Program-made: the position numbers and the translations under genes | Notes under the pieces: generated by a model | Told to the model about the DNA's origin: nothing | Seen by the model: only the letters and a program-made list of their open reading frames with translations | Database searches by the model: none | Shown here: positions 1 to 64,000 of the stretch, in pieces | Layout of the letters: each line of letters opens with the position of its first letter | Position numbering within the stretch: position 1 is the first letter of the stretch | Source: Alphaproteobacteria bacterium | GTDB lineage: Bacteria; Pseudomonadota; Alphaproteobacteria; Micavibrionales; Micavibrionaceae | Direction: 5' to 3' | NCBI GenBank assembly: GCA_030426925.1 | Contig: JAUHXT010000002.1 | Location: forward strand, 14,405 to 78,404 | Length of the DNA stretch: 64,000 bases

Positions 1-1
1 A

Positions 2-1693
2 GTGGGATTGCGGCGCGCCATTGCCAATACGGCGGAGCGTGTCGCACTTTTGGAAAAGCTGGCAACGTACAATGAAGAATTGCAAAAAGCGAAGGATAAG
101 GCCGAAAGGGCGGACAAGGCCAAAAGCGAATTCCTTGCGACGATGAGCCACGAAATCCGTACCCCTATGAACGGTATTATCGGCATGGCCGAATTACTGG
201 CTTACACGCATCTGAATGAAAAACAGGACAGGTTTGTAAATTCCATCCGCTCATCCGGCGAACTGTTGCTGACGATCATTAATGACGTTCTTGATTTCTC
301 GAAGATTGAGGCAAACGAACTGGAACTGGAATCCAAACCGGTCGAACTCGACAAACTGCTGACCGAAGTCATCCAGCTTCTGGGTAGTCGGGCCGCTCAA
401 AACCGGGTGGAATTGATTGTACGTTGGCCCAGTGACGGTGTTATGCCGGTTATCATGGCGGATGCGGTTCGTCTGCGGCAAATTCTTATTAACATTATCG
501 GTAACGCTATCAAATTTACAAAAGATGGACATGTCCTGATCAGCGTGAATACGCAGCCGCAGGAAAAGAACCAAACGAAGCTGCGCATTGAAATTCAGGA
601 TACCGGCATTGGCATTGCACCCGATAAGATCGACAAAATTTTTGGCGAATTTACGCAAGTGGACTCCTCAACAACACGCGAATTTGGTGGAACAGGCCTT
701 GGCCTTGCAATATGTAAGCGCCTCGTCGAAATGATGAACGGGGATATCGGCGTGGAAAGCGAACTGACCAAAGGGTCCTTGTTCTGGTTTGACGCAACCT
801 TCCCGCTGGCAAGGGACAATCAGATAGTCCTGCGAACCCCATACCACCAGTCTATGAAAGACAAGCGTGTTCTGATCGTAGATGATTATGAACTGAACGT
901 TGAATTGTTTGCATCATATCTGGAAGAAACCGGCGCATGTATCGATGGCACCACATCGGGCGCGCAGGCACTCGAAAAACTGCGCGTGTCAAAGGAAGAA
1001 GACAATCCCTATGATATTGTTATATCGGATTATGCTATGCCGAAAATGGATGGTGAGGTAATGTGTAAACGCATCACCAACAATCCGGAAATCTACGGAC
1101 GTCCTGACCTCATACTGGTAACGGCCCTGGGCAAGAAACAAAGTTTTGAAGCAATTAATAAATCCGGAATATCGGCGCATTTGTTTAAGCCGGTCTATCC
1201 CGAAACGCTGATTGACTGTTTGGCCAAAGTTGCGTCAGGGAACGTAGATCGTGGTGAGCTCTGCCTGACAGACGAGCACGAAGAAGAAGGGTTGCCGCAG
1301 ATTGGCGCACATGTTCTTGTCGTTGACGACGACCGTATCAGTCAGCGCATGGCAAAAAGCGCTTTGCGCGAATTGGGCTGTACCTACGATACGGCTGGCG
1401 ATGGCCAGGAAGCGTTATCGGTTCTCGAAGAACAGGCAGACCGGTACGACGTTGTCTTCATGGACTGGCAAATGCCTGTGATGGACGGACATGAAGCGAT
1501 CCGTGAAATTCGTCAAAAAGCTTGGGGAATAAACCTCAAAATTATTGCCCTGACGGCCAACGCCATTCATGGCGACAAGGAAAAATGCCTGCAGGCTGGT
1601 GCAGATATGTACTTAAGCAAGCCTGTGCGCGTGGCGGATGTGATCAGTGCCCTGAAACAGCTATTACCACGCGAACTGTCTAAAGCTGCCTAG
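2..1693 (+). CDS. Hybrid sensor histidine kinase/response regulator (5' end truncated by window edge)
   Basis: H-box [13 protein letters not shown]. HATPase motifs NAIKFT, DTGIGI and GGTGLGLAI. Two receiver domains follow ([10 protein letters not shown]...DYAMPKMDG and [10 protein letters not shown]...DWQMPVMDG...SKP). Confidence 0.9.
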
Positions 1694-1784
1694 GCTCCAA
1701 ATATTGCACAACACTCTGAGCGCAGCATGCCGGTTTTTCAAACTATCACTGTTCATACTCTGTGTTTTTGGCTAGCTTGTCAGA

Positions 1785-3308
1785 ATGTCGAATGACCGAA
1801 TTGACACGGACAGCATGAAAAAACTGAAAAGCGCGGAAAGGCTTATTCAATCCGGCCAGATTCCACAGGCAGTGCAGACATATAAAGAGGTTTTAAAAAA
1901 TTCTCCGGAATGCGCAGCAGCATATCGCGATCTCTCCACTTTGTATTTCAATATCGGGCAAAGAGAGGTCGCGTTGTCCCATATGGATAAAGCGATCGAA
2001 CTTGATGCGAAAGACCCCCTTGCGTTTTGCAGGCACGGGACAATGCTGCAAAGTTTTTCGCGCTTCGTTGATGCGGAAAGTTCGTTTAAGAAAGCCGTTG
2101 ATCTGGATCCGGAATATGAAGCGGGACAATCCAATTATGTCTCTGCACTCGAACGGCTGAACAAAATAAAAGAGGCGAGAACGCAACTGGACAAAGCCCG
2201 CAAACATCTGCCGGATAGTGCGCTTTTGACGATTATAGAAGCTGTCATTTTGAAGCGGGAGGGCAAGTTAAAGGAGGCCGTAAAAGTACTGGAGCGCGGA
2301 AACTATCCGGATGACCCCATGAACAGGATGCGCGCATACCACGAACTAGGTGTACTGTATGACCGTCTCGGCAATCCGGACAAGGCAATGAAGAATCTGG
2401 ATATCTGCAACGAACTTGCAATTAAAACATGGAATATCAACGACCAGTCCCGAGCCGCCATACTCAATAAAATTAAGGTCAGAAAGCAAGCCTTTTCAAA
2501 AGAATGGGTGCAAAGCTGGACACCAACGCCGGAATATACGAAACAAAAACCGCCGGTTTTCCTGTTTAGTTTCGCGCGCTCCGGCACGACCTTATTACAA
2601 CATATCCTGGACAGCCATCCGGCGATACAGGCACCGGAGGAAATACCCGCTATCCCGAAGATAGTGGAAATTCTGGAAAAGCAGGTAGGAAATATTCCCG
2701 CGTCTATCGCCAAAATGCCGGCATTGCCAATACAGCAGTTACAGGACCTCTATTTTAACATCCATAGACAAGACAGGGGCTGGCAGGGAAAGGATACACT
2801 GGTTGACAAATACCCGATGCTGACCAATGAAATTGGAATTGTTCACCGGTTATTTCCCAACGCGAAATATATTTTTGCTTACAGGCATCCTTGCGATTGC
2901 ATCCTGAGTTCATACATGCATTTTTTCGCCCCGAATGAGGCCATGCTTCATACTTACAGGCTGGATAGTATTGTGAACCTTTACTGCGAATACATGGATT
3001 TGTGGGCGCAGTATAAAAAATGTCTTCCGCTTGATGTTCACTATGTCCGGTATGAAGATATTGTCGATGACCCTGAAACGACGGTGAAGGGTGTTCTGGA
3101 TTTTATGGACGTAAAATGGGATGCCAGTGTTTTAGAGTTTGATAAAGCCGTGCGCGAAAAAGGGGACGTCAGGACACCCAGCTATTCTCAGGTCAGCGAG
3201 AAAATATATAAACGTGCGCAATATCGCTGGGAAAGATACAGGAAATACCTTCAACCATATATGAAACGGCTTGAGCCTTACATAAAAGAGCTGGGATATA
3301 CGGCCTGA
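1785..3308 (+). CDS. TPR-repeat protein fused to a PAPS-dependent sulfotransferase domain
   Basis: The N-terminal half is TPR-like (AYRDLSTLYFNIGQ, KAIELDAKDP, KAVDLDPEYE). The C-terminal half has the 5'-PSB-like motif FLFSFARSGTTLLQHIL and RYEDIVDDPE, typical of sulfotransferases. Confidence 0.85.
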   Translation: MSNDRIDTDSMKKLKSAERLIQSGQIPQAVQTYKEVLKNSPECAAAYRDLSTLYFNIGQREVALSHMDKAIELDAKDPLAFCRHGTMLQSFSRFVDAESSFKKAVDLDPEYEAGQSNYVSALERLNKIKEARTQLDKARKHLPDSALLTIIEAVILKREGKLKEAVKVLERGNYPDDPMNRMRAYHELGVLYDRLGNPDKAMKNLDICNELAIKTWNINDQSRAAILNKIKVRKQAFSKEWVQSWTPTPEYTKQKPPVFLFSFARSGTTLLQHILDSHPAIQAPEEIPAIPKIVEILEKQVGNIPASIAKMPALPIQQLQDLYFNIHRQDRGWQGKDTLVDKYPMLTNEIGIVHRLFPNAKYIFAYRHPCDCILSSYMHFFAPNEAMLHTYRLDSIVNLYCEYMDLWAQYKKCLPLDVHYVRYEDIVDDPETTVKGVLDFMDVKWDASVLEFDKAVREKGDVRTPSYSQVSEKIYKRAQYRWERYRKYLQPYMKRLEPYIKELGYTA

Positions 3309-3317
3309 TATATGAAA

Positions 3318-3394
3318 TGGTGGCGGTGCAGGGACTTGAACCCCGGACACAAGGATTATGATTCCTCTGCTCTAACCAGCTGAGCTACACCGCC
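3318..3394 (-). tRNA. tRNA with CAU anticodon (elongator tRNA-Met type; tRNA-Ile2/lysidine type cannot be excluded)
   Basis: The reverse complement GGCGGTGTAGCTCAGCTGGTTAGAGCAGAGGAATCATAATCCTTGTGTCCGGGGTTCAAGTCCCTGCACCGCCACCA folds by hand into a 77-nt cloverleaf. It has a 7-bp acceptor stem, anticodon loop AUCAUAA and an encoded CCA. A G1-C72 pair and a non-GGG anticodon stem argue against initiator tRNA. Confidence 0.9.
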
Positions 3395-3447
3395 CCAAGG
3401 CAAATAGATGCGTTTTATCGCCTTTTTTCATGGCTTTTGTCAAGCCA

Positions 3448-4593
3448 TTAAGCCGCCATCGGCAGGGCGGAATTCTCCGCCGCGATAATCCACCCGCCGC
3501 CCAGCACACGGGTTCCCGCATAACAGACCGCAGCCTGCCCAGGCGCTATACCGTATTGCGGTTCAGGCAAATGCAGTTCCGCCGTTCTATCGCCGGTTTT
3601 AACCAGGCGTGCAGGCGCAGGCCGTGACACGGACCGCAGTTTGGTTTCCACCGCCATCCCGTCAGCCGGAATGTCGGCCAGCCAGTTACAATCGCTCATA
3701 TATATGACATCGCGCGCCAGCGCCTCTTTTGGTCCGACAATTACGCGGTTGGCCGCCGGATCGATCCGCACGACATAAAAGGGCGCGTTGTCTTCACTGA
3801 CCCCGCCGCCAATGCCGATGCCTTTGCGCTGCCCGATCGTATAATTGACGATTCCGGTATGTTCACCGATAACGCAGCCGCTTAGGTCGACAATCTCTCC
3901 CGGCTGCTCCGCTTCCGGTTTTATCTTTTTGACAACGCTGGCATAATCGCCGTTCGGCACGAAGCAAATGTCCTGCGAGTCCGGTTTGTCACAGTTAAGC
4001 AGCCCAAGACGTTTCGCATGATCGCGCGTTATATCTTTCGTCCATCCACCCAGCGGGAAACGTAAAAAATCGAGCTGTTCCTGCGTCGTTGCGAACAGGA
4101 AATAGCTCTGGTCCTTGGTTTTATCGACGGCGCAATGCAATTCGGACTGCATCGTATCGTTATCGGTTAGGCGCTGGATATAATGCCCGGTCGCCATACA
4201 ATCGGCGCCAAGGTCATGCGCAACTTTCAACAGATCGCGGAATTTGACGGTCTGGTTACAGCGCACGCAAGGGATAGGGGTATGCCCTTGCATATAAGTA
4301 TCGACAAAGTCATCTATCACACTGTTTTTAAAGTTATCTTCGTAATTCAGGACGTAATGGGGGAAGCCTTTTTCCTCCGCCACGCGCTTGGCGTCGTATA
4401 TGTCCTGCCCGGCGCAGCATGCTCCTTTGCGTTCCACCGCCGCGCCGTAGTCATAGAGCTGCAGCGTCACGCCGACAACGTCATAGCCCTCTTCATGCAA
4501 CAGGGCAGCGGTGACGGAGCTGTCCACCCCGCCCGACATGGCGACCACAACGCGTGTGTCTTTCGGCTCTTTATCAAATCCCATTGAATTCAT
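3448..4593 (-). CDS. mnmA: tRNA 2-thiouridine(34) synthase MnmA
   Basis: PP-loop [13 protein letters not shown] and conserved CCAGQD and PCVRCN motifs over the full length. Start placed at the internal ATG (MNSMGFD...); the track ORF extends 12 codons further. Confidence 0.92.
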
Positions 4594-4658
4594 GCGCCCC
4601 TTATATAGGAAAAACGCCGGAAAATGCAAGGAATCCCCGCACTTGTTGCGACTTTACC

Positions 4659-4742
4659 GTCATTGCGAGGAGGGCGGAAAGCCCGACGCGGCAATCCAGT
4701 ATTGTATGGATTGCTTCGTCGCCAAGGCTTCTCGCAATGATG
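4659..4742. repeat. Imperfect palindromic (REP/MITE-like) intergenic element
   Basis: Left arm cgtcattgcgagg...ggcaatcc, loop agtattgtat, right arm ggattgc...ctcgcaatgatg. The terminal tcattgcgag/ctcgcaatga and gcaatcc/ggattgc pair perfectly. Confidence 0.6.
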
Positions 4743-4794
4743 AGGCTTTTACCCATTTCTTTCAGTTCGTTGCAAAATGGCCCCGTTTCCAAAA

Positions 4795-5097
4795 TTAATC
4801 CGTTGTTTTTGTTTGGTTTTCTATCAGTTCGTTTTTCAGTAAACTGCGCGCGCGTACCATTTGCGCCGTTTCCATGGATGCAACAATCTGCGCCTGCAAT
4901 AGAAAAGCGGCGTTCAGTTCCAGCAGGTCGTGATAGGGGGCCAGGGTGCGGCTGTTGCGCCCGTGCTTGAGGGCATTGAGCGAAGAGCGCAGCTTGCCTT
5001 TCGGTGTTTTTGGCCCGGTCGATTGTTCCCATGGCCGCTGCGCCCGGCATCGTTCTGCCTGCCGCTGGCGTCTTTCCTCTGTCCACTCATAAGGCAT
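4795..5097 (-). CDS. Hypothetical small basic protein (100 aa)
   Basis: Open frame only. No family recognised and no clear SD. It competes with overlapping alternative-frame ORFs. Confidence 0.4.
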   Translation of the reverse strand: MPYEWTEERRQRQAERCRAQRPWEQSTGPKTPKGKLRSSLNALKHGRNSRTLAPYHDLLELNAAFLLQAQIVASMETAQMVRARSLLKNELIENQTKTTD

Positions 5098-5151
5098 ACA
5101 CCTATAATAGGACAGAATTCCTATAAAATCAAGGGGGAATATGAAAATTTA

Positions 5152-5179
5152 TTGACAGTTTATCCCTGTTCTTTATATC
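5152..5179 (+). promoter_or_regulatory. Candidate sigma70-type promoter for the 5203 gene
   Basis: TTGACA (5152-5157), a 16-nt spacer, then TATATC (5174-5179), about 25 nt upstream of the AAGGA SD and ATG 5203. Confidence 0.3.
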
Positions 5180-5202
5180 TGCTGGGAACAAAGGATAAAA
5201 CG

Positions 5203-5532
5203 ATGACGACCACAGAAATCACAACAGATGCGACGCCGACACCGGATTTTGAAGCAGTCGCGAAAGCGTATGGCATTAAAGCACCTGTTCAGCGCGGTAT
5301 ATTGAAGGCGATGATCGACCATCCGTATGTGACCCTGATAAAATTGCCGCAGCAAAACGTAGCTCTTGTTGGGAAGGCGCACGGAACCTTAACCAAAGCT
5401 ATTTCTGAGCTGGTGAACAAGCGTAGCTTACCGATCACCAAAGAACGGCCAATAGATAGTGGTGGTACACAATATACGCGTTATTATCTGAACAAAGCAG
5501 AAGTCGCAAGACACCTCGGTTTGGACAAGTGA
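5203..5532 (+). CDS. Small hypothetical protein, possible HTH/winged-helix DNA binder
   Basis: ATG at 5203 is preceded by AAGGA. The track ORF from 4930 is rejected as a 5' extension running through the promoter region. HTH-like segment GTLTKAISELVNKRSLPI. Its stop overlaps the GTG start of the next gene (GTGA). Confidence 0.6.
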   Translation: MTTTEITTDATPTPDFEAVAKAYGIKAPVQRGILKAMIDHPYVTLIKLPQQNVALVGKAHGTLTKAISELVNKRSLPITKERPIDSGGTQYTRYYLNKAEVARHLGLDK

Positions 5533-6188
5533 CATATAAGATAGAAACAGTCGCAGTTTTTGGGGCGTCCAGACTTGGCAACGACCCGGCCTTTGCGAAA
5601 GAGATGTTCGAAATCGGGCGCCTGTTGGCGCTTGAAGGTAAAACGGTCTGTGTCGGCGGTCTCACCGGATTGACCGAGCAGGCGGTTTTGGGCGTGCTGT
5701 CCGCCGGTGGAGCGGTGAAGGTCTTCCTTATCCCCGGGCAGCAGGCAAGCAGCTTGGAAAATTGCAGGAAACTGGGAATCGAACATACACCGGTAGACCG
5801 TGATAATACGCGCACACTGGAATTGTTAAGATGCGATGCCTGGGTATCGGGGCCGGGCGGGGCCGGGACGATAGCGGAAAGCGCCCGTGGCATCGGCTGG
5901 AATTACGACAGGCGCATCCGGGATTGTGACCGGATTATTACACCGCATTTCATTCTGGATATGGGAGCCACCAACAAGCGCCTTGTGGAAGCCTATATGG
6001 GTGCCGTGTCCGATGGGCTTGCAGAACCTTCAGTCCTGAAAAATTTTGAAATGGTCTGTGACGCGGAGGCGCTGATTATCCGGATGGGAAAATTTGAGGA
6101 AGCGCAAAATCTTCCCGAAAACCCACCTACCAGTCCACATCCGCGCCCGGCAGGGCAACCTGCATCCCGTCCAGCTCCTCGCGCATAA
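5529..6188 (+). CDS. LOG-family (COG1611-like) Rossmann-fold nucleotide-binding protein
   Basis: VAVFGASR..., GGLTGL and GPGGAGTIAE match the GGGxGxM / PGGxGTxxE signatures of LOG / lysine-decarboxylase-like proteins. GTG start. The last ~20 codons are antisense to the ferredoxin gene. Confidence 0.75.
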   Translation: MTYKIETVAVFGASRLGNDPAFAKEMFEIGRLLALEGKTVCVGGLTGLTEQAVLGVLSAGGAVKVFLIPGQQASSLENCRKLGIEHTPVDRDNTRTLELLRCDAWVSGPGGAGTIAESARGIGWNYDRRIRDCDRIITPHFILDMGATNKRLVEAYMGAVSDGLAEPSVLKNFEMVCDAEALIIRMGKFEEAQNLPENPPTSPHPRPAGQPASRPAPRA

Positions 6189-6465
6189 TAATCTGGCAGG
6201 TCAGGCGCGATGCTTTTTTCAAATCGAACGCAAGGTCGAGCATATCTTCTTCGTCCTCGCTGATCTCGCCGTCTTCGGGCAAAGATTTTTCCCAGTAATC
6301 TGGATGGACATAGGCATGACAGGTCGCGCAGGACAGCGATCCGCCGCACGCGCCTTCGATCGGGTCGATCCCGTTCTTGATCGCGATTTCCATGACCGAC
6401 AGGCCGATGGGGGCGTCTACCTGCTGTTCGCGTCCGTCTTTGAATATGAAAGTGATGGTCGGCAT
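6127..6465 (-). CDS. fdx: 2Fe-2S ferredoxin (adrenodoxin type)
   Basis: CGGSLSCATCH...C cluster-binding pattern. Length of 112 aa. Lies immediately downstream of a cysteine desulfurase. Confidence 0.9.
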   Translation of the reverse strand: MPTITFIFKDGREQQVDAPIGLSVMEIAIKNGIDPIEGACGGSLSCATCHAYVHPDYWEKSLPEDGEISEDEEDMLDLAFDLKKASRLTCQIIMREELDGMQVALPGADVDW

Positions 6466-6469
6466 CGTG

Positions 6470-7573
6470 TTATTTCTTCTGGCGTTGAACCATATCGCTC
6501 CATGCGTCGATGAAGCGGTCTATATCGTCCGGCGTTGTAGCCCAGCCCGATGAAATACGCAAGGCCGTGGACGCATCATCGTCATTCATGCCCATGGCTT
6601 TCAATACGTGGGAGGGTTTGAACGATCCTGAAGAACAAGCAGAGCCGGAGCTGACGGCTATGCCCGCTAGGTCGAGCGCCATCAGCTGCGTTTGCGCCGT
6701 AACACCGGGTAGGCCGATATTCGATGTGTTGCCGATGCGCGCTGTGTTGTTGGAGCAGATCACGATAGCTGGGCATACGTCCTTCATCCGCGCTTCCATG
6801 TCATCGCGCATTTTCGACAATGTATCGTAATGGCTGATATGCTGAGCCGCCAGTTCCGCCGCCACGCCGAAGCCCGCAATGCCCGCCACGTTGACGGTCC
6901 CCCCGCGTTGCATGCGTTCCTGCGTGCCGCCCTTCATAAATTTTTCAAATGTGAGACCGGAACGGAAAACAAACGCGCCCACGCCCTGCGGCCCCGCCAT
7001 TTTATGCGCGGACAGCGACATGAAATCGACGCCCAGGTCGTTGAAATCAAGCGGGATGCGCCCCGCGCCTTGCACTGCGTCGGTATGGACCAGCGCACCT
7101 TTTGCTTTCGCCAGTCGTGCAATCTCCTGCACCGGCTGGATCGCACCCGTTTCGCTGTTGACCAGCATGACGGAGATAATGGCCGGCGGCTCCCCGTCAT
7201 TCAGCATGCGTTCAAATGCATCCATATCAACGACGCCGTCTCTGGTAACCGGGATCATCTCCGCATGCGGAGCCGATTGCATCACGGCCGGGTGTTCAAT
7301 GGCAGAGATCAGCACGCGCTTGCCTTTAAATGCATGCAGGGCCGTGTTGTTGGATTCCGTCGCACCGGACGTAAACACGATTTGATTGGGGGAAACACCG
7401 ATCAGATCGCCCACCTGTTTGCGCGCTGCTTCAACCGTGCCCCGTGCGCGCTGTCCGAACTGGTGGACGGACGATGCGTTGCCCACCTCGCCCATGACCG
7501 CGCGCACCCGTTCGATAACGTCGGGGCGGGCAGGCGCAGTGGCATTATAGTCAAGATAGACAGGCGTTTTCAT
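6470..7573 (-). CDS. Cysteine desulfurase (NifS/IscS-like class V aminotransferase)
   Basis: VYLDYNATAP start region, PLP lysine motif SLSAHKMAGPQG and active-site loop SSGSACSSG. Start moved to the internal ATG (MKTPVYLDYN). Confidence 0.9.
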   Translation of the reverse strand: MKTPVYLDYNATAPARPDVIERVRAVMGEVGNASSVHQFGQRARGTVEAARKQVGDLIGVSPNQIVFTSGATESNNTALHAFKGKRVLISAIEHPAVMQSAPHAEMIPVTRDGVVDMDAFERMLNDGEPPAIISVMLVNSETGAIQPVQEIARLAKAKGALVHTDAVQGAGRIPLDFNDLGVDFMSLSAHKMAGPQGVGAFVFRSGLTFEKFMKGGTQERMQRGGTVNVAGIAGFGVAAELAAQHISHYDTLSKMRDDMEARMKDVCPAIVICSNNTARIGNTSNIGLPGVTAQTQLMALDLAGIAVSSGSACSSGSFKPSHVLKAMGMNDDDASTALRISSGWATTPDDIDRFIDAWSDMVQRQKK

Positions 7574-7582
7574 TACCGCAGT

Positions 7583-7612
7583 GTTATAGGAGATAAGCAC
7601 TTGACTTGACAA
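7583..7612 (-). promoter_or_regulatory. Candidate promoter placing the transcription start within a few nt of the desulfurase ATG
   Basis: The minus strand reads TTGTCA-18 nt-TATAAC, with the -10 ending 9 nt before ATG 7573. No SD lies between them. Confidence 0.25.
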
Positions 7613-7787
7613 TAGAATAGTCGAAAGGGAGAAAGTTACGTAAATAGCAGTGCGGCAGCAGTCCACAAGAAAATCAATCACTTAGCAGATTTATTTGGAC
7701 ATTTATGATTCGCCTCATTATAAAATCAGCATTTGTAAACGTGGTATTACATAAGAGTCCATTCACTAATAATCCACGAGGGAATAT

Positions 7788-8465
7788 ATGCCAGAGATTA
7801 TTTTTAACGGCCCGTCGGGTCGCCTTGAAGGTCGTTATTATCATTCAAAAACACCGAACGCGCCTTTAGCGCTTATTCTTCATCCCAGCCCCGAACGCGG
7901 CGGCACCATGAACAACAAAATCACCTACATGATGTATCAGGCGATGGTCGCACGCGGTTTTTCCACGATGCGCTTCAACTTTCGCGGGGTCGGAAAATCA
8001 CAAGGTGTGTTTGATCGCGGCGAAGGCGAATTGTCCGATGCGGCAGCCGCCCTCGACTGGATGCAGGAAATCAACCAGAACGCCCCTTACGTTTGGGTCG
8101 CCGGTTTTTCATTCGGCGCGTGGATAGGCATGCAGCTTTTGATGCGCCGCCCGGAAATCGAAGGATTTATTTCCGTCGCCCCGCCGGCCGATGAACATGA
8201 CTTCAGCTTCCTGGCGCCGTGCCCGTCTTCCGGCCTGATTATCCAGGGTGGACGCGACGACGTCGTGGAAAAGGAAGACGTTGCCAAGCTGGTTGAAAAA
8301 CTGCACCAGCAAAAGGGAATTGAAATCGACCACCGCATGGTGGAAGGCGCCAACCACTTCTTCCATGAAAAGACGGACGACCTGATTGGTCATATTCATG
8401 ATCACATGAATAATGCAGAAAATGCTGGCCTCAGTGTTCCGGTTGACGTTAAAATCGCTGCTTAG
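7788..8465 (+). CDS. Alpha/beta hydrolase (COG2945-like)
   Basis: LALILHPSPERGGTMNNK, the nucleophile-elbow-like GFSFGAW, and a ~225-aa length typical of this widespread family. Confidence 0.85.
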   Translation: MPEIIFNGPSGRLEGRYYHSKTPNAPLALILHPSPERGGTMNNKITYMMYQAMVARGFSTMRFNFRGVGKSQGVFDRGEGELSDAAAALDWMQEINQNAPYVWVAGFSFGAWIGMQLLMRRPEIEGFISVAPPADEHDFSFLAPCPSSGLIIQGGRDDVVEKEDVAKLVEKLHQQKGIEIDHRMVEGANHFFHEKTDDLIGHIHDHMNNAENAGLSVPVDVKIAA

Positions 8466-8503
8466 AAACTGATTCGCGCAGAACTTTTTCAAGCACATTA
8501 ATT

Positions 8504-8531
8504 AAAAAGCGGCTCTCTAGGCCGCTTTTTT
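8504..8531. terminator. Bidirectional intrinsic terminator between convergent genes
   Basis: AAAAAGCGGC-tctctag-GCCGCTTTTTT: a 6-bp GC stem flanked by an A-run and a T-run. It overlaps the bcp stop codon. Confidence 0.6.
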
Positions 8532-8996
8532 GTTGGCTTTTATGGCATCCATCACCGCGTCGATATGGCCGTCTACCTTCACCTTGCGCCAGATCTGTTC
8601 GATCTTGCCGTTTTCATCGATCAGGAACGTCGTGCGCTCAATACCCATATATGTCTTCCCGTACATGGACTTTTCCGCCCACACGCCGTAGCGTTCGCAC
8701 ACATCGGAATTTTCATCGGACGCCAGCGGGAAGTTCAGCCCGTATTTTTCCTTGAACTTCTCGTGCTTCGCCACGCTGCACTTGGAAATGCCGATCACCT
8801 GCGCATCCATTTTGTTAAAGGTCGCCATACTGTCTTTGAACCCGCAGGCTTCCTTGGTACAGCCGGGCGTGTCGTCTTTTGGATAGAAATAGACGACCAC
8901 TTTCTGCCCCTTCAGGCTTTTGAGCGAAATTTCGCCGTTTCCGTCGGTCGGCAGTTTGAAATCCGGGGCGCTATCGCCTATCTTTAATTCAGTCAT
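8517..8996 (-). CDS. bcp: Thioredoxin-dependent thiol peroxidase (peroxiredoxin Bcp)
   Basis: FYPKDDTPGCTKEAC peroxidatic Cys motif. Start at ATG 8996 with an AAAGGA SD. Confidence 0.9.
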   Translation of the reverse strand: MTELKIGDSAPDFKLPTDGNGEISLKSLKGQKVVVYFYPKDDTPGCTKEACGFKDSMATFNKMDAQVIGISKCSVAKHEKFKEKYGLNFPLASDENSDVCERYGVWAEKSMYGKTYMGIERTTFLIDENGKIEQIWRKVKVDGHIDAVMDAIKANKKAA

Positions 8997-9077
8997 GGAA
9001 CGTCCTTTCCGTAATTCAATAAACACTGGAAAAAGGCAAAGATTGCCCTCTGGTCATAGCGTAAAAAATCGTGCTTT

Positions 9078-12000
9078 ATGGAGATCATGAACGATAAGCC
9101 TGAAAAAACCAAGTCCGTAAAAGACAAGCCGGAACGCAGCAAAAAGAAGAGAGTTTTCCTGATTTTGCTGGAAGTGCTGGCTTTACTTGTTTTACTGGTG
9201 CTGGTCGGTGCAGGAATGCTGTTGTGGCGGGTATCGAAAGAACCGCTGAATATCGGCTTTGCCAAGCCCTATGTGCAGCAGGCGGTACAGGACTCCAGGG
9301 CGGGGTTCGATCTGGAAATGGACCAGGTCTACCTGGAATGGCCGGATTATAAGGGGCCGCTTCTGATCGGCATGGGCAATGTCCGGCTGCTGGGAGACGG
9401 GGGCACGGAAATCGTACATGTGGAATCCGCGGGCATCGGCCTGTCTTACCCGCATTTGCTGTTAGGCGCCGTACGTCCGACCGCCATCATCATTAACAAG
9501 CCGTCATTGCGTATCGACAGAACGCCGGGTCACGTAGGCATAAGCCTGCAGGATTACGATATCGCCAAGGACGAACGCCAGCCTACGGAAGCGCCGACAA
9601 ACTGGAAACAGGCCGTGGCAACGAAACTGACCGAAATAGCGGACAACCAGTTTGCAAAAGGCACGTTTTTCAGCGATCTGAACAAGATGGAAATAAGAAA
9701 CGCCCGCGTGGTTATCCATGACCAGGTCAGCGGCATGTCGCGGTATTTTACAAACATGGATGCGGCGTTATCGCGTACCAATGCCGGCGCATCGCTTTCC
9801 TTTAATGCGAACCTTCCCGGCGGCTCCGGCTTTAGCGCGATTCTGGATTATACGAAAAACAGCGGCCAGTTTGGCATGCGCACGAATATCAGCCAGGTGA
9901 ACCCGTTCCTGTTCGGAGAGATTTTTCATCATGCGCGCATTTTCGAAGACCAGCATATCAAAGTGACAGGCACGGCGAACATTTTGTTAGACCGTACGTT
10001 AAACCCGCTGAACGCCAATATGAACCTGCGTTCCGATAGCGGCGTTTTGCTATTCGAAAATGATTACGACGAACCGCTGGAATACAAGAACGCGGTGGCG
10101 AAATTAAAATATACAGGCGCCGAGCAGACGATGCAGATCGAAGATTTGTCGGTGGAATTAAATAGCGTGCCGATGTCCGTGTCATCAACCACACATATAG
10201 GGCCGGATAACATCAGCGTGCCGATTACGTTTAACATTCCGGAAATGACGGCGCAGCAGGCGGCGTCCCTGATACCCAAATCCGAAATGGATAGCGACGG
10301 CGGAAAATGGGTTGGTAGCAAACTGCGTGATGGTGTTTACAAAGACATTGGTGTGACAGTCGAAATGGGTGCGGACAGGCAAAGCGTCGTGGGTGAATAC
10401 GGCCCCGTGCGCGAATGGGTCTGGGGCATGAAAAACATTGATGCGTCGTTCCTGTTCGAAAACATGACCATTGATTACAGCGATACGCTGACCCCGGCCA
10501 CGAAAGCGAACGGCAAAGGCACGTTCGATGGCGACAACCTGACCATCACAGGCGACAGCGCGTATGTGAAAGATGTGCATGGTACGAACCTCGACATGGT
10601 GTTTTCGGATTTTCTGGTGGTCGGCGGCGGCGTGGCCAATATCAAGATGGATGTTGATGGCCCATTATCCAGCTATCTGGAATATCTGGCGCTTGACCCG
10701 ATTAACCTGAGCGAAGATATCGGCCTTGATGCAAAGCAGGCAAAAGGAAATTTGAAAGCAAAGCTTGATGTTTCTTTCCCGACGCTCGAAGACCTGCCCA
10801 AGGATGAAGTGAAGGTCAGTGTTAACGGTACATTGTCCGACCTCAACCTGCCGGACATGGTGCAGGGGCTGCCGCTCACCGGTGGTCCGCTCAGCCTGAA
10901 CGTATCCGGTGGCAAGGTTCTGGTGAAAGGCAAGGCGCAGCTGGCCAACCGCGATGTGACTCTGGACTGGATCCAGAACCTCGACAGTGCAGGCAAGGAA
11001 TTCGCGATGCAGGTGAAAGCGCAAATAGGCGCGGACAAGGAACTGCGCAATCATTTTGGTATCGACCTTGATGACTTTATACAGGGCACGTTGCCTGTGG
11101 ATCTGGTCTTTACTGAAAAACCGAACGGCGATGCGGCCATCAAGGTAAAGGGTGATTTAAACCCCATGAAAATCGGGATTAAGCCGTTTGATTACACAAA
11201 GGCGACCGGCGTGCCCGGTACGGTGAACCTGACTGCCAATCTGAAATCCAATGTGCTGAAAACCATCACCGGCCTGTCGCTTGAAACACAGGATTTAAAG
11301 GTCGATAATGCCACGCTGACATTCCGCCAGTTAAAGGGAACGGAAGTGGAATTGGCGCGCGCGCAACTCGGTTCCGCCAAAATAGGCAAAACATTGCAGA
11401 CGGTGGATTTGGAAATCACGCCGGGCAATACATGGAAGGTGAAGGCCGAAGGCACGGTTTTCGATGCCGGACCGTTTTTGAAGGACGAACCCAAAGGTAA
11501 TATTCCGCAGGACAACCCGGCTTTCGAAATCTCGCTCAAAACCGACACGATGCTCACCAAGAAAGAGCAGTCGATACAAAAGGCAAAGCTGTATATCGAG
11601 CTGAACAAGCGCACCAATGTTGAACGCCTCGAAGTTGATGCGTTTGCGGGCAAGGGCTCGATTTATGTGCGCTACAAACCAAATCAGAGCGGGCAGCGGA
11701 ACTTCCATATGGAAGCAACCGATGCGGGCGCGACGTTAAAAGCCTTTGACGTCTTTCCCGATGTGATCGGCGGCAGTATGGTCATTTACGGCGAACCGAT
11801 TGGCGGCAATGACAGCGATGATATTTACGGCACGGCGCGAATGGAGAATTTCAGGGTCGTGAACGCCCCGGCGTTGGCGCGCCTGATCAACGCGATGAGC
11901 ATCACGGGTTTGGAAGGTGCGCTGAAAAACGAAGGGCTTGCCTTTACCAAGCTGGAAGGAACATTCGAATGGCTGTTCCGTCCGCAGGGTAGCTTGCTGA

Positions 12001-12398
12001 CCATCAAGAACGGGCGGACGTCCGGCGCATCCATCGGCCTGTCATTCGAAGGGAAAGTTGACCGCGCCAGCCAGACGCTGGACATCAAGGGAACGATTGT
12101 CCCGATGTCCGAAGTGAACAACATCATCGGCAGTATCCCGCTGGTGGGCGATATCCTGACAGGCGGTAGCGGGTTAATCGCCGCGACCTATACGATGCGC
12201 GGCCCCGCAAAGGAACCGCAGGTGTCCATCAACCCGCTGTCTGTTTTAACGCCGGGCTTCCTGCGGCGTATTTTGTTTGAAGGCGGGTATGAAGATGACG
12301 GCCCGTCCATCGTGCCGCCAGAACCGAAAGCGCAGCCAAAAGACAACGGCATGCCTACGGCGGAAGAATTGCTGAATAGAAATGTCAGGAATGACTAG
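9078..12398 (+). CDS. AsmA/YhdP-like large envelope protein (DUF3971-type)
   Basis: 1106 aa with an N-terminal TM anchor ([21 protein letters not shown]). The body is long and beta-rich. The conserved C-terminal [15 protein letters not shown]...[13 protein letters not shown] is typical of AsmA-like C-terminal regions. Confidence 0.8.
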
Positions 12399-13633
12399 GC
12401 CGCGCGAACGAGGACGTGCTTTTTCTTACCGGCAGACAGCTTGATATAACCGTCTTCGAAATCACGCTTCCTGATAACGGCATCCGCTTTTTGAATGGCG
12501 ACATCGTTAATGCGCGCGCCGCCCTGCTGCACCAGCTTGCGTGCTTCACCTTTTGACTTCGCAAGGCCGGCTTCAACCAGAAGGTCAAGGACATTTACTT
12601 CCTGCGATAAATCGATGTCGATGGTTGGCAAATCATCACCGACGCCGCCCTGTTCGAACACTTGTTGCGCGGTGCTTTCCGCATCCTTGGCCGCCTGTTC
12701 ACCGTGACACAGTTTCGTGACTTCGTTTGCCAGTATCTTTTTCGCTTCGTTGATCTCTTGCCCTTGCAAGGCTTCCAGCTTTTTGATCTCGCTCATCGGC
12801 AACGTGGTAAACAGTTTGAGGAATTTCCCGACATCGGCGTCTTCGGTGTTGCGCCAGTACTGCCAGTAGTCGTAAGGCGACAACATATCGGCATTCAGCC
12901 ATACCGCGCCATCCGCCGTCTTGCCCATCTTCGCGCCCGATGATGTTGTCAAAAGCGGTGTGGTCAGCGCGAACAGTTCCGCTTGTTCCGTGCGGCGCCC
13001 CAGTTCAACCCCGTTGATGATATTGCCCCACTGGTCGGACCCGCCCATTTGCAAAATGGTGTCGTTGCGCCGGTACAGTTCAACAAAATCATAGGCCTGC
13101 AAAATCATATAATTGAATTCAAGGAACGTCAGCGGCTGTTCGCGGTCCAATCGCAGTTTCACGGACTCGAACGTCATCATGCGGTTAATCGTGAAATGCG
13201 GGCCGTAATCGCGCAGGAAGTCGATGTAGTTAAGGCCGGACAGCCAGTCATTGTTGTTGACCATCACCGCGTCGGTTTTGCCGTTGCCGTAAGTCAGGAA
13301 TTTTGCAAACACGGATTTGATGCCGTCGATGTTTTTATCAATCGCCGCTTCATCCAGCATCTTCCGGCTTTGGTCTTTACCGGACGGGTCGCCGACCTTC
13401 GTCGTCCCGCCACCCATCAGTGTAATGGGCTTATGGCCGGTTTGTTGAAACCAGTACAACATCATAATCTGGACGAGGCTTCCCGCGTGCAGGGAAGAGG
13501 CTGTCGCATCAAAACCGATATAGGCGCTTTGAGGTCCTTCCATCAGCTTGGCGTCCAGCGCACCGAAATCAGAGCACTGGTGTATAAAGCCGCGCTCGGT
13601 TAAGATGTTCAGGAATTCTGATTTATAAGTCAT
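12395..13633 (-). CDS. tyrS: Tyrosine--tRNA ligase
   Basis: Class I motifs (HAGSL as the HIGH variant, KMGKT as KMSKS) and a C-terminal S4-like domain. Confidence 0.95.
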
Positions 13634-13651
13634 AACGGTGTTCTATACCCC

Positions 13652-14749
13652 ATGAGTGATAACAAAGTCTATACTGCAATTGGCCTGATGTCAGGGACTT
13701 CCTTGGACGGGGAGATTGACGTCGCCCTGATTGAAACCGATGGCGAAGCATATGTTAAGCCATTGGATTTCAAGCCGTTTCCTTATGAACAAGGCGTGCG
13801 GGACAAGGTGCGTGCCTGTTTTGGCCGCCGCGGCCACGATGCGGATACGATGGCGGCGGAGCAGATGGTGACCGACCTGCATATCGCAGCCGTGCAGGCA
13901 TCGGGCTTTAAAGCGGACATTATCGGCTTTCATGGGCAGACCATTACCCACGCGCCGGAGGACGGTTTTACCTGGCAACTGGGCGATGGCCAGCGGCTGG
14001 CCAATGAAACCGGCATGGACGTGGTGTATAACCTGCGCAAGGCGGATGTTGAGGTAGGCGGGCAGGGTGCGCCGCTCATCCCCGCTTATCACGCGGCGAT
14101 GGCCGCAGGGCAGGAAAAACCGCTGGCCGTCCTTAACCTCGGCGGCGTCGCCAATGTCACCTATATCGGAGCGGACGGCGCGTTAATCGCCTGCGACACC
14201 GGCCCGGCCAATGCGTTGCTGGACGATTACATCCATCAGAATACAGGAAAGCCGCATGACGAAGGCGGCGCCATCGCGTTATCCGGCACGCCTGACACGG
14301 AATTCATCAAACCGTTTCTGGAACACCCGTATTTTTCGAAGGAGCCGCCAAAGTCACTGGACCGCAATGAATTCACCCCGTTTTTAAAAGACCTGCCGGA
14401 AAAATTTGAAGATGCCGTCTCGACCCTGGCCGCTATTACGGTGTTAAGCGTAGCGCGTAGCGTTCACCATTTTCCGGACGCGCCGAAAGAATGGCTGGTG
14501 TGCGGCGGCGGGCGGAAAAATAACGCCATTATGCAGGGACTTCAAAAAGAACTGGGCGTTCCCGTTCGTGCGGTGGAGGAAGCGGGCTGGAACGGCGATG
14601 CGATAGAAGCGCAAGGGTTCGCCTATCTTGCCGTACGTTCCGCACTGGGGTATCCTTTAACCTTCCCGAAAACAACAGGTGTGGAGCGCCCGCAACCCGG
14701 GGGTGTGTTGTGTCGGCCCGATGATAATGAAAGGAAAAAACATGGGTAA
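13652..14749 (+). CDS. anmK: Anhydro-N-acetylmuramic acid kinase
   Basis: GLMSGTSLDGEIDVAL N-terminus and GGGRKN near the C-terminus, with the typical 365-aa length. Confidence 0.92.
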   Translation: MSDNKVYTAIGLMSGTSLDGEIDVALIETDGEAYVKPLDFKPFPYEQGVRDKVRACFGRRGHDADTMAAEQMVTDLHIAAVQASGFKADIIGFHGQTITHAPEDGFTWQLGDGQRLANETGMDVVYNLRKADVEVGGQGAPLIPAYHAAMAAGQEKPLAVLNLGGVANVTYIGADGALIACDTGPANALLDDYIHQNTGKPHDEGGAIALSGTPDTEFIKPFLEHPYFSKEPPKSLDRNEFTPFLKDLPEKFEDAVSTLAAITVLSVARSVHHFPDAPKEWLVCGGGRKNNAIMQGLQKELGVPVRAVEEAGWNGDAIEAQGFAYLAVRSALGYPLTFPKTTGVERPQPGGVLCRPDDNERKKHG

Positions 14750-15806
14750 GAAGAAAGGATTACTGGAACGTATCGATGCAGGGGAAGCGGTCATTCATGC
14801 CAGCGGCTATTTGTTCGAAATGGAACGCCGCGGCTATTTACAGGCCGGCGGTTATGTACCCGAAGTGGTCTTGGAACACCCGGAAGTGGTGGAGCAGTTA
14901 ACCCGTGAATTCGCGCGTTGCGGTGCCGATGTCCTGCTGGCCTTCACCTATTACGGCCACCGCGAAAAAATGCGTCTTGTCGGGAAAGAAGATTTGCTGG
15001 AACCGCTGAACCGCGAAGCATTGAAAATTGCAAAAAAAGTGGGCGATGAATTCCCCGACAAGCTGGTCGCGGGCAATATCTGTAACACCAATATTTACGA
15101 CCCGGCGGATGATGAAGGCCCCGTGCGCGCAATTTTTGAAGAACAGATTGGCTGGATTAAAGAAGCAGGGGTTGACCTGATTGTCGGTGAGACGTTCGGC
15201 CATATCGGCGAAGCGAAAATCGCGGCAGAGATCGCGCAAAAAGCAGGTGTGCCGATTGTGATTGGCACGGTGCTGCATGGAAAGAAAAACAATTTCCGCG
15301 ATAGCGAACGTTTCTTTGTCGATGATTTGAAGGATTTGAAGGACAGCGGCGCCGATGTTGTTGGCCTGAACTGTCACATGGGCCCTGCGACCATGTTGCC
15401 GCACTTGCGGGAGATTACGGAAGTCATCCGCGATGGCCGCGTGGCCGGTTTCCCGGTGGCGTACCGTACAACGCCGACACAACCGAGTTTCGGGTCCATG
15501 CGCGACCGTGATTTATGTTGCCCCGAACGCCTGCCGGTGGAAGGGATCAGTTTCCCCGTCGCGCTCGACCCCTTTACCGTGACGCGCTATGAAATGGCGG
15601 ACTTCGCGGCAAAGGCCAATGCAGTCGGCGCTAAATACCTGGGCATTTGTTGTGGCGGCGCGCCGCATCATGTACGCGCGATGGCAGAAGCCTTGGGACG
15701 TAAGACCGAAGCGTCGAAATATTCGCCCGACATGACAAAGCATGCGTTCTATGGCACCGATGAATCCTTAAAGGATTATAACCAGCAATATAAAAGCCAG
15801 TTCTAA
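14742..15806 (+). CDS. Homocysteine S-methyltransferase family protein (betaine-homocysteine methyltransferase-like), paralog 1
   Basis: GYLFEMERRGY, FTYYGHREK and Zn-ligand motifs GLNC and GICCGG. Start set at ATG 14742 behind an AAGGAAA SD. Confidence 0.85.
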   Translation: MGKKKGLLERIDAGEAVIHASGYLFEMERRGYLQAGGYVPEVVLEHPEVVEQLTREFARCGADVLLAFTYYGHREKMRLVGKEDLLEPLNREALKIAKKVGDEFPDKLVAGNICNTNIYDPADDEGPVRAIFEEQIGWIKEAGVDLIVGETFGHIGEAKIAAEIAQKAGVPIVIGTVLHGKKNNFRDSERFFVDDLKDLKDSGADVVGLNCHMGPATMLPHLREITEVIRDGRVAGFPVAYRTTPTQPSFGSMRDRDLCCPERLPVEGISFPVALDPFTVTRYEMADFAAKANAVGAKYLGICCGGAPHHVRAMAEALGRKTEASKYSPDMTKHAFYGTDESLKDYNQQYKSQF

Positions 15807-15881
15807 TGTGCCTTTCAGGGTTGTCTTTCATGGCCAAGCCTGTTTTAGTCATGTGTACACGAAAGTTAAGAGAGAAACGCC

Positions 15882-16943
15882 ATGACTAAAAAACGATCAC
15901 TTTTGGAAAGACTGGATCAGGATAACGCGGTTATTTGCGCCGAAGGGTTCCTGTTTGAAATGGAACGCCGCGGCTATCTTGCGGCCGGAGAATTTGTGCC
16001 GGAAGTCGCACTGGAAAATCCCCAGGCATTAAAAAACCTGCACATTGATTTTCAACATGCCGGATCGGACATTGTGGAGGCCTTTACCTATAACGGTCAC
16101 CGCGAAAAGATGCGTGTGATCGGTAAGGAAGAGCTGCTGGAGCCATTGAACCGCGCCGCCTTGAAAATCGCACGGGAAGTAGCGGATGCCGCAGAAGGCG
16201 AACCGAACCTGATGGCCGGTAATATCTCCAACTCCAATATCTGGAACCCGGACGATCCGGAAAGCCAGAAGCAAGTTCGCGCCATGTTTGAGGAAATGTG
16301 CCAGTGGGCGGTGGAAGAAGGCGCCGACATGCTGGTGGGCGAAACGTTCTATTACGCCGAAGAAGCATACTGCGCGCTGGAAGTGATGAAAGAACATAAC
16401 GTCCCAGCCGTAGTCACAATCGCACCGATGGGTGAAAACATCATGCGCGATGGCCCGACGCCGGTTGAAACCTGCCAGCAGCTGGAAAAACTCGGCGCGG
16501 ATGTCGTCGGTATGAACTGTTTCCGCGGGCCGGAAACTATGATGCCGTACCTGAAGGAAATCCGCCTGGCCGTGGACTGCCATGTCGGCGCACTGCCCTT
16601 GCCGTACCGCACGACAAAGGAACACCCGACATTCTTTAACCTGCCGGACGAACACGGCTGCACATGCCCGGCGCCGCACGGACGCACATTCCCGACCGCG
16701 CTCGACCCGATGTACATGAACCGCTATGAAATCCGTAAATTCGCGGACGAAGCGCTGGAACTTGGCATCAAATATCTGGGCGTATGCTGTGGGGCATCCC
16801 CGATGCTGATCCGTGAAGTGGCAATGGCCGCAGGCAAGACGCCGAAGGCGGCCCGCTTCGCCGAAAACATGAGCAACCACTTCATGTACGGAAGCAACGA
16901 CCGCTTGCCAGAGCACATCAAGTCCTATGGTGAAAAAGCCTAG
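15882..16943 (+). CDS. Homocysteine S-methyltransferase family protein (betaine-homocysteine methyltransferase-like), paralog 2
   Basis: Collinear with paralog 1 (GFLFEMERRGY, FTYNGHREK, GMNC, GVCCGAS). Roughly half the residues are identical by eye. Confidence 0.85.
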   Translation: MTKKRSLLERLDQDNAVICAEGFLFEMERRGYLAAGEFVPEVALENPQALKNLHIDFQHAGSDIVEAFTYNGHREKMRVIGKEELLEPLNRAALKIAREVADAAEGEPNLMAGNISNSNIWNPDDPESQKQVRAMFEEMCQWAVEEGADMLVGETFYYAEEAYCALEVMKEHNVPAVVTIAPMGENIMRDGPTPVETCQQLEKLGADVVGMNCFRGPETMMPYLKEIRLAVDCHVGALPLPYRTTKEHPTFFNLPDEHGCTCPAPHGRTFPTALDPMYMNRYEIRKFADEALELGIKYLGVCCGASPMLIREVAMAAGKTPKAARFAENMSNHFMYGSNDRLPEHIKSYGEKA

Positions 16944-16948
16944 TACAC

Positions 16949-17935
16949 GTGCCACGTATAGTTACGACCAGTAAAGACGCAATCGCTGAGGCCGCATCCA
17001 TCTTACAGGGGGGCGGCCTTGTCGGTTTACCGACCGAAACGGTTTACGGCCTTGCCGCCAATGCGCTTGACGGAAAGGCCGTCGCGCGGATATTCGAAGC
17101 CAAAAACAGGCCGCAGTTCAATCCCCTCATCGTCCATGTGCCGGACGCAAAGGAAGCGGAAAAATACGTCGAGATGAATGAGAGTGCGCGCGCAGTGGCA
17201 GCCGAATTCTGGCCCGGACCGTTAACGCTCATCCTGCCGCGCAAAGAGGGGAGCGGCATCAGTGAACTGGCCAGTGCGGGTTTGCCGACCCTCGCCATCC
17301 GCGTGCCTGCGCATCCGGCGGCGCAGGAGCTGTTAAAAACCTCCGGCCTGCCGCTGGCAGCGCCCAGCGCCAATGCGTCGGGGGAGCCGAGCGCGACGAC
17401 CCCGCGTCACGTCGCCGACAGTCTGGGCGATAACATCGACCTGATTTTAGCGGCCGGTCCGTGCGCCGTCGGGCTGGAATCCACGGTGCTGGATTTAAGC
17501 GGTGACATGCCCGCGATTTTACGCCCCGGCGCGATTACAGCCGAAGACCTGGAGCCGTTATTAGGTCCGGTATCGCACGACACCGGAACCCACGACAAAC
17601 CGAAATCACCGGGCCTGCTGCTCAAACATTATGCGCCGTCTATCCCGGTGCGCCTGAAGGCCGTGGACGTGGAGGAGGGCGAAGCCCTGCTGGCGTTCGG
17701 CTCCATTAAGTTTATGGGCGTCAAAGGCGGCGGCGCGGCCAAAGACCTGCCCGATAATCGGATACGCAATTTGAGCGAAAGCGGCGATTTGACGGAGGCC
17801 GCCAGCAACCTGTTTTCCTACATCCGTGAACTGGACAATCCCGACTTTGCAGGTATCGCCGTAATGGATATTCCCGATACCGGCCTCGGCCTTGCCATCA
17901 ATGACCGCCTGAAAAGGGCGGCGGCTGGTCGTTAG
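16949..17935 (+). CDS. tsaC: L-threonylcarbamoyladenylate synthase (YrdC + Sua5 domains)
   Basis: GLPTETVYGLAANA, NRPQFNPLIVHV, APSAN, and a C-terminal Sua5-type extension. Confidence 0.9.
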   Translation: MPRIVTTSKDAIAEAASILQGGGLVGLPTETVYGLAANALDGKAVARIFEAKNRPQFNPLIVHVPDAKEAEKYVEMNESARAVAAEFWPGPLTLILPRKEGSGISELASAGLPTLAIRVPAHPAAQELLKTSGLPLAAPSANASGEPSATTPRHVADSLGDNIDLILAAGPCAVGLESTVLDLSGDMPAILRPGAITAEDLEPLLGPVSHDTGTHDKPKSPGLLLKHYAPSIPVRLKAVDVEEGEALLAFGSIKFMGVKGGGAAKDLPDNRIRNLSESGDLTEAASNLFSYIRELDNPDFAGIAVMDIPDTGLGLAINDRLKRAAAGR

Positions 17936-18189
17936 CCATAGGCCAAACACCCTCACACCGCCGCTGGTAGGGGGGCGACGGTGTGGCTTTACCGCGGAAA
18001 GTTTGTGCAAGTTAGGTAAAGTTAAATGACAAAAGGCCAAGCGCCGCTGCCAGAGCAATGGCGTTGTCCGTCGTATCATCTTTCTTTGGTTTATTCCCAG
18101 ACAGTGGACCTCCCTGTAGTGTCCTCGCCGGGGTGGCTGCGTGTTTTTTAAATGCAGTCCCTGTCATAAGAACCTCCCTGATTCTTATT

Positions 18190-18415
18190 TATTGTTTAAG
18201 TGTTCTTGTTATCGTTAATTTGAATTTAATGTACAGAATGTGGTATGTCAACAAAAATCGAACAAAAAACGAAATAGTTATCTATCTATACATCAATCTC
18301 TATTTCGCTTTAGTATTCATAGTAAAAAATATAAGTATTTATACTTCGTTTTACATGAATACTTAATATTTATACATGAATTCTTAGTATTTGCCGTGCG
18401 CTATAGTATTCGCGC
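18190..18415. other. Strongly AT-rich non-coding tract carrying short repeats
   Basis: About five copies of (T)AGTATT(C/T) on the two strands, near 18312, 18333, 18358 (reverse), 18386 and 18405. One TTAA-N7-TTAA at 18215-18229. It lies between two convergent gene ends. Confidence 0.5.
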
Positions 18416-18445
18416 AAAGCAGCTATGAGGGCTGGTTATATGAGT

Positions 18446-19312
18446 TTAAACTGATGTTTTGGTCTTGTAGAGAGACAGGAAGTCTACCGGGCTGATTGAC
18501 AGCCGGGAATAGAGATTTCTCGGTATGCCGGACTCCCCTGAAAATCCTTGATTTCGGGTTGGGAATGCCAGCAATGCCTCCACTGCATCCATCGGTTTGT
18601 TCTGGTACAGATGGCTGATAGGTTGTTGCAGGGAAGGGGGGATATGCACGTATGATTTGCGTGCATCGCTCTTCGCGAATACTTGTGCAGCCGGCTCTGG
18701 GCGCGTGTTTACAGAATCAGGAAGAGCTGATTTTACGCTGAATTTTTTATCAAAGAAGGCATAAATTTCCTTCAGGGTGCGTGGCTGCCCTGTTTTCGAA
18801 TCATAAAACACACCGCGATTCGATGCCGATTCTTTCGGGAACAGGTAAGCGCCGACCGTATTCGGGTCTTTATTCATGGCTTTCAGGAAGCCCGCAGCCC
18901 CGGAAGCGCCCAGGAAATGCGCAAAATACATCTCGGTCGAGCCGATCTCGCCACCAACGTTTTCCTCGAGGAATTCCTTGTTTTCACGGGCAAATTCCGC
19001 CGCGAACAGGGAGGACAGCTTGGCATCCTTGCGCAGGTTCAAAAGGCTCTGGCGGCTTTGGTTGGTGTTGACACCGTATTGATCGCCATATTTGTCGACC
19101 ATGTGCAGCCACGTGCTGTCGATAAACTGGTACAGGCCTGTCGCGCTGCTTGTGCGCGCCTTGGCGGATGGATTGAAGGAGCTTTCAGCCGCCGCTTGCT
19201 GGATCATATAGGCAAAATCCACCCCGGTTTTGCGGCTGGCTGTTTGTATCGCCTGCAAAACATGTTTTGGGGCTTGTGCGGTTAAATTGGCTAACGTATT
19301 GTTTTCAAACAT
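18446..19312 (-). CDS. Lytic transglycosylase (SLT-domain) protein
   Basis: AAAESSFNPSAKARTSSATGLYQFIDSTW carries the catalytic ES and GLxQ signatures. An alternative TTG start at 19363 is possible. Confidence 0.8.
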   Translation of the reverse strand: MFENNTLANLTAQAPKHVLQAIQTASRKTGVDFAYMIQQAAAESSFNPSAKARTSSATGLYQFIDSTWLHMVDKYGDQYGVNTNQSRQSLLNLRKDAKLSSLFAAEFARENKEFLEENVGGEIGSTEMYFAHFLGASGAAGFLKAMNKDPNTVGAYLFPKESASNRGVFYDSKTGQPRTLKEIYAFFDKKFSVKSALPDSVNTRPEPAAQVFAKSDARKSYVHIPPSLQQPISHLYQNKPMDAVEALLAFPTRNQGFSGESGIPRNLYSRLSISPVDFLSLYKTKTSV

Positions 19313-19431
19313 ATTCTTATTAATCTTTGGTGTTGACCCTGTTGCTTCTTTCGAACAACACAATTACCTTCGCAAAGGACGTGCCATTTTCGCGTTTTGA
19401 CGTGATACACTGAAAATAAAAGAGGTTCCCG

Positions 19432-21150
19432 ATGTCCGATTACCAAGCCCCCTTAGAAGACATGATGTTCGTGCTGACCCGCGTGGTTGGCTTGTCCGGC
19501 CTGCCTGAACACCCAGATTTAGGGGTGATTGACGCAGACATGCTGGAAAGCGTGCTGGAACCGGCATCAAAGCTTGCGGGCGAGGTTATTGCCCCGTTAA
19601 ACCGTACGGGCGACCTGAACGGGGCGGCATTGAAGGACGGCGTGGTTACCACCGCAACCGGCTTTAAGGAAGCCTACGCCGAATACCGCGACGGCGGCTG
19701 GAACGCAGTCCCGTTTTCACAGGATTTTGGCGGGCAGGGATTGCCGTGGGTGGTCGCCTTTGCCGTGCAGGAGATGTGGCAGTCCGCCAATATGTCGTTC
19801 GGCCTGTGCCCGCTGTTGAACCAGGGCGCGGTTGACGCCATTGAACATCACGGCTCGCAGGAACAAAAGGATTACTACCTGGAAAAACTCGTCTCCGGCG
19901 AATGGACGGGCACGATGAATTTGACGGAGCCGCAGGCAGGCTCCGACCTTGCCGCCGTCAGGTCGAAAGCAGAACCGCAGGATGACGGGACGTATAAGAT
20001 ATCAGGTCAGAAGATTTTCATTACCTATGGCGAGCATGACATGGCGGAGAACATCATCCACCTCGTGCTGGCCCGCACGCCTGATGCGCCGGAAGGGGTG
20101 AAAGGCATATCGCTGTTTATCGTGCCGAAATTTTTAGAAGACGGCACCCGCAATGACGTGATGTGCACGGGCATTGAACACAAGCTGGGGATCCACGCAT
20201 CCCCCACCTGTACCATGCAGTTCGGCGATAAGGGCGGGGCGATAGGGTATCTGGTGGGTGAAGAAAACCAGGGCCTGAAATACATGTTCACGATGATGAA
20301 CAATGCCCGCCTGTCTGTCGGTCTGCAGGGCGTATCGATTGCCGAAGCCGCGTACCAGAAGGCGCTGGCATACGCGAAGGACAGGGTGCAGGGAACGTCG
20401 CTCACAGATAAAACCGCGAAGGTCGCCATTGTCGAACATCCGGACGTGAAGCGCATGCTGCTGACCATGAAGGCAAAGGTCGAAGCCGCGCGCGCATTAA
20501 CATACGAGGCCGGCCTTGCCATTGACCTTGCCCGCACCGGTGATAAGGCCGCGCAAGGCAAAGTCGATTTGCTGACCCCGATTGTGAAATCATGGGCCAC
20601 CGATATCGCTGTGGAAGTGGCGTCACTGGGCGTTCAGGTGCATGGCGGCATGGGATTTGTTGAGGAAACGGGCGCAGCGCAATTCTACCGCGATGCACGC
20701 ATCCTGCCGATTTACGAGGGCACAAACGGGATTCAGGCTGCCGACCTCGCCTTCCGTAAAGTCGTGATGAACGGCGGCGAAGTGGCGGGCGCCTATCTGG
20801 AGGACATCGCCAATAACACCGCGCATGACGCGCTGAAAGAAGCCGCAAAAAAACAGATTCACCTTACCAATAATCTGGTTGGCGCGGCGGCGGACAATCT
20901 GGATTACATCGCCGCGGCGTCTACGCCATATCTGTCGTCCTTTGGCATTATCGCCGGAGCATGGATGATGGAACGCAGTCAAGTGAAAGCAAAAGAGCTG
21001 TTAGCGGGCGGAGAGGGGAACGCAGCGTTCCTTGAGCGTAAAATAGCAACAGCGGAATTCTACCTCTCCAACATCCTGCCATTGGCGGCCGGTCACATAG
21101 ACACGGCATCAAGCGGCAGCGGCGCTGTCCTGTCTTATCGGTTTGAATAA
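19432..21150 (+). CDS. Acyl-CoA dehydrogenase (long form with C-terminal extension)
   Basis: EPQAGSDL, ISLFIVPK, QVHGGMGF and IYEGTNGIQ are ACAD signatures. Length of 572 aa. Confidence 0.9.
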   Translation: MSDYQAPLEDMMFVLTRVVGLSGLPEHPDLGVIDADMLESVLEPASKLAGEVIAPLNRTGDLNGAALKDGVVTTATGFKEAYAEYRDGGWNAVPFSQDFGGQGLPWVVAFAVQEMWQSANMSFGLCPLLNQGAVDAIEHHGSQEQKDYYLEKLVSGEWTGTMNLTEPQAGSDLAAVRSKAEPQDDGTYKISGQKIFITYGEHDMAENIIHLVLARTPDAPEGVKGISLFIVPKFLEDGTRNDVMCTGIEHKLGIHASPTCTMQFGDKGGAIGYLVGEENQGLKYMFTMMNNARLSVGLQGVSIAEAAYQKALAYAKDRVQGTSLTDKTAKVAIVEHPDVKRMLLTMKAKVEAARALTYEAGLAIDLARTGDKAAQGKVDLLTPIVKSWATDIAVEVASLGVQVHGGMGFVEETGAAQFYRDARILPIYEGTNGIQAADLAFRKVVMNGGEVAGAYLEDIANNTAHDALKEAAKKQIHLTNNLVGAAADNLDYIAAASTPYLSSFGIIAGAWMMERSQVKAKELLAGGEGNAAFLERKIATAEFYLSNILPLAAGHIDTASSGSGAVLSYRFE

Positions 21151-21704
21151 AGCGAACGGTCGCGCGTAAACGATTTCGGCGGATATTTCGCAAGACATGC
21201 CGAGATAGCACGCGCACGCACCCCTTCGATCGCGCGTGAACGTAAGGAAGGAGTTTTGGCAAACAGCTTCACGGTGTCGTTGGCGACACAGCTGCAATAT
21301 TCCTCGTTATTGGTATCCGTACGCCGGCTGATCTGTGCCATTTGCTGACAATCATTATAGACTTGCCCCGCAAGCTTTTCTTCGGCGATACACTCCGGTT
21401 TTTCCTTGTATACCTTTTTCAAAAGCTCGTACTGGCTGACATACGGGCCCTGTTCTTCGCGTTCGGTCAGGAAAGCACCGCCGATACATTCACAGTCGAA
21501 ATAGGTTTGCTTGATCATGTCCTTGGCGCAGCGGTTATAGACACCGATGGCTTCTTCTTCCATTTCCTCGGGCGACATTTCGCCGTCATCGAGCATGAAA
21601 TCGACGCTGTCGCGGAAATCCTTCTTGCGTTGCGCATCGGCCGGAAGGGCAAAGCACAGGCAAAAAAGCAATAAAAAACAGTGTAATAAAGAATTCTTCA
21701 GCAT
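21135..21704 (-). CDS. Secreted cysteine-rich hypothetical protein
   Basis: Signal peptide MLKNSLLHCFLLLFCLCFALPADA and several spaced Cys. No family recognised and no obvious SD. Confidence 0.65.
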   Translation of the reverse strand: MLKNSLLHCFLLLFCLCFALPADAQRKKDFRDSVDFMLDDGEMSPEEMEEEAIGVYNRCAKDMIKQTYFDCECIGGAFLTEREEQGPYVSQYELLKKVYKEKPECIAEEKLAGQVYNDCQQMAQISRRTDTNNEEYCSCVANDTVKLFAKTPSLRSRAIEGVRARAISACLAKYPPKSFTRDRSLYSNR

Positions 21705-21762
21705 TACTTATAGTGTAACACTGTTTGCGTATTGCAACAAAATAGGAAATGGAGGGAAGGCG

Positions 21763-22332
21763 CTAGCCGTTAGCGCCTTTAATCTTTTTCCAAAGACCGC
21801 CGAAATTGCCTTTATCGTCCTTTGCGGCTTCACCTTTCGCCGGCAGGTTCTGATTTTGGCCTTTCAGGTTCTTCATTTTGCTTTCGAGCATTTCCGCGCG
21901 GCGCTGTTTGGCCTTTTCTTCGCGCTCTTTCAGCTGGGCTTTGTATTCTTCGGCCTGCTTCTGGCTGTATTCGCTGGTCAGCAGGACCTGCTGCGCCTGT
22001 TTTTGCCACTGGTCGCGTTGCGCCTTCAGGTCTTCAATCTGCTCCTTGGCAACATCCAGCTGGTCTTCCAGCATGCGCACACGCATTTTCATGCGTTCCA
22101 TTTCCAGCATATCCGTCGCTTTCTTCATTTCCGCTTCCACGCTGTTTTGTTGCGAGGCCGTTTCTGCGGTATTCTGCAGGCCGAAAACACGGTCCAGTTC
22201 GGAAACGTCGATAATACGGCGACTGTTCGCATCGATCTCGTATGAGAGCTTGCCGCTGTTCATAGCACGCTGGATTGTGGATTTAGACTTGCCAGTCAGT
22301 TCAGCAGCACGCTGTGCTCCTACTTTCGCCAT
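21763..22332 (-). CDS. HTH DNA-binding protein with long coiled-coil tail (KfrA-like architecture)
   Basis: N-terminal HTH AAELTGKSKSTIQRAMNSGKL, then about 120 aa of heptad-like E/K/Q-rich sequence. GGAAGGAG SD. Confidence 0.75.
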   Translation of the reverse strand: MAKVGAQRAAELTGKSKSTIQRAMNSGKLSYEIDANSRRIIDVSELDRVFGLQNTAETASQQNSVEAEMKKATDMLEMERMKMRVRMLEDQLDVAKEQIEDLKAQRDQWQKQAQQVLLTSEYSQKQAEEYKAQLKEREEKAKQRRAEMLESKMKNLKGQNQNLPAKGEAAKDDKGNFGGLWKKIKGANG

Positions 22333-22358
22333 AGTGCGACTCCTTCCAATTATTTTCC

Positions 22359-23147
22359 CTATTCTTTCTCAATACGCTTATTCAGCAAGCTCGTCAAACG
22401 TTGCCATTGGGCTCCTGAAAATAAATGTGCATAAATGAAAGGCAACCAGCCCTTTTTACGCCATTCCAGGAAGACTTTCTCGTCCAGTTCGGCCAGCTTT
22501 TTCTCATCAATGATCTGGAAGCCTGAGAAGTTGATCCGCTTGTCTTTTCCAACGGCAATCTCTGCCTGACGGTCCACAAGGATACCGCTTTCAGACAGGG
22601 CTTTGCTAAATTCAACCGTGTGCTGGGCCGCTGCATGATAGGATTTGCAGAATTCCAGCGCGTTTTTGGCAAGGGCCGTACCTTCGCCGTCTTTTTCAAA
22701 GAATTTCTGTTCCCCGCCTTCTTCCACGATGTCATCGTCCATGTCGATGCACAGTGATAGCTGGTCGCCGCCCGGCACTTCGGAGAAGATGAACGGATAA
22801 CGGCGGATATAGGCCGGAATGTAAGTATCGGCCAGCCAGTCGCCCTTGTCCGTTAAAAACAGGTTCTCGTTATCGCGCAGACCCATAATCGCAACAGGCG
22901 TCGCGTTGCCGTCCGGTGAAAAGGCGATGGGGTAGTAATGGCAGACTTGCGGCATTTCAATCAGGTTGACCGGGACCGCGTTCACGCCCTTCGTGAAATC
23001 CAGCCCGAAATTCTTTTTCAGAGCCAGGTTGGCATGGGCCTTTTTGTCCAGCGGTGTCGGCTTGCTGTAAAACAGCGGCAGCCCTTGTGCAGGTGCTTCA
23101 GCTGCCTTTTTGTCCTGAGTTTTTGCTGCTTCAGTCTTCTTTGCCAT
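22359..23147 (-). CDS. SapC family protein
   Basis: The region NLIEMPQVCHYYPIAF...IPAYIRRYPFIF matches the SapC (PF07277) core as I remember it. Confidence 0.85.
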   Translation of the reverse strand: MAKKTEAAKTQDKKAAEAPAQGLPLFYSKPTPLDKKAHANLALKKNFGLDFTKGVNAVPVNLIEMPQVCHYYPIAFSPDGNATPVAIMGLRDNENLFLTDKGDWLADTYIPAYIRRYPFIFSEVPGGDQLSLCIDMDDDIVEEGGEQKFFEKDGEGTALAKNALEFCKSYHAAAQHTVEFSKALSESGILVDRQAEIAVGKDKRINFSGFQIIDEKKLAELDEKVFLEWRKKGWLPFIYAHLFSGAQWQRLTSLLNKRIEKE

Positions 23148-23347
23148 AATGGGCTATCCTTGTAAAAATTACGTGAAAATTAAAAACCAGCTTTTTTTAA
23201 AGCAAAAACGGGGGAGTCATGCAATCCTTTTGCATATGTTTATTGTGCCGGAACGCCCGAAAAAGTCAGAAAATGAGTGTTTTAAAGCTTTTTTTATAAG
23301 GATGAATAGGCTAGCTTTCCGGTAAATCTATCTACCGAGGAAAGAGT

Positions 23348-24694
23348 ATGCGTATTGGAGTAGTTGGCACTGGTTATGTCGGCCTGGTTTCCGGGACATG
23401 TTTTGCAGAATTCGGTATCGACGTTGTCTGCATCGACAAGGATGCAGAAAAAATCAAAACCCTGAAAGACGGGGGCATCCCGATTTATGAACCCGGCCTT
23501 GAAGACCTGGTGCATAAACAGGTGAAATCCGGACGCTTGTCTTTCACGACCGACATCAACGAAGCAGTCAAGGGTTCGGAAGCGGTGTTCATCGCCGTTG
23601 GCACGCCGCCGCGCAAATCCGATGGCCATGCCGACCTGACATACGTATACGAAGCCGCGCGTGAAGTTGCCCGCGCAATGGAAGGCTACACAGTCGTTGT
23701 CACGAAATCGACCGTGCCAGTGGGAACCGCGCGCGAAGTTGAACGCATTATCCGTGAAGAACGTCCGGATGCGGACTTTGATGTTTGCTCGAACCCTGAA
23801 TTCCTGCGCGAAGGCGCAGCCGTTAATGATTTCATGCGCCCCGACCGCGTTGTTATCGGGACGGACTCCGACCGTGCCGCCAAGGTAATGAAGGCACTGT
23901 ACCGCCCGTTATACATCAACGAAACACCGATGGTGATAACGCAGCCTGAAACATCTGAGATTATCAAATACGCAGCCAACGCGTTCCTGGCGACCAAGAT
24001 TACTTTTATCAATGAAATTGCCAATCTGTGTGAAGTCGCCGGCGGTAATGTTCAGGACGTGGCCAAGGCCATGGGGCTGGATGGTCGTATCGGGTCAAAA
24101 TTCCTGCATGCCGGCCCCGGTTATGGCGGGTCATGTTTCCCGAAAGATACGCTGGCCTTAACGCAGACAGGCCGTAAATTTAACACTCCGCAAACGATTG
24201 TCGAAAGCGTTGTGGAATCCAACGCCGACCGCCAGCAGCAAATGGCCCAGCGTATTATCAAGGCCTGTGGCGGTGATGTGAAGGGCAAGCGTATTGGCGT
24301 CCTGGGTATTGCGTTCAAACCGAACACGGATGATGTGCGCGATGCGCCGTCACTGGTGATTATCCCAATCCTTCAAAAACTGGGTGCGGAAATCGCTGCC
24401 CACGATCCGGCGGCGCGTGAGCAGGCGGAAAAGCATTTAAGCAATATCGACTGGAAAGATGACCCATACGATGTCGCCAAGGACGCGGATGCGCTTGTGA
24501 TCCTCACCGAATGGAATGAATTCCGTGCCCTGAACCTCGACAAGCTGGAAACTTTGTTAAAGGAAAAACGCATTGTTGATCTTCGGAATATCTATAAGCC
24601 CAAAGATTTACAAAAGCGTGGATTCCATTATGTTTCTGTAGGGCGTCCCGAGATTCGCCCGGATGAAACCATGGAAATGAAGAAAGCCTCGTAA
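23348..24694 (+). CDS. ugd: UDP-glucose 6-dehydrogenase
   Basis: MRIGVVGTGYVGLVSG Rossmann start, catalytic GGSCFPKD, and IAFKPNTDDVRDAP. Confidence 0.93.
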   Translation: MRIGVVGTGYVGLVSGTCFAEFGIDVVCIDKDAEKIKTLKDGGIPIYEPGLEDLVHKQVKSGRLSFTTDINEAVKGSEAVFIAVGTPPRKSDGHADLTYVYEAAREVARAMEGYTVVVTKSTVPVGTAREVERIIREERPDADFDVCSNPEFLREGAAVNDFMRPDRVVIGTDSDRAAKVMKALYRPLYINETPMVITQPETSEIIKYAANAFLATKITFINEIANLCEVAGGNVQDVAKAMGLDGRIGSKFLHAGPGYGGSCFPKDTLALTQTGRKFNTPQTIVESVVESNADRQQQMAQRIIKACGGDVKGKRIGVLGIAFKPNTDDVRDAPSLVIIPILQKLGAEIAAHDPAAREQAEKHLSNIDWKDDPYDVAKDADALVILTEWNEFRALNLDKLETLLKEKRIVDLRNIYKPKDLQKRGFHYVSVGRPEIRPDETMEMKKAS

Positions 24695-24701
24695 AGGAAA
24701 C

Positions 24702-25499
24702 ATGCATAATTACCTCGACGATCTGGAAGCCCAGTCGATATATATCATTCGTGAAGCTTACAACCGCATCCATCCTCTGGGCATGCTGTGGTCGATCGGG
24801 AAGGACTCCACCGCCATGCTGTGGCTGGTGCGTAAAGCGTTCTTTGGTAAAGTGCCGTTCCCGCTTATCCTGCTCGATACCGGCATGGAAATGGACGAGG
24901 TTTATGCCTTCCGTGACAAGCTGACCGAGGACTGGGATCTACCCGTCATCAATCACATGTGCCCGCCGGAAGAGGAAATGGACCAGACCCTGCCGCCCGC
25001 CACCCGCGCGGCGATGCGTAAGACCGAAGGGTTAAAAACACTTTTGAAGGAACATCAGTATAAAGGCATCATCTGTGGCATCCGCCGCGATGAGCAGGGA
25101 TTACGCGCGAAGGAACGTGTATTCTCCCCCCGCGCCAATGACGGGTCATGGGATTTCAAGGACCAGCCGGCCGAATTCTGGGATCAGTATAAGACCGAAA
25201 CCCCGGAAGGCGCGCACATGCGCGTTCACCCCATCCTGCACTGGACGGAAGTCGATATCTGGCGCTACATGCAGCGGGAAAACATTCCGATCTGCGATTT
25301 ATATTTCGCGCGTGACGGCAAACGCTACCGCAGCCTTGGCGAAAAGAACATAACCTTCCCGGTCGACAGCACGGCATCGAATATCGAAGAAATTATTGCC
25401 GAACTGGAAACCACCAAAACGTCCGAACGTGCAGGCCGCACGATGGACAAGGAAACTGAAGACAGTTTCGAAAAACTCCGCACGCAGGGGTATATGTAA
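24702..25499 (+). CDS. cysD: Sulfate adenylyltransferase subunit 2
   Basis: [11 protein letters not shown], the PP-loop-like SIGKDS, and the RYRSLG region. Confidence 0.93.
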
Positions 25500-25500
25500 G

Positions 25501-27432
25501 ATGGCAAAGAAGAATAACAAAAACCATCAACAGCTGCGCGTCGTGATTGTCGGTCACGTTGATCACGGGAAATCCACGCTGATTGGCCGCTTGCTGTATG
25601 ACACCGACTCTTTGCCCGATGGAAAGCTGGAAGAGCTGGAAAAGGCCAGCAAACGCAGGGGTGAGGAAATCGAATGGTCGTTTGTCCTCGATGCGTTCCA
25701 GGCCGAACGCGACCAGGCGGTGACGATCGACACCACGCAAATCTGGTTCAACACGGATGCACGCGAATACGTGATTATCGACGCGCCCGGCCACCGCGAA
25801 TTTTTGAAAAACATGATTTCGGGAGCCGCCGCCGCCGATGCTGCTGTCCTCGTCGTCGATGCTGCCGAAGGGGTGAAAGAACAGACCAAGCGCCATGCAT
25901 ATATGCTGCACCTTCTGGGCCTGACGCAGGTGGCTGTCGTCGTCAATAAAATGGACCTGATCGGCTATGACGAACAAAAATTCGAGGCTGTGTCCAAAGA
26001 CATTAAAAAATATCTCGGCTCTATCGGCCTGACACCTGCCTTTATCGTCCCGATTTCCGCGCGCAACGGCGACATGATCGCAAACCGCAACGACGAATTG
26101 GCGTGGTACAAGGGCAAAAACCTGATCGAGGTTCTGGACAGCTTTGAAATCAGCTCACCCTACACCGTTCATCCGCTGCGCTTTCCGGTGCAGGACGTCT
26201 ACCGCTTTGACAACAAGAAACGCATTATCGTTGGCCGCATCGAAACCGGTGTTTTGAATACGGGTGATGAGTTGGTCTTTTCCCCGACGAATGAAAAGGC
26301 AATCGTCACCGGCATTGAAACATGGCCCAAGGATGAACAGCGGGTCAGCGCCAAGGCAGGTGAGGTCATCGGCATTACACTCGATCAGCCGATTTTCGTG
26401 GAGCGCGGACATATCGCCGCGCACAAAGATACACTGCCGATGCTGTCCAACGTTTTCCGCGCGAATATATTCTGGCTCTCCCACAAACCGCTGAAGGTTG
26501 GCAATACTTACACCGTGCGTTACGGCACATCCGAAGCGCGTGTGACGGTTCAGTCGATTGATAACGTCATTGATACGCAGGATCTGGGACAGGAAGGCGC
26601 CGCGCATGAAGTCCACCGCAACGAAGTCGCGGAAATCACCCTGCGCGCGAAAGACCTAATCCCCGTTGACCCGTACACCGACAATATGCGCACCGGCCGT
26701 GTGGTGATGTATGAAGGCTACGATATCGCCGGAGGCGGCGCGATCAATATGCAGGGCTATCCCGACCAGCGTACGTCCGGTAAACCAAAATCCGAAAATA
26801 TCTACGCCGTTAGCTATCTGGTCGATTCCGATATGCGCGCAAACAGGAACGGCCATTACGGCGGTATCTTCTGGTTCACCGGCCTGTCCGGCGCAGGGAA
26901 ATCGACGCTTGCCATGGCCGTGGAAAAGGAATTGTTCGATCGCGGATTAAATCCATATGTGCTGGATGGCGATAACGTGCGTTACGGTCTCAATTCCGAC
27001 CTCGGCTTCTCACCCGAAGACAGAACGGAAAACATCCGCCGGGTGGGGGAAGTTGCCGCGCTACAGGCAGACTCCGGTTTGATTGTACTGACCGCATTTA
27101 TCTCTCCGTATCAGGCTGACCGCGACCGCGCACGCAAATGCAAACCGCAGGGCTTCCATGAAATTTATATTAAGGCCGATGTCGCGACCTGTGAAAGGCG
27201 CGACCCGAAAGGCCTGTATAAAAAGGCACGGAAAGGCGAGATCAAGGAATTTACCGGGATCGACTCTCCTTATGAATCTCCGGTCAACCCTGAACTGGTG
27301 GTCGATACCGAAACCAACGATATCGAGACCTGCGTCGGTCAGGTCGTTGATTACATCATCGAACATGTGAAGGTGGAGCAATCCTCCCGCGATCCATCCG
27401 AAACCCGCGAGAAAACCTTTGCCATCCAGTGA
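25501..27432 (+). CDS. cysNC: Bifunctional sulfate adenylyltransferase subunit 1 / adenylylsulfate kinase (CysN-CysC fusion, NodQ-like)
   Basis: GTPase motifs [14 protein letters not shown] and NKMD. The C-terminal APS kinase has the P-loop GLSGAGKST and the motif LDGDNVR. Start at ATG 25501, one nt after the cysD stop. Confidence 0.93.
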
Positions 27433-27916
27433 TATCAGAAAGCTGGACCCACAGGATGTATCGGCTTATCAGGATATCCGGCTGGAAGCCCTGAAAAATG
27501 CCCCGACCGCATTTGGTTCATCGTACGAAGAAGAACATGGCCGCGCGACCAATGAAATTATCAATCACATATCGAACGGGAATGTTTATGGCTACTTCAT
27601 TGATGGTGGCCTTATAGGGATTACCGGCGGCTACGTTTTTCCCAATCGTAAATCCAGTCATGTTGTCAATGTCTGGGGCGTCTATGTCAAACCAGACTTT
27701 CGGCGGCAGGGAATTTCAAAGCTGTTATTTTCCGCGTTGGCTGACAATTTGCCGGACGAAATTGAACAACTGCGTTTAAGCGTTGAATCAGGCAACGAAG
27801 CGGCAATGAACCTGTACAAGAAACTGGGGTTTAACGAATGTGGCCGTGAAGAAAAAGTCCTGAAAATTGACGGGCAGTATTATGATGAAATCCTGATGGT
27901 AAAGTTTTTAAAATGA
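27419..27916 (+). CDS. GNAT family N-acetyltransferase
   Basis: The acetyl-CoA motif [13 protein letters not shown] and [10 protein letters not shown]. It overlaps both neighbours (TTG start). Confidence 0.8.
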
Positions 27917-28719
27917 GTGAAAAACTATTGGAACATCCGCAGGCGATATGCAACCAGGTGCGCCGCATCGCACTGGAAGCCGGGGACATCACGCTTGAAT
28001 ATTTCGATGAAAGCGGCTTTGATGGCGCGGATGCGAAAGCCGACGGCTCGCCCGTCACGCTGGCCGATCAGAAGGCCGAAGAAATCATTGAAAAGGCGCT
28101 GAAGGATATGTTTCCCGATGTGAAAGTCGTTGGGGAGGAAGCGGTGGCCGAAGGATACCGCCCGTCACTGGCGGGCGAAGAGTATTTCTGGCTGGTCGAC
28201 CCTCTGGACGGCACGAAGGAATTTATTTCCGGTAGCGGTGATTACACCGTCAATATCGCGCTGATTAAAAACGGCCTGCCGATTATGGGCGTGGTGTATG
28301 CCCCGGCAAAGGGGGAGATGTTCGCCGCCGCCGGCGAAGGCACGGCCATCCGCTGGACGGATGAAAGTGAAAAAGACAAAAAAATTTATGTCCGCCAGCC
28401 GCCGAAGGAAGGTTTGACAGTTGTTGCATCCCTAAACCACAGCAACGACGAACGGCTGGAAAAATTCCTGTCTGGTTATAAAGTGCAAAAGGTTTTGAAG
28501 CGTGGAAGTTCCTTAAAAATCTGCGCTATCGCCTGCGGCAAGGCGGATTTATACCCGCGCCTTGGCCCGACCTGCGAATGGGATACGGCGGCCGGCCATG
28601 CAGTGCTGCTGGGCGCCGGCGGCACGATAACGGATATTGATGGAAAACCGCTGACCTATGGCGGCGCAGACCCGAAATTCCTGAACCCTGAATTTATTGC
28701 ATCAAGCGGACAGATTTAA
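27913..28719 (+). CDS. cysQ: 3'(2'),5'-bisphosphate nucleotidase
   Basis: Inositol-monophosphatase fold motifs WLVDPLDGTKEF and EWDTAAGHAV. Confidence 0.9.
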   Translation: MSEKLLEHPQAICNQVRRIALEAGDITLEYFDESGFDGADAKADGSPVTLADQKAEEIIEKALKDMFPDVKVVGEEAVAEGYRPSLAGEEYFWLVDPLDGTKEFISGSGDYTVNIALIKNGLPIMGVVYAPAKGEMFAAAGEGTAIRWTDESEKDKKIYVRQPPKEGLTVVASLNHSNDERLEKFLSGYKVQKVLKRGSSLKICAIACGKADLYPRLGPTCEWDTAAGHAVLLGAGGTITDIDGKPLTYGGADPKFLNPEFIASSGQI

Positions 28720-28724
28720 TAAGG

Positions 28725-28847
28725 CCCTCACCCGAAACTGTTCATAACAGTTTCGACCTCTCCCTAAAGGGAGAGGTTTGGTTTTATTGCATTGTAATAC
28801 CTCTCCCTTTAGGGAGAGGTCGGCGAACGAAGAGAGACGGGTGAGGG
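28725..28847. repeat. Composite nested palindromic element (likely bidirectional terminator)
   Basis: The outer inverted repeat ccctcacccg / cgggtgaggg encloses three hairpins: gaaactgtt-cat-aacagtttc, cctctccc-taaa-gggagagg and cctctccc-ttta-gggagagg. Confidence 0.7.
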
Positions 28848-28848
28848 A

Positions 28849-30378
28849 TTAATCCTCGACGTCGAACTGAACGCCCTGCGCCAGCGGGATTTCGGTGGAG
28901 TAATTCACTGTGGAGGTCATGCGGCGCATATAGGCTTTCCAGGCATCGGAGCCGCTTTCGCGCCCGCCGCCCGTTTCTTTTTCACCGCCGAACGCGCCGC
29001 CGATTTCTGCGCCTGACGTGCCGATATTGACGTTTGCCAGGCCGCAATCGCTGCCTGCGGCGGAGATAAACAATTCCGCTTCACGTATATCGTTGGTGAA
29101 GATGGAGGACGACAAACCCTGCGGTACATCGTTCTGCCGGGCGATGGCATTATCGAGGTCACTGTAACGGAAGACATATAAGATTGGCGCGAAGGTTTCT
29201 TCGCTGTTATTGGCGTGAATACCGTCAATTTCGACAAGCGCAGGATGCACGTAATACGCATCCGGATATTGCCCGGACAGCGCGCGTTCGCCGCCGGTAA
29301 TGGTCGCGCCCTTCGCTTTTTCCAGCGCGGCCTGCATCGCATCAAACGCGTCCTTGTCAATCAGCGGGCCGACCAGCGTTGTGCTGTCCAGCGGGTCGCC
29401 GATGCGCAGTTTTCCATACGCCGATTTCAGGCGCGGCACAAAATCGTCATACACGCTGTCATGCACGAAAATCCGGCGCGTGGTGGTGCAGCGCTGCCCG
29501 CAGGTTCCGACCGCGCCGAATAAAATACCCTGAAAGGCGAGATCAAGATCAGCCGTAGGTGCAACAATAATAGCGTTGTTGCCGCCAAGTTCCAGAATGC
29601 TTTTCCCGAAACGCCCGGCCACTTTCGGGCCGACGATTTTACCCATGCGGGTGCTGCCCGTCGCGCTGATAAGCGGCAGGCGTTTATCGGTCACCAGCAG
29701 GTCGCCGATATCCGCTTCACCAATCACGACCTGCATCAGCCCCTTCGGCGCTTTGCCGAAACGCTCGCACGCAATATCGAAGAGATGCTTACAGGCAAGG
29801 GCGGTGAGGGGTGTTTTTTCCGACGGCTTCCAGACAATAGGATCGCCGCACACAATCGCCAGGGCCGCGTTCCATGACCACACGGCAACCGGGAAGTTAA
29901 ACGCACTGATGACGCCGACAGGCCCAAGCGGATGCCACAGCTCGCGCATCGTATGGCCGGGGCGTTCGGAGGCTATGGTCAGGCCGTACAACTGACGGGA
30001 CAGGCCGACAGCAAAATCGCAGATATCAATCATCTCCTGCACTTCGCCAAGGCCTTCGCTTTTGATTTTTCCGTTTTCCAGTGTCACAAGCGCGCCAAGC
30101 GGCTCTTTATATTCGCGCAGTACTTCGCCAAGAATGCGGATAAGCTCCCCACGCACCGGGGCGGGGGTGGTGCGCCAGGTATCGAAAGCTTCGGCTGATT
30201 TCGCAATTGCAGCATCCGTCTCAGCCGCGGAATTCATTTGGACAGAAGCGATTTTCGCCCCGTCGATTGGCGAGAAAACGTCAAGGTTTCCGCCTTGCGT
30301 CAGGTCCTTGGTTAAGCCCAGTGTTTCAAAGATTTTGTCTTTTTGCATGGCTGCCTTCGCTTGGAATTCATCTAGCAC
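28849..30378 (-). CDS. ALDH7-type aldehyde dehydrogenase (aminoadipate-semialdehyde / piperideine-6-carboxylate dehydrogenase-like)
   Basis: GLGEVQEMIDICDFAVGLSRQLYG is the antiquitin-family signature. Also has ELGGNN and catalytic Cys in the GTCGQRCT context. Confidence 0.88.
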   Translation of the reverse strand: MLDEFQAKAAMQKDKIFETLGLTKDLTQGGNLDVFSPIDGAKIASVQMNSAAETDAAIAKSAEAFDTWRTTPAPVRGELIRILGEVLREYKEPLGALVTLENGKIKSEGLGEVQEMIDICDFAVGLSRQLYGLTIASERPGHTMRELWHPLGPVGVISAFNFPVAVWSWNAALAIVCGDPIVWKPSEKTPLTALACKHLFDIACERFGKAPKGLMQVVIGEADIGDLLVTDKRLPLISATGSTRMGKIVGPKVAGRFGKSILELGGNNAIIVAPTADLDLAFQGILFGAVGTCGQRCTTTRRIFVHDSVYDDFVPRLKSAYGKLRIGDPLDSTTLVGPLIDKDAFDAMQAALEKAKGATITGGERALSGQYPDAYYVHPALVEIDGIHANNSEETFAPILYVFRYSDLDNAIARQNDVPQGLSSSIFTNDIREAELFISAAGSDCGLANVNIGTSGAEIGGAFGGEKETGGGRESGSDAWKAYMRRMTSTVNYSTEIPLAQGVQFDVED

Positions 30379-30449
30379 AATATAACATGATTTTAACCCC
30401 TAATCCTGTATAATTAATTAAATACAAGGAGATAGCCTAGGAGGTCCCT

Positions 30450-31787
30450 ATGAAGCGCGCTGAGGTTGCCCGACGTCTTTGGAACGATTACCTGAAGGTG
30501 GAATATTACGAGCTTTCGGAGCTTGCACGCGAGGAATGGGACCCCGCCAAAGCATCGCACAGCTTGCCGCATTATACCCGCGACGGCGACCGTGTCGTCA
30601 GCGACGCGCAGGAAGGCGAATTTGTCGATAGCGTGTATACACAAAAAGGCGCGCGCGATGACCATTACGCCGTGCGCACATATATTCTGGATACCCCGAC
30701 CATGGGTGCGCAATTGGTGGACGGGAAGTTTCCTGACGAACATGTCTGGGGCAATATCAAATCCGATGGCCATCTGCCGCAGGGAATTCCGCTGGTTGGC
30801 CGTATTATGGGTGTACTGGGATATCGCCGCGGCACAAACAATCTGGGTGAAACCTATTTCAGTTTGAATTCGCCGACGGGTGAGCGCACGAAAAACATGT
30901 TTGCCGATGCGGTTCATCTGGACCCGCCGCTCGATGCGCCGGAACTGCCCAAACAATTTGTCAGCCAGATCCACATTACGGATTTGAAAAACACGCATCC
31001 GAAGCTGGCGGAATACATCACCGATATGATGCGCGCGGCGCCCGACCCGATGGAAGGGCTGGAAGACATCATGGAAAAACTAAGCCGTGACGAAGAGGTC
31101 AGCGAGGAGGAAGCGAAGAGATTTTTGGAAGGCGCTGCCTTATCAATCAAGGAACGTCCCTGGAAAATCCCGCTGGAAAATGCGCTGGCCGAAAACTGGA
31201 GCGTGGAAAAATGGGATGCGGAATGCACAAGGCTGGATGAGGTACTGGAAGAACATAACAGTGACCCGACGGAAGCCAGCCAGTATGCCGTCTGGACGAT
31301 TTTTAACGGCCTGCGCGTGAACCATGAAGCGTTCTTAACAGGCAATATCTGGGACACGATGCTGTGTCATATTATTGACGGGCGGAAGGTGATTGACCCG
31401 GCAGGAACGGAAAAATCGCTGCTGGACCCGGAAACAGGTATGGAACTGGGCGGGCTGTTGCAGGCCGCCGTGGCCGCTATCCCGCGTGTATTTTCCTTCG
31501 ATGGACCGGACGGCAAGCACTATGATTTCGATGGTGAAGGCCCGTTCGTCGAATATATCGAACGCACAATGCATAAACCGGACGGGGAATGGGTGCGTTT
31601 GAACGATGCGTTCCTGCCTGGAAACGCCAAACAGGTGTTCCAGTCCACAATGCCCAAAACACGCGGCGCGCAAAGTTGGGCCGACGAAATGAAGCAGAAA
31701 TTTGAGAGAGATCCGACGGCGTTACTGGCAGAGTGTAAGGAAAAGGGCTGGATTAAGTCGATGGAGCGGCTAGAGAAGCTCGTTTAG
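30450..31787 (+). CDS. Hypothetical protein, function unknown (445 aa, acidic)
   Basis: Long clean ORF with an AGGAGG SD. No family recognised with confidence (see findings for a tentative DUF1338/HglS idea). Confidence 0.8.
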   Translation: MKRAEVARRLWNDYLKVEYYELSELAREEWDPAKASHSLPHYTRDGDRVVSDAQEGEFVDSVYTQKGARDDHYAVRTYILDTPTMGAQLVDGKFPDEHVWGNIKSDGHLPQGIPLVGRIMGVLGYRRGTNNLGETYFSLNSPTGERTKNMFADAVHLDPPLDAPELPKQFVSQIHITDLKNTHPKLAEYITDMMRAAPDPMEGLEDIMEKLSRDEEVSEEEAKRFLEGAALSIKERPWKIPLENALAENWSVEKWDAECTRLDEVLEEHNSDPTEASQYAVWTIFNGLRVNHEAFLTGNIWDTMLCHIIDGRKVIDPAGTEKSLLDPETGMELGGLLQAAVAAIPRVFSFDGPDGKHYDFDGEGPFVEYIERTMHKPDGEWVRLNDAFLPGNAKQVFQSTMPKTRGAQSWADEMKQKFERDPTALLAECKEKGWIKSMERLEKLV

Positions 31788-34586
31788 CAGTTCCAGCGGA
31801 TGTTTCACATGAAACCCTTCCAGCCGCTTGATTTGCGAGCGGCAGGAGTACCCGGTCACCAGTGCCGTTTCGTTTATTTTGCCCTTCCAGCTTAAATCAT
31901 ACAGCCCCTCGGAATAGTCGGCATGCTCCGCTTCATGCCCGTAAATGCCGGCCATGCCGCAACACCCGGTCTGGATAATCTCTACATTGATGTTGAAGGC
32001 CTTTAATATTGCGGACCATTCATCTGCGCTTTGCGGTTTCATGGTCTTTTCCGTGCAATGCAGGAATAACGGGTAAACGCTTTGCGGGATGGTTTGTATT
32101 TTCGGCAGGCTGGAATCCTGAACCGCGATGGACAGGAATTCCTGTAGCAGCAGGACAGAATAGCGCGGCTTTTTACCAAGGATTTTCGAATATTCATCAC
32201 GGTAGATCAGCGTGGTGCTGGGGTCTATCCCGACCATGGGAATACCAAAGCGTGCCTTGTTTTCAAAAAAGGCGATATTGCCAAGCGCAATATGTCTGAA
32301 CTTTTCTTTAAATCCGCGTACATGCCAGCTTTTTCCGCTCTGCCGGAACGGCAGGACCAGCGGTTCATAGCCAATCTTTCGCAGGATTTGCAGAACGCTC
32401 AACACCGTCTGCGCTTCATAAAACGAGGTGTAGGCGTCCTGCACGATCAACACAGGGTTGTCAGCATGCTTGATGGCATGCGGGGTTGCAAAATGAAACC
32501 CGTTCTTGCGCATCAGTGTTTTCAGCGACGGTCGGCAGGGCTTCGGAATGTCTTTAAGCCCGAACATATCGGTGGGAACGAATGGAATAAACCGCGCGAT
32601 CTGCGCATACAGCTCCGCCCGTCCGGTCAGATAGTCACGGTAAGGGCGGTGCTTGCTTTTATAATATTCGTCCAGGAAATCAATTTTCATGTCCGGGATA
32701 TTGACGTGGATAGGGCAGGTAGACGTGCAGGCTTTGCAGGACAGGCAACCGTGTAAAGACTCCCGCACTTCATGCGAAAACGCGCGGGCGGCTTTCGCAT
32801 CCGTACTTTTTAGCCGTATCCATTCACGCAGTATGGCCGCGCGCCCTTTGGGGGAATGTTTCCGGTCTTTTGTGATTTTGTAGGACGGACACATGGTGTC
32901 ATCGGGCATGGCACTAAAACAAAGGCCGTTGCCGTTACACTGTGTGGCTTTGGGAAACGCTTCCTGCCATTGTGGGCTTATCTGGCGGTCATAGGCGCCG
33001 CGCATAGGCACATCGTCGATTTTTTTAATGTCCGGCCCGGCAATTTTACCGGGGTTCAGCTTGTTATGCGGGTCGAGCAGGGACTTAATGTCCTGCATCA
33101 CCTTGTAATATAGCGTTCCGGCAAGCGCTTCGGTGTATTCGCCGCGCATGCCTTTGCCGTGTTCGCCCCACAGGACGCCGCCATGTTTTTTCACAAGCGC
33201 CACAACGTCATCACTCAGGATGCGGATAAATTTCTCATCGTCCGTAAGCCGTAGGTCGAGGGCAGGACGCACATGCAGGCATCCGGCATCGGAATGTCCG
33301 AAAATGCCGCACACAAGATCATGCTTTGCCAGCATGGCTTTGAGGTCGGAAATATAATCCGCAAGATTGTCCGGCGGCACGGCCGTGTCTTCCATAAACG
33401 GAACCGGCCTGCGGTTGCCGTCCATGTTGCCGAGCAGCCCGACACATTTGCTGCGTAAGGATGAAATGCTTTGAATAGTTTTAGGGTCGGTTGTCGTTAT
33501 ATAACCAAGCACGCCGGGAGTTCCGGCCAGTACTTCTTCGAACACTTCGCACTGGTTTTGCAAAAGGTCGGCATCATCATTTTCAAACTCGACGAAATGG
33601 ATGGCCTTCACGGCTGCCGGGTCGGCGTAATCGGACAGGACGGCTTTCAGGTCGTGCCACAAAATATCACCGCGCGCGAGGTCAAGGATATGATCGTCGA
33701 TGGTTTCAATCGCCACCGGATCATGTTCGAGGATGGCCGAAACATGTCGCAGGGCTGTATCGAAATTGCCGTATAGAACACTGACCAGGGACTTACGTTC
33801 GACTTTCGGCACGATTTTAAGCTTTATTTCTTTCAAGACGGCCAGTGACCCTTCCGATCCTGCAATAAGCCTGGTCATGTCAAAGACGCCGCTTTCATAC
33901 GTACCGAGAAGGTCATAGGCGCTGAGCCCGCGCGGCAGGTCGGGCGCACTGCCGCGAATGGCGTCATATTGTTCTTTGATAAGATTGGCAAGCGCGTCAT
34001 TCGCATGGCTTTTTGTTTCTATCTCGCGCCCGTTTGCCAGAAGGCATGTCAGCGACAGGCAATAATCGCTGGTTTTTCCATACACGCGCGATCCTTTTCC
34101 GCAGGCGTCGGTCGAAACCATACCGCCGAGGGTGCAGGATTTGCTGGTGGAAATGTGAACAGGAAAAACCATGCCATAGGATTTTAATGCTGCGTTCAGT
34201 TGATCAAGGACAACGCCGGGTTCGCAGCGCACATATCCCTCGGCCGCATTGATATTGATAATCCGGGTCAGGTATTTTCCAGTGTCGATAATCACACAGT
34301 TATTTAAGCTTTGCCCGTTGGTTCCCGTGCCGCCGCCGCGCGGCATGAAGCGCACATCGGCAAAGTCATCCTGCGCGCCCAGCTCCATGATGATGTTCAG
34401 ATCCTTTTGAACGCGCGGTGCCAGAACGGCCTGCGGCATCACCTGGTAAATACTGTTATCCGTCGCATTCATAAGCCTGTCGGCATGGCTGGTCAGGATA
34501 TCGCCCTGATAAGCGCCGGTTTTCAGCGCATCAAGGAAACGTGCCACGGTGTCGGGCATAGCTGCAGGGCCGTCTTTTGGGTTCAT
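31770..34586 (-). CDS. FAD-linked oxidase fused to Fe-S/CCG domains (YdiJ-like, D-2-hydroxyacid dehydrogenase type)
   Basis: N-terminal PCMH FAD domain (PRGGGTGTNGQS), a middle 4Fe-4S motif CLSCKACTSTCP, and a C-terminal CCG motif GCCGMAG. Length of 938 aa. Confidence 0.88.
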   Translation of the reverse strand: MNPKDGPAAMPDTVARFLDALKTGAYQGDILTSHADRLMNATDNSIYQVMPQAVLAPRVQKDLNIIMELGAQDDFADVRFMPRGGGTGTNGQSLNNCVIIDTGKYLTRIININAAEGYVRCEPGVVLDQLNAALKSYGMVFPVHISTSKSCTLGGMVSTDACGKGSRVYGKTSDYCLSLTCLLANGREIETKSHANDALANLIKEQYDAIRGSAPDLPRGLSAYDLLGTYESGVFDMTRLIAGSEGSLAVLKEIKLKIVPKVERKSLVSVLYGNFDTALRHVSAILEHDPVAIETIDDHILDLARGDILWHDLKAVLSDYADPAAVKAIHFVEFENDDADLLQNQCEVFEEVLAGTPGVLGYITTTDPKTIQSISSLRSKCVGLLGNMDGNRRPVPFMEDTAVPPDNLADYISDLKAMLAKHDLVCGIFGHSDAGCLHVRPALDLRLTDDEKFIRILSDDVVALVKKHGGVLWGEHGKGMRGEYTEALAGTLYYKVMQDIKSLLDPHNKLNPGKIAGPDIKKIDDVPMRGAYDRQISPQWQEAFPKATQCNGNGLCFSAMPDDTMCPSYKITKDRKHSPKGRAAILREWIRLKSTDAKAARAFSHEVRESLHGCLSCKACTSTCPIHVNIPDMKIDFLDEYYKSKHRPYRDYLTGRAELYAQIARFIPFVPTDMFGLKDIPKPCRPSLKTLMRKNGFHFATPHAIKHADNPVLIVQDAYTSFYEAQTVLSVLQILRKIGYEPLVLPFRQSGKSWHVRGFKEKFRHIALGNIAFFENKARFGIPMVGIDPSTTLIYRDEYSKILGKKPRYSVLLLQEFLSIAVQDSSLPKIQTIPQSVYPLFLHCTEKTMKPQSADEWSAILKAFNINVEIIQTGCCGMAGIYGHEAEHADYSEGLYDLSWKGKINETALVTGYSCRSQIKRLEGFHVKHPLELLNELL

Positions 34587-34638
34587 TTCTGCATTTTACC
34601 ATGAAAAACAAACCCTTATAAGAAAGTTTTTGCTTCCT

Positions 34639-35910
34639 TTAAATGCCCTCGTCATTCATATCGAATTGCTGGACGTTGCTGACTTCAATACGCACATCAA
34701 TCGTGGTACTAGGGCTGAAACGAAACGCCAGATCACTGGACCATCCGCTCAGGGTGCTGCCGTGTTCTTCCGGTGCATTGATGAATACGCCGTTGACCAC
34801 AAAGGGTATGCCGCCTTCGCCTGCCGGGGAATACCGGGAAGTGAAGATATGTTTGCCGTAGGCGGCTTCGAGCCCCATGCCCTGTAATCCGATCGGTGCG
34901 CTGGTTCCGTCGGAGGCCGTCACCTTGATATTGCCGATCATTAAAATGCCGCTATCGACGGTATAGGCATGCGAAATGGATTCCCGTAAATAAATATCGA
35001 CGTTGCCGGATGGCGATGTTCCCGTAATCGTCAGGATTTGACTGTCCGAACTATTGAGCGTTCCTTTTGAAGCGACGCAGGTGAGGCCCGTAACGTTGTT
35101 GGCAACCAGTTGCAGGCCGTCCGCAACAACGCCTGTAAAATCACTGTCTACAGTGCCGCCGGAACCCGAAAAATCGGCGGGATAGATATTGGTGAAAGCG
35201 GCCGTCCAGTCGTAGGCGGTTCCACTGTCCAGGTCATCGGCGATCGCGGAAAAGATATTATTGGCCAGTTTATAGGCGCCTTCGTTGCTAAGGTGCACGC
35301 CATCAAAACTGTCCGCTCCGGCGCCGCCCATACCGTCATGAAATGAAATGCCGTCCCATATGGCGTCAGGCAGAATTTCGAGGTTGCTGTAAGTGCCGGT
35401 AGCCGTGCCGCGCAACCAGGAAAGGTTTGTAACATTGCGTGCAGCTATTATTGAGTCACCGTCAACCGTGACCGTTTCGGCAAACGGAATGACATATATT
35501 TTTTCGGCGGAGGAAAGCTCGGTAAAAATCGTTTCAAAATTTGTTTGCTGCTCTCCTGCCGTCACCGAGTTATTGTCATTTTGCCCCATGAAGATAATGT
35601 AAATGCCGTCATGGGAATGAAAGGTCGAAGCCCTGGCAGCGATCTGCGCCGAGGTATCTCCGCCAACACCGCTATTCCCGCCATAAACGGATGCTCCGCC
35701 TTTGTTGACTGTCTGGGGGAAGAGCAGACGGCCGGAAAGCGCGAGGTTGAGCCAGTAGGAATAGGATTTTGTTCTGTAATCGCCATATGTCATGGAATCT
35801 CCCACGACGCTCATTGGCGTTCCGATGGCAATGCCGGAAGAACTGACAGGTGGCTCAGGCGGTGTCGTTGGCGCCGACGCTTTGCCGACACCATTGAGGA
35901 ATGAAAGCAT
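34639..35910 (-). CDS. SGNH/GDSL hydrolase with C-terminal beta-rich domain
   Basis: Block I VGDSMTYG, block III FMGQNDN and block V DGVHLS. About 200 aa of G/S/T-rich, beta-looking C-terminal sequence follows. No signal peptide seen. Confidence 0.8.
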   Translation of the reverse strand: MLSFLNGVGKASAPTTPPEPPVSSSGIAIGTPMSVVGDSMTYGDYRTKSYSYWLNLALSGRLLFPQTVNKGGASVYGGNSGVGGDTSAQIAARASTFHSHDGIYIIFMGQNDNNSVTAGEQQTNFETIFTELSSAEKIYVIPFAETVTVDGDSIIAARNVTNLSWLRGTATGTYSNLEILPDAIWDGISFHDGMGGAGADSFDGVHLSNEGAYKLANNIFSAIADDLDSGTAYDWTAAFTNIYPADFSGSGGTVDSDFTGVVADGLQLVANNVTGLTCVASKGTLNSSDSQILTITGTSPSGNVDIYLRESISHAYTVDSGILMIGNIKVTASDGTSAPIGLQGMGLEAAYGKHIFTSRYSPAGEGGIPFVVNGVFINAPEEHGSTLSGWSSDLAFRFSPSTTIDVRIEVSNVQQFDMNDEGI

Positions 35911-35943
35911 GAAACTGCTCCTTAATTGTTTGGGGTTCTGGGC

Positions 35944-35972
35944 AAAAAAACAGGCCCTAAAGGAAGGGCCTG
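35944..35972 (-). terminator. Intrinsic terminator-like hairpin 35 nt upstream of the SGNH start codon
   Basis: The minus strand reads CAGGCCC-loop-GGGCCTG followed by TTTTTTT. Confidence 0.6.
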
Positions 35973-36055
35973 ATAAGAAGGAGATGGAGTCCTCCTGAAT
36001 ATGAGGAATAAATTCCTACATTTATGCAAATTTGTCAAGGATTTTTTAAAAGCGC

Positions 36056-36084
36056 AAAAAAAGGCCGGGATGGAAGTCCCGGCC
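36056..36084 (-). terminator. Intrinsic terminator of the KamA-like/aminotransferase operon
   Basis: The minus strand reads GGCCGGGA-cttcca-TCCCGGCC followed by TTTTTTT, 26 nt after the aminotransferase stop. Confidence 0.65.
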
Positions 36085-36109
36085 CTGAAATATATGGATG
36101 GAGTAAAAT

Positions 36110-37420
36110 CTACGCCGCTTTTTTGTTCGTATTCGCTCCGGCATCGGCGAGGAAACGCCCGAAAATTTCGATCGATTCCAGCACGCGCGGTGCGTATTTT
36201 TCAACGAACGCCATGTTCAGTTCTTCACCGTTCTGGTACGCCTTCAGCGCTTCCGCAGCCTTGTCGCGGTAATCGCAACCGGACAGACGCAGCGTCAAAA
36301 CATCTTCCGGCGCGCCGAACGCCTTACCCGGCAGGGTCGCCAGATTGTATTTTTCCAACAGCGCCACGTGAACATCCTGCGATGTTTTAATGCCTGCAGC
36401 CGCAAGTTCTTTTTTGAACGGTGCAAAGTTCGGGTAGGTGTAGAACGCGCCGCGTGCCTGCGGGCAGTCGATCCCTAAATCTTTCAGACCGCCGGAAATA
36501 GTGCCGTTCATCAGCGCGTGAATATCGGTACAGGCCTTGATGTGGTCTTCGACATCTTTGTGGCCTTTATAGGCTTCAATCGCCGCGAATTGCAGCGGCC
36601 CGTTGATGCAGGACCATGTCTCGCTGATATAACGGCACAGCGCGCCTTGCAGCCCTTCCACGCCTTTCGGGATAAAGCCGACACCAAAGCGCCAGCCACC
36701 AAGGGACAGGTGCTTGGACAGACCGGTCGTGATCGCTGAAATACCCGGTGCGTATTTTGTGATGCTGTTATATTCCCCGTCAAAGGACACAAGCCCGTAA
36801 ATCTCGTCGGAGATAATGAAGATCCCTTCTTCCTGACAGACTTTGGCGATCCCTTCCATCTCGTCCGCAGGGATATTCGTTCCTGCCGGGTTATTGGGGG
36901 AGTTCAGGATAATCTTGGACGGGTTCAGCCCTTCCGCCCGTGCCTTTTTAATACATTCACGCAGGACGTCCGGGTCAATGTGATACCCGCTGTCGTTCAG
37001 TGTCAGCGGCACACGGATTGATTTTGTGTGCAGCAGTTTGGCCTGTGGCACATAGCTGACCCAGCTTGGGTCGGGGTAGAGCAAATCGCCTTTGATCGCC
37101 GCTTGCAGAGCAAACAGGATCAGCTTGCTGCCCGGCGCTGTAATCAGATCACATTGGTCAACATAATCACCAACCAGCGGCCGGTAGTATTCGCGGATTG
37201 TTTCCAGCAGTTCGGGAATACCGGCGGCCGGGTAATATTCTTTTTTATCGGCATTGTCCGCCAGCGCTTTTTGCAGGCGTTCCGGCACTGGAAATGGTGA
37301 TTCCCCAAAGCCCATGTGGTAAACCGTTTCACCTTTCGCACGTTTTTCCCACACAAGGTCGTTCGCCCACAAAGTCGGGGAGTGTGGGATGGATTTGATT
37401 TCGTCAGATAACTCGATCAT
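36110..37420 (-). CDS. PLP-dependent aminotransferase, class I/II
   Basis: GFGESPFP, the PNNPAG motif, and PLP-lysine context GLSKHLSLGGWRFG. Confidence 0.88.
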   Translation of the reverse strand: MIELSDEIKSIPHSPTLWANDLVWEKRAKGETVYHMGFGESPFPVPERLQKALADNADKKEYYPAAGIPELLETIREYYRPLVGDYVDQCDLITAPGSKLILFALQAAIKGDLLYPDPSWVSYVPQAKLLHTKSIRVPLTLNDSGYHIDPDVLRECIKKARAEGLNPSKIILNSPNNPAGTNIPADEMEGIAKVCQEEGIFIISDEIYGLVSFDGEYNSITKYAPGISAITTGLSKHLSLGGWRFGVGFIPKGVEGLQGALCRYISETWSCINGPLQFAAIEAYKGHKDVEDHIKACTDIHALMNGTISGGLKDLGIDCPQARGAFYTYPNFAPFKKELAAAGIKTSQDVHVALLEKYNLATLPGKAFGAPEDVLTLRLSGCDYRDKAAEALKAYQNGEELNMAFVEKYAPRVLESIEIFGRFLADAGANTNKKAA

Positions 37421-37437
37421 TGTACTGCTTCCTCTTT

Positions 37438-39012
37438 TTATTCTGCTGCACTCACTAAATTCATTTCATCCATGACGGCTTCTTTCGCCCGGCTGTCCGG
37501 AACATGCTGAAAGAAATCACTGCCAAGGCCGTTGATAATCGCCTGGACAAGTCCGCCATATTTTTCGCCGTCACCTTTGCGCGCATCGTAGATAATGCGG
37601 TCTTCATAACCGGAAATCCACAACGCTTCAGGATTGCGTTTTGCGATGACAAGGTCACCCGCCGTCCGCGCTTCGTGCGGGGAACGGTGGCATTTAAAGA
37701 CAATCAGTCCGTCCTTCAGCAATTCCTTCAATGTCATCTGGATGGCCATGGGCAGGGCGTCGAACATCGGCGTGTCGTCGGTTAACGGGTCGATGACGCT
37801 GATGATTTCCATTTTCCCCCATTCGGTAGACATCGCAAAGCGTGAGCGCGCGGTATCGGACTGTCCGCGCATGGCATCGTTATGAATCGCCCATGCTTCT
37901 TCAACCGGAAGGGAAAACGCTTTGTGCCCTTCGATATCGCGTCCCTGGAAAAGATATTTGAACTTGATGCCCATGCGGCGCAGTTCTTCATGCAGGATAC
38001 GCAAATCCGCTTCGTTATCATTTACCTTCTGGATAATCGGTGTCTGGTTTTCCAGTGAAACGAAGTGCAGGGACGTCAGCCGCTTCACCGCATCATAAGC
38101 GGTATCCAGCCATACATACCCCGGACCGTTTTCATTGGGAACGTAGTTGCCGTCCGCATCGCGCAGCAGGAATTCATCCGGGTGCGTGTAGTGCGTGACG
38201 ATATTAAAGTGCATGTGCGGATATTCGCCATTCAGGATTTTGAATGTTTCCATCATCGCATCATCAAAACGTTCCGGGCGGAACGCGATTTCCTTTGTGC
38301 CGAAGCGCAGCAGGTTTACGCGCGCTTCGCCCGCCGCTTTCGCAAAACGGTACAGCGTGCGGTTCGGCAATACCATGATGTCGCCGCCGGACAATAAAAG
38401 TTCGCGGATCGGGTAACGGCGCTTGCCTGTTTTCGGGTCCTTGCCGTCATTGTCCTTCAGGCTTTGATTATAATTGCGGATATAATCGCGCAGCTCTTCC
38501 GGGCGCACACTGGTTTTGCCAGTATCTTTGTTGAACAGGTCAAGGCGGTAGCAATAGCGGCAGTGCGCAGAGCAGGTAGGCGACGCATAGCCCAGAACAA
38601 TCTCGTCATACTTATGCAGCAATTTACCGTGGAGGGAGTTGCTGCTGGGCGTGAAATTCATCTGATTGGACGGGTCTTTCGCACCGTCCATATCGAATGT
38701 TTCGTTGAGACGGGGCAGGATGAGCGCGCCGATAGCCTTGCTCGGCGGCATTTTGGGAACCAGCACATTGCCGTCCCCGTCGCTAAGCTCTTCACCTATG
38801 GTCAGTGCCTGGTAATGTGGGTTTGTGCCGAACATCATGCGTTTATCAACGCCGGCTTCCTGCATTTCCGCATATTCTTCTTCGTTATAGATATTCCTTA
38901 AAAGCTCGCTGACGCGGTGGTGCGTAAAACGTCCCCGCAGCGGCCGCAAGTGCCGCAGGCTGGTTTTCGGAATATCAATATCATGGGTTGTAATCGTGTC
39001 GTCGTTCTGCAT
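37438..39012 (-). CDS. KamA-family radical SAM aminomutase-like protein (extended N- and C-termini)
   Basis: CSAHCRYCYR (CxxxCxxC) and LLSGGDIMVL. Start set at ATG 39012 behind a GAGGGAG SD. About 524 aa, longer than the ~410-420 aa typical of lysine or glutamate 2,3-aminomutases. Confidence 0.88.
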   Translation of the reverse strand: MQNDDTITTHDIDIPKTSLRHLRPLRGRFTHHRVSELLRNIYNEEEYAEMQEAGVDKRMMFGTNPHYQALTIGEELSDGDGNVLVPKMPPSKAIGALILPRLNETFDMDGAKDPSNQMNFTPSSNSLHGKLLHKYDEIVLGYASPTCSAHCRYCYRLDLFNKDTGKTSVRPEELRDYIRNYNQSLKDNDGKDPKTGKRRYPIRELLLSGGDIMVLPNRTLYRFAKAAGEARVNLLRFGTKEIAFRPERFDDAMMETFKILNGEYPHMHFNIVTHYTHPDEFLLRDADGNYVPNENGPGYVWLDTAYDAVKRLTSLHFVSLENQTPIIQKVNDNEADLRILHEELRRMGIKFKYLFQGRDIEGHKAFSLPVEEAWAIHNDAMRGQSDTARSRFAMSTEWGKMEIISVIDPLTDDTPMFDALPMAIQMTLKELLKDGLIVFKCHRSPHEARTAGDLVIAKRNPEALWISGYEDRIIYDARKGDGEKYGGLVQAIINGLGSDFFQHVPDSRAKEAVMDEMNLVSAAE

Positions 39013-39371
39013 GGCTCCCTCTATTAATGCCGTTTGCAAAAGTAGGCCTGCTTACCCTCAAACCTGCGCAAAGTATTTGTATAGATGAGACAAAAATGCA
39101 ATAGAAATCGACTGCGAAGTTATTGTTTTCAAAGACTTTTCTCCTTGCGCTGCAGCAAAGGAATCTGCCCGTTTTCAGGAGTTTCTTAATAAATAGAACG
39201 GGTTAGTCGAATGCTTCACTGCAACATAATTTTTGCATATCTACTATGTGTAATGTGCATGGCTCTGCGTTGAAATTCAAGTAATTTGGAAACTTCATGC
39301 ACAGGGGGGTTGAATTAACGCTTCGAACCTCATACAAAAACGACCTGATTTTAACAAGCAGACACATACCT

Positions 39372-39923
39372 ATGAAAAATCGGTCGTTTCTGGCACTGAT
39401 GTATCTTCTGTCTTACCTGCTGGTAGGCTGCGCGGCCACCACGTCGCGTGATGCCGACAGGCCGCAAGCCGGGCACGGCGCGTTCTATTCCGTCGATGCG
39501 CCGGTCCAGTGTGTCACCTATGCCCGCGAAGTCACGGGAATTCCTATTTACGGTGATGCCCATACATGGTGGCGGCAGGCCGGGAATGCGGGCTACCGCC
39601 GCGGTCATATCCCAAGGCCGGGCGCCGTCATGGTTTTGTCGAAGACAAGGAAACTGCAATACGGGCATCTGGCGGTCGTCAAAAAAGTTTTGAATGAACG
39701 CGAGGTTGAAGTGACGCACAGCAACTGGGGTGACAATCATGAGCGCCGTTGTGTGATATATAATGCCATGCGTGTGCAGGACGTGTCATCCGAAGGGGAC
39801 TGGTCGCGCGTGCGCTTCTGGAATTACGAAATCAACGGTTGGGGATTGCCGTATGCGGCGTCCGGTTTCATTTACCCGAAAGATAAACCGCAATTGTTAA
39901 GCGATATGATTTCCGCCGGGTAA
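39372..39923 (+). CDS. CHAP-domain lipoprotein (peptidoglycan amidase/peptidase-like)
   Basis: Lipobox LLVGC. The catalytic Cys context QCVTYAR and the His context YGHLAVV are as in CHAP domains. Confidence 0.8.
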   Translation: MKNRSFLALMYLLSYLLVGCAATTSRDADRPQAGHGAFYSVDAPVQCVTYAREVTGIPIYGDAHTWWRQAGNAGYRRGHIPRPGAVMVLSKTRKLQYGHLAVVKKVLNEREVEVTHSNWGDNHERRCVIYNAMRVQDVSSEGDWSRVRFWNYEINGWGLPYAASGFIYPKDKPQLLSDMISAG

Positions 39924-42128
39924 CAGCAGGTCATCCGCTTTATTTTCAAACACGCCTTCCAGCACAGCCAGAACGGTGCGCCCGTTATCCCCGCCGCATG
40001 ATGAGGTGTTGATAAAGCCGATTTCCGTTCCGTCTTCCGTGCGCTGGGCAAAGATAAGGTCTTCGATATCACGCCCGTGCCCGTTGCCGTTATCCAGTAT
40101 GTCGGTGATGTCGATGTAATCTTCACCAACCTTGAAATCACGGATTGTATCAACGCCTTCGGACTGGGCGCTTAAAACGAAAATATCTTCGCCGTCACCG
40201 CCATAGAAAATATCTTCGCCGTCACTGGAATACAGCGTGTCGTCGCCGTCAAAGCCGATAATCAGGTCGTCGGAATCCGTGCCGTACAGGACGTTATCAA
40301 GGTCATCGCCGCCGATACGGTTTTTCATGCTGAACACATCGTCCTGCAAATGGTCGATGTCAGTATTGCGCATGATGATATCGGCCAGGCTGGTGTCCTG
40401 AATCTCATCAATCAGGTCGCTATCCAGCCGCCCTTCATACCAGAAACGGTCACCATCGCGCAGGCGCGTAAACTGGTCGACAATAATAGTGTAGAAAGTT
40501 TCGCCCACCAGCGCGTCATGGAACGGGGATTCAATCAAACCGCCGACCCATAAATCGAGGTTGGAAATATCGCCGTAAAGCTGGACAAGCTTGGCTGCGA
40601 TATCGGCGTCATGCGTCAGGTCAAAAAAGCTGTCGATCGGATCAAGGCCATATGCTTCACGCACGGAATTAAAGTCCGGCAATCCGTGATCGCGTCCGCG
40701 CTGGATGTTCAGGGACACAAGATCAAACCCGCCGGCGCCCGGAGGACCGAACAGGAAGTTCCGTACATCGTCGATGATGGAATAATCAATATGCTGGGAA
40801 TAGGAAGACCCGACCCCGCGCAGGATTTCATCAATTCCGCCCTGCGTCATGATAACGTCGGGACGGAAGAACGCGTTTTGCAAAGTCAAGTTGCCGTAAT
40901 CGGAAGTCTCGCCGTTTTCCTGCACACGGAAAATATCGGACGACAGCATTGTGTGGCCGACACGGAACGCGGCCGTTGCAAATTCAGTCGCGATTTGCGG
41001 GTTAACGTCGGCGTCATAGCCTTTGTACTTGCCGATGGCGTCATGCCCCAAAAGTGCCGGCAGGAATTCATCATAGGTAATATGCTGGATTTCAGCTTCC
41101 ACGATGGCCTTGGCATGCTGGTACAGCTCTTCATCTGTATAGTCCGGATGCTTGGCCGCCAGCTGGTCGACCCAGAAATTATGTTCGCGCACAAACAGCG
41201 TGTGCATGGATGTAAGGCCGACATTTTCATTCGCGCGCACATCACCGGCGTGGAATTCCATACCGTGATCGCCAGAAGTAAGGGGCAGCAGGTCGCCCGC
41301 ACTCATCTTCAGCTTGCCGCCTTCGCCGCGTAACTGCGCTTCGACTTCAGCGGTGGAGCCGTAAACATTGGAGGCATCGATAAACGCCGTAATGTCGTTG
41401 ACCTGAAGGCGGGGATTATCAGCATCGGTCCCCGTTCCGTCCGCATAACCGGAACGTGTGAGGCTGATTGTTTGCGTGCCTGTAAAGTAAGGATCGAAAT
41501 ACGGATCGCCCGTCGGCACTTCTATATTATAAGTCTCGCCATGTCCTTCACGTGTCAGGTTGATATCGTGGTCGACAAACTGCCCCCACACCCACAGGAA
41601 GTTCGACATGCCGGAATGATTGTAGACATTGCCGCTTTGTGCGAACAGGACGTTGCTGACATCGCGTGCACTTGGGCGGTCTGCATCGTTTGGTGTGGAA
41701 ATACCATCGCCGTATTCATAACCGGACACAGTCATAAACGTGCTGCCAGTTGTGCCGTAATAGCTATGCGCGACGTTATTGCCGCTGCCGTCTATCGTGC
41801 GGAATTCAAAAGAGTCCGTGGCATCGTCGTCTTTGGGGTGATCATTGCGACCCTGCCCAAAAAATTTTCCATGCCGGAGCATCATCATATTGTTGTGCGA
41901 GCTGTCTGAATCATCCTGCCGGAATAGATTGAAAGAATTCCGTTGAAACGATATGCGGGGCTGCCCCTCACCGTGCCGTTCCGGCCTGTTGAAATGGTTG
42001 GTATCAAAACGAATAGGGTTGTGCAAGCTGCCAAAACCGCGGTCATCGCCATCATCCACAAAAGGAATGTCGAAAGGCGATTTTGCCTCGCCGAACTGCT
42101 TAAAGAAAGAAAACACACTTAGCCGCAT
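39897..42128 (-). CDS. Animal-haem-peroxidase family protein with C-terminal RTX calcium-binding repeats
   Basis: RTIDGSGNN, WGQFVDHDI, HTLFVREHN and FRVGHTML are peroxidase-cyclooxygenase signatures. The C-terminus has GGDDLDNVLYGTDSDDLIIGFDGDDTLYSSDGEDIFYGGDGEDIF repeats. No N-terminal signal peptide. Confidence 0.88.
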   Translation of the reverse strand: MRLSVFSFFKQFGEAKSPFDIPFVDDGDDRGFGSLHNPIRFDTNHFNRPERHGEGQPRISFQRNSFNLFRQDDSDSSHNNMMMLRHGKFFGQGRNDHPKDDDATDSFEFRTIDGSGNNVAHSYYGTTGSTFMTVSGYEYGDGISTPNDADRPSARDVSNVLFAQSGNVYNHSGMSNFLWVWGQFVDHDINLTREGHGETYNIEVPTGDPYFDPYFTGTQTISLTRSGYADGTGTDADNPRLQVNDITAFIDASNVYGSTAEVEAQLRGEGGKLKMSAGDLLPLTSGDHGMEFHAGDVRANENVGLTSMHTLFVREHNFWVDQLAAKHPDYTDEELYQHAKAIVEAEIQHITYDEFLPALLGHDAIGKYKGYDADVNPQIATEFATAAFRVGHTMLSSDIFRVQENGETSDYGNLTLQNAFFRPDVIMTQGGIDEILRGVGSSYSQHIDYSIIDDVRNFLFGPPGAGGFDLVSLNIQRGRDHGLPDFNSVREAYGLDPIDSFFDLTHDADIAAKLVQLYGDISNLDLWVGGLIESPFHDALVGETFYTIIVDQFTRLRDGDRFWYEGRLDSDLIDEIQDTSLADIIMRNTDIDHLQDDVFSMKNRIGGDDLDNVLYGTDSDDLIIGFDGDDTLYSSDGEDIFYGGDGEDIFVLSAQSEGVDTIRDFKVGEDYIDITDILDNGNGHGRDIEDLIFAQRTEDGTEIGFINTSSCGGDNGRTVLAVLEGVFENKADDLLLPGGNHIA

Positions 42129-42244
42129 ACCGTTACTCGTCTCAACTCAATAGGTGATTCCCGGGGACAATATGCCATATTTATGAAAAACTCAAGGAAG
42201 TTTTCAGGAATTAACTATTTTACAGACAGGTTTTTCAGGGCAAG

Positions 42245-42640
42245 ATGGCGAACAGGATGGAATGGATGAAAAAAACACTCATATACGGCGCTTTTCTGGG
42301 GCTTTTATCGGTTGTCATGGGGGCCATAGGCGACCACGCCATACAGATAGAGCAGGGGCAGGAGCATATACTGGAAACGGCCCTTCGCTATAATATGCTC
42401 TACGCCGTCCTGATTACGGCGCTTTCCGTGCAACCCCTGATAACGTCGAGGGCCATGATGCTTTGCATCCGGCTGTTTTGCGCCGGAACCACCCTGTTTT
42501 GTTTCAGCCTGTATGGCATGCTTCTAACCGGGCAGGCGTGGATGGCCTATATCGCACCCATTGGTGGAATCACGCTGATGGCGTCCTGGGCAATGCTGGG
42601 CTATGCCGCGTTCAAAGGCGGCACGACCCCTCAAAAATAA
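42245..42640 (+). CDS. DUF423 family membrane protein
   Basis: Four predicted TM helices, a GAIGDHA motif, and ~130 aa. Confidence 0.8.
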   Translation: MANRMEWMKKTLIYGAFLGLLSVVMGAIGDHAIQIEQGQEHILETALRYNMLYAVLITALSVQPLITSRAMMLCIRLFCAGTTLFCFSLYGMLLTGQAWMAYIAPIGGITLMASWAMLGYAAFKGGTTPQK

Positions 42641-42768
42641 TAATGGAAACAATGTTTTGGAGCGTCTGTAACGACTGTAAATAAAAGCTGTTTCATATTC
42701 TTTGCTGCCATGCAACAATCCCGGCATAGGATTCTATGTATTACATAAAGTAACACTTGGAGGTTGTA

Positions 42769-44295
42769 ATGTTCGGTGCTATAAACCCAAGCAATCAAAT
42801 GCTGATGGCCGAACTATCGCGGCGTAAAGAGTTAAGTTTTATGTGTGTTCACAGGAATATTTATAATATACCGCTACGGCTAAGTAGTATTGTTGTGATT
42901 ATTGATATAGTTGCTCTTTTTATTTCGTATATCGTCAGTAATTACTACTTCACTTCTTTTTCAGAAAAAACCGCTATAGCATTTGGCTCTCAGGGATTTA
43001 ACTATTTCTTCCTTCTTGGCGCACTTGTCCTGTTGAATTTCGCCCGCAAAGGCCACTACCGCAAACGCGTTCCGTGGTGGCAGCAGGTCCGCACCATCGT
43101 ACAGACCATTTTCGCCACGGCACTCATTACATTGCTGATGAATGTCATTTTTGATCTCGAGATGTCGATGGGGGCTGTAACGGCAGGCTGGATGGTCACA
43201 ATGGTTCTGCTGTTATGCTTCCGGCACTTAACATTCCAGATTCTGCCGAAATTCAGGGACTGGAAAGTTCCTGTCACGCTGTTTGGCGATAACCAGATGG
43301 TCATAGACTGTATCCACGCCTTCTATAATGATGGACATACAGGTATTCACGTCAAAAACATTATGCTGCGGGATAAGGAAAAGGAACCTGTTTGCCTCGA
43401 CTTTATTCCACCATCTCATAGTTCGATCACCATGATTGACGCCACCGGCGATTATCTGGACTACATTTTGCAAAATAAGGATGTCTTTTACATTATTGGT
43501 CTGGAAGGGGTGCGCGGAGATAACCGCGACCGTTTAATCCAGGCGCTTGTAGACAATGAAATCTCCTATGCCGTAGTGCCGCCGACAAAGCGTCTGCATC
43601 TATATGGCATGAACCCCCAGCACTTCTTTGGTAACGATGTCATGCTGTTGCACGAGCGGGAGTTTTTGCAAGAGCCTCTCGAACGGTTTTTGGAACGTGC
43701 CTTTGACATCACCGTGTCGGCCGCACTGATGCCTGTTTTGGGAATCATAACACTGGCGGTATACACGTTGAAAAAAATGGAAGGCTCGGACACGCCGATA
43801 TTTTATGGCGGCAAGCGGATTGGAAAAGGCGGAAAAGAGTTCAACTGCTGGAAGTTCTGTACCATGCGCCGGGATGCGGATCAGGTGTTGAATAATTTGC
43901 TGGAACAGGACCCTGTGTTGAAAGAGGAATGGGAAAAATTCCAGAAACTAAAAGACGACCCGCGCATCGATTCCAGAATTTCAAAAAAACTGCGTAGTAC
44001 AAGTCTGGATGAACTTCCCCAGCTATGGAATGTCATGAAAGGGGAGATGTCACTGGTCGGGCCGCGTCCGATTTTGCCCGAACAAAAACAGGATTACGGA
44101 GAGCTGTTAGGTCTGTACGAAAGCGTTCGTCCCGGTGTTACCGGCCTGTGGCAGGTCAGCGGCAGAAACGACACAACGTTTCAGCAAAGGGTGTATTGGG
44201 ACGGGTGGTATATCAGGAACTGGTCGTTCTGGCACGATGTCGTGATTTTGTTCAAAACCATTTCGGTCCTGTTCAACAAAAACGGCGCCTATTAA
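42769..44295 (+). CDS. Exopolysaccharide priming polyprenyl-phosphate glycosylphosphotransferase (WbaP/ExoY-type sugar transferase)
   Basis: N-terminal TM helices. The C-terminal domain has DELPQLWNVMKGEMSLVGPRP and PGVTGLWQVSGR. Start at ATG 42769 after a GGAGG SD. Confidence 0.88.
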   Translation: MFGAINPSNQMLMAELSRRKELSFMCVHRNIYNIPLRLSSIVVIIDIVALFISYIVSNYYFTSFSEKTAIAFGSQGFNYFFLLGALVLLNFARKGHYRKRVPWWQQVRTIVQTIFATALITLLMNVIFDLEMSMGAVTAGWMVTMVLLLCFRHLTFQILPKFRDWKVPVTLFGDNQMVIDCIHAFYNDGHTGIHVKNIMLRDKEKEPVCLDFIPPSHSSITMIDATGDYLDYILQNKDVFYIIGLEGVRGDNRDRLIQALVDNEISYAVVPPTKRLHLYGMNPQHFFGNDVMLLHEREFLQEPLERFLERAFDITVSAALMPVLGIITLAVYTLKKMEGSDTPIFYGGKRIGKGGKEFNCWKFCTMRRDADQVLNNLLEQDPVLKEEWEKFQKLKDDPRIDSRISKKLRSTSLDELPQLWNVMKGEMSLVGPRPILPEQKQDYGELLGLYESVRPGVTGLWQVSGRNDTTFQQRVYWDGWYIRNWSFWHDVVILFKTISVLFNKNGAY

Positions 44296-44305
44296 AAAAA
44301 TCTGC

Positions 44306-45070
44306 TTATTGCGTCTTAAAGAAAATCCGGTAAAGCCAGGCCGGGATATAATAGCGCCTTTTGTTCATGACCGTACCAATAATATCGCCGCCCTGATCTT
44401 CGATCATGTTTTTCAGGCGCTGGGCAACTGGTGCGCGCACACGCTCCGCTTCGATAATCAGGATCGTCCCCTTGACCATCGGCACGATGCTTGAAAGCGC
44501 GTTGCTGCCGGATACATTTTCGGAATAAAGAACGACAAGGTCATATTCGCTTTTCGCCCAGTTCAGGATGTCTTCGATCATGCCCTTGTCCGTTCTCCAG
44601 CGTGAAGCCTGTTCGATCGGGCTGGATAGCGCGGCGAAATAACAATGACTGCCTTCGAAATTGGCAAGGGGCTTGGCATCCGCTTTTTCAAATCGCTTTG
44701 TGTTCAGCGCATGGTCGTCCAGAGTAACATTCACGCCGTACTGGAACGCCGATTGCCGTCCCATGACCTGGATTAAAAGGATTTTGGCTTGCCGGTAAGA
44801 AGAAATATTAACCGCCGCCTGCAAGGCGATGTTCCCGGTCCCTTCCTTGCTATAGGCGCTTGTCAGGTGAACGAAAGAGTTACCTGTTTTTTCCTGATAT
44901 TGGTCTATGGCCCCGATCACTTGCGAGATCCCGGCGGCGGGGAGATTCATGTTGGCAGAGGCATCAAAGGAATAAACCGGCAAGGGTTCGTTGAAATAAC
45001 TTTGCCCTTGTGCGTTATCGTGCATGTTATCTGCTGTGGATGCTGCTTTACTCATCTTGCTACTTATCAA
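44306..45070 (-). CDS. BY-kinase-like (CpsD/Wzc C-terminal-like) protein with a degenerate P-loop
   Basis: The fold-level pattern resembles polysaccharide co-polymerase tyrosine kinases (LTSAYSKEGTGNIALQAAV, YDLVVLYSE, GTVMNK). The Walker A position reads EGTGN rather than EGKS/T. Confidence 0.7.
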   Translation of the reverse strand: MISSKMSKAASTADNMHDNAQGQSYFNEPLPVYSFDASANMNLPAAGISQVIGAIDQYQEKTGNSFVHLTSAYSKEGTGNIALQAAVNISSYRQAKILLIQVMGRQSAFQYGVNVTLDDHALNTKRFEKADAKPLANFEGSHCYFAALSSPIEQASRWRTDKGMIEDILNWAKSEYDLVVLYSENVSGSNALSSIVPMVKGTILIIEAERVRAPVAQRLKNMIEDQGGDIIGTVMNKRRYYIPAWLYRIFFKTQ

Positions 45071-45798
45071 TCACCGTTATCATCCAGTCTGTATGACAGG
45101 CCAAGGCCGACAGACGGACGTAAGAATTGCTGGATATTTTGTTCATAATGGACGAAGGCTTCGGCAACGCCCGTGCGCGGAACGAACAGTATGTCGTAAG
45201 GCGCAAGCGGTACATTGGCCTGCGGGTCCAGACCGTGCGCCGCCAACTGGTAATCCGCCAGATAGTTCGCGTTGGTTCCGTCATTCATCTGGCGTGTAAT
45301 TACGATTTCTTGAACATCGGCGGAATGTTCGACATCGCCTGCCATTGCCAGTGCCTGAAGCAGGGTCAGCCTTGGTCCGACATATTCATATTCGCCGGGC
45401 TTTGCGACTTCCCCCAGAACGTAAAAGCGTGTCGGTGCGAAATTTTTAACGCTGACCGAAACTTTCGGGTCCGTCAGTTCCTGCCTGTACATGGCATTCA
45501 GTTCATTTTGAAGGATGGCAGGTGTGCGGCCGAAAGCGGGAATGTCCTGTAACAGGCTGGTGGAAATCATCCCGTCAGGACGTACCGTGACCATTTCGTT
45601 CAGTTCAGGGTTCAGGAGAAATCTGATATCCAGCTCATCGCCGATTTGAAGCAAATAAGGTTGCAGCTTCGCCGGCGCATCATTAAAAACGAGTTTCGAA
45701 GGTGCCTGCGGAAAGTTTCGCTCTGGTGTGGCGCAGGCGCTAAGCCCTATAACCGCGAACGCAAGCAGTAACCCTTTGATTGGAAAAACAAATCGCAT
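45067..45798 (-). CDS. Polysaccharide export outer-membrane lipoprotein (Wza-like)
   Basis: Lipobox GLSAC. Poly_export motif LQIGDELDIRF...VRPDGMIS and an SLBB-like C-terminus. Start at the internal ATG 45798. Confidence 0.85.
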   Translation of the reverse strand: MRFVFPIKGLLLAFAVIGLSACATPERNFPQAPSKLVFNDAPAKLQPYLLQIGDELDIRFLLNPELNEMVTVRPDGMISTSLLQDIPAFGRTPAILQNELNAMYRQELTDPKVSVSVKNFAPTRFYVLGEVAKPGEYEYVGPRLTLLQALAMAGDVEHSADVQEIVITRQMNDGTNANYLADYQLAAHGLDPQANVPLAPYDILFVPRTGVAEAFVHYEQNIQQFLRPSVGLGLSYRLDDNGD

Positions 45799-45871
45799 AA
45801 TACATAGTCTGGTTTGTGATGCTGAGAGCCCTAAACTAGTGGACTTTTCAAGATTTATCAAACCTTTTTTT

Positions 45872-45895
45872 ATTAAATAAAAACAATTATTTAAT
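45872..45895. promoter_or_regulatory. Perfect 9-bp inverted repeat (candidate operator) in the wza/wzx divergent promoter region
   Basis: ATTAAATAA-aaacaa-TTATTTAAT lies in the AT-rich 185-bp spacer. Confidence 0.35.
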
Positions 45896-45983
45896 GTAAA
45901 ATTCTGTGATATCTTGCTTCGTAATTTTTTGCATTATGGTAATATGTGGCGGGCAACAGTAACGATAATGGCGACGGCAACGT

Positions 45984-47231
45984 ATGAATAAACGGTTCGA
46001 AATTTTCTATTTTCTAAAAAACGCCCCGCTGGCGATTATCGCCTCGGCCTTGCCCGGCTTTGTGAATTACGCCGTTATCCTGTTCCTGGCATCGTTTTTC
46101 ACGATGGAGGATGTCGGGGAATTCCGCCTGATAGTGTCTTACTTTATGTTGCTCGGTTTATTTTCCTTGAAGGAAAGCTCAAAAATCATGGTGCGCGCAC
46201 AGGCGCTGGGCGATAACGAAACAAGTGCCGCTTTATTTTTCGCACGGCTTTACACCATTGTTCTGACGACGCTGGCCGTAGCGCTGGCATGGTTCGGCCA
46301 GAAACTGACGGGCCATGAAATTGTGCCCGACAGCCTGATGATTGTCGCGCTTATCAGCGTCTTTGCTTATCCCACTGAATTGTTCCTGTCGTACCTGCAG
46401 GCGGAAAAGCGTTTTACGGGACTGGCGATTATTTCAATCGCAAAATATGTAACCGCGCTCGCCGTATGTATGGGAGCCATGATAGCAACGCGGGACATTG
46501 CGGTTTCTGCCATCTCCATGGTCGCTACCATGGGCGTATTCAACGTGCTGTTCTATATCATATTCCTGGGCAGGGATTTTTTAAAACATGCTACGGCCAC
46601 ATGGAAGCCTTTAAGCGTGGCAAAAAGCCAGAGCACCCATGAATCCTTTACATTGAGCCTGGCAAACTGGCTGCCCGGTACGCTGGAACATGTCGACAAG
46701 ATCGTGATTGGCGCTGTCTTCGGATTGGAAGTGCTGGGGCTGTACACGCTGTGTTTCTCAACCGGACGCTTTATTTATAACGCTCTAAAACCTGCTTTTT
46801 ACATTTATTACCGCCACTTTGTTGACAAACTGCCAAGCCGCAAACTGCTCTGGCTGGTCATGGCATCCTTTACGGTCTTTGGCGCTCTCCTCAGCCTGAT
46901 ATTTTATGCAGGCACGTTATATATCCCGTTTTTTGAAAAGTTTTCGGGCGGCGAAAGCATCGTCTATATCCTGTTTTTATCATACGGCATTGCCATGGCC
47001 GATGCGGTGTATACCCAGTCATACGGGATTAACAAGGACAGCAAGTCACATCGCCTGTTGATCGCGAACACGGGTATCAGTCTGTTTTGTCTACTGATGT
47101 TCGCCGGAAGTACACTCGCCAGCGCTGGAATAGCGCTTATCATCTGCGCTCTGCATTACCCAGTCCGGCATTTCGGCACGATAACCCTGCTGTCGATGAT
47201 CAACGGCAGGACCGCAGACCGCTCGCTTTAA
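45984..47231 (+). CDS. Wzx-like oligosaccharide flippase (polysaccharide biosynthesis membrane protein)
   Basis: About 12 hydrophobic segments, 415 aa, in an EPS locus context. Confidence 0.8.
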   Translation: MNKRFEIFYFLKNAPLAIIASALPGFVNYAVILFLASFFTMEDVGEFRLIVSYFMLLGLFSLKESSKIMVRAQALGDNETSAALFFARLYTIVLTTLAVALAWFGQKLTGHEIVPDSLMIVALISVFAYPTELFLSYLQAEKRFTGLAIISIAKYVTALAVCMGAMIATRDIAVSAISMVATMGVFNVLFYIIFLGRDFLKHATATWKPLSVAKSQSTHESFTLSLANWLPGTLEHVDKIVIGAVFGLEVLGLYTLCFSTGRFIYNALKPAFYIYYRHFVDKLPSRKLLWLVMASFTVFGALLSLIFYAGTLYIPFFEKFSGGESIVYILFLSYGIAMADAVYTQSYGINKDSKSHRLLIANTGISLFCLLMFAGSTLASAGIALIICALHYPVRHFGTITLLSMINGRTADRSL

Positions 47232-48495
47232 CATCCAGATCACACAGCCAGCGTTTCAGCGCGTCGGCATCACGTTTATTGCGTATGTACCTGTTCCCGT
47301 TCGGTATGGACAGGGCGTGGCGCTTTTCTTCCATAGCCGGCATACCGCCGATATCGCCTTCGCTTTCTATCATGTTCAGTGTCCCTGCTTCGATCCCCTG
47401 CATAAGCTGTGAATCAACAGGATTGCGGGCGGCGGCGAAGCTTCCCGCATACGGCAGGACTTTATATATGAGCTGCGATGATCGAATGGTCGTCCAGCCT
47501 TTTACTTCCAGAAGGCGTTTATGGGACAGGGCAGGGTGCGACGGCGCAGGTTTCAGACACTCCGGCTTGGCATCGTTATTGAACGTATTATCGTGCAGGT
47601 AAACAGTGGTAATCGGCGCGACCTCGAAAAAACCGGGTGCAATGGAAACAGCCGGGTGTTTGCAATATGTGCGCTTCCCGGCGATATAAAGGTTGCCAAT
47701 AACATCAATCGCCCCGCTTTGTTTTGTATTTTGTCCGATATCAAGATGCGTGGCGGCAGCGCCGGGCATCGCCACAATATTATTGATGAACGATACCGTG
47801 TTTCCGGACACAAGGCGCGGACTGCGTTGTTCCGACGCGGCCAGAACAGAACCGATAATATCCACGTGCCGGACATCGCTGCCCAGCAAAAGATTCATGG
47901 AATGCACCCCCTTTGGATGGCCGCCCGCGCGCAGGCCGTGCGCGATGAGCGAACGTTCGATACGCACGCCATCCACCTTGCCTTGTACGCTCATATTCTC
48001 ATCAACGCCCCATCCGGCGGAAACATTGCGGATGACGATGTTCGACAGGGGCCTTGTTAACTTTGAGGAACCGAAGACAGACAGTGCATCTTTTTCACCC
48101 GCTTTTTGTTTGCCTGTCGCCTTCCCGGCATAGATCGAAAGATGAGACAGTTTCACATTACTTGCCCGTATATGAACCCCGTCGCCATACAGGACAATGC
48201 CGGGGGCGGGGGCGGTTTCACCCGCGATATAGGTGCCGGGATTCTCTATTTTGAGCGGGGACTGCAAATCAATGCGCCCGCCGACTTCAAACACGATCAC
48301 ACAGTTCTCGCAGGACTTGATAGCTTGCCGCAGCGAACCGGGGCCGCTGTCCTTTAACGTTGTAACGCCAATAATGCGTGTTCCCTGACGGATCCAGTCT
48401 TCTTGCGCATAGGAAGGGCAGGGCAGGCATAGGGTGAAAACAAAAAGGCAGACCGCAAAAAACACGAACAGGTGTATTGGGCGGGAGTGGGTCAT
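47200..48495 (-). CDS. Secreted right-handed beta-helix polysaccharide lyase (pectate lyase PL1-like)
   Basis: Signal peptide ending SYAQ. DSGPGSLRQAI, IAGETAPAPGI, DALSV, QRSPRL and NN motifs are collinear with the pectate lyase core. Confidence 0.8.
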   Translation of the reverse strand: MTHSRPIHLFVFFAVCLFVFTLCLPCPSYAQEDWIRQGTRIIGVTTLKDSGPGSLRQAIKSCENCVIVFEVGGRIDLQSPLKIENPGTYIAGETAPAPGIVLYGDGVHIRASNVKLSHLSIYAGKATGKQKAGEKDALSVFGSSKLTRPLSNIVIRNVSAGWGVDENMSVQGKVDGVRIERSLIAHGLRAGGHPKGVHSMNLLLGSDVRHVDIIGSVLAASEQRSPRLVSGNTVSFINNIVAMPGAAATHLDIGQNTKQSGAIDVIGNLYIAGKRTYCKHPAVSIAPGFFEVAPITTVYLHDNTFNNDAKPECLKPAPSHPALSHKRLLEVKGWTTIRSSQLIYKVLPYAGSFAAARNPVDSQLMQGIEAGTLNMIESEGDIGGMPAMEEKRHALSIPNGNRYIRNKRDADALKRWLCDLDVKASGLRSCR

Positions 48496-49625
48496 CGTGC
48501 CAGAACGTCCTTAATTTCTTTCTCTTCACGGTCAACATAACTTTTGATCGTATGCCGTTCCATGATAAACGCCCGTGCATTTTTTGCGATCTTTTTATTG
48601 TCCGGGTCTGCCTGTGCGCTCTTAATGGCTTCAGCCAGAGATTGCGCGCTGACGTCTTTTGACAGGTAGCCCGTTTCACCGTGCTGAATGAGGGCCGTAG
48701 TCCCGGAAATGGGAGTGCCGATACACACCATGTCTGCGGCCATGGCTTCGATCAATACTTTCGGCAGCCCTTCGTGCAGGCTGGGCAGAATGAAGTATTT
48801 ATGGCGCTTCAACAGCTCCGCTATTTCTTCATTGGACAGTACGGGATGATAGTCGATCTTGACGCCTAGCTCCCCGGACAGGCTGAGCATTTCATCTGTC
48901 GTACGGCCTTTGCCGACAACAACCAGTGAAATACCGGCAATCGATGCTGCTCTGACCATTTCAAGGATATTTTTTTGGTTCTCAATCCGGCCGATGTAAA
49001 CGATGCTGTTATCATCGGGTTTTATATCAATATCGGATGCAAAGATATCTGTGTTTACATAGGTGGGGGCGACAAAACATTTCCGCTTATTAAACATCAG
49101 TTTTGTGACATAAGCCTTCGCATCGTTCGTCGTCACGGACGCCATATCAGCAAGGTTAAAGCCGATAAATTCGATCAGTAACGCAATAAACGCCTGAAGG
49201 TATTTTTTGTTTTTATAAAGCCGGCGTGAAAGAATATAGCCGCAACGAAGATAAAACCTGCCCCCGCAAAGCCGGACAAGCCACGCCGTCCAGCACCCGT
49301 TGATTTGGTTGGTTCTTGCGATTTGGACACCGTTCTGAACGGCTTGCTTTATTTTCCGGATATTTAGGGAATGTCTGATCGCTCCAAAAACAGATGTGAC
49401 AGGTGTATCGGGGGCGACGAATTCAAAACGGTTTTTTATGTCATCGTCAATGTTCAGCGCGTTCAGGATGTCTTGGTCATTCTGCCCATAAGTGAAAATG
49501 ACGACGTTGGAAAACAGATCGCGCTTCAGATATTCGATGCAGACCTCCAGTTCACGCCGGACAATCCCTTCGCGCTGCCATTTTTCAAGCGATCCTTTAA
49601 ACGTCAGGACAAGTAGCAGTTTCAT
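48492..49625 (-). CDS. Glycosyltransferase family 4 (GT-B)
   Basis: C-terminal EX7E region LPSLHEGLPKVLIEAMA. Confidence 0.88.
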   Translation of the reverse strand: MKLLLVLTFKGSLEKWQREGIVRRELEVCIEYLKRDLFSNVVIFTYGQNDQDILNALNIDDDIKNRFEFVAPDTPVTSVFGAIRHSLNIRKIKQAVQNGVQIARTNQINGCWTAWLVRLCGGRFYLRCGYILSRRLYKNKKYLQAFIALLIEFIGFNLADMASVTTNDAKAYVTKLMFNKRKCFVAPTYVNTDIFASDIDIKPDDNSIVYIGRIENQKNILEMVRAASIAGISLVVVGKGRTTDEMLSLSGELGVKIDYHPVLSNEEIAELLKRHKYFILPSLHEGLPKVLIEAMAADMVCIGTPISGTTALIQHGETGYLSKDVSAQSLAEAIKSAQADPDNKKIAKNARAFIMERHTIKSYVDREEKEIKDVLAR

Positions 49626-50695
49626 GCCACAACCCCGGTAAGTGTAAGAATTTCTTTCACAGCATCATCCCAGTCATTGAAATCAGACGTATCTACCATA
49701 TACCGCTCAGGCGAAGATAGGGCATCTTTAATTTTTTCCGCCAAGGCTTTGGGGTTATGCGCGTCGAAATATATATGATCGGCAAGATTTAAATCGCGGT
49801 TGGCTTCGATATCGGACAAAATAACGGGAATGCCGTTTTGAATGGCTTCCAAAACGGCGTTTGACATGCCTTCATGGATAGAACAGTTGATATACAGGCT
49901 TTTCTTCTGCAACTCTTCCAAAACCGTATCGCGCTTCTGAACCTCGGCAAATTCAATATTCGCTTCCGGATTTTCGCTTAAATAATGTTTTAGCTCCCCG
50001 GCTTCCCCTGTAAGGTCAGCACCGCCGATAATGGTGATATGCGGCCCGCCTGTACCCAGAAGACTGGAAGCTTCGGCAAGGACAGCGTAGTTTTTTTGCA
50101 TGGTCACACGGCCCACAGCCACGGCTGTGTTCTGCCCGCGTTCAGTTAAAGGGGTATTGTCATTCGCCCGGTCAATACCGTTTCTGACAAGTTGTGTCGG
50201 TATGCCCAGCCCTTCAAGGTGGCGCTTGATATTGGGAGCAACCGCAATCACCGTATCGGCATAACGGCAGAACTTTTCCGTCACACGCATGAAAAGCTTC
50301 ATTGCTGGTCCCCACTTGTCCAGCAGGTAATCAACCGACCCGCTGCGCAAATGGATTTTGGCGCGGCGCCAGAATACGGCCCGCATCAAGGGGATCAGAA
50401 CGGCAAAGTTTGTCCCGAATATGAACACGTGGTCGTAGCGGTGGGTGATGTATTGATACAGGGCATACAGGATATAGAGCGCCTTGTCGGTTTTAAACTT
50501 CCTGGATTTCGGAACCATGATAACCCGCAGGCCGCTTGGCGCATCCTGTCCCGGCGGGTGCAGGGACAACACGTCAATATCCGCATGCGGCAATGAGCGT
50601 GGAATAAAAGCATCCGCGAATTTTTCAATACCCCCTTCATAACCGAAAATGCCGCGCGGCCCGATAACAAGAAGGCGCGGCTTTTTATTTTCCAC
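49622..50695 (-). CDS. Glycosyltransferase family 4 (GT-B)
   Basis: NCSIHEGMSNAVLEAIQNGIP (EX7E). Start proposed at GTG 50695 (VENKKPRLLVIGPRG), overlapping the upstream stop. The track ORF extends 72 more codons inside the upstream gene. Confidence 0.8.
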   Translation of the reverse strand: MENKKPRLLVIGPRGIFGYEGGIEKFADAFIPRSLPHADIDVLSLHPPGQDAPSGLRVIMVPKSRKFKTDKALYILYALYQYITHRYDHVFIFGTNFAVLIPLMRAVFWRRAKIHLRSGSVDYLLDKWGPAMKLFMRVTEKFCRYADTVIAVAPNIKRHLEGLGIPTQLVRNGIDRANDNTPLTERGQNTAVAVGRVTMQKNYAVLAEASSLLGTGGPHITIIGGADLTGEAGELKHYLSENPEANIEFAEVQKRDTVLEELQKKSLYINCSIHEGMSNAVLEAIQNGIPVILSDIEANRDLNLADHIYFDAHNPKALAEKIKDALSSPERYMVDTSDFNDWDDAVKEILTLTGVVA

Positions 50696-51488
50696 GTCCC
50701 AGGCTCCTTCGCAGTTGTCTCGCCCAGTTTGGTGTCGCCAGAAGAACGGCATATTGAAGAAGTGTCGGCCAGAAGGATAAATCACCGTCGCTTTGTGCGC
50801 AGTGTAGCAGACGCGCGGCCATGGAATGGAGAATCTGCCGCTTGCGTTTTGAAACCGTGATGGACGTCGGCAGGTACTGGCGCGTGACCAGAACTTTGGG
50901 AACGCAGCCAAAGCGCAAACCGTTTCTTAAGGCGCGTAAATAAAGCTCGTAATCCTGCGCATAACGGAAAGCCTCGTTATAAAACCCCAGGGGTTCGAGA
51001 CTGGATTTTTTAAAGGATACGGAGGAATGAACGATGAAATTGCGCCGCGCCAGCTTGTTTGCGATGCCAGCATGATCGACCGGGCCATCGATGAGCCATT
51101 CGCGCCCGCTGCTTGGGTCAACCCCGCGCGCATGGGAAAAAACAATATCGGCATCAGGGTGCGCATCATAATACGCGGACAGTTCATCCAGCCTGGACGC
51201 ATCGGGAATATCGTCATCGTCTGTACGTACGATGATGTCGCCCGTCGCAACCGCTAGCCCGCGATTAAGAGAGCGCGTCAGGCCAATATTGGTGTCATTC
51301 TTCAGCACGTTCATACGGGCGTCCTGAAGTATCGTGTCCGCAAGAAAGTCTTCTATCCTGCAATCCGGGTTATCGACAACCAAGATAACTTCACAAGACT
51401 GCGCGCTGCCCAGAAAAATGTCGGCTATTTGTTCAAGGTATTTGGATCCGGTTGTACCGATAAGGATTGAAAATCTGGGCGTACCCAT
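50685..51488 (-). CDS. Glycosyltransferase family 2
   Basis: FSILIGT start, the VDN motif, and the DDDD (DxD) motif TDDDDIPD. Start at ATG 51488. Confidence 0.85.
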   Translation of the reverse strand: MGTPRFSILIGTTGSKYLEQIADIFLGSAQSCEVILVVDNPDCRIEDFLADTILQDARMNVLKNDTNIGLTRSLNRGLAVATGDIIVRTDDDDIPDASRLDELSAYYDAHPDADIVFSHARGVDPSSGREWLIDGPVDHAGIANKLARRNFIVHSSVSFKKSSLEPLGFYNEAFRYAQDYELYLRALRNGLRFGCVPKVLVTRQYLPTSITVSKRKRQILHSMAARLLHCAQSDGDLSFWPTLLQYAVLLATPNWARQLRRSLGRGK

Positions 51489-51489
51489 C

Positions 51490-52647
51490 TTACACCCCCT
51501 TCGCAGGAATGGTTTTAGCTGAAGACGGTTCCTGAGCATCGGTTTCGTCTTTTAGTTCAAGAACGGCGCGCTGGCCGTTCAAACCGATATACCCGAACGC
51601 CCGTATAAGAATACCGGTAAGCGGGCGGCGGAACCGCCATTCTACCAGCTTTGATCCTGTGACCGAGACCGCCATAACGAAAACAAACGCAACAACAATA
51701 GCGGAATTGATCCCGATGTGCGGCGTTAACATTAAAATAATGGAAAGCCCGACGACCTGATGGAACAGGTAAATAGAATAGCTGTATTCCCCGGCCAGAC
51801 GCGTTAAATGGCCTTTGCAGGCAAGTTTGTCGAAGATAAGGAACAAAGTGAAAATAGCGATGAATTCAACAGTATCCATGACTTCGAAGTCCGGGTTCAG
51901 CGAGGCGGCATAAAGGAACTGTGAGCAGACAAGAATGCAGCAAATGCCAAAAACCATATTGATATTGCGCTGGAACAGCAACATTCCCACGGCAAAAAAC
52001 GGCAGGTATTGTGCAATGATCACGCCATGTAACAGTTTATTGTACAAGGTGTATTCGTCGCCACCCAGGGTAATAAGTATAAATAAGTCGGTCATTGCGA
52101 GAATAATAGCAAACCAGGAAAAGGCTTCGATATAGCGTTGTTTAAACAAAAGGGCAAAAATACCGACAAAAAGGTAGAATTTCAATTCGACCAGAATGGA
52201 CCAAAATACACCATCAAGCCAGTTAAAGCCGAAATCTTCGAGAAAGAACGACGTGCCAAGGTAATCCCAGAATGTGCGGTCTGTGACGTCAAATCCTTTC
52301 GGTCCATCCGGTACGACCGGGGTAGGAAAACTAATCAGCCATACCAGAACAAACGTGTTGGCCAGTAAAAACAGAGGCCAGATCCGTGAAATACGTTTGG
52401 CATAAAATTCTCCAAGTGTTTGGCTGTTTTTAATGGTCTTTGCAATCAGATAGCCTGAAATAACAAAGAAGATATAAACCCCGATTTTTCCGGAGAAAAA
52501 CTCCACCAGCGGAGGGGTGTCGGACCCCATATAAACGGCAGGTATTCTGTTTGTATAATGATATATCACGACAAGCAAAACAGCGATCCCGCGCAACTGC
52601 TCGATAAATAGATTCTTCTCTTTTGTTAAGTGATAAGGGTCAGGCAT
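51490..52647 (-). CDS. Acyltransferase family 3 membrane protein (O-acyltransferase)
   Basis: LRGIAVLLVVIYH N-terminal motif and about 10 TM segments. Confidence 0.85.
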   Translation of the reverse strand: MPDPYHLTKEKNLFIEQLRGIAVLLVVIYHYTNRIPAVYMGSDTPPLVEFFSGKIGVYIFFVISGYLIAKTIKNSQTLGEFYAKRISRIWPLFLLANTFVLVWLISFPTPVVPDGPKGFDVTDRTFWDYLGTSFFLEDFGFNWLDGVFWSILVELKFYLFVGIFALLFKQRYIEAFSWFAIILAMTDLFILITLGGDEYTLYNKLLHGVIIAQYLPFFAVGMLLFQRNINMVFGICCILVCSQFLYAASLNPDFEVMDTVEFIAIFTLFLIFDKLACKGHLTRLAGEYSYSIYLFHQVVGLSIILMLTPHIGINSAIVVAFVFVMAVSVTGSKLVEWRFRRPLTGILIRAFGYIGLNGQRAVLELKDETDAQEPSSAKTIPAKGV

Positions 52648-53740
52648 GTTTATCTCTATAGATGTTGGCTGTTTGCCTTTTGTAAGAGTTGGTGGCTTTG
52701 TGCAGTATTCGCATCATGTTTCGTTCCAGCAATAAATAGCTGAACAAAGAGGCGATTATTGAGGCAGTGATAGCAGTGATCACGAAAAGCGAAAGGCTTT
52801 CCAAGCCTATTTTGTTCCATATATAGGCAAACGGAACAAGGGCGAACGGGTGGCACAAATACAGGGAGTACGACGCATCGCCCAGTAGAACCAGAAATTG
52901 ATTAAACTTGTTATGGCCGGACTGCAGCGGTTTCATCATAATCAATGACGCAGAAATCAGTAAGGCCGGAAACCCCCTGGCCAGGGCACGGAAATCGTTT
53001 TCATCTATATATGTCCCGGCGAGTATCCAAAGCCCGACACCCGTCGCAAACAGCGCCAGAGCTACAGGCAGTGGTATTGTACGCACCCGTACATAAACGG
53101 CATACAGCATCATCCCGTACAGGAATTCCAGCATGACCGTGTTTGCAAAGAATGAAAAAATGAAATGATTCTGTTCGAAAAAGTACCCGATAACATTCAA
53201 ACCGATAAGAACGGCAGCGATATAATACTTTCTGGAGCTGTTTGCCAACAGCAACGCACCGGTTGCTATGACGTAAAAGAACATTTCGTAGTTCAGGGTC
53301 CATCCCTGTGCAAGAATAGGGCGCAATATACCGTTTTCGTTCGGCCATGGGATAAACAGGAACGACGTTAAAACATGCGCAGGCGAGAGTTCGCTTTTAT
53401 CTATGAGCCCGGAAAACAGTACAATGGCCAGAACCATCAGAAGGCTATAGAACCAGTATATGGGGACAATGCGTATGATACGCCGTAACAGGAAATTCTT
53501 GGTGTTCTCAACGCTCGGCTCCATCTTGGTGCTGATGAACGTGATGATAAACCCTGAAATGATAAAGAACAGGTCGACACCGGCGCCCCACGGCACCCGC
53601 TCAATCAAACCGTGCATGTCATCGCTGATTAATCCGTTTTTATGGGCCTGTAAAAACACATGCCCGATCAGCACCATGAGAGCGGCATAAAACCGCAAAA
53701 CCTGAACGCTATAGAGTTTTTGGCCGGAAGATGCTGTCAT
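52640..53740 (-). CDS. Acyltransferase family 3 membrane protein (O-acyltransferase), second copy
   Basis: LRFYAALMVLIGH motif; polytopic. Start at ATG 53740, overlapping the wzy stop (ATGA). Confidence 0.85.
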   Translation of the reverse strand: MTASSGQKLYSVQVLRFYAALMVLIGHVFLQAHKNGLISDDMHGLIERVPWGAGVDLFFIISGFIITFISTKMEPSVENTKNFLLRRIIRIVPIYWFYSLLMVLAIVLFSGLIDKSELSPAHVLTSFLFIPWPNENGILRPILAQGWTLNYEMFFYVIATGALLLANSSRKYYIAAVLIGLNVIGYFFEQNHFIFSFFANTVMLEFLYGMMLYAVYVRVRTIPLPVALALFATGVGLWILAGTYIDENDFRALARGFPALLISASLIMMKPLQSGHNKFNQFLVLLGDASYSLYLCHPFALVPFAYIWNKIGLESLSLFVITAITASIIASLFSYLLLERNMMRILHKATNSYKRQTANIYRDKHA

Positions 53741-55095
53741 GTTGCATTCTCCGCGCCATTCAGTGTTTTTAGTCTGTCTTGCCGTTGCTTTGCGCAAGTT
53801 ATCAAAACCGGAACAAAATACCAGATCATGAAATCTCCAAACAGTGGCCCGTCATTATGGAAGAAGATATGAACTATATAAGGGACAAAGCCTATGGCAA
53901 TCAGCATATTTTGTTTGATTTTTAACAGAACATATGTGGCAAGGGGCAGGATAAGGACACCATATTTATGCAGCATATTCAGGTAATAGTTATGAATGGC
54001 GTTGCCTTTTATCGTTTCTGCGTTTTCATAAATAGACATCTGGTCCCAGAATTGCGGAACATACTTGGTGGAATCAAATATCAGCCCGTATCCCATGGGA
54101 TGAGATGTAAAAAGCAGCCATCCGTAATCCCTGAGAGCCGTACGTCCGACGGATGATTTATCCCCGATGCGAAAGGCCCGGATATCAGTGCTTTGCATGT
54201 AGTTCAGGATTGCATCGAGATTGGAATAAATCAGCAACCCGAAAGGCAAAAGTGTAAAGAGGCCGAGCAGGGCAAGGGCAGGGCGCACGGATGTGACGTA
54301 GATGCCGGCGAATATCAGCCCGCCAAGAATAGGAGAGCGGTTGCCCGATATGATGGAAATGACGATTACGAGTGCAAGGGCAATCCATATCGGCCAAGTC
54401 AGAAGTTTTTTGTCCTGTTCCGGCTTAATGGCTTTTTGAAGGACGAAATAGGCCGCAAAGGCCAGGCAGGTTTGCGTCGCCAGATGGACGGGTGAAAAGG
54501 ACAGTCCCATGGCTCGTGCCCGCTCTTGCAGGAAAAAACGGTACATATCATCGTTTTGGATCGCCTGCAGGCTGTCCCGTATATTCCATGCCGCGGATAT
54601 GTCCAGAAATTGAAAAACGGCAAGCCCGGCGGAAAGCCCGACAACGACCATGAAAGCATAGACAAGCTTACGTGCGCCGATTGTATGAAGCAATCCGTAG
54701 CCGGTCAGAACGCCAATCGCGGCCTGTATATGCAGTTCAACGATCTGTCGCAGCACATCGCTGACCGGCAGACTGTTGTATAGGCTGACAATCAGCCCCA
54801 AAAGCGCGGCGTAGGAAATCACCAGCAAGACAGGCAGTGTATGCTTAATGGCATCAACAAACAGTCTTGGGCGCAGGACAAAAACCGACAGGAATAGGAG
54901 AACAACATACAGGGAACGCACGGGCACGCCGCCGGTCAGGAAGCGGACCAGCGCAATTGACAAAAAGAATAGAAGAATAGTGCCGAAGAAATAGGCATGC
55001 GCAGTAAGGGATGAATAAGCCGATGCCGAAAACACATTCACGGGTTCTGGCGCTATACTTTTATCCGCTGTGGCCGTATCGTTCTCGTTCTGCAC
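53737..55095 (-). CDS. O-antigen ligase/polymerase-like (Wzy-type) membrane protein
   Basis: More than 10 TM segments with one larger loop, in an EPS operon context. Confidence 0.75.
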   Translation of the reverse strand: MQNENDTATADKSIAPEPVNVFSASAYSSLTAHAYFFGTILLFFLSIALVRFLTGGVPVRSLYVVLLFLSVFVLRPRLFVDAIKHTLPVLLVISYAALLGLIVSLYNSLPVSDVLRQIVELHIQAAIGVLTGYGLLHTIGARKLVYAFMVVVGLSAGLAVFQFLDISAAWNIRDSLQAIQNDDMYRFFLQERARAMGLSFSPVHLATQTCLAFAAYFVLQKAIKPEQDKKLLTWPIWIALALVIVISIISGNRSPILGGLIFAGIYVTSVRPALALLGLFTLLPFGLLIYSNLDAILNYMQSTDIRAFRIGDKSSVGRTALRDYGWLLFTSHPMGYGLIFDSTKYVPQFWDQMSIYENAETIKGNAIHNYYLNMLHKYGVLILPLATYVLLKIKQNMLIAIGFVPYIVHIFFHNDGPLFGDFMIWYFVPVLITCAKQRQDRLKTLNGAENAT

Positions 55096-55128
55096 GACTG
55101 AAAAACCCTTGCGCTGCTGCTGTAATAG

Positions 55129-56427
55129 CTAGCTGTTTAATTTTGTGCGCTCGAAATTAGCAATAACCGGCACACCAAGCGCTTGAGCAATCTGCTCCGG
55201 TGTGGAAAATCGTTCGTCCATAAATTCAAAGGCAAATCCGATGAACAGGCCGATGGAAAGGCCGGCAAGCAGAAAAGCCAGAAGGATGATGGCATTGGGA
55301 CGGCCGATAGGTTTTGGCGGTGTCAGGGCAGGGTCGATAATTGTAATCCGCGTGATATTCTGGGCATTCAAAAGGTTGTTGACCCGCGCTTCTTCCCCGC
55401 GCTGCTTGTAATACCTGTAGTTCTCCTCATTCAGCCGCAGGTTCTGTTGAAGCTCGTTATACTGTCCGCGATAGGCTTCAAGCTCGGCAATCCGCTGGTT
55501 GATAGAGTCCACTTTCTGCCCCAGTTCAGACTCTTCTCCATTCACAAGGGAGTTGAGGTCCTTTTCCCGCTGATCAAGGTTCTGCCGCGCCACGCCAACG
55601 GCCTGATTTGCTTTTTTCTGGAGCGCGCTTTGGGACCGGTAATTATTTCTGTCCTGTGCGGCCTGCCCACGTGCCTCTGCCAAAGATTGGCGTGCATCGC
55701 TAACGGCATTATAGGCAATGGAGATTAATTCGCTTTTTTGTTTCAACAGTTGCGCCATTTCCTGATCAATATCGGAAATGCCGTGCTCACTTTTGAATTC
55801 ATACAGTTCTTCCCGCGCTTTCTCGACTTTGCCCTTCATGGCACTGGACTGCTCATCCAGAAACTTAGTCTGCGCGGTATCATAAATATTCGCCTGCTTC
55901 GCGATGAAGGCCTCCATCAGCGTGTTGACCAGTTCGGAGGCAATCAGAGGATCTGCATGTGTGTAATAAATGTCGATAATCGTGTTGGTACCGTTGTTAA
56001 TGACATTCAGGTCTTCCAGCACATTGGCCGCTGTGATTTGAATCTTTTCTTCGTCACTCAGTGCTGCCCACTTTTTCTCTTCGGACGGCTTTTGCTGAAC
56101 GTGGATTTTCTCAATCCCCATCTTGGTGACGACTTCACCGAGCAACGCCTGGCTTTTCAGAATGCGGATGTAGGAGTCCAGCACTTCCTTGCGTTCGTAA
56201 TTGGCGCTCTTGTTGGCCCTGCGTTCTCCGGACAGGTTAACGTCCGGCCGGGCCTCCTCGCCGAATTTCACCAGCATGCCGCCCTGTGCTTTATACATAT
56301 CGTTACTGTTGGTCACGATAAACGCGCCCAAACAAGCAAACAGTAAAAAGATGAAGAAGATTTTGTATTTCTGGCGGAAAAATGCGTGAAGAATACCGCG
56401 TATATTATATTCAAAGCCCATATGCAT
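55129..56427 (-). CDS. Polysaccharide chain-length determinant (Wzz/GumC-like PCP)
   Basis: An N-terminal TM (IFFIFLLFACLGAFIV), a long coiled-coil periplasmic region, and a C-terminal TM with P-rich motif LTPPKPIGRPN. Confidence 0.8.
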   Translation of the reverse strand: MHMGFEYNIRGILHAFFRQKYKIFFIFLLFACLGAFIVTNSNDMYKAQGGMLVKFGEEARPDVNLSGERRANKSANYERKEVLDSYIRILKSQALLGEVVTKMGIEKIHVQQKPSEEKKWAALSDEEKIQITAANVLEDLNVINNGTNTIIDIYYTHADPLIASELVNTLMEAFIAKQANIYDTAQTKFLDEQSSAMKGKVEKAREELYEFKSEHGISDIDQEMAQLLKQKSELISIAYNAVSDARQSLAEARGQAAQDRNNYRSQSALQKKANQAVGVARQNLDQREKDLNSLVNGEESELGQKVDSINQRIAELEAYRGQYNELQQNLRLNEENYRYYKQRGEEARVNNLLNAQNITRITIIDPALTPPKPIGRPNAIILLAFLLAGLSIGLFIGFAFEFMDERFSTPEQIAQALGVPVIANFERTKLNS

Positions 56428-56522
56428 ACCCCGCTGCTGTAGCGGTTGCACTATAAAAGTCGGAATAGTTGAAATCAACGATTATTTTTACAGAATTCCG
56501 GATATTTTTAGAGCCTGATTAC

Positions 56523-56551
56523 TTGCAAAGCCGGAAGTTTCAAAGTATGGT
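56523..56551 (+). promoter_or_regulatory. Candidate promoter of tRNA-Val
   Basis: TTGCAA-17 nt-TATGGT, ending 13 nt before the mature tRNA 5' end. Confidence 0.35.
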
Positions 56552-56564
56552 ACGCGGGCTTTTC

Positions 56565-56639
56565 GGGCGGTTAGCTCAGCGGGAGAGCACTACGTTGACA
56601 TCGTAGGGGTCACTGGTTCGATCCCAGTACCGCCCACCA
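56565..56639 (+). tRNA. tRNA-Val (GAC anticodon)
   Basis: GGGCGGTTAGCTCAGCGGGAGAGCACTACGTTGACATCGTAGGGGTCACTGGTTCGATCCCAGTACCGCCCACCA folds by hand into a 75-nt cloverleaf. Anticodon loop UUGACAU, encoded CCA. Confidence 0.93.
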
Positions 56640-57091
56640 TTTTCCATAATATAAAAAACATGTTTATGCGACCGTTCCGGAGACGGAGCGGTTCGTTTGC
56701 CGTGTACAGGATTATAAATCTGCTTCCTTGATGAAATACTCTGGCAGGTGGGCATAATATAGATGGTATAAAATACATGTTCATGTCCGATTTTTATTGA
56801 CGAAAATCAAAAAATATTTAAGATGATATTTAAATATAAAAATAAAATTTAACAGGGAAATTAAATATGCAAGCGCACTTTACTTGACTGCGGCAAGCCG
56901 CATTTATCCTCACATAGAAAATTATTGACGGGCGATTACTTGTCCGGCCGATAGGTATTTTTTGTGGCTTCTTAAGCTTATTTGTTTAAGGGCAGGGGGA
57001 ATTCATAACAAAAATAAACCGTGCAACAGACCGGCTTTAAGCAGCTTTTCTGAACGGTAAAACACATAAAAACACACACAGGGAGTTAACT

Positions 57092-58852
57092 ATGACCAAA
57101 GGAGCAAACCGCTTTGGCGACCTACAGGCACGCCTCGCACAAGCAGACACAGGAACAGAAACAGATCGCGGCAAAAACCGCCTGCGCGAACGCTTTCGTT
57201 CAACGGAAGAGCAGGACAACACGCGAACGCAAACCGCCGTTGAGCAATCCGAGTTCTATAAAACACTGATTGATCCGGATATCGAACCCGAAAAAAAGGT
57301 CGAATTGCTGGCCGAAATGATGGTGTTTGATGAAGAAGATCTGGAAAAAAATCCGGAACAAATGAAAGAGATGAAGGCAGTTGTTGCACAACTCCTGAGT
57401 GATTTCAAACAATACAGCGTTGATGTATTGGAACTGATCCGCGATAACCCGCTTTCCGAACTTGGTACGGATATTAAAAGTGTTTTTGAACGGTATCACC
57501 AGGTCGTATCGGAAAGAGAAGGCCTTGACAAAAAGCTGGAACTGATTGATGAGGCACTGAGCCGCCACGGTGGACCGGAAGGTCTTGTCAAAGCACTTCA
57601 CAGTGCGAAAAACAACGCCGGTGAGCAGGAAGCATTCAAGGAAGAGTTGGATGAAGCACGGCAGGAAGTCGAGCGTATGGGTGGAGACCTGCGCGGACTG
57701 GACGGCGCAGTACGTGTCCTGACTGCCAGCATTAGCGAAGCAGAAAGCGATTCATTCCTTTTCTTTAAATCAGGAAAGAAACGTGAAATTGCAGAGCAAA
57801 AAAAACAGCTTGTCGATAAGAAGATCGACCGTGAAAAGCTGGCTGCCGACCTTGAGGAAAAGAAAGAGCAGTTAAGCGCGAAAGCCGGAGAGTATGAAGC
57901 GCTTCTAAAGGATGATGATTTCATGCTTCACCAGAGGATCCTGGAAATTTTGGATGTGGGATCCCCGGAGTTCAAGGAGCAGATTGCACGCCTTGCGCAG
58001 TTGACCATTGATTATGTCGGTGACACGGAAACTATTCTGAGTGACAGCCGTGATCAGATCGCGGCCTTGCTGGAAAGAAGTCAGCGCGTCCTGAACATGA
58101 TTCAGAACACCGGTGAACATGTGAGCGTCCTTCTGGCCGCGCAGAACAAGGCGCAGGGCATCAACACCGATAAGCTGACCGGCATAGAAGCACAAGCGCA
58201 GCAAGCGTCCGGACTGGAAGGAATGAAGCTGGCCAAAAAGCGCACGGCCCTGAACCGCCACATAACGGATACATCCGGCGCGGTTCGTTCATCCGCCTTG
58301 ATCGGTCAGGAGCTTAGTAAGGTCGAAACGTCGCAGGTCGCTTTTGTCGGCCGCCTGCACGAAGGTCTTTCCGATGCGGAAGAACAGCAGCTCATTTCTA
58401 CCGGCAGTGCGTCTATGACAGGGGTCGCAACGCTAAGCCGCGTGGAATCTCTGGCTGCCCAAATTCCCGGCCTGATAGCCAAAGGGCAGTATGCACAGGA
58501 CAGTGAATATGCTCTGGGAGAGTTGAACAAGGAATTCGAACGGGCACTGGCCGCGAAAATTTCCGGAAACGACTCTTTGGGTACATTCACGGACGTTCTG
58601 AAAGACGTACGCGAAGCCATGCGTGACAGGACCGACCTGGATATTGAAATTGCCAGACAAAGAAAAGGCCTGATTGACGGAATGATTGAGGAGACAGAAA
58701 AACTGGCTCGTATCAATCAGGAAGCACAGTCCATTGAAGGTGCTGTGAACCAGGAACTGTATGGCAAAAAACCTGATGCTGCTCAGGCAGGTCCAAGGGG
58801 TGGCGGAGGAGGCGCTGTGCCCGATGGCGCTGCTTTAAGAATGGTCATTTAG
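57092..58852 (+). CDS. Large coiled-coil protein of unknown function (tentatively TelA-like) with Gly-rich C-terminal tail
   Basis: 586 aa, E/K/Q/L-rich with heptad-like runs throughout. CAGGGAG SD. The tail reads GPRGGGGGAVPDGAALRMVI. Confidence 0.85.
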   Translation: MTKGANRFGDLQARLAQADTGTETDRGKNRLRERFRSTEEQDNTRTQTAVEQSEFYKTLIDPDIEPEKKVELLAEMMVFDEEDLEKNPEQMKEMKAVVAQLLSDFKQYSVDVLELIRDNPLSELGTDIKSVFERYHQVVSEREGLDKKLELIDEALSRHGGPEGLVKALHSAKNNAGEQEAFKEELDEARQEVERMGGDLRGLDGAVRVLTASISEAESDSFLFFKSGKKREIAEQKKQLVDKKIDREKLAADLEEKKEQLSAKAGEYEALLKDDDFMLHQRILEILDVGSPEFKEQIARLAQLTIDYVGDTETILSDSRDQIAALLERSQRVLNMIQNTGEHVSVLLAAQNKAQGINTDKLTGIEAQAQQASGLEGMKLAKKRTALNRHITDTSGAVRSSALIGQELSKVETSQVAFVGRLHEGLSDAEEQQLISTGSASMTGVATLSRVESLAAQIPGLIAKGQYAQDSEYALGELNKEFERALAAKISGNDSLGTFTDVLKDVREAMRDRTDLDIEIARQRKGLIDGMIEETEKLARINQEAQSIEGAVNQELYGKKPDAAQAGPRGGGGGAVPDGAALRMVI

Positions 58853-58865
58853 TGACCTGTGTGGG

Positions 58866-58898
58866 GTGGAGCCGTGCCAATCGCGGTTGCGGCTCCAC
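58866..58898 (+). other. Intercistronic 9-bp GC-rich hairpin
   Basis: GTGGAGCCG-15 nt loop-CGGCTCCAC, 14 nt after the stop of gene 1 and not followed by a clean U-run. Confidence 0.45.
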
Positions 58899-58937
58899 TG
58901 CACGAAATAAAAAATAAAGTTTTCAGGGAGAATAATA

Positions 58938-61301
58938 ATGTCTAAGGCACGTTCAAAGAAAAACGGCACGGTTTTGTACGATCTGGAAGATCACGTAGAA
59001 AATAATGATGCAGAGTTCAAATTGGTTGGAGACGGTGATATTGAAAAAATATCCAGTATCCTGGGGCAAAGCCGTAGCCCGAACCTTTTATATATAGGTA
59101 AATCCGGGCTGGGAAAGACAGCCAACCTGTACGGGATTGCCCAAAGGAAGAAAGTAACGATTGATGGAACGCTGGGGCCGGATGAAACGCGGCTGCCACT
59201 TCATATGATCGACAGGCGTTACCTGGTGCTGGATACCAACCGCTTGTTCAGCCGGAACGACCCGGAGCGCATCCAGCAAAAATTGCAGGAAATATTCGCG
59301 GAACTGGATAAGCCTGGCCGCCATGTATTGATTATCGAAGACATGAACGACTGGCTGCGCGGTATCGAAGATAACCAGTGTCAGGGCATGATCCCGTCCT
59401 TTATCAACCAGTTGAAGCGCGGATCGTTCCAGTTGATTGCCATGGTCCGCGACGAACCAGGCAAAAACAATCTGGCCCGTATACTGGAAACACATTCCGA
59501 GATGACGGAACTGTTCACGGTTCTTGAAAAGAAACCACCAAGCAAGGACGAGGTGCTGGAGATTATGCGCCGGAGCAAGGGAGCGCTGGAAGCCCACCAC
59601 GACGGCCTGCATATCACCGACGAAGCCAATGAAGAAGTCGTCAACCTGACATTTCTTTACCCGAATTTACGCCAGTACATGCGTGAACAGCCCGCACGGT
59701 CGTTGCGGATGCGCGACCAGATCGCCAGCACCTTTGTATCCAGAAGGCAGTCCAGACCGCAGGAACTTATGGAACTGGAACGTGAACTGGAAGGCATAAC
59801 GGAAAAACTGGAAGCCGGAGATGAAACACCGGAATTACTGGCCGCAAAAGCAACCGTTGAAGCACAGATCGATCAGGTGCAGGAAGCATGGGACAAGAGA
59901 ACGCACGAACTGGGGCAGGCTTACCTGAAAAAACGTAATCTGGAGCGCGACCTTCAGGAACTGGAAGCCGATATAGAGGACGAAAAAGAAAAAATAGGCG
60001 AGTCTTTTGAAAGTGAACATGGCCGCACGATGACCGATAAGGACATGGCGAACCATAAAACTCCGAACCTGAAAGAACTGGAAACATATGCCCGCCAGGC
60101 GCGCAAGGAACTCGCTGATGCCGATGAGGCCGCACAGGCCATCAAAAGCGATCACAACACCCAGTTAACATTGGACGTCAATGACATTCGCGCCGGTTTC
60201 AGTGAGATGACAGGAATTCCGGTCAAGGACCTGAACGCGGACGAAGCCACAAAAGTCATGGGACTGGACAAGCGGTTAAAAGAGAAAATCTACGGACAGG
60301 ACGATGTCGTCGATACGGTCTCTGGCGCTATCCGCAGGGCCAAGGCCGGATTGAAAGATCCGCAGAAACCGATTGGGTCGTTTATGATGCTGGGGTCTTC
60401 CGGTGTCGGGAAAAGTTATATGGCGGAATGTCTGGCTGACGACCTGTATGGCGATAAGGAAGCGTTGACCGTATTCGATATGAGCGAATTCATGGAACGC
60501 CAGAACCTGTCCCGCTTGATCGGAAGTACGCCGGGTCTTGTCGGTTTTGGTGAAGGCGGAAAATTGACCAACGCCGTTCGGGTGCGCCCGTACCAGATTA
60601 TCTTGCTGGACGAGATTGAAAAGGCGCATCCCGACGTGTTCAAAATCCTGCTTCAGGTGTTGGACAAAGGCCGTTTGAGCGATGAAGTGGGTACCGTCGA
60701 TTTTCGCAACACGGTCATCATGATGACCACCAATCTGGGACAGGAACTGTCATTTGATCCGAACCGTACATCCAGAAACAGCCGCGACGATATTATTTCG
60801 GCAGTACGCCGGATATTCCCGCAGGAACTGATCAACCGGGTTGACGATTTCATGCTGTTCAAATCATTAAGCCCCGAAAACGTGCAGAAAATTGTCAGAC
60901 GGGAACTAAAGGGCCTGAACGGCATGCTGGCCGGAAGGAACATGGAAGCCGTTCTGCCGGACGAAGATGTCGCCAGTTTGGTCACCGACAAATACCGTGA
61001 AGAAGAGGGCGCGCGCCAGATCCTTAAATTCATCAATAACAATATGACGGATCAGGTTGCGGATATTGTTCTTAGCCATTCGCATGACAAGAGCGGCGGC
61101 ACGATTATGGTTCGTTACAACCCGGATGACGACCGTTTCGATGTCAGGTTTTCAAAGGGCGGTGGCGGCGTCATCAAGCCGTTTGAGATATCGCCGGATG
61201 AAATCCGCCCAGTTGGAGGGGGCGGGGCAGGTGGCATACCCGGAGTGCCAGGGGGCGCAGCAAGGTCGGCGTTTGCCGCATTTGCACCGTCCTTCCACTA
61301 A
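58938..61301 (+). CDS. ClpB/Hsp104-like double AAA+ ATPase lacking the Clp N-domain, with degenerate NBD1
   Basis: NBD1 has Walker A GKSGLGKT and VLIIEDMND in place of ILFIDELH. A coiled-coil middle region follows. NBD2 is canonical (GSSGVGKS, IILLDEIEKAHPDVF, DFRNTVIMMTTN, GAR). Gly-rich tail. Confidence 0.9.
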   Translation: MSKARSKKNGTVLYDLEDHVENNDAEFKLVGDGDIEKISSILGQSRSPNLLYIGKSGLGKTANLYGIAQRKKVTIDGTLGPDETRLPLHMIDRRYLVLDTNRLFSRNDPERIQQKLQEIFAELDKPGRHVLIIEDMNDWLRGIEDNQCQGMIPSFINQLKRGSFQLIAMVRDEPGKNNLARILETHSEMTELFTVLEKKPPSKDEVLEIMRRSKGALEAHHDGLHITDEANEEVVNLTFLYPNLRQYMREQPARSLRMRDQIASTFVSRRQSRPQELMELERELEGITEKLEAGDETPELLAAKATVEAQIDQVQEAWDKRTHELGQAYLKKRNLERDLQELEADIEDEKEKIGESFESEHGRTMTDKDMANHKTPNLKELETYARQARKELADADEAAQAIKSDHNTQLTLDVNDIRAGFSEMTGIPVKDLNADEATKVMGLDKRLKEKIYGQDDVVDTVSGAIRRAKAGLKDPQKPIGSFMMLGSSGVGKSYMAECLADDLYGDKEALTVFDMSEFMERQNLSRLIGSTPGLVGFGEGGKLTNAVRVRPYQIILLDEIEKAHPDVFKILLQVLDKGRLSDEVGTVDFRNTVIMMTTNLGQELSFDPNRTSRNSRDDIISAVRRIFPQELINRVDDFMLFKSLSPENVQKIVRRELKGLNGMLAGRNMEAVLPDEDVASLVTDKYREEEGARQILKFINNNMTDQVADIVLSHSHDKSGGTIMVRYNPDDDRFDVRFSKGGGGVIKPFEISPDEIRPVGGGGAGGIPGVPGGAARSAFAAFAPSFH

Positions 61302-61328
61302 CAAAAATAAAAAAACAGGGAGAAAAAA

Positions 61329-62201
61329 ATGTCCAAAGACCATCAGGACGAAGCATTAAGAAAGGCGAGGGAAACGATCCGCGATCTGGATCGCGACCGA
61401 CAGCAGGAAAAAAGCCGCACAGATTTTGAAGAAGAAGCGGCGAAACCAACTGGCGGATTTGCCGAACAAATCAGGGAAACAGCCAAGGCAGCCCGAACGA
61501 TAAACAAGGCCGTCGGTATTGCGTCAAAAGCATACGAAAAACTGAAGAAATACACCGCTCCGGTATTCTGGATTGCAGGCAAGCTTGTGCGCGGGGCGGG
61601 AACAGCCTTTAAGCACGCCGCCTATATGAAAAACCGGGACGGGTCATTCAAGCTGGATGAAGACGGTGACATGATTTTTTCTGGGAACAAACTGGCTTGT
61701 ACATTTGGCGTGGCGACTTGTATTGGACTTTCGGCATATACCGGTATGAATTACGCATATTATAACGGTACGCATTTCGAAGAACTCGTATACACGACCG
61801 GAAAACAGGAAATTGTCAGCGGTGAGTTGTATCATGTAACGGGCTGTACCTCTTTGCCGTGCTCGACAGACAGCGACAACGGAAAATATTACCAGATAAC
61901 GCAAAGCTGGTTCGCACCGCGCCTTTTGTATCCGGAAGAGACAGTTTACGCCAATATTCCGCAGCAAATCGCCGCCTGCCATTTCGAAGGGTACGGGATT
62001 TATTTTAAAAGCCTGAAGCCGATTATGAGATGGGCGGAGTGGTACCAGAACATTGAAAGCGCATCCTGCCGTACGCTGACAGAAGCGGAAATCCAGCAAA
62101 GTATTCATGATGGCGGCGCTCCGGAAGTTCCGCTCACAAGGCCGGCGCCCACGGAGACTGCTCCGGCTCCGGCACAAGCGCCGGCACCAGCCTTACAATA
62201 A
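61329..62201 (+). CDS. Single-pass membrane protein of unknown function with Cys-containing extracytoplasmic domain and Pro/Ala tail
   Basis: A charged N-terminal ~110 aa, a TM segment LACTFGVATCIGLSAYTGM, a ~140-aa domain with four Cys after the TM segment, and the tail PAPTETAPAPAQAPAPALQ. CAGGGAG SD. Confidence 0.8.
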   Translation: MSKDHQDEALRKARETIRDLDRDRQQEKSRTDFEEEAAKPTGGFAEQIRETAKAARTINKAVGIASKAYEKLKKYTAPVFWIAGKLVRGAGTAFKHAAYMKNRDGSFKLDEDGDMIFSGNKLACTFGVATCIGLSAYTGMNYAYYNGTHFEELVYTTGKQEIVSGELYHVTGCTSLPCSTDSDNGKYYQITQSWFAPRLLYPEETVYANIPQQIAACHFEGYGIYFKSLKPIMRWAEWYQNIESASCRTLTEAEIQQSIHDGGAPEVPLTRPAPTETAPAPAQAPAPALQ

Positions 62202-62219
62202 AAACAGGGAGACAATCAG

Positions 62220-62660
62220 ATGGGAAAAAAACCGGAAGAAAAAGACATCATCGACCAGCTTGCCGATGATATCGCGGATGGCGTCGCAGAAATGAGAGCT
62301 GATTTTAAAGATGCCAGCGACGCCGTACGAAAGGGAATAAAAGGCGGGATTAAAAAGGCCGGGGAGGCGTATGATGAAGCAGGAAAAGTGATCGGCAAGG
62401 ATCGCCTTTTAGGGGCCAGTATCGGGGCTTATAAAGGATGGGCGATTGGAAGCTTTGGCGGCCCTGTAGGCATGATCAAAGGAGTGGTAATCGGTACGGT
62501 CTTTGGGTATGTCGCCGGACCGAAAATAAAGGATTGGTGGAGTGAAGACGACCGCCCTCAGGATAACGATCCGGATGCGCCGCCACCGGAAACAAAAAAC
62601 CCGGGCGCAACTGATCAGCAGGAACGCAAACCACCCGGTATGCATAACAAAAATGAATGA
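62220..62660 (+). CDS. Glycine-zipper small membrane protein
   Basis: The segment GASIGAYKGWAIGSFGGPVGMIKGVVIGTVFGYVAG has a GxxxG-rich pattern. Charged termini. CAGGGAG SD. Confidence 0.75.
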   Translation: MGKKPEEKDIIDQLADDIADGVAEMRADFKDASDAVRKGIKGGIKKAGEAYDEAGKVIGKDRLLGASIGAYKGWAIGSFGGPVGMIKGVVIGTVFGYVAGPKIKDWWSEDDRPQDNDPDAPPPETKNPGATDQQERKPPGMHNKNE

Positions 62661-62673
62661 GGATAATGCCGGA

Positions 62674-63987
62674 TTAATATTCCAGAGCGAGTGTTAAACC
62701 AACCGCATGGGAATCATAGGACGCAAACGCCCGGTTTGAATTACGTTTTCTGTAATCGTATTCAAATTTCAGTTTGGCATTTTGATTCAACAAATAACGG
62801 CTGTTCAGACCCAGGTCGTAAATATCATCGTCACGATCAAGAGGGTTCAGCGCCTGACTGGTTTCAAAGTCGGCGTTTGTGTATGAGGCATCAGCCCCTA
62901 CAGACAGCTTTTCATTGTAGATATGCGTAAAGTCAGCGCCAACGCGCGTATTCACGATACCGGACACGCCGTTTGTTGTGCTGTCCTTGATCCAGCGGTC
63001 AAAGCGCAGGCCCAAAATATCATCCGGTGTGATGTCCCATTCCCCGTCGAAATAGAAATCCAGCTCTTCGATATCGCTAAGCTGCATGGCGTCATAGTCC
63101 TGATCCATATAACCGACATAGGTGTCAAAGCGGAAGTCTTCACCCGGAACGTCTCTGGAGACACCGGCTGCGACATTATATCCATCAGAATCCAGACGGT
63201 ATGTGCTGCTGGAATCTACGCGGTGATCGTAATCTCGCTCATTGGCTGCTGCACGAATGTAAAACACATAAGGTTGAACAAATTCATAACCCAGCTTGCC
63301 GATGACCTCGCGTTGATCATGGTCGCGGTCATCCTGGTTACTGAACGTCGAGTCACGTCTGAAAACAGAATCGTAATCATAAGAATTCCAATACCCGGCA
63401 ATTTCGTAATGGGTCAGGTTCCGTTGCCCGATAAATGAACTTTCAAGGCGGTACAAATCATATTCTACTGGCTCTGAGTTAATGGACCCCGCATCGTCTT
63501 CGAAAGAACCGATGCCGACATGCCCGTGTTTGTACAAAGCGCCGACACGTAATGCATCAGTTGTTGAAAAATCGTACCGGCCATCTGCTTCGACAACCCA
63601 GTCAGCGTAGTTGTTACGCTCATCAGCAAGGTAATAACCGAATTCCGGCGCAAAACGAAAACCGAACTCATGCTTCGTCAGGTTACTCTCAAGATTGATC
63701 TCCGGTTCGAAACTGAAAACGAAGTCGCTTTCTTCACCGGACGTGGCCTTGTAAATGTTATCCAGATACTTTGCGCCAAAGTCGCCTTCTATATCCAGCG
63801 TCATAAGGGAATACAGCCAGTTGTCAGAAAGATTGAAGGGAGCCTTCTTTTCCTCCGACGGTGTGCCGAGCACAGGGACATCGGATGAAGCGGAAGCTCT
63901 CTCCTCAGCTGCAAGCGCAACGGTACTGGTGCCGCACATCAAAAGCAATGTGCCGAAGTAATTGGAAAATCGAAAAGTGTGTTTCAT
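62674..63987 (-). CDS. Outer-membrane beta-barrel protein (OmpL/BBP2-like)
   Basis: Signal peptide ending VALAAEE, alternating aromatic/polar beta-strand pattern rich in Y/D/N, and C-terminal LTLALEY. Confidence 0.8.
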   Translation of the reverse strand: MKHTFRFSNYFGTLLLMCGTSTVALAAEERASASSDVPVLGTPSEEKKAPFNLSDNWLYSLMTLDIEGDFGAKYLDNIYKATSGEESDFVFSFEPEINLESNLTKHEFGFRFAPEFGYYLADERNNYADWVVEADGRYDFSTTDALRVGALYKHGHVGIGSFEDDAGSINSEPVEYDLYRLESSFIGQRNLTHYEIAGYWNSYDYDSVFRRDSTFSNQDDRDHDQREVIGKLGYEFVQPYVFYIRAAANERDYDHRVDSSSTYRLDSDGYNVAAGVSRDVPGEDFRFDTYVGYMDQDYDAMQLSDIEELDFYFDGEWDITPDDILGLRFDRWIKDSTTNGVSGIVNTRVGADFTHIYNEKLSVGADASYTNADFETSQALNPLDRDDDIYDLGLNSRYLLNQNAKLKFEYDYRKRNSNRAFASYDSHAVGLTLALEY

Positions 63988-64000
63988 TCTATTGAACCCT

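Follow-up and report, generated by a model that had tools for sequence, protein, structure and literature searches.

What might a ClpB-like ATPase do when it lacks a substrate-binding domain and is encoded among proteins of no recognised family? The question is raised by four genes in the window, the stretch of 64,000 nucleotides analysed here. The first-pass annotation described them as an operon that cannot be placed in any known system, and so it still appears: Pfam, NCBIfam, PHROGs, PADLOC, a PDB sequence search, Foldseek and the literature yielded no named system matching the module. The cassette comprises four open reading frames, all on the + strand and all with ATG starts, which together with the upstream region are laid out as follows.

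56565-56639, + strand: tRNA-Val (anticodon GAC; ARAGORN), directly 5' of the cassette spacer
56640-57091, + strand: AT-rich spacer of 452 nt (GC computation), probable operon promoter region
56731-56758 and 56797-56824: sigma-70-like matches in the spacer, consensus matches only
57092-58852, + strand: gene 1 (g1), 586 aa
58938-61301, + strand: gene 2 (g2), 787 aa
61329-62201, + strand: gene 3 (g3), 290 aa
62220-62660, + strand: gene 4 (g4), 146 aa
62436-62528, + strand: Gly-rich hydrophobic stretch of g4 (aa 73-103)

The gaps of 85, 27 and 18 nt (g1–g2, g2–g3 and g3–g4) are exactly as claimed at first pass, as is the location after tRNA-Val. The GC content of the spacer is 36.3 per cent against 51.6 per cent for the window, and its 100-nt minimum (~56753-56852) reaches 17 per cent, below every sampled 100-nt window of the 64 kb; 'extremely AT-rich', the earlier wording, is a fair description of the spacer core. 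An identical Shine–Dalgarno sequence, CAGGGAG (repeat family D2), precedes the ATG of all four genes by 6–8 nt, which supports real, co-translated genes. The GC content of the operon equals that of the genome. In the window the cassette adjoins the tRNA gene and appears to be inserted in an EPS locus.

Comparison among genomes delimits a conserved unit of three genes, not four. The conservation of gene neighbourhood proposed for checking was indeed found, with the order g1–g2–g3 constant in the non-redundant loci (g1 in 14/14, g2 in 14/14 and g3 in 13/13) while the flanking genes are unrelated in all loci and no further gene family is common to them. The ATPase gene is in every case immediately preceded by a collinear g1 homologue and, except in Atu_ph07, immediately followed by g3 in all loci that have g3, and a 4-nt overlap between g2 and g3 in seven loci suggests translational coupling. 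The linkage is still kept at the edge of detectability, as with the Motilimonas g1 (hhalign probability 96.8 per cent) and the Atu_ph07 triad, and it persists where a distant g1 relative (~18 per cent identity) is followed by an N-domain-less Clp; g1 and g3 were both missing from the 25 viral contigs with an ordinary Clp ATPase that served as negative control. The bacterial carriers are Alpha- and Gammaproteobacteria and Entotheonella, and the phage carriers a T4-like contig and the cultured jumbo phage Atu_ph07 (Vibrio and Motilimonas are also cultured carriers); at least ten species-level bacterial genomes have the cassette conserved and intact. Given this patchy spread and the shifting contexts, the module is apparently horizontally mobile. 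The neighbourhoods of the loci give no pointer to a specific physiological process, and neither the window nor any related locus has T6SS, ClpP/ClpS or DnaK/GrpE genes adjoining the cassette, in line with the earlier remark that typical Clp partners are missing.

The proposed four-gene operon therefore stands as four real open reading frames but not as a conserved unit: outside the window a g4 homologue occurs only in a Micavibrio locus (L013; E 3.4e-13) and is missing from the others, which makes g4 a clade-specific accessory small membrane protein outside the core. Its product has a charged N-terminal helix, the Gly-rich hydrophobic stretch and a Pro-rich tail; of the designation 'glycine-zipper membrane protein' the stretch itself is present, whereas none of the matches to Gly-zipper Pfam families reaches the threshold (E 0.014; 15.7 bits, cutoff 25). 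Similarly, the Gly-rich tails of g1 and g2 and the Pro-rich tails of g3 and g4 are present as described but are specific to the window's clade, including the g2 tail (aa 726-787) and that of g3, and their absence from distant homologues removes them as a defining feature.

The product of g2 is a two-module Clp/Hsp100 protein without Clp_N and without an IGF/LGF ClpP-binding loop, and the initial description of a two-ring ATPase devoid of the substrate-binding N-domain agrees with the Pfam and NCBIfam profile matches, among them the two Pfam families put forward for checking (AAA_2 and ClpB_D2-small). Its domains are given below.

59028-59537, + strand: large D1 domain (aa ~31-200; motif census, ClpC alignment)
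59541-59834, + strand: D1 lid, AAA_lid_9 (aa 202-299; Pfam PF17871)
60366-60848, + strand: D2 motor, AAA_2 (aa 477-637; Pfam PF07724, 3.4e-52)
60867-61112, + strand: small D2 domain, ClpB_D2-small (aa 644-725; Pfam PF10431, 3.8e-10)

A motif census of ~68 members of the g2 subfamily against canonical ClpC and ClpB, together with the alignment to ClpC, locates the main departures in the first ring. Walker A, preceded by 48 aa versus ~207 in canonical proteins, is kept in D1 (GKSGLGKT), and Walker B reads IIED instead of DE, with ED in all subfamily members; sensor-1 is gone, EL stands in place of the Arg fingers RR (E in 68/68 and L in 63/68 members), and the pore loop has no Tyr. Judged by these motifs, D1 is a conserved, putative pseudo-ATPase. 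The D1 arginine fingers of ClpB are required for oligomerisation and activity (PMC4239642), and a ring without them may thus assemble differently or only with partners. A coiled-coil M-domain of ClpB length starts inside AAA_lid_9 and runs to ~aa 430 (~93 residues where ClpC has ~15), and the protein aligns continuously to positions 178-848 of the ClpB model TIGR03346. The D2 motifs are intact (Walker A GSSGVGKS, Walker B ILLDEIE, sensor-1 TTN and the Arg of NRVD), and the D2 pore loop is GLVG in g2 and GYAG in most relatives, a Tyr-to-Leu change in the window's clade that might weaken threading there. TIGR03346 is the best curated match (E 2.5e-109), at 367 bits against a cutoff of 1232 (~30 per cent), and g2 scores under every NCBIfam equivalog cutoff, including those of ClpV TIGR03345 (333 bits, cutoff 885) and of ClpG and ClpK (279 and 266 bits, cutoff 1900). 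A sharp score break divides ~75 g2-subfamily clusters from canonical Clp proteins, and on profile and motif grounds g2 belongs to a distinct ClpB-derived Hsp100 subfamily.

The partner encoded upstream is predicted to be cytoplasmic and all-alpha. The first-pass annotation had called g1 almost wholly coiled-coil, and the AF2 model, of only moderate confidence (pLDDT 66.6, pTM 0.40), is all-helix with very long helices, e.g. 292-371 and 375-465. The protein has no Cys and no hydrophobic segment (maximum KD19 = 1.06), and its N-terminus (~aa 1-47) is basic, Ser-rich and modelled at low confidence. Relatives number only 60 among 1.84 billion representative proteins; there is no Pfam, NCBIfam, PHROG, PADLOC or PDB match, and in Foldseek the model has no significant similarity to ESCRT-III/PspA, SNAREs or other known remodelling scaffolds. 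By sequence comparison g1 is the founding member of an orphan family, and the suggested affiliation with TelA is not supported.

The downstream partner, g3, was described as a single-pass membrane protein with a Cys-containing outer domain, and its AF2 model (pLDDT 83.6) has just this arrangement, one hydrophobic helix followed by a Cys-bearing beta domain.

aa 3-98, + strand: cytoplasmic helices of g3 (AF2 model)
61674-61748, + strand: single transmembrane (TM) helix of g3 (aa ~116-140; hydropathy, AF2)
61773-62078, + strand: periplasmic beta domain of g3 (aa 149-250; AF2), four conserved Cys

Four Cys lie C-terminal to the TM helix in 43/44 relatives (five in the remaining one) and none N-terminal to it in 40/44; G172, C173, N184, C217, G223 and C247 are invariant. 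The hydrophobicity of the TM helix is strong in other relatives, but only weak (KD 1.1-1.4) within the window's clade. The protein is predicted to be a bitopic N-in/C-out membrane protein with four conserved periplasmic Cys. With no match in Pfam (44 members searched), NCBIfam, PHROG, PADLOC or PDB, g3 is an orphan family as well, and the proposed link to DUF1523 is not supported.

The phages that carry the module, T4-like and jumbo, are of strictly lytic type. In Atu_ph07 the homologues of g1, g2 and g3 are gp493 (hhalign 94 per cent), gp492 (33 per cent identity to the phage-type ATPase) and gp488 (hhalign 98.4 per cent; Foldseek E 1.8e-11), annotated as hypothetical, ClpB/ATP-dependent protease and hypothetical, respectively. 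In contrast to the window, the ATPase gene is separated from the g3 homologue by an insertion of three small genes, and D1 of gp492 is still more degenerate, the Walker A Lys being replaced by Cys. The Atu_ph07 literature names gp492 only as 'ClpB' and does not mention its partners.

Several characterised machines share parts of this anatomy. ClpB/Hsp104 (TIGR03346; PDB 1qvr, 6oax and others) has the same double AAA+ architecture with AAA_lid_9, AAA_2 and ClpB_D2-small, a coiled-coil M-domain of the same length, no ClpP-binding loop, and a canonical D2 (Walker A and B, sensor-1, Arg and sensor-2). Unlike ClpB/Hsp104, g2 has no N-domain and a putative pseudo-ATPase D1 (ED Walker B; no Arg fingers, sensor-1 or pore Tyr), has GLVG (GYAG in most relatives) in the D2 pore loop rather than GYVG, is always encoded between two orphan partners, and is found in phages. 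The functional analogy we favour is with ClpV/TssH, which derives from ClpB and serves not general proteostasis but the disassembly, at the membrane, of a single specific client of helical or polymeric form; ClpV, however, has a specialised VipB-binding N-domain, two active rings and a location in T6SS gene clusters, whereas g2 is under the ClpV cutoff and none of its loci contains T6SS genes. A similar logic holds for Vps4/ESCRT-III, bacterial PspA/Vipp1 and NSF/SNARE, in which an AAA+ protein recycles a helical-hairpin or coiled-coil assembly working on membranes. NSF combines one catalytic with one structural nucleotide-binding ring, as g2 may do, but the dead ring would be D1 in g2 and not D2; moreover, g2 falls in the Hsp100 clade and not in the Vps4/katanin or NSF/Cdc48 clades, and g1 resembles ESCRT-III, PspA and SNAREs detectably in neither sequence nor structure. 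That sequence analysis can bring to light an unrecognised and phylogenetically distinct class of Hsp100 has a precedent in ClpI, a third class of double-ring Clp unfoldases that was defined by bioinformatics and is restricted to Actinomycetota (PMC10149685). ClpI differs in that its ATPase modules are intact and an N-terminal domain is present; its M-domain is of ClpC length, some members have LGF ClpP loops, and obligate partner genes have not been described for it (PMC10149685). Finally, a ClpB-like AAA_2 ATPase is also part of Dodola (DolA/DolB) and of the PADLOC candidate PDC-M37, and the PADLOC models of DolB and PDC-M37B align with g2 over residues ~430-711 (E 7e-25 and 5e-28); both proteins are single-ring (~375-520 aa) and match the generic D2 module only, and the cassette has no equivalent of DolA or PDC-M37A.

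Other roles can be considered. The module might serve in conflict, as anti-phage defence in bacteria and as superinfection exclusion or an anti-competitor device in phages, with g3 sensing an envelope event (phage adsorption or DNA injection) and g2 unfolding or releasing a g1 effector, e.g. for membrane attack in abortive infection. The patchy, transfer-like spread with unrelated flanks, the tRNA-adjacent position and apparent insertion into an EPS locus, a HigB/HTH toxin–antitoxin pair and PD-(D/E)XK ATPase near the Entotheonella copy, a homing endonuclease adjoining the phage copy, the D2 module in common with PDC-M37B and DolB, and weak Foldseek matches of g1 to the alpha-pore-forming toxins AhlB and SmhB (E ~0.1, TM <= 0.21) are all consistent with such a role. 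These toxin-like matches are not significant, however, and g1 lacks any hydrophobic or amphipathic segment for membrane insertion; the PADLOC matches do not extend beyond the generic AAA_2 region, most neighbouring genes are of metabolic or housekeeping type and not parts of defence islands, operon and genome GC agree, and the carrier phages are strictly lytic. We regard a conflict function as possible but rather unlikely. Somewhat more doubtful still is a specialised stress-tolerance disaggregase comparable to stand-alone ClpG/ClpK or to ClpB–DnaK, in which g1 would be a co-chaperone or adaptor replacing the N-domain and DnaK, and g3 would position the system for the rescue of membrane proteins that have aggregated or been mis-inserted. 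Disaggregation by ClpB/Hsp104 draws on both rings and on the D1 pore loop, yet the D1 catalytic residues, Arg fingers and pore-loop Tyr are missing in every subfamily member; the ClpG/ClpK scores are far under cutoff, and strict linkage to two orphan proteins, together with the rarity of the family, favours a dedicated client over general proteostasis. This must be set against the clear ClpB ancestry of g2 with its M-domain and no ClpP loop, an HSP20 gene in the same region of phage contig L005, the aggregate-clearing role that the Atu_ph07 authors assumed for gp492 (PMC6102473), and the frequency of chaperone genes in phages (PMC7824862).

Because AAA+ chaperones have been proposed to help jumbo-phage virion assembly (PMC7824862) and one phage copy (L004) lies beside the major capsid gene, the triad could also be imagined as a morphogenesis set acting, for example, on a membrane-proximal head or portal, with the bacterial copies as prophage remnants. 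Within +/-7-10 kb of the bacterial loci there are neither integrases nor structural genes of phages, the cassette is intact in at least ten bacterial species, operon GC equals genomic GC, and neither g1 nor g3 has a PHROG family, all of which make this origin very improbable. That g2 is simply the housekeeping clpB among unrelated neighbours, as its best curated match might suggest, has next to no probability: orthology is contradicted by the 367 of 1232 bits, the missing N-domain, the degenerate D1 and the occurrence in phages, and g2 lies in a distinct subfamily beyond the score break, in strict synteny with g1 and g3.

The reading that we favour, tentatively and with a little less than even confidence, is a self-contained, mobile three-component AAA+ membrane remodeller dedicated to assemblies of g1. 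An ATP-driven machine working on a helical scaffold at the membrane, the idea of the first-pass annotation, would best fit the anatomy described here. What the analysis shows is the gene content, the conserved triad, the states of the motifs, the predicted topology and the spread among carriers; the physical interactions, the client role of g1 and the remodelling of membranes are inferred. As such, g2 would be a ClpB-derived hexameric unfoldase that has lost the N-domain, retained a full-length M-domain and never had a ClpP-docking loop; D1 would be a structural pseudo-ATPase, at most nucleotide-binding, and D2 the working ring and substrate-threading motor. As dedicated client or scaffold, g1 would form assemblies that g2 dismantles or resets, probably from the flexible g1 N-terminal tail, while g3 would anchor the system in the inner membrane and couple it to the envelope via a disulfide-bonded periplasmic beta domain. 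The cycle would resemble those of Vps4/ESCRT-III, NSF/SNARE and ClpV/sheath, in that the assembly works at the membrane and the ATPase recycles it.

The g1–g2–g3 module has apparently not been described so far. Its conservation in scattered bacteria and lytic phages suggests a dedicated membrane-associated remodelling machine and not a housekeeping chaperone, to which g4 would, in this lineage, add one accessory membrane protein. Given the patchy presence in unrelated bacteria, the changing contexts and the carriage by lytic phages, the most likely target of the machine is the inner membrane or envelope of the (host) cell, under stress or in the course of infection.

The operon at 57092-62660 encodes what is proposed to be a dedicated Hsp100 machine: its ATPase, gene 2, is a new Hsp100 variant, and the partners on either side of it belong to orphan families. 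The first-pass annotation could place the four same-strand genes in no named system, and searches of family collections, PADLOC, PDB and the literature were negative as well; the gaps of 85, 27 and 18 nt that it gave agree exactly with the ORF listing.

57092-58852, + strand: gene 1, 586 aa, ATG start
58938-61301, + strand: gene 2, 787 aa, ATG start
61329-62201, + strand: gene 3, 290 aa, ATG start
62220-62660, + strand: gene 4, 146 aa, ATG start

A CAGGGAG Shine-Dalgarno sequence lies 6-8 nt ahead of the ATG in all four, which are genuine genes with translation signals in common. Upstream, on the strand of the operon, is tRNA-Val(GAC) at 56565-56639 (ARAGORN), as had been read, and the 452-nt spacer from it to gene 1 is indeed AT-rich (GC 36.3 per cent vs 51.6 per cent for the window), with a 100-nt core at 56753 of 17 per cent GC that falls below every sampled 100-nt window of the 64 kb. 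The GC of the operon (0.51-0.52) equals that of the window (0.516), and composition by this comparison gives no sign of recent transfer. The att-site search found no downstream copy of the tRNA 3' end, the cassette has no integrase, and promoter and terminator scans gave counts not clearly over shuffled expectation. The sole flanking repeat is direct, 21 nt long and 86 per cent identical between its copies at 56998-57018 (GGAATTCATAACAAAAATAAA) and 62637-62657 (GGTATGCATAACAAAAATGAA); it brackets the four-gene operon almost exactly and may be what is left of an insertion or have arisen by chance.

In the window, cassette and tRNA-Val stand between an EpsF-like chain-length determinant and an opposite-strand EpsL-like outer-membrane protein, interrupting an exopolysaccharide locus (42757-56478 and 62674-63987) of the following make-up.

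42757-44295: WbaP-type priming transferase
44306-53797, - strand: several ORFs of the exopolysaccharide locus
53737-55095: multi-pass membrane ORF, O-antigen-ligase/polymerase-like as judged by eye alone
55129-56478: EpsF-like chain-length determinant
62674-63987, strand opposite gene 4: EpsL-like outer-membrane protein, its end 13 nt from the gene 4 stop

Elsewhere in the window, a 743-aa ORF (39897-42128, - strand) with a serralysin/RTX-type C-terminal region matches the type I secretion target domain TIGR03661 above cutoff and is probably a T1SS-secreted protein, and the largest ORF of the window (9078-12398, + strand, 1106 aa) has no NCBIfam match at E <= 1e-5.

In relatives of the ATPase at 58, 49, 46, 41 and 33 per cent identity, the gene immediately upstream always encodes a protein of ~550-580 aa and the one immediately downstream a protein of ~220-290 aa. 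The former are homologues of gene 1 that align collinearly with it (26-39 per cent identity, 42 invariant columns), and the latter have the C-terminal Cys-motif domain of gene 3 in common. Ten further loci emerged when 185,579 species genomes were searched with the gene 1 profile (Parvularculaceae, Marinicaulis, three Hyphococcus, Micavibrio, Caulobacterales, Entotheonella), and relatives of gene 3 led to the triad in two gammaproteobacteria, Motilimonas cestriensis, where gene 1 is remote (hhalign probability 96.8 per cent, E 2.9e-10), and Vibrio sp. Of7-15. A remote member of the gene 1 family (~18 per cent identity) is likewise followed by a Clp protein that has no N-domain. When all ORFs of the non-redundant loci were compared with one another, gene 1 (14/14), gene 2 (14/14) and gene 3 (13/13, the loci whose contig reaches far enough) were found at fixed offsets; other families recurring at the 14 loci were antisense shadow ORFs or lineage-specific. 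The start of gene 3 lies 4 nt before the gene 2 stop at seven loci, an overlap that suggests translational coupling.

A homologue of gene 4 was found only at the Micavibrio locus (E 3.4e-13), and the conserved unit is therefore one of three genes; the proposed four-gene unit stands for genes 1-3 and fails for gene 4. By best hits, the closest relatives of the window are Micavibrio-like Alphaproteobacteria. The flanks of this triad differ everywhere (EPS genes, UbiD, amidase/TauD, Band_7, glyoxalase/HAD, polyphosphate kinase, acetyltransferases), neither the EpsF-like nor the EpsL-like gene adjoins it at other loci, and tblastn of the window's gene 1 against PLSDB gave no match on plasmids. In Entotheonella the genes near the triad include three for Band_7 (SPFH) membrane scaffolds, one for an AAA-ATPase_like/PDDEXK_9 protein and a HigB/HTH_3 pair of toxin and antitoxin, and this is the only neighbourhood with any conflict-system or membrane-microdomain flavour.

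Gene 2 is a Clp/Hsp100 protein by its matches to Pfam AAA_2 (PF07724, 3.4e-52), ClpB_D2-small (PF10431, 3.8e-10), AAA_lid_9 and AAA. The substrate-binding N-domain is missing, as the first reading had it: there is no match to Clp_N (PF02861), and ahead of the Walker A of the first ring module (D1) the subfamily has a median of 48 residues vs about 207 in canonical proteins. The alignment to the ClpB model TIGR03346 covers positions 178-848 without a break, and since it runs continuously from position 178 the protein starts at D1, has no Clp_N and keeps a coiled-coil insertion (M-domain) of ClpB length, about 93 aligned residues vs about 15 in ClpC. Gene 2 resembles ClpB in its long coiled-coil M-domain within the small D1 domain, in a canonical second ring module (D2, with AAA_2 and ClpB_D2-small) and in having no IGF/LGF loop for ClpP; it is gapped at the ClpC loop and has no [LIVM]G[FL] in aa 597-640. 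Unlike ClpB, it lacks Clp_N, and its D1 is without the catalytic Walker B DE, sensor-1, the Arg fingers and the pore-loop Tyr.

Its scores fall far under every curated NCBIfam equivalog cutoff that was compared. ClpA, ClpC and ClpE differ from it in their N-domain and in the IGF/LGF-type ClpP-docking loop of D2 (ClpA TIGR02639, 322 bits vs a cutoff of 993), and ClpV/TssH (TIGR03345) reaches 333.2 bits vs 884.95; T6SS partner genes, already reported as missing, are found neither in the window nor at any of the 14 non-redundant loci. For ClpG/ClpK (NF033607/NF033606) the D2 half alone aligns (278.6 and 265.5 bits vs 1900), and their extended N-terminal aggregate-binding domains have no counterpart in gene 2. 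In a search of 5.8 billion protein clusters, ~75 subfamily clusters scored from 1750 down to about 350 bits, none of them with Clp_N, and after a sharp score break the canonical ClpC/ClpB proteins that bear the N-domain began at <=325 bits. By these sequence comparisons the subfamily is a new, sharply delimited Hsp100 variant. A literature search for atypical paralogues of ClpB, and for any system resembling ClpB that has these partners, returned nothing relevant save ClpI, another new Clp class that is different from this subfamily (PMC10149685).

A motif census of about 68 full-length subfamily members against canonical sequences gave the following states for D1.

D1 Walker A: canonical GxxGxGKT; kept in the window's gene 2 and in most members
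D1 Walker B: canonical hhhhDE; hhhhED in all subfamily members
D1 sensor-1: canonical GATT; xMVR in the subfamily
D1 Arg fingers: canonical ALERRFQ (RR); E in 68/68 and L in 63/68
D1 pore loop: canonical KYRGEFE; a Tyr-less NDPE-type segment

In D2, Walker A, Walker B (LLDEIE), sensor-1 (TTN), the NRVD arginine and sensor-2 (GARQ) are conserved. On established knowledge of AAA+ proteins, this pattern of motifs points to D1 as a pseudo-ATPase, capable at most of nucleotide binding, and to D2 as the motor. The branch typified by the jumbo phage Atu_ph07 also lacks the D1 Walker A lysine (GPGGVGCS; Atu_ph07 gp492 and locus L044, 3649-4131), and D1 decay seems to have gone stepwise across the family, from ED with an intact Walker A to a wholly lost nucleotide site. 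Most members have GYAG as the D2 pore loop and the window's clade has GLVG, compared with the canonical Clp GYVG; at 60516-60560 (gene 2 aa 527-541) a Leu replaces the conserved aromatic Tyr. An aliphatic residue at this substrate-gripping position is unusual among Hsp100 proteins. In ClpB the D1 arginines are required for oligomerisation and activity (PMC4239642), and, as they are absent here, assembly of gene 2 may rest on other contacts.

The partners, genes 1 and 3, match no Pfam, NCBIfam, PHROG or PADLOC family. The description of gene 1 as almost entirely coiled coil is in keeping with its model, in which the whole protein is helical and single helices reach 80-90 residues (pLDDT 66.6, pTM 0.40); the N-terminus (about aa 1-47) is of low confidence, basic and Ser-rich, and the protein lacks Cys as well as any hydrophobic segment (maximum KD19 1.06). 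HMMER, run exhaustively over 1.84 billion representative proteins, yielded no more than 60 relatives, nearly all of 550-600 aa and matched over their full length, and no Pfam family recurs across 41 family members. The suggested kinship with TelA (PF05816) was not borne out, with no match at E <= 1 for gene 1 and none in those 41 members. The gene 1 profile met only coiled-coil noise among PDB sequences, and Foldseek against PDB gave nothing significant (best E 0.014, all TM <= 0.21), the matches being designed helical repeats, SMC/MukB/JetC coiled coils and AhlB/SmhB. ESCRT-III, PspA and Vipp1 do not appear among the best 50 Foldseek PDB matches of this model of pTM 0.40, none of which is significant.

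Gene 3 was described as a single-pass membrane protein with a Cys-containing outer domain, and in its model (pLDDT 83.6) N-terminal helices lead into a single TM helix, with a beta domain after it. Beyond the TM helix there are exactly four Cys in 43/44 relatives and five in the other, and ahead of it there are none in 40/44, a pattern that fits an N-in/C-out protein with two putative periplasmic disulfides; G172, C173, N184, C217, G223 and C247 are invariant. DUF1523 (PF07509), put forward for this gene, has no match at E <= 1 and none in the 44 family members. The fold is weakly OB-like (Foldseek vs PDB, E >= 0.011). A likeness to T4 holin T was considered and rejected, as no holin structure is among the Foldseek matches. 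The best structural relatives of the beta domain (aa 149-250, window 61773-62078) are uncharacterized proteins of 104-121 aa from giant eukaryotic viruses, Fadolivirus and Pyramimonas orientalis virus (target-normalised TM 0.65-0.79, E 3.5e-5 to 5e-3).

Gene 4 has a Gly-rich hydrophobic stretch at aa 73-103 that fits a glycine-zipper motif by eye, and its best match to PF13488 and relatives is sub-threshold (E 0.014, 15.7 bits vs a cutoff of 25). The Gly-rich tails of genes 1 and 2 and the Pro-rich tails of genes 3 and 4 noted in the first-pass annotation are conserved in the window's close clade, and only there: gene 1 relatives of at least 39 per cent identity have the consensus end ...GG..GAP.GA.LRMV, and the Micavibrio gene 4 has a Pro-rich tail. 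These tails may be a lineage-specific addition, for example for contacts with gene 4 or the cell wall.

The triad is also carried by phages. One contig in the ATPase clade of ~46 per cent identity encodes a major head protein of T4 type (phrog_138, 4e-69) as well as a homing endonuclease, and its gene 3 homologue matches no PHROG family. A second, phage-like contig with another ATPase clade (Logan SRR20820736, 46 kb) has beside the triad genes for HSP20, DsrC, an RF-1-domain protein, a TROVE/Ro-like protein, a phage-type RNA ligase and ribosomal protein S21, an unusually rich host-like auxiliary set for a phage-like contig. Two independent searches meet at the cultured jumbo phage Atu_ph07: its gp492 is the top match for the phage-type ATPase among deposited phages (tblastn), and a 237-aa protein of the same phage is the top match for the gene 3 model (Foldseek vs BFVD, E 1.8e-11). 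Directly upstream of gp492, gp493 (543 aa) matches the gene 1 profile (probability 94 per cent, E 1.2e-7), and three small genes downstream gp488 (237 aa) matches the gene 3 profile (98.4 per cent, E 7.4e-15). The gene 1 homologue of this phage is too divergent for tblastn and was reached via the ATPase and the gene 3 Foldseek search, then confirmed by hhalign; tblastn of the phage-type gene 1 against the deposited phages of INPHARED gave no match, and a profile search of IMG/VR gave no gene 1 relatives. Neither gene 1 nor gene 3 occurs on 25 IMG/VR contigs taken as a negative control, whose Clp ATPases are of the ordinary kind (with the N-domain and a D1 'FIDE'). The Atu_ph07 paper enters gp492 as 'ClpB' with an assumed aggregate-clearing role and leaves the partners unmentioned (PMC6102473), as does a comparative survey of jumbo phages that names only ClpA, ClpX, ClpP and ClpS (PMC7824862).

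The strict linkage, the apparent translational coupling, the predicted topology and the disappearance of generalist traits are observed; the interactions and role of the triad are inferred. The chance is close to even that the triad works as an AAA+ remodeller tethered to the membrane and dedicated to one client, in which gene 3 would anchor the machine and couple it to the envelope, gene 1 would build a helical assembly, and gene 2, as a hexamer whose D1 ring is structural and whose D2 ring is the motor, would disassemble or reset that assembly. The M-domain and the top face left bare of an N-domain would be free to bind gene 1 in place of DnaK or aggregates, a logic akin to ClpV and its sheath, Vps4/ESCRT-III or NSF/SNARE. 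A conflict or defence system, which the patchy, mobile and phage-borne distribution would suit, is unlikely, though worth weighing: the partners have no PADLOC matches, the neighbourhoods are non-defence and gene 1 is without any membrane-inserting segment. Within PADLOC, the matches of DolB of Dodola and of PDC-M37B are confined to the generic D2 module (gene 2 aa ~430-711), genes 1 and 3 have no PADLOC match at E <= 0.01, and the partner proteins DolA and PDC-M37A have no equivalent at this locus.

A specialised disaggregase would draw on the ClpB ancestry of gene 2 and on the HSP20 nearby, but it is improbable given a D1 whose ring and pore loop are both dead and a membrane partner that is obligate. 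A phage assembly chaperone is highly improbable, and the chance that gene 2 is simply the housekeeping clpB is next to nil; gene 2 scores 366.9 bits on TIGR03346 vs a cutoff of 1232.1 and 298.6 bits on ClpB PRK10865 vs 1417. A bolder version of the client-dedicated remodeller is quite unlikely as it stands, namely a previously unrecognised membrane-remodelling or -repair system common to bacteria and lytic phages. Gene 1 would then form a long-helical polymer on the inner membrane at a bitopic receptor, gene 3, and the dedicated ClpB-derived ATPase, with its structural pseudo-ATPase ring, would recycle that polymer. Such a system would be the counterpart, in prokaryotes and viruses, of the Vps4/ESCRT-III or NSF/SNARE cycles, evolved independently from the Hsp100 lineage, and to infecting phages it would give control over the integrity of the host envelope.

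Few protein machines have been studied as thoroughly as the Hsp100 ATPases, and the known classes either work as general chaperones or alongside proteases (ClpB, ClpA/C/X), or serve one client (ClpV). The family described here has three unusual properties: a D1 that appears fixed as a pseudo-ATPase family-wide, two obligate partner families with no known relatives, and a spread over free-living bacteria, predatory or symbiotic lineages, T4-like phages and a jumbo phage. Its cultured carriers, Atu_ph07 (host Agrobacterium tumefaciens C58) and the Vibrio and Motilimonas strains, are natural starting points. The present labels 'ClpB', 'ATP-dependent protease' and 'AAA family ATPase' are corrected, two orphan families gain a genomic context, and the triad ATPase would add another client-dedicated class to the Hsp100 proteins.

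Follow-up and report, generated by a model that had tools for sequence, protein, structure and literature searches.

An Hsp100-type protein with a degenerate first ring in a three-gene operon of bacteria and phages

Hsp100 proteins are textbook two-motor unfoldases. The 64,000-nt stretch of alphaproteobacterial DNA analysed here (GCA_030426925.1, JAUHXT010000002.1:14405-78404; the window) carries a gene for a protein of this class, B, whose first ring, NBD1, has lost its catalytic motifs and whose second ring, NBD2, has kept them (Table 1). How would such a protein work, and on what? A preliminary description made from the sequence of the window had proposed something other than classical polypeptide threading. 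The observations in that description mostly hold, with corrections. Its interpretation finds partial support: B is indeed not a classical ClpB, and the non-threading conclusion finds no support, given the conservation of NBD2.

Table 1. Features of the locus, in positions counted from the first letter of the window
Feature	Position	Strand	Description
Gene A	57092..58852	+	586-aa all-helical orphan-family protein, first gene of the module
A-B spacer hairpin	58866..58898	+	GTGGAGCCG...CGGCTCCAC, RNAfold
Gene B	58938..61301	+	787-aa two-ring Hsp100-type AAA+ protein, ATG start
NBD1 Walker A	59097..59120	+	GKSGLGKT, aa 54-61, intact
NBD1 pore-loop remnant	59244..59276	+	LFSRNDPERIQ, aa 103-113, no aromatic residue, one residue shorter than in ClpB
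NBD1 Walker B	59322..59342	+	HVLIIED, aa 129-135; E134-D135 under ClpB D278-E279
Replacement of NBD1 Arg-finger pair	59493..59519	+	HSEMTELFT (ClpB ALERRFQ), aa 186-194
M-domain-like coiled-coil insert	59730..60185	+	aa 265-416, 152 aa, at the M-domain position
NBD2 Walker A	60393..60416	+	GSSGVGKS, aa 486-493
NBD2 pore loop	60522..60560	+	GSTPGLVGFGEGG, aa 529-541; L534 under ClpB Y653, F537 under Y656
NBD2 Walker B	60597..60626	+	IILLDEIEKA, aa 554-563, D558/E559 canonical
NBD2 sensor-1, Arg finger, sensor-2	60720..61019	+	MMTTN aa 595-599, LINRVD 631-636, EEGARQ 689-694
B C-terminal extension	61158..61298	+	Gly-rich, ending AAFAPSFH, subclade-specific
Gene C	61329..62201	+	290-aa predicted membrane protein
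Gene D	62220..62660	+	146-aa glycine-zipper membrane protein

The A-B-C operon in bacteria and phages

B is the middle gene of a conserved operon, A-B-C, read from one strand. A search of genomes with C alone gave 36 loci; B immediately precedes C in 34 of them, and an A-sized ORF comes before B in 32 of the 36. Homologues of A stand immediately before B in other loci too. The same gene order recurs in loci L002-L006, L156 and L076 and in phage Atu_ph07, and A, B and C are each homologous between bacterial and phage loci. The triad is not absolutely fixed, as three genes separate B from C in Atu_ph07 and no C follows B in contig L157. This conserved operon, common to phages, is the most informative fact about the locus, and the preliminary description had missed it.

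The gap between B and C is 27 nt in the window, with a median of 14 nt and several overlaps over 37 loci, and B would be translationally coupled to C. Between A and B the median gap is 78 nt. The spacer of the window folds into a hairpin (RNAfold, -33.7 kcal/mol; z = -4.3 against shuffles), and among the 37 loci examined, of which 32 have a spacer long enough to fold, about 19 show a comparable hairpin (z <= -3), phage loci included. Such a structure between the two genes suggests that A is made in excess. The same ribosome-binding motif, CAGGGAG, stands before A (position 57079), before B (58924) and before D, a gene 18 nt after C; a search upstream of A for an alphaproteobacterial sigma-32-type promoter found none. 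With a GC content of 0.50-0.53, the module matches the DNA around it, which speaks against a genomic island beside tRNA-Val.

Members of the A family are about 565 aa in size. An AF2 model built from 13 sequences consists entirely of long helices with disordered tails at both the N- and C-terminus, at a low confidence (mean pLDDT 66). A has no match in Pfam (even at E <= 10), PHROG, PADLOC or the sequences of the PDB, and a Foldseek comparison of its model with the PDB revealed no resemblance to a known polymer-forming fold. The matches that it returned are generic long helices (designed bundles, the MukB elbow) and not meaningful; a pore toxin of the AhlB/SmhB/ClyA type was likewise discarded, the matches being weak (TM <= 0.17). 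An A profile run with HMMER over 1.84 billion proteins retrieved 60 representative clusters, all of one family; ten of the most distant have no Pfam domain. The A proteins of the distant branch share a C-terminal [NSTD]PF..[FL] motif.

The C family (about 255 aa; 108 homologues) has no Pfam family and no PHROG, PADLOC or informative PDB match. In its AF2 model (pLDDT 87), charged helices at the N-terminus precede a hydrophobic one (about aa 122-146), and the C-terminal part, aa 149-250, is an OB-like beta-barrel, for which Foldseek found weak, generic OB folds in the PDB (tRNA-synthetase anticodon domains, SSB). Four conserved Cys residues of the OB-like domain form two covarying pairs that are lost pairwise. 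The hydrophobic helix lies just before this domain and is preceded by positive charges; from a topology predicted by hydrophobicity and the positive-inside rule, the domain probably faces the periplasm. The helix of the window's own C is weakly hydrophobic (maximum KD19 1.37). D, which has weak glycine-zipper matches in Pfam and homologues after C in L008 and L012 only, is probably a fourth operon member that is specific to this lineage.

The operon is present in Alpha-, Gamma- and Deltaproteobacteria, Bdellovibrionota and Entotheonella, in T4-like phage contigs and in the cultured jumbo phage Atu_ph07 of Agrobacterium, whose gp493-gp492-gp488 are distant-branch members of the module. By hhalign, gp493 corresponds to A (probability 96.5%) and gp488 to C (97.3%). 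gp488 is also the best viral match of C with Foldseek (E = 1.9e-12) and differs from C in the loss of the first Cys pair. gp492, annotated only as 'ClpB' or 'ATP-dependent protease', is about 30% identical to the B of the window and, like it, combines a dead NBD1 (GGVGCS, 'EN') with an NBD2 that is canonical (GSPPGFEGF). Among GenBank phages, no close relative of B or A was found except in Atu_ph07. In IMG/VR, neither the profiles of A and C nor a phage-type B brought up a member of the window's own branch; viral members were retrieved by the Atu_ph07-type query only. We found no description in the literature of a triad of ClpB-like, coiled-coil and membrane proteins, and neither a survey of jumbo phages (PMC7824862) nor one of PSP systems (PMC11237479) describes the A-B-C module.

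The patchy occurrence of the operon over distant phyla and phages, with variable flanks that include IS110 and DDE transposases (L069) or a type I restriction HsdR and a filamentous prophage (L070), could be that of an anti-phage defence or superinfection-exclusion cassette with a membrane-acting or abortive effector. The A proteins of a viral contig of 247 kb and of a Vibrio genome share 47% identity, which implies recent exchange, and all three proteins are missing from the Atu_ph07 virion proteome, which would place their action inside the infected cell. We nevertheless consider a defence role unlikely. NBD2 of B does resemble the PADLOC models DolB (of Dodola) and PDC-M37B (E = 7e-25 to 5e-28), but this match is limited to aa 430-711, that is, to a generic NBD2, and A, C and D match no PADLOC model, so that a partner gene is lacking. 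In addition, most of the loci lie outside recognisable defence islands, the GC content of the module does not depart from that of its surroundings, and in T4-like contigs the module adjoins capsid genes. Defence is a proposal about biological role, and it is compatible with a single-motor mechanism of B.

The two rings of B

The start of B is at the same position in all relatives. An in-frame TAA lies 30 nt before it (58908) and gene A occupies the DNA further upstream, leaving no coding room for a Clp_N domain; Pfam detects none in B, and the NBD1 Walker A motif begins already at aa 54. The absence of this domain of about 145 aa, one of the original observations on the gene, is thus confirmed, and no missed upstream ORF supplies it. 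Pfam identifies AAA_2 (177 bits), ClpB_D2-small (40 bits) and, weakly, AAA_lid_9 (28 bits), and NBD1 scores 42.7 bits against ClpC D1 with HMMER. With a D1-like NBD1 and AAA_lid_9, an AAA_2-type NBD2 and ClpB_D2-small, B belongs to class 1 (double-ring) of Hsp100/Clp. The coiled coil of about 150 aa noted at the place of the M-domain is there: it measures 152 aa, compared with 136 in E. coli ClpB, 75 in ClpC and 18 in ClpA, and it is the fastest-changing part of the protein (pN 0.36-0.41). The C-terminal extension ends in a conserved [AV]FAPx[FM]x in P0001-P0007, L002, L008, L009 and L031 and is missing from the phage and distant-branch versions.

The phylogeny that the preliminary description had called for places B in a separate Hsp100 clade, monophyletic in 100 of 100 bootstrap replicates with respect to ClpB, ClpC, ClpA and ClpV. 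Its scores fall far below the family cut-offs for ClpB (TIGR03346, 367 bits against 1232; NF008118, 299 against 1417), ClpV/TssH (TIGR03345, 333 against 885) and ClpA (322 against 993). Between sensor-1 and the Arg finger, NBD2 has a ClpB-like length and no ClpP-docking IGF/IGL/VGF loop.

Motif states in the rings were read from HMMER alignments against ClpC and from a MAFFT alignment with E. coli ClpB and 68 relatives. In NBD1, the P-loop is intact, as had been stated; its Lys is present in 67 of the 68 close relatives and gives way to Cys, Ser, Gly, Leu or Asn in the distant branch, where NBD2 is canonical. The pore loop is shortened and, again as described, has no Tyr: the position of ClpB Y251 is Pro in the window and Pro, Ala, Thr, Glu or a gap in 68/68 relatives. 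The catalytic Glu of Walker B is lost, but the accompanying claim that the Asp is kept, with Met in the Glu position, was off by one in register. The motif really reads 'ED' in place of 'DE' in 68/68 relatives (DD, ED or EN in the distant branch). Replacement of the Arg-finger region was correctly seen, Glu-Leu standing instead of R331/R332, with Glu at the first position in all 68 relatives and Leu, Gln, Phe or Ile at the second. Sensor-1 is 'MVR' instead of the 'ATT' of ClpB, without the Thr, and this too is invariant over the 68. Such recurrence in dozens of independent sequences means that these features of B are due neither to chance nor to sequencing error.

These losses bear on the possibility that B is a general stress disaggregase, acting alone or with the help of DnaK in the manner of ClpB or ClpG (compare the N-terminally truncated ClpB isoform). 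ClpB is its top NCBIfam match (2.5e-109), the coiled coil has the length of the ClpB M-domain, the ClpP loop is lacking, and phage contig L006 has a gene for Hsp20 close to the module; the genome paper on Atu_ph07 called gp492 ClpB and proposed that it removes aggregates (PMC6102473). We think this improbable all the same, given that B reaches less than a third of the ClpB cut-off, falls outside ClpB in a clade of its own, and is devoid of the NBD1 catalysis and pore loop that ClpB requires. Motif-2 of the DnaK-binding M-domain of ClpB (the Y503 region, LQYGKIPEL) has no recognisable counterpart in B, with the proviso that the coiled-coil alignment is unreliable. Nor would a general chaperone be expected in a strict operon with two orphan partners of its own, of which one is membrane-bound.

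NBD2 retains all catalytic residues in 68/68 relatives. That it is canonical apart from its pore loop was therefore a sound observation: Walker A, Walker B, the sensor-1 Asn, the Arg finger and the GAR of sensor-2 are all present. As to the pore loop itself, the reported change of Tyr to Leu is real at Y653, but aromatic character is not lost, as F537 lies under Y656. Leu, itself a hydrophobic residue, occupies the Y653 position in 12 of the 68 close relatives, spread over several separate subclades with several independent origins. The other 56 have Tyr, and 26/26 inspected sequences of the distant branch have Tyr or Phe. The change is thus lineage-specific and no family trait. The motif G-x-x-P-G-[YLF]-x-G-[YF] is strongly conserved and among the best-kept segments of the B family. 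In ClpB, AAA2 is the principal threading motor (PMC6593972).

Could B instead be a non-threading remodeller or switch, in which a nucleotide-driven conformational change clamps, assembles or releases partners? The window's B has L534 in place of the gripping Tyr and an NBD1 stripped of pore loop, catalytic Glu and Arg fingers, and the 12 relatives with Leu indicate that several lineages can do without a strong aromatic grip. An aliphatic residue at this position is, however, tolerated in AAA+ translocases such as the D1 ring of p97 and F228 variants of FtsH. Together with the retained F537, the Tyr or Phe of most relatives, the conservation of the pore-loop motif and the invariance of every NBD2 hydrolysis residue, this makes a non-threading mechanism doubtful in our eyes. 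Since the Leu is lineage-specific, Tyr or Phe prevails elsewhere and NBD2 catalysis is intact, a single-motor machine that threads through NBD2 would be the simpler and more economical reading of B. The Leu may weaken or alter the handling of substrates.

NBD1 changes no faster than NBD2. In three comparisons, its pN was 0.126 against 0.147, 0.213 against 0.272 and 0.176 against 0.231, less non-synonymous divergence than in any other part of B, and new invariant motifs, 'ED' and HS[ED]M..E, stand where the catalytic ones were lost. NBD1 is accordingly a pseudo-ATPase ring under selection, not one in decay. Although Pfam no longer recognises its AAA domain, the idea that B is a decaying paralogue with a degenerating NBD1, or an annotation artefact, is refuted by this low divergence, by replacement motifs that are invariant in 68/68 relatives and by full-length orthologues in many phyla and phages, and we give it virtually no credence.

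A proposed single-motor enzyme of a membrane module

The explanation that we propose is that B is a single-motor Hsp100 with a pseudo-ATPase NBD1 and, rather than a general ClpB, the enzyme of a self-contained three-gene membrane module; as a whole, we judge the case for it evenly balanced. NBD1 in this lineage probably still binds nucleotide, given its intact P-loop, and would do so without hydrolysing it; together with the long M-domain-like coiled coil, it would form an assembly and docking scaffold. ClpB requires its NBD1 arginines for oligomerisation (PMC4239642); these are absent from B, and a B hexamer is thus an assumption on our part. NBD2 is a complete ATPase whose conserved pore loop would still translocate polypeptide, presumably gripping it with Leu in the window's B and with Tyr or Phe in most relatives. 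Through its coupling to C, a predicted membrane protein, B is likely to be held at the inner membrane, and A, encoded just upstream, is a likely client or partner. It is gene order that ties B to A and C in this scheme, and the module would then consist of a helical assembly, a dedicated disassembly ATPase and a membrane anchor.

The context of B points to an undescribed membrane-associated protein-remodelling system. It is possible, and we suggest it tentatively, that A-B-C is an unrecognised, horizontally mobile machine of this kind in bacteria and large lytic phages, or else a new type of immunity or counter-immunity that acts at the membrane. If the former is true, an Hsp100 protein with a repurposed pseudo-ATPase ring would work at the inner membrane, where it would disassemble or extract a helical protein dedicated to it, as a possible prokaryotic counterpart of systems of the ESCRT-III/Vps4 or PEX1/6 type. 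The strict tie to two orphan families and the spread over proteobacteria, predatory-type bacteria, T4-like marine phages and a cultured jumbo phage would imply an undescribed membrane function, and one that phages find worth carrying. The B clade would be a natural and widespread case of a first ring that has persisted over hundreds of millions of years as a scaffold with neither catalysis nor a pore loop, and it offers a ready means of testing what NBD1 does apart from hydrolysing ATP. The toggling between Tyr, Phe and Leu in its sole motor bears on how much aromatic grip a translocase requires. As both Atu_ph07 and its Agrobacterium host can be cultured, the function of the module is open to direct genetics.

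Comparison with known Hsp100 and AAA+ systems

B would thus represent an uncharacterised clade of double-ring Hsp100/Clp proteins working on a single motor. With ClpB/Hsp104 it shares the double ring, AAA_lid_9, a coiled coil of ClpB length, an AAA_2-type NBD2 (40-45% identical to those of ClpB and ClpC), ClpB_D2-small and the lack of a ClpP-docking loop. Unlike them, it has no N-domain, an NBD1 with 'ED' and without Arg fingers, sensor-1 Thr or pore-loop Tyr, Leu for Y653 in this lineage, an HMM score below one-third of the cut-off, a separate clade and an operon with two orphan proteins. Other Hsp100 derivatives have departed from the two-motor plan. Skd3 (human CLPB) relies on an NBD2-type ring only and plant SMAX1/D53 have degenerate nucleotide sites, and both Skd3 and SMAX1 are among the PDB sequence matches of B. 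However, NBD1 is wholly missing from Skd3, which has ankyrin repeats, SMAX1 acts as a repressor in eukaryotic signalling, and neither is tied to partners like A and C.

ClpV/TssH follows a comparable logic, that of a specialised unfoldase with a co-encoded assembly, its one helical client being the contracted VipA/VipB sheath. ClpV recognises this client through its N-domain and has two canonical rings, whereas B lacks the N-domain and has a degenerate NBD1. No T6SS genes lie near B, the neighbours being exopolysaccharide genes, a porin and the orphans A and C.

In the type II AAA+ proteins PEX1/PEX6 (with PEX26/PEX15) and NSF, a scaffold ring that does not hydrolyse ATP is paired with a motor ring, and PEX1/PEX6 are recruited to the membrane through a small membrane-anchored partner. 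These are eukaryotic AAA proteins of the classical clade and not Hsp100, so their likeness to B is an analogy with only the AAA+ fold in common. ESCRT-III/Vps4 pairs a helical assembly-former with a dedicated AAA+ ATPase near the membrane, as proposed here for A-B-C, and bacterial PspA operons are reported with an AAA+ protein of two domains, the N-terminal one being inactive (PMC11237479). A has no similarity to PspA, Snf7 or ESCRT-III detectable by Pfam or Foldseek, and the ATPases associated with ESCRT-III and PspA belong to classical AAA, whereas B is an Hsp100. By analogy, the logic of the module would nonetheless resemble that of ESCRT-III with Vps4, of the VipAB sheath with ClpV and of PEX1-PEX6 with PEX26.

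The A-B-C module in bacteria and phages

The ClpB-like two-ring ATPase B is genetically locked to two further genes, A upstream and C downstream, and in the window these are followed by a fourth ORF, D (see the table of features). An identical CAGGGAG ribosome-binding motif precedes each of the four genes. The wider neighbourhood contains a tRNA-Val, a cluster of exopolysaccharide genes and a BBP2_2 porin. The A-B-C order is repeated amid unrelated flanks in a MAG contig (L002), in Hyphococcus (L003) and in Candidatus Entotheonella (L004), as well as in the phage-like contigs L005, L006 and L156, with T4-type Gp23 capsid genes adjoining the module in L005 and L156. Using the C profile alone as query and one genome per species, we recovered 36 loci from Micavibrio-like and other Alphaproteobacteria, Pseudobdellovibrionaceae, Halopseudomonas, Vibrio, Motilimonas, Pokkaliibacter, Woeseiaceae, Wenzhouxiangellaceae, Cellvibrionaceae, Arenicellales, Luteimonas and Desulfuromonadales. 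In 34 of these, B is the gene immediately before C, and in 32 an A-sized ORF (509-631 aa) comes ahead of B; the loci that depart from this lie at contig ends, are fragmented (one case) or lack B (L042). A looser variant was observed in the phage-like contig L157, in which four small genes separate the A-sized ORF from B and no C follows B.

Features of the window and of two phage loci
Locus	Feature	Coordinates	Strand	Description
Window	A	57092-58852	+	586-aa ORF
Window	Tail of A	58798-58849	+	C-terminal, RGGGGGAVPDGAALRMVI
Window	A-B hairpin	58866-58898		z = -4.3
Window	B	58938-61301	+	787-aa ORF, ATG start
Window	Tail of B	61158-61298	+	Gly-rich C-terminal extension
Window	C	61329-62201	+	290-aa ORF
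Window	D	62220-62660	+	146-aa glycine-zipper ORF
Window	tRNA-Val(GAC) and spacer	56565-57091		tRNA, then ~450 nt AT-rich non-coding DNA just 5' of A
Window	TPR-sulfotransferase	1785-3308	+
Window	CysN/CysC	25396-27432	+	Fused sulfate adenylyltransferase and APS kinase
Window	Long ORF	37438-39039	-	532 aa; no Pfam family at E <= 1e-5
Window	Peroxidase	39897-42128	-	742 aa; Pfam An_peroxidase, E = 1e-155
Window	Exopolysaccharide cluster	42757-56478		Bac_transf, glycosyltransferases, two acyltransferases, Wzy, Wzz
Window	Long ORF	47200-48495	-	430 aa; no Pfam family at E <= 1e-5
L073 (Atu_ph07)	gp491, gp490, gp489	8040-9492		Three small genes between gp492 (B) and gp488 (C)
L157 (phage-like)	DUF2333 protein	11454-12452		332 aa; two small genes 3' of B

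The median gap between B and C is 14 nt, with several gene overlaps, and that between A and B is 78 nt. Among the 32 A-B spacers long enough to fold, about 19 contain a hairpin far stabler than shuffled sequence (z <= -3), among them those of the window, L002, L005-L009, L011, L012, L016, L019, L021, L024, L026, L028, L041 and L073, phage loci included. The tight or overlapping B-C junction, together with the A-B hairpin, suggests that more A is made than B and C; the spacing fits B and C being tightly co-translated, with differential expression conserved. For the product of D, a charged helix at the N-terminus and a membrane segment of glycine-zipper type are predicted; its conservation downstream of C is limited to L008 and L012, so it is possibly a lineage-specific fourth subunit. 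No clear island boundary was seen near the tRNA-Val, and the GC content of the module is not anomalous. Elsewhere in the window, the TPR-sulfotransferase, the CysN/CysC fusion and the exopolysaccharide cluster together suggest a sulfated exopolysaccharide, and the peroxidase is a homologue of animal haem peroxidases, which is unusual in a bacterium.

The best viral structural match to C is an uncharacterised protein of the Agrobacterium jumbo phage Atu_ph07 (E = 1.9e-12). In this phage, gp493 is a homologue of A (hhalign 96.5%) and gp488 one of C (97.3%), and gp492, annotated as 'ClpB' or 'ATP-dependent protease', belongs to a more distant branch of B, with GGVGCS in NBD1, the first ATPase ring, and GSPPGFEGF in pore loop 2. 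The intervening gp489 is not homologous to C (hhalign probability 1%). The genome paper merely lists gp492 with 'Clp-like proteins' and speculates on aggregate removal (PMC6102473). As gp493, gp492 and gp488 are all absent from the published virion proteome table, they act inside the infected cell. Additional viral contigs carrying the module were found in IMG/VR (L076, of 247 kb, L077, L079 and L087), and the 47% identity between A of L076 and A of a Vibrio genome points to exchange between phages and bacteria.

An Hsp100 ATPase with one canonical ring

B belongs to the Hsp100/Clp superfamily. Pfam recognizes AAA_2 (aa 477-637, 177 bits), ClpB_D2-small and a weak AAA_lid_9 (aa 202-299), and neither Clp_N nor an AAA domain in NBD1. 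The genuine B ORF has an in-frame stop 30 nt upstream of its start and A ends at 58852, which leaves no missed 5' segment to supply a Clp_N domain; in every relative the start falls at the corresponding position. NCBIfam models rank ClpB (367 bits) above ClpV (333) and ClpA (322), far under their curated cut-offs of 1232, 885 and 993, respectively, and on the defining features that were tested B falls outside ClpB, ClpV, ClpA/ClpC and the PADLOC defence candidate DolB. The long coiled-coil insert at the M-domain position measures 152 aa, versus 136 in ClpB, 75 in ClpC and 18 in ClpA, and B carries no ClpP-docking tripeptide. A C-terminal extension restricted to the Micavibrio-like subclade closes with the conserved motif [AV]FAPx[FM]x, whose penultimate hydrophobic residue loosely recalls the HbYX tails by which proteasomal ATPases dock.

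Motif states were assigned from two independent alignments, one made with HMMER against solved ClpC and ClpB, the other with MAFFT on E. coli ClpB, four ClpC and 68 relatives of B. In NBD1, Walker A (GKSGLGKT) is intact, sensor-1 reads 'MVR' in place of 'ATT', E-L replaces the arginine fingers R331/R332 (E. coli ClpB numbering) inside HSEMTELFT, and pore loop 1 is one residue shorter and devoid of aromatic residues. In NBD2, the second ring, Walker A, Walker B (D558/E559), the sensor-1 Asn, the Arg finger and sensor-2 are all canonical; pore loop 2 reads GSTPGLVGFGEGG, placing L534 under Y653 and F537 under Y656. Five of the six points made about B in the preliminary description are correct. 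The sixth, an NBD1 Walker B with its Asp kept and its Glu replaced by Met, was one residue out of register: the motif is VLIIED, with E134-D135 under D278-E279 of ClpB, hence 'ED' for 'DE'.

A protein search with B gave about 75 clusters of full-length relatives, 33-83% identical to it; at lower identity, ordinary ClpC proteins set in. All 68 near-full-length relatives share the NBD1 'ED' and a Glu at the first NBD1 Arg-finger position, and the NBD2 catalytic residues are kept in 67-68 of them. At the Y653 position, 56 have Tyr and 12 Leu, the latter spread over several separate subclades (P0001-7, P0020, P0031 and the phage-type P0069-71); B of L026, outside this set, also has Leu. The distant branch, reached via the downstream gene and about 31% identical, has lost the Walker A Lys of NBD1 (GGVGCS) and has DD, ED or EN in Walker B; it has the HSDM..E motif in common and a canonical NBD2 with GAPPGYEGY. 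Both branches formed one clade in 100 of 100 bootstrap replicates of a neighbour-joining tree with E. coli ClpB and ClpA, six ClpC and one Acinetobacter ClpV as outgroups. Non-synonymous divergence was lower in NBD1 than in NBD2 in three of three comparisons (0.126 vs 0.147, 0.213 vs 0.272 and 0.176 vs 0.231; synonymous sites were saturated), which argues that NBD1 is a strongly selected pseudo-ATPase domain. Read from sequence, the NBD1 and NBD2 motif states of the clade are family traits, not decay, and B is an Hsp100 with one complete motor, NBD2, and a conserved, putatively non-catalytic, pore-loop-less NBD1.

The partner proteins A and C

C, for which 108 homologues were found, belongs to no Pfam family. 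Its AF2 model (pLDDT 87) shows charged N-terminal helices, a hydrophobic helix and an OB-like beta-barrel. The hydrophobic helix, preceded by positive charges, is a clear transmembrane segment in most relatives and weakly hydrophobic in the window copy. Four barrel cysteines are conserved in 140 of 146 sequences; Atu_ph07 lacks the first pair only and Entotheonella the second pair only. Such pairwise loss is the pattern expected of two disulfides, predicted as C173-C178 and C217-C247, and argues for a periplasmic location of the OB-like domain.

No relatives of A were found in Pfam, PHROG, PADLOC or PDB, profile searches included, and when 1.84 billion representatives were searched exhaustively with its profile, only 60 clusters emerged, all of 550-600 aa. 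The AF2 model (pLDDT 66) is built solely of long helices and helical hairpins, its ends being disordered, and Foldseek gave no specific match to it. A of the distant branch is a remote homologue (hhalign probability 96%) whose C-terminus consists of an acidic linker and, after it, a conserved [NSTD]PF..[FL] motif; in the window's subclade the C-terminus is of the form G-rich...ALRMVI, the [AV]LRMV[IM] ending being kept only in the closest relatives. The tail of A in the window, RGGGGGAVPDGAALRMVI, resembles the 'XB' peptide through which E. coli SspB binds ClpX (RGGRPALRVVK), and may act as a tether for B or host ClpX.

Possible mechanism and role

A physical partnership of A, B and C is predicted. 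B would form rings in which NBD2 translocates polypeptide. The preliminary description took the missing pore-loop tyrosines and the loss of NBD1 catalysis to suggest something other than classical threading; Leu534 is more probably a tolerated variant of the gripping residue and not evidence against threading, because the loop motif is conserved, Tyr/Phe dominate in relatives and threading by ClpB itself is driven mainly by AAA2 (PMC6593972). Surfaces for assembly and docking may come from NBD1 and the M-like domain. Since the NBD1 arginines are needed for ClpB oligomerization (PMC4239642), ring formation by B must use other contacts. C would anchor B to the inner membrane, and A, probably abundant and helical with disordered tails, may be a client or co-factor of B.

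Candidate roles include membrane maintenance during stress or infection, the extraction or turnover of membrane complexes, and immunity or exclusion. A role in conflict systems is plausible: the flanks are variable and at times rich in mobile elements, and B shows weak similarity, confined to NBD2, to the DolB and PDC-M37B defence-candidate models.

In the searchable literature we found neither the B clade nor the A-B-C module described, and we rate the clade as a new Hsp100 subfamily whose obligate partners are likewise new, of interest as it is widespread, shared with phages and open to experiment. By functional analogy, the module may be likened to PEX1/6 with PEX26, a single-motor type II AAA+ with a membrane anchor, and to two dedicated disassembly pairs, ClpV with its sheath and Vps4 with ESCRT-III.
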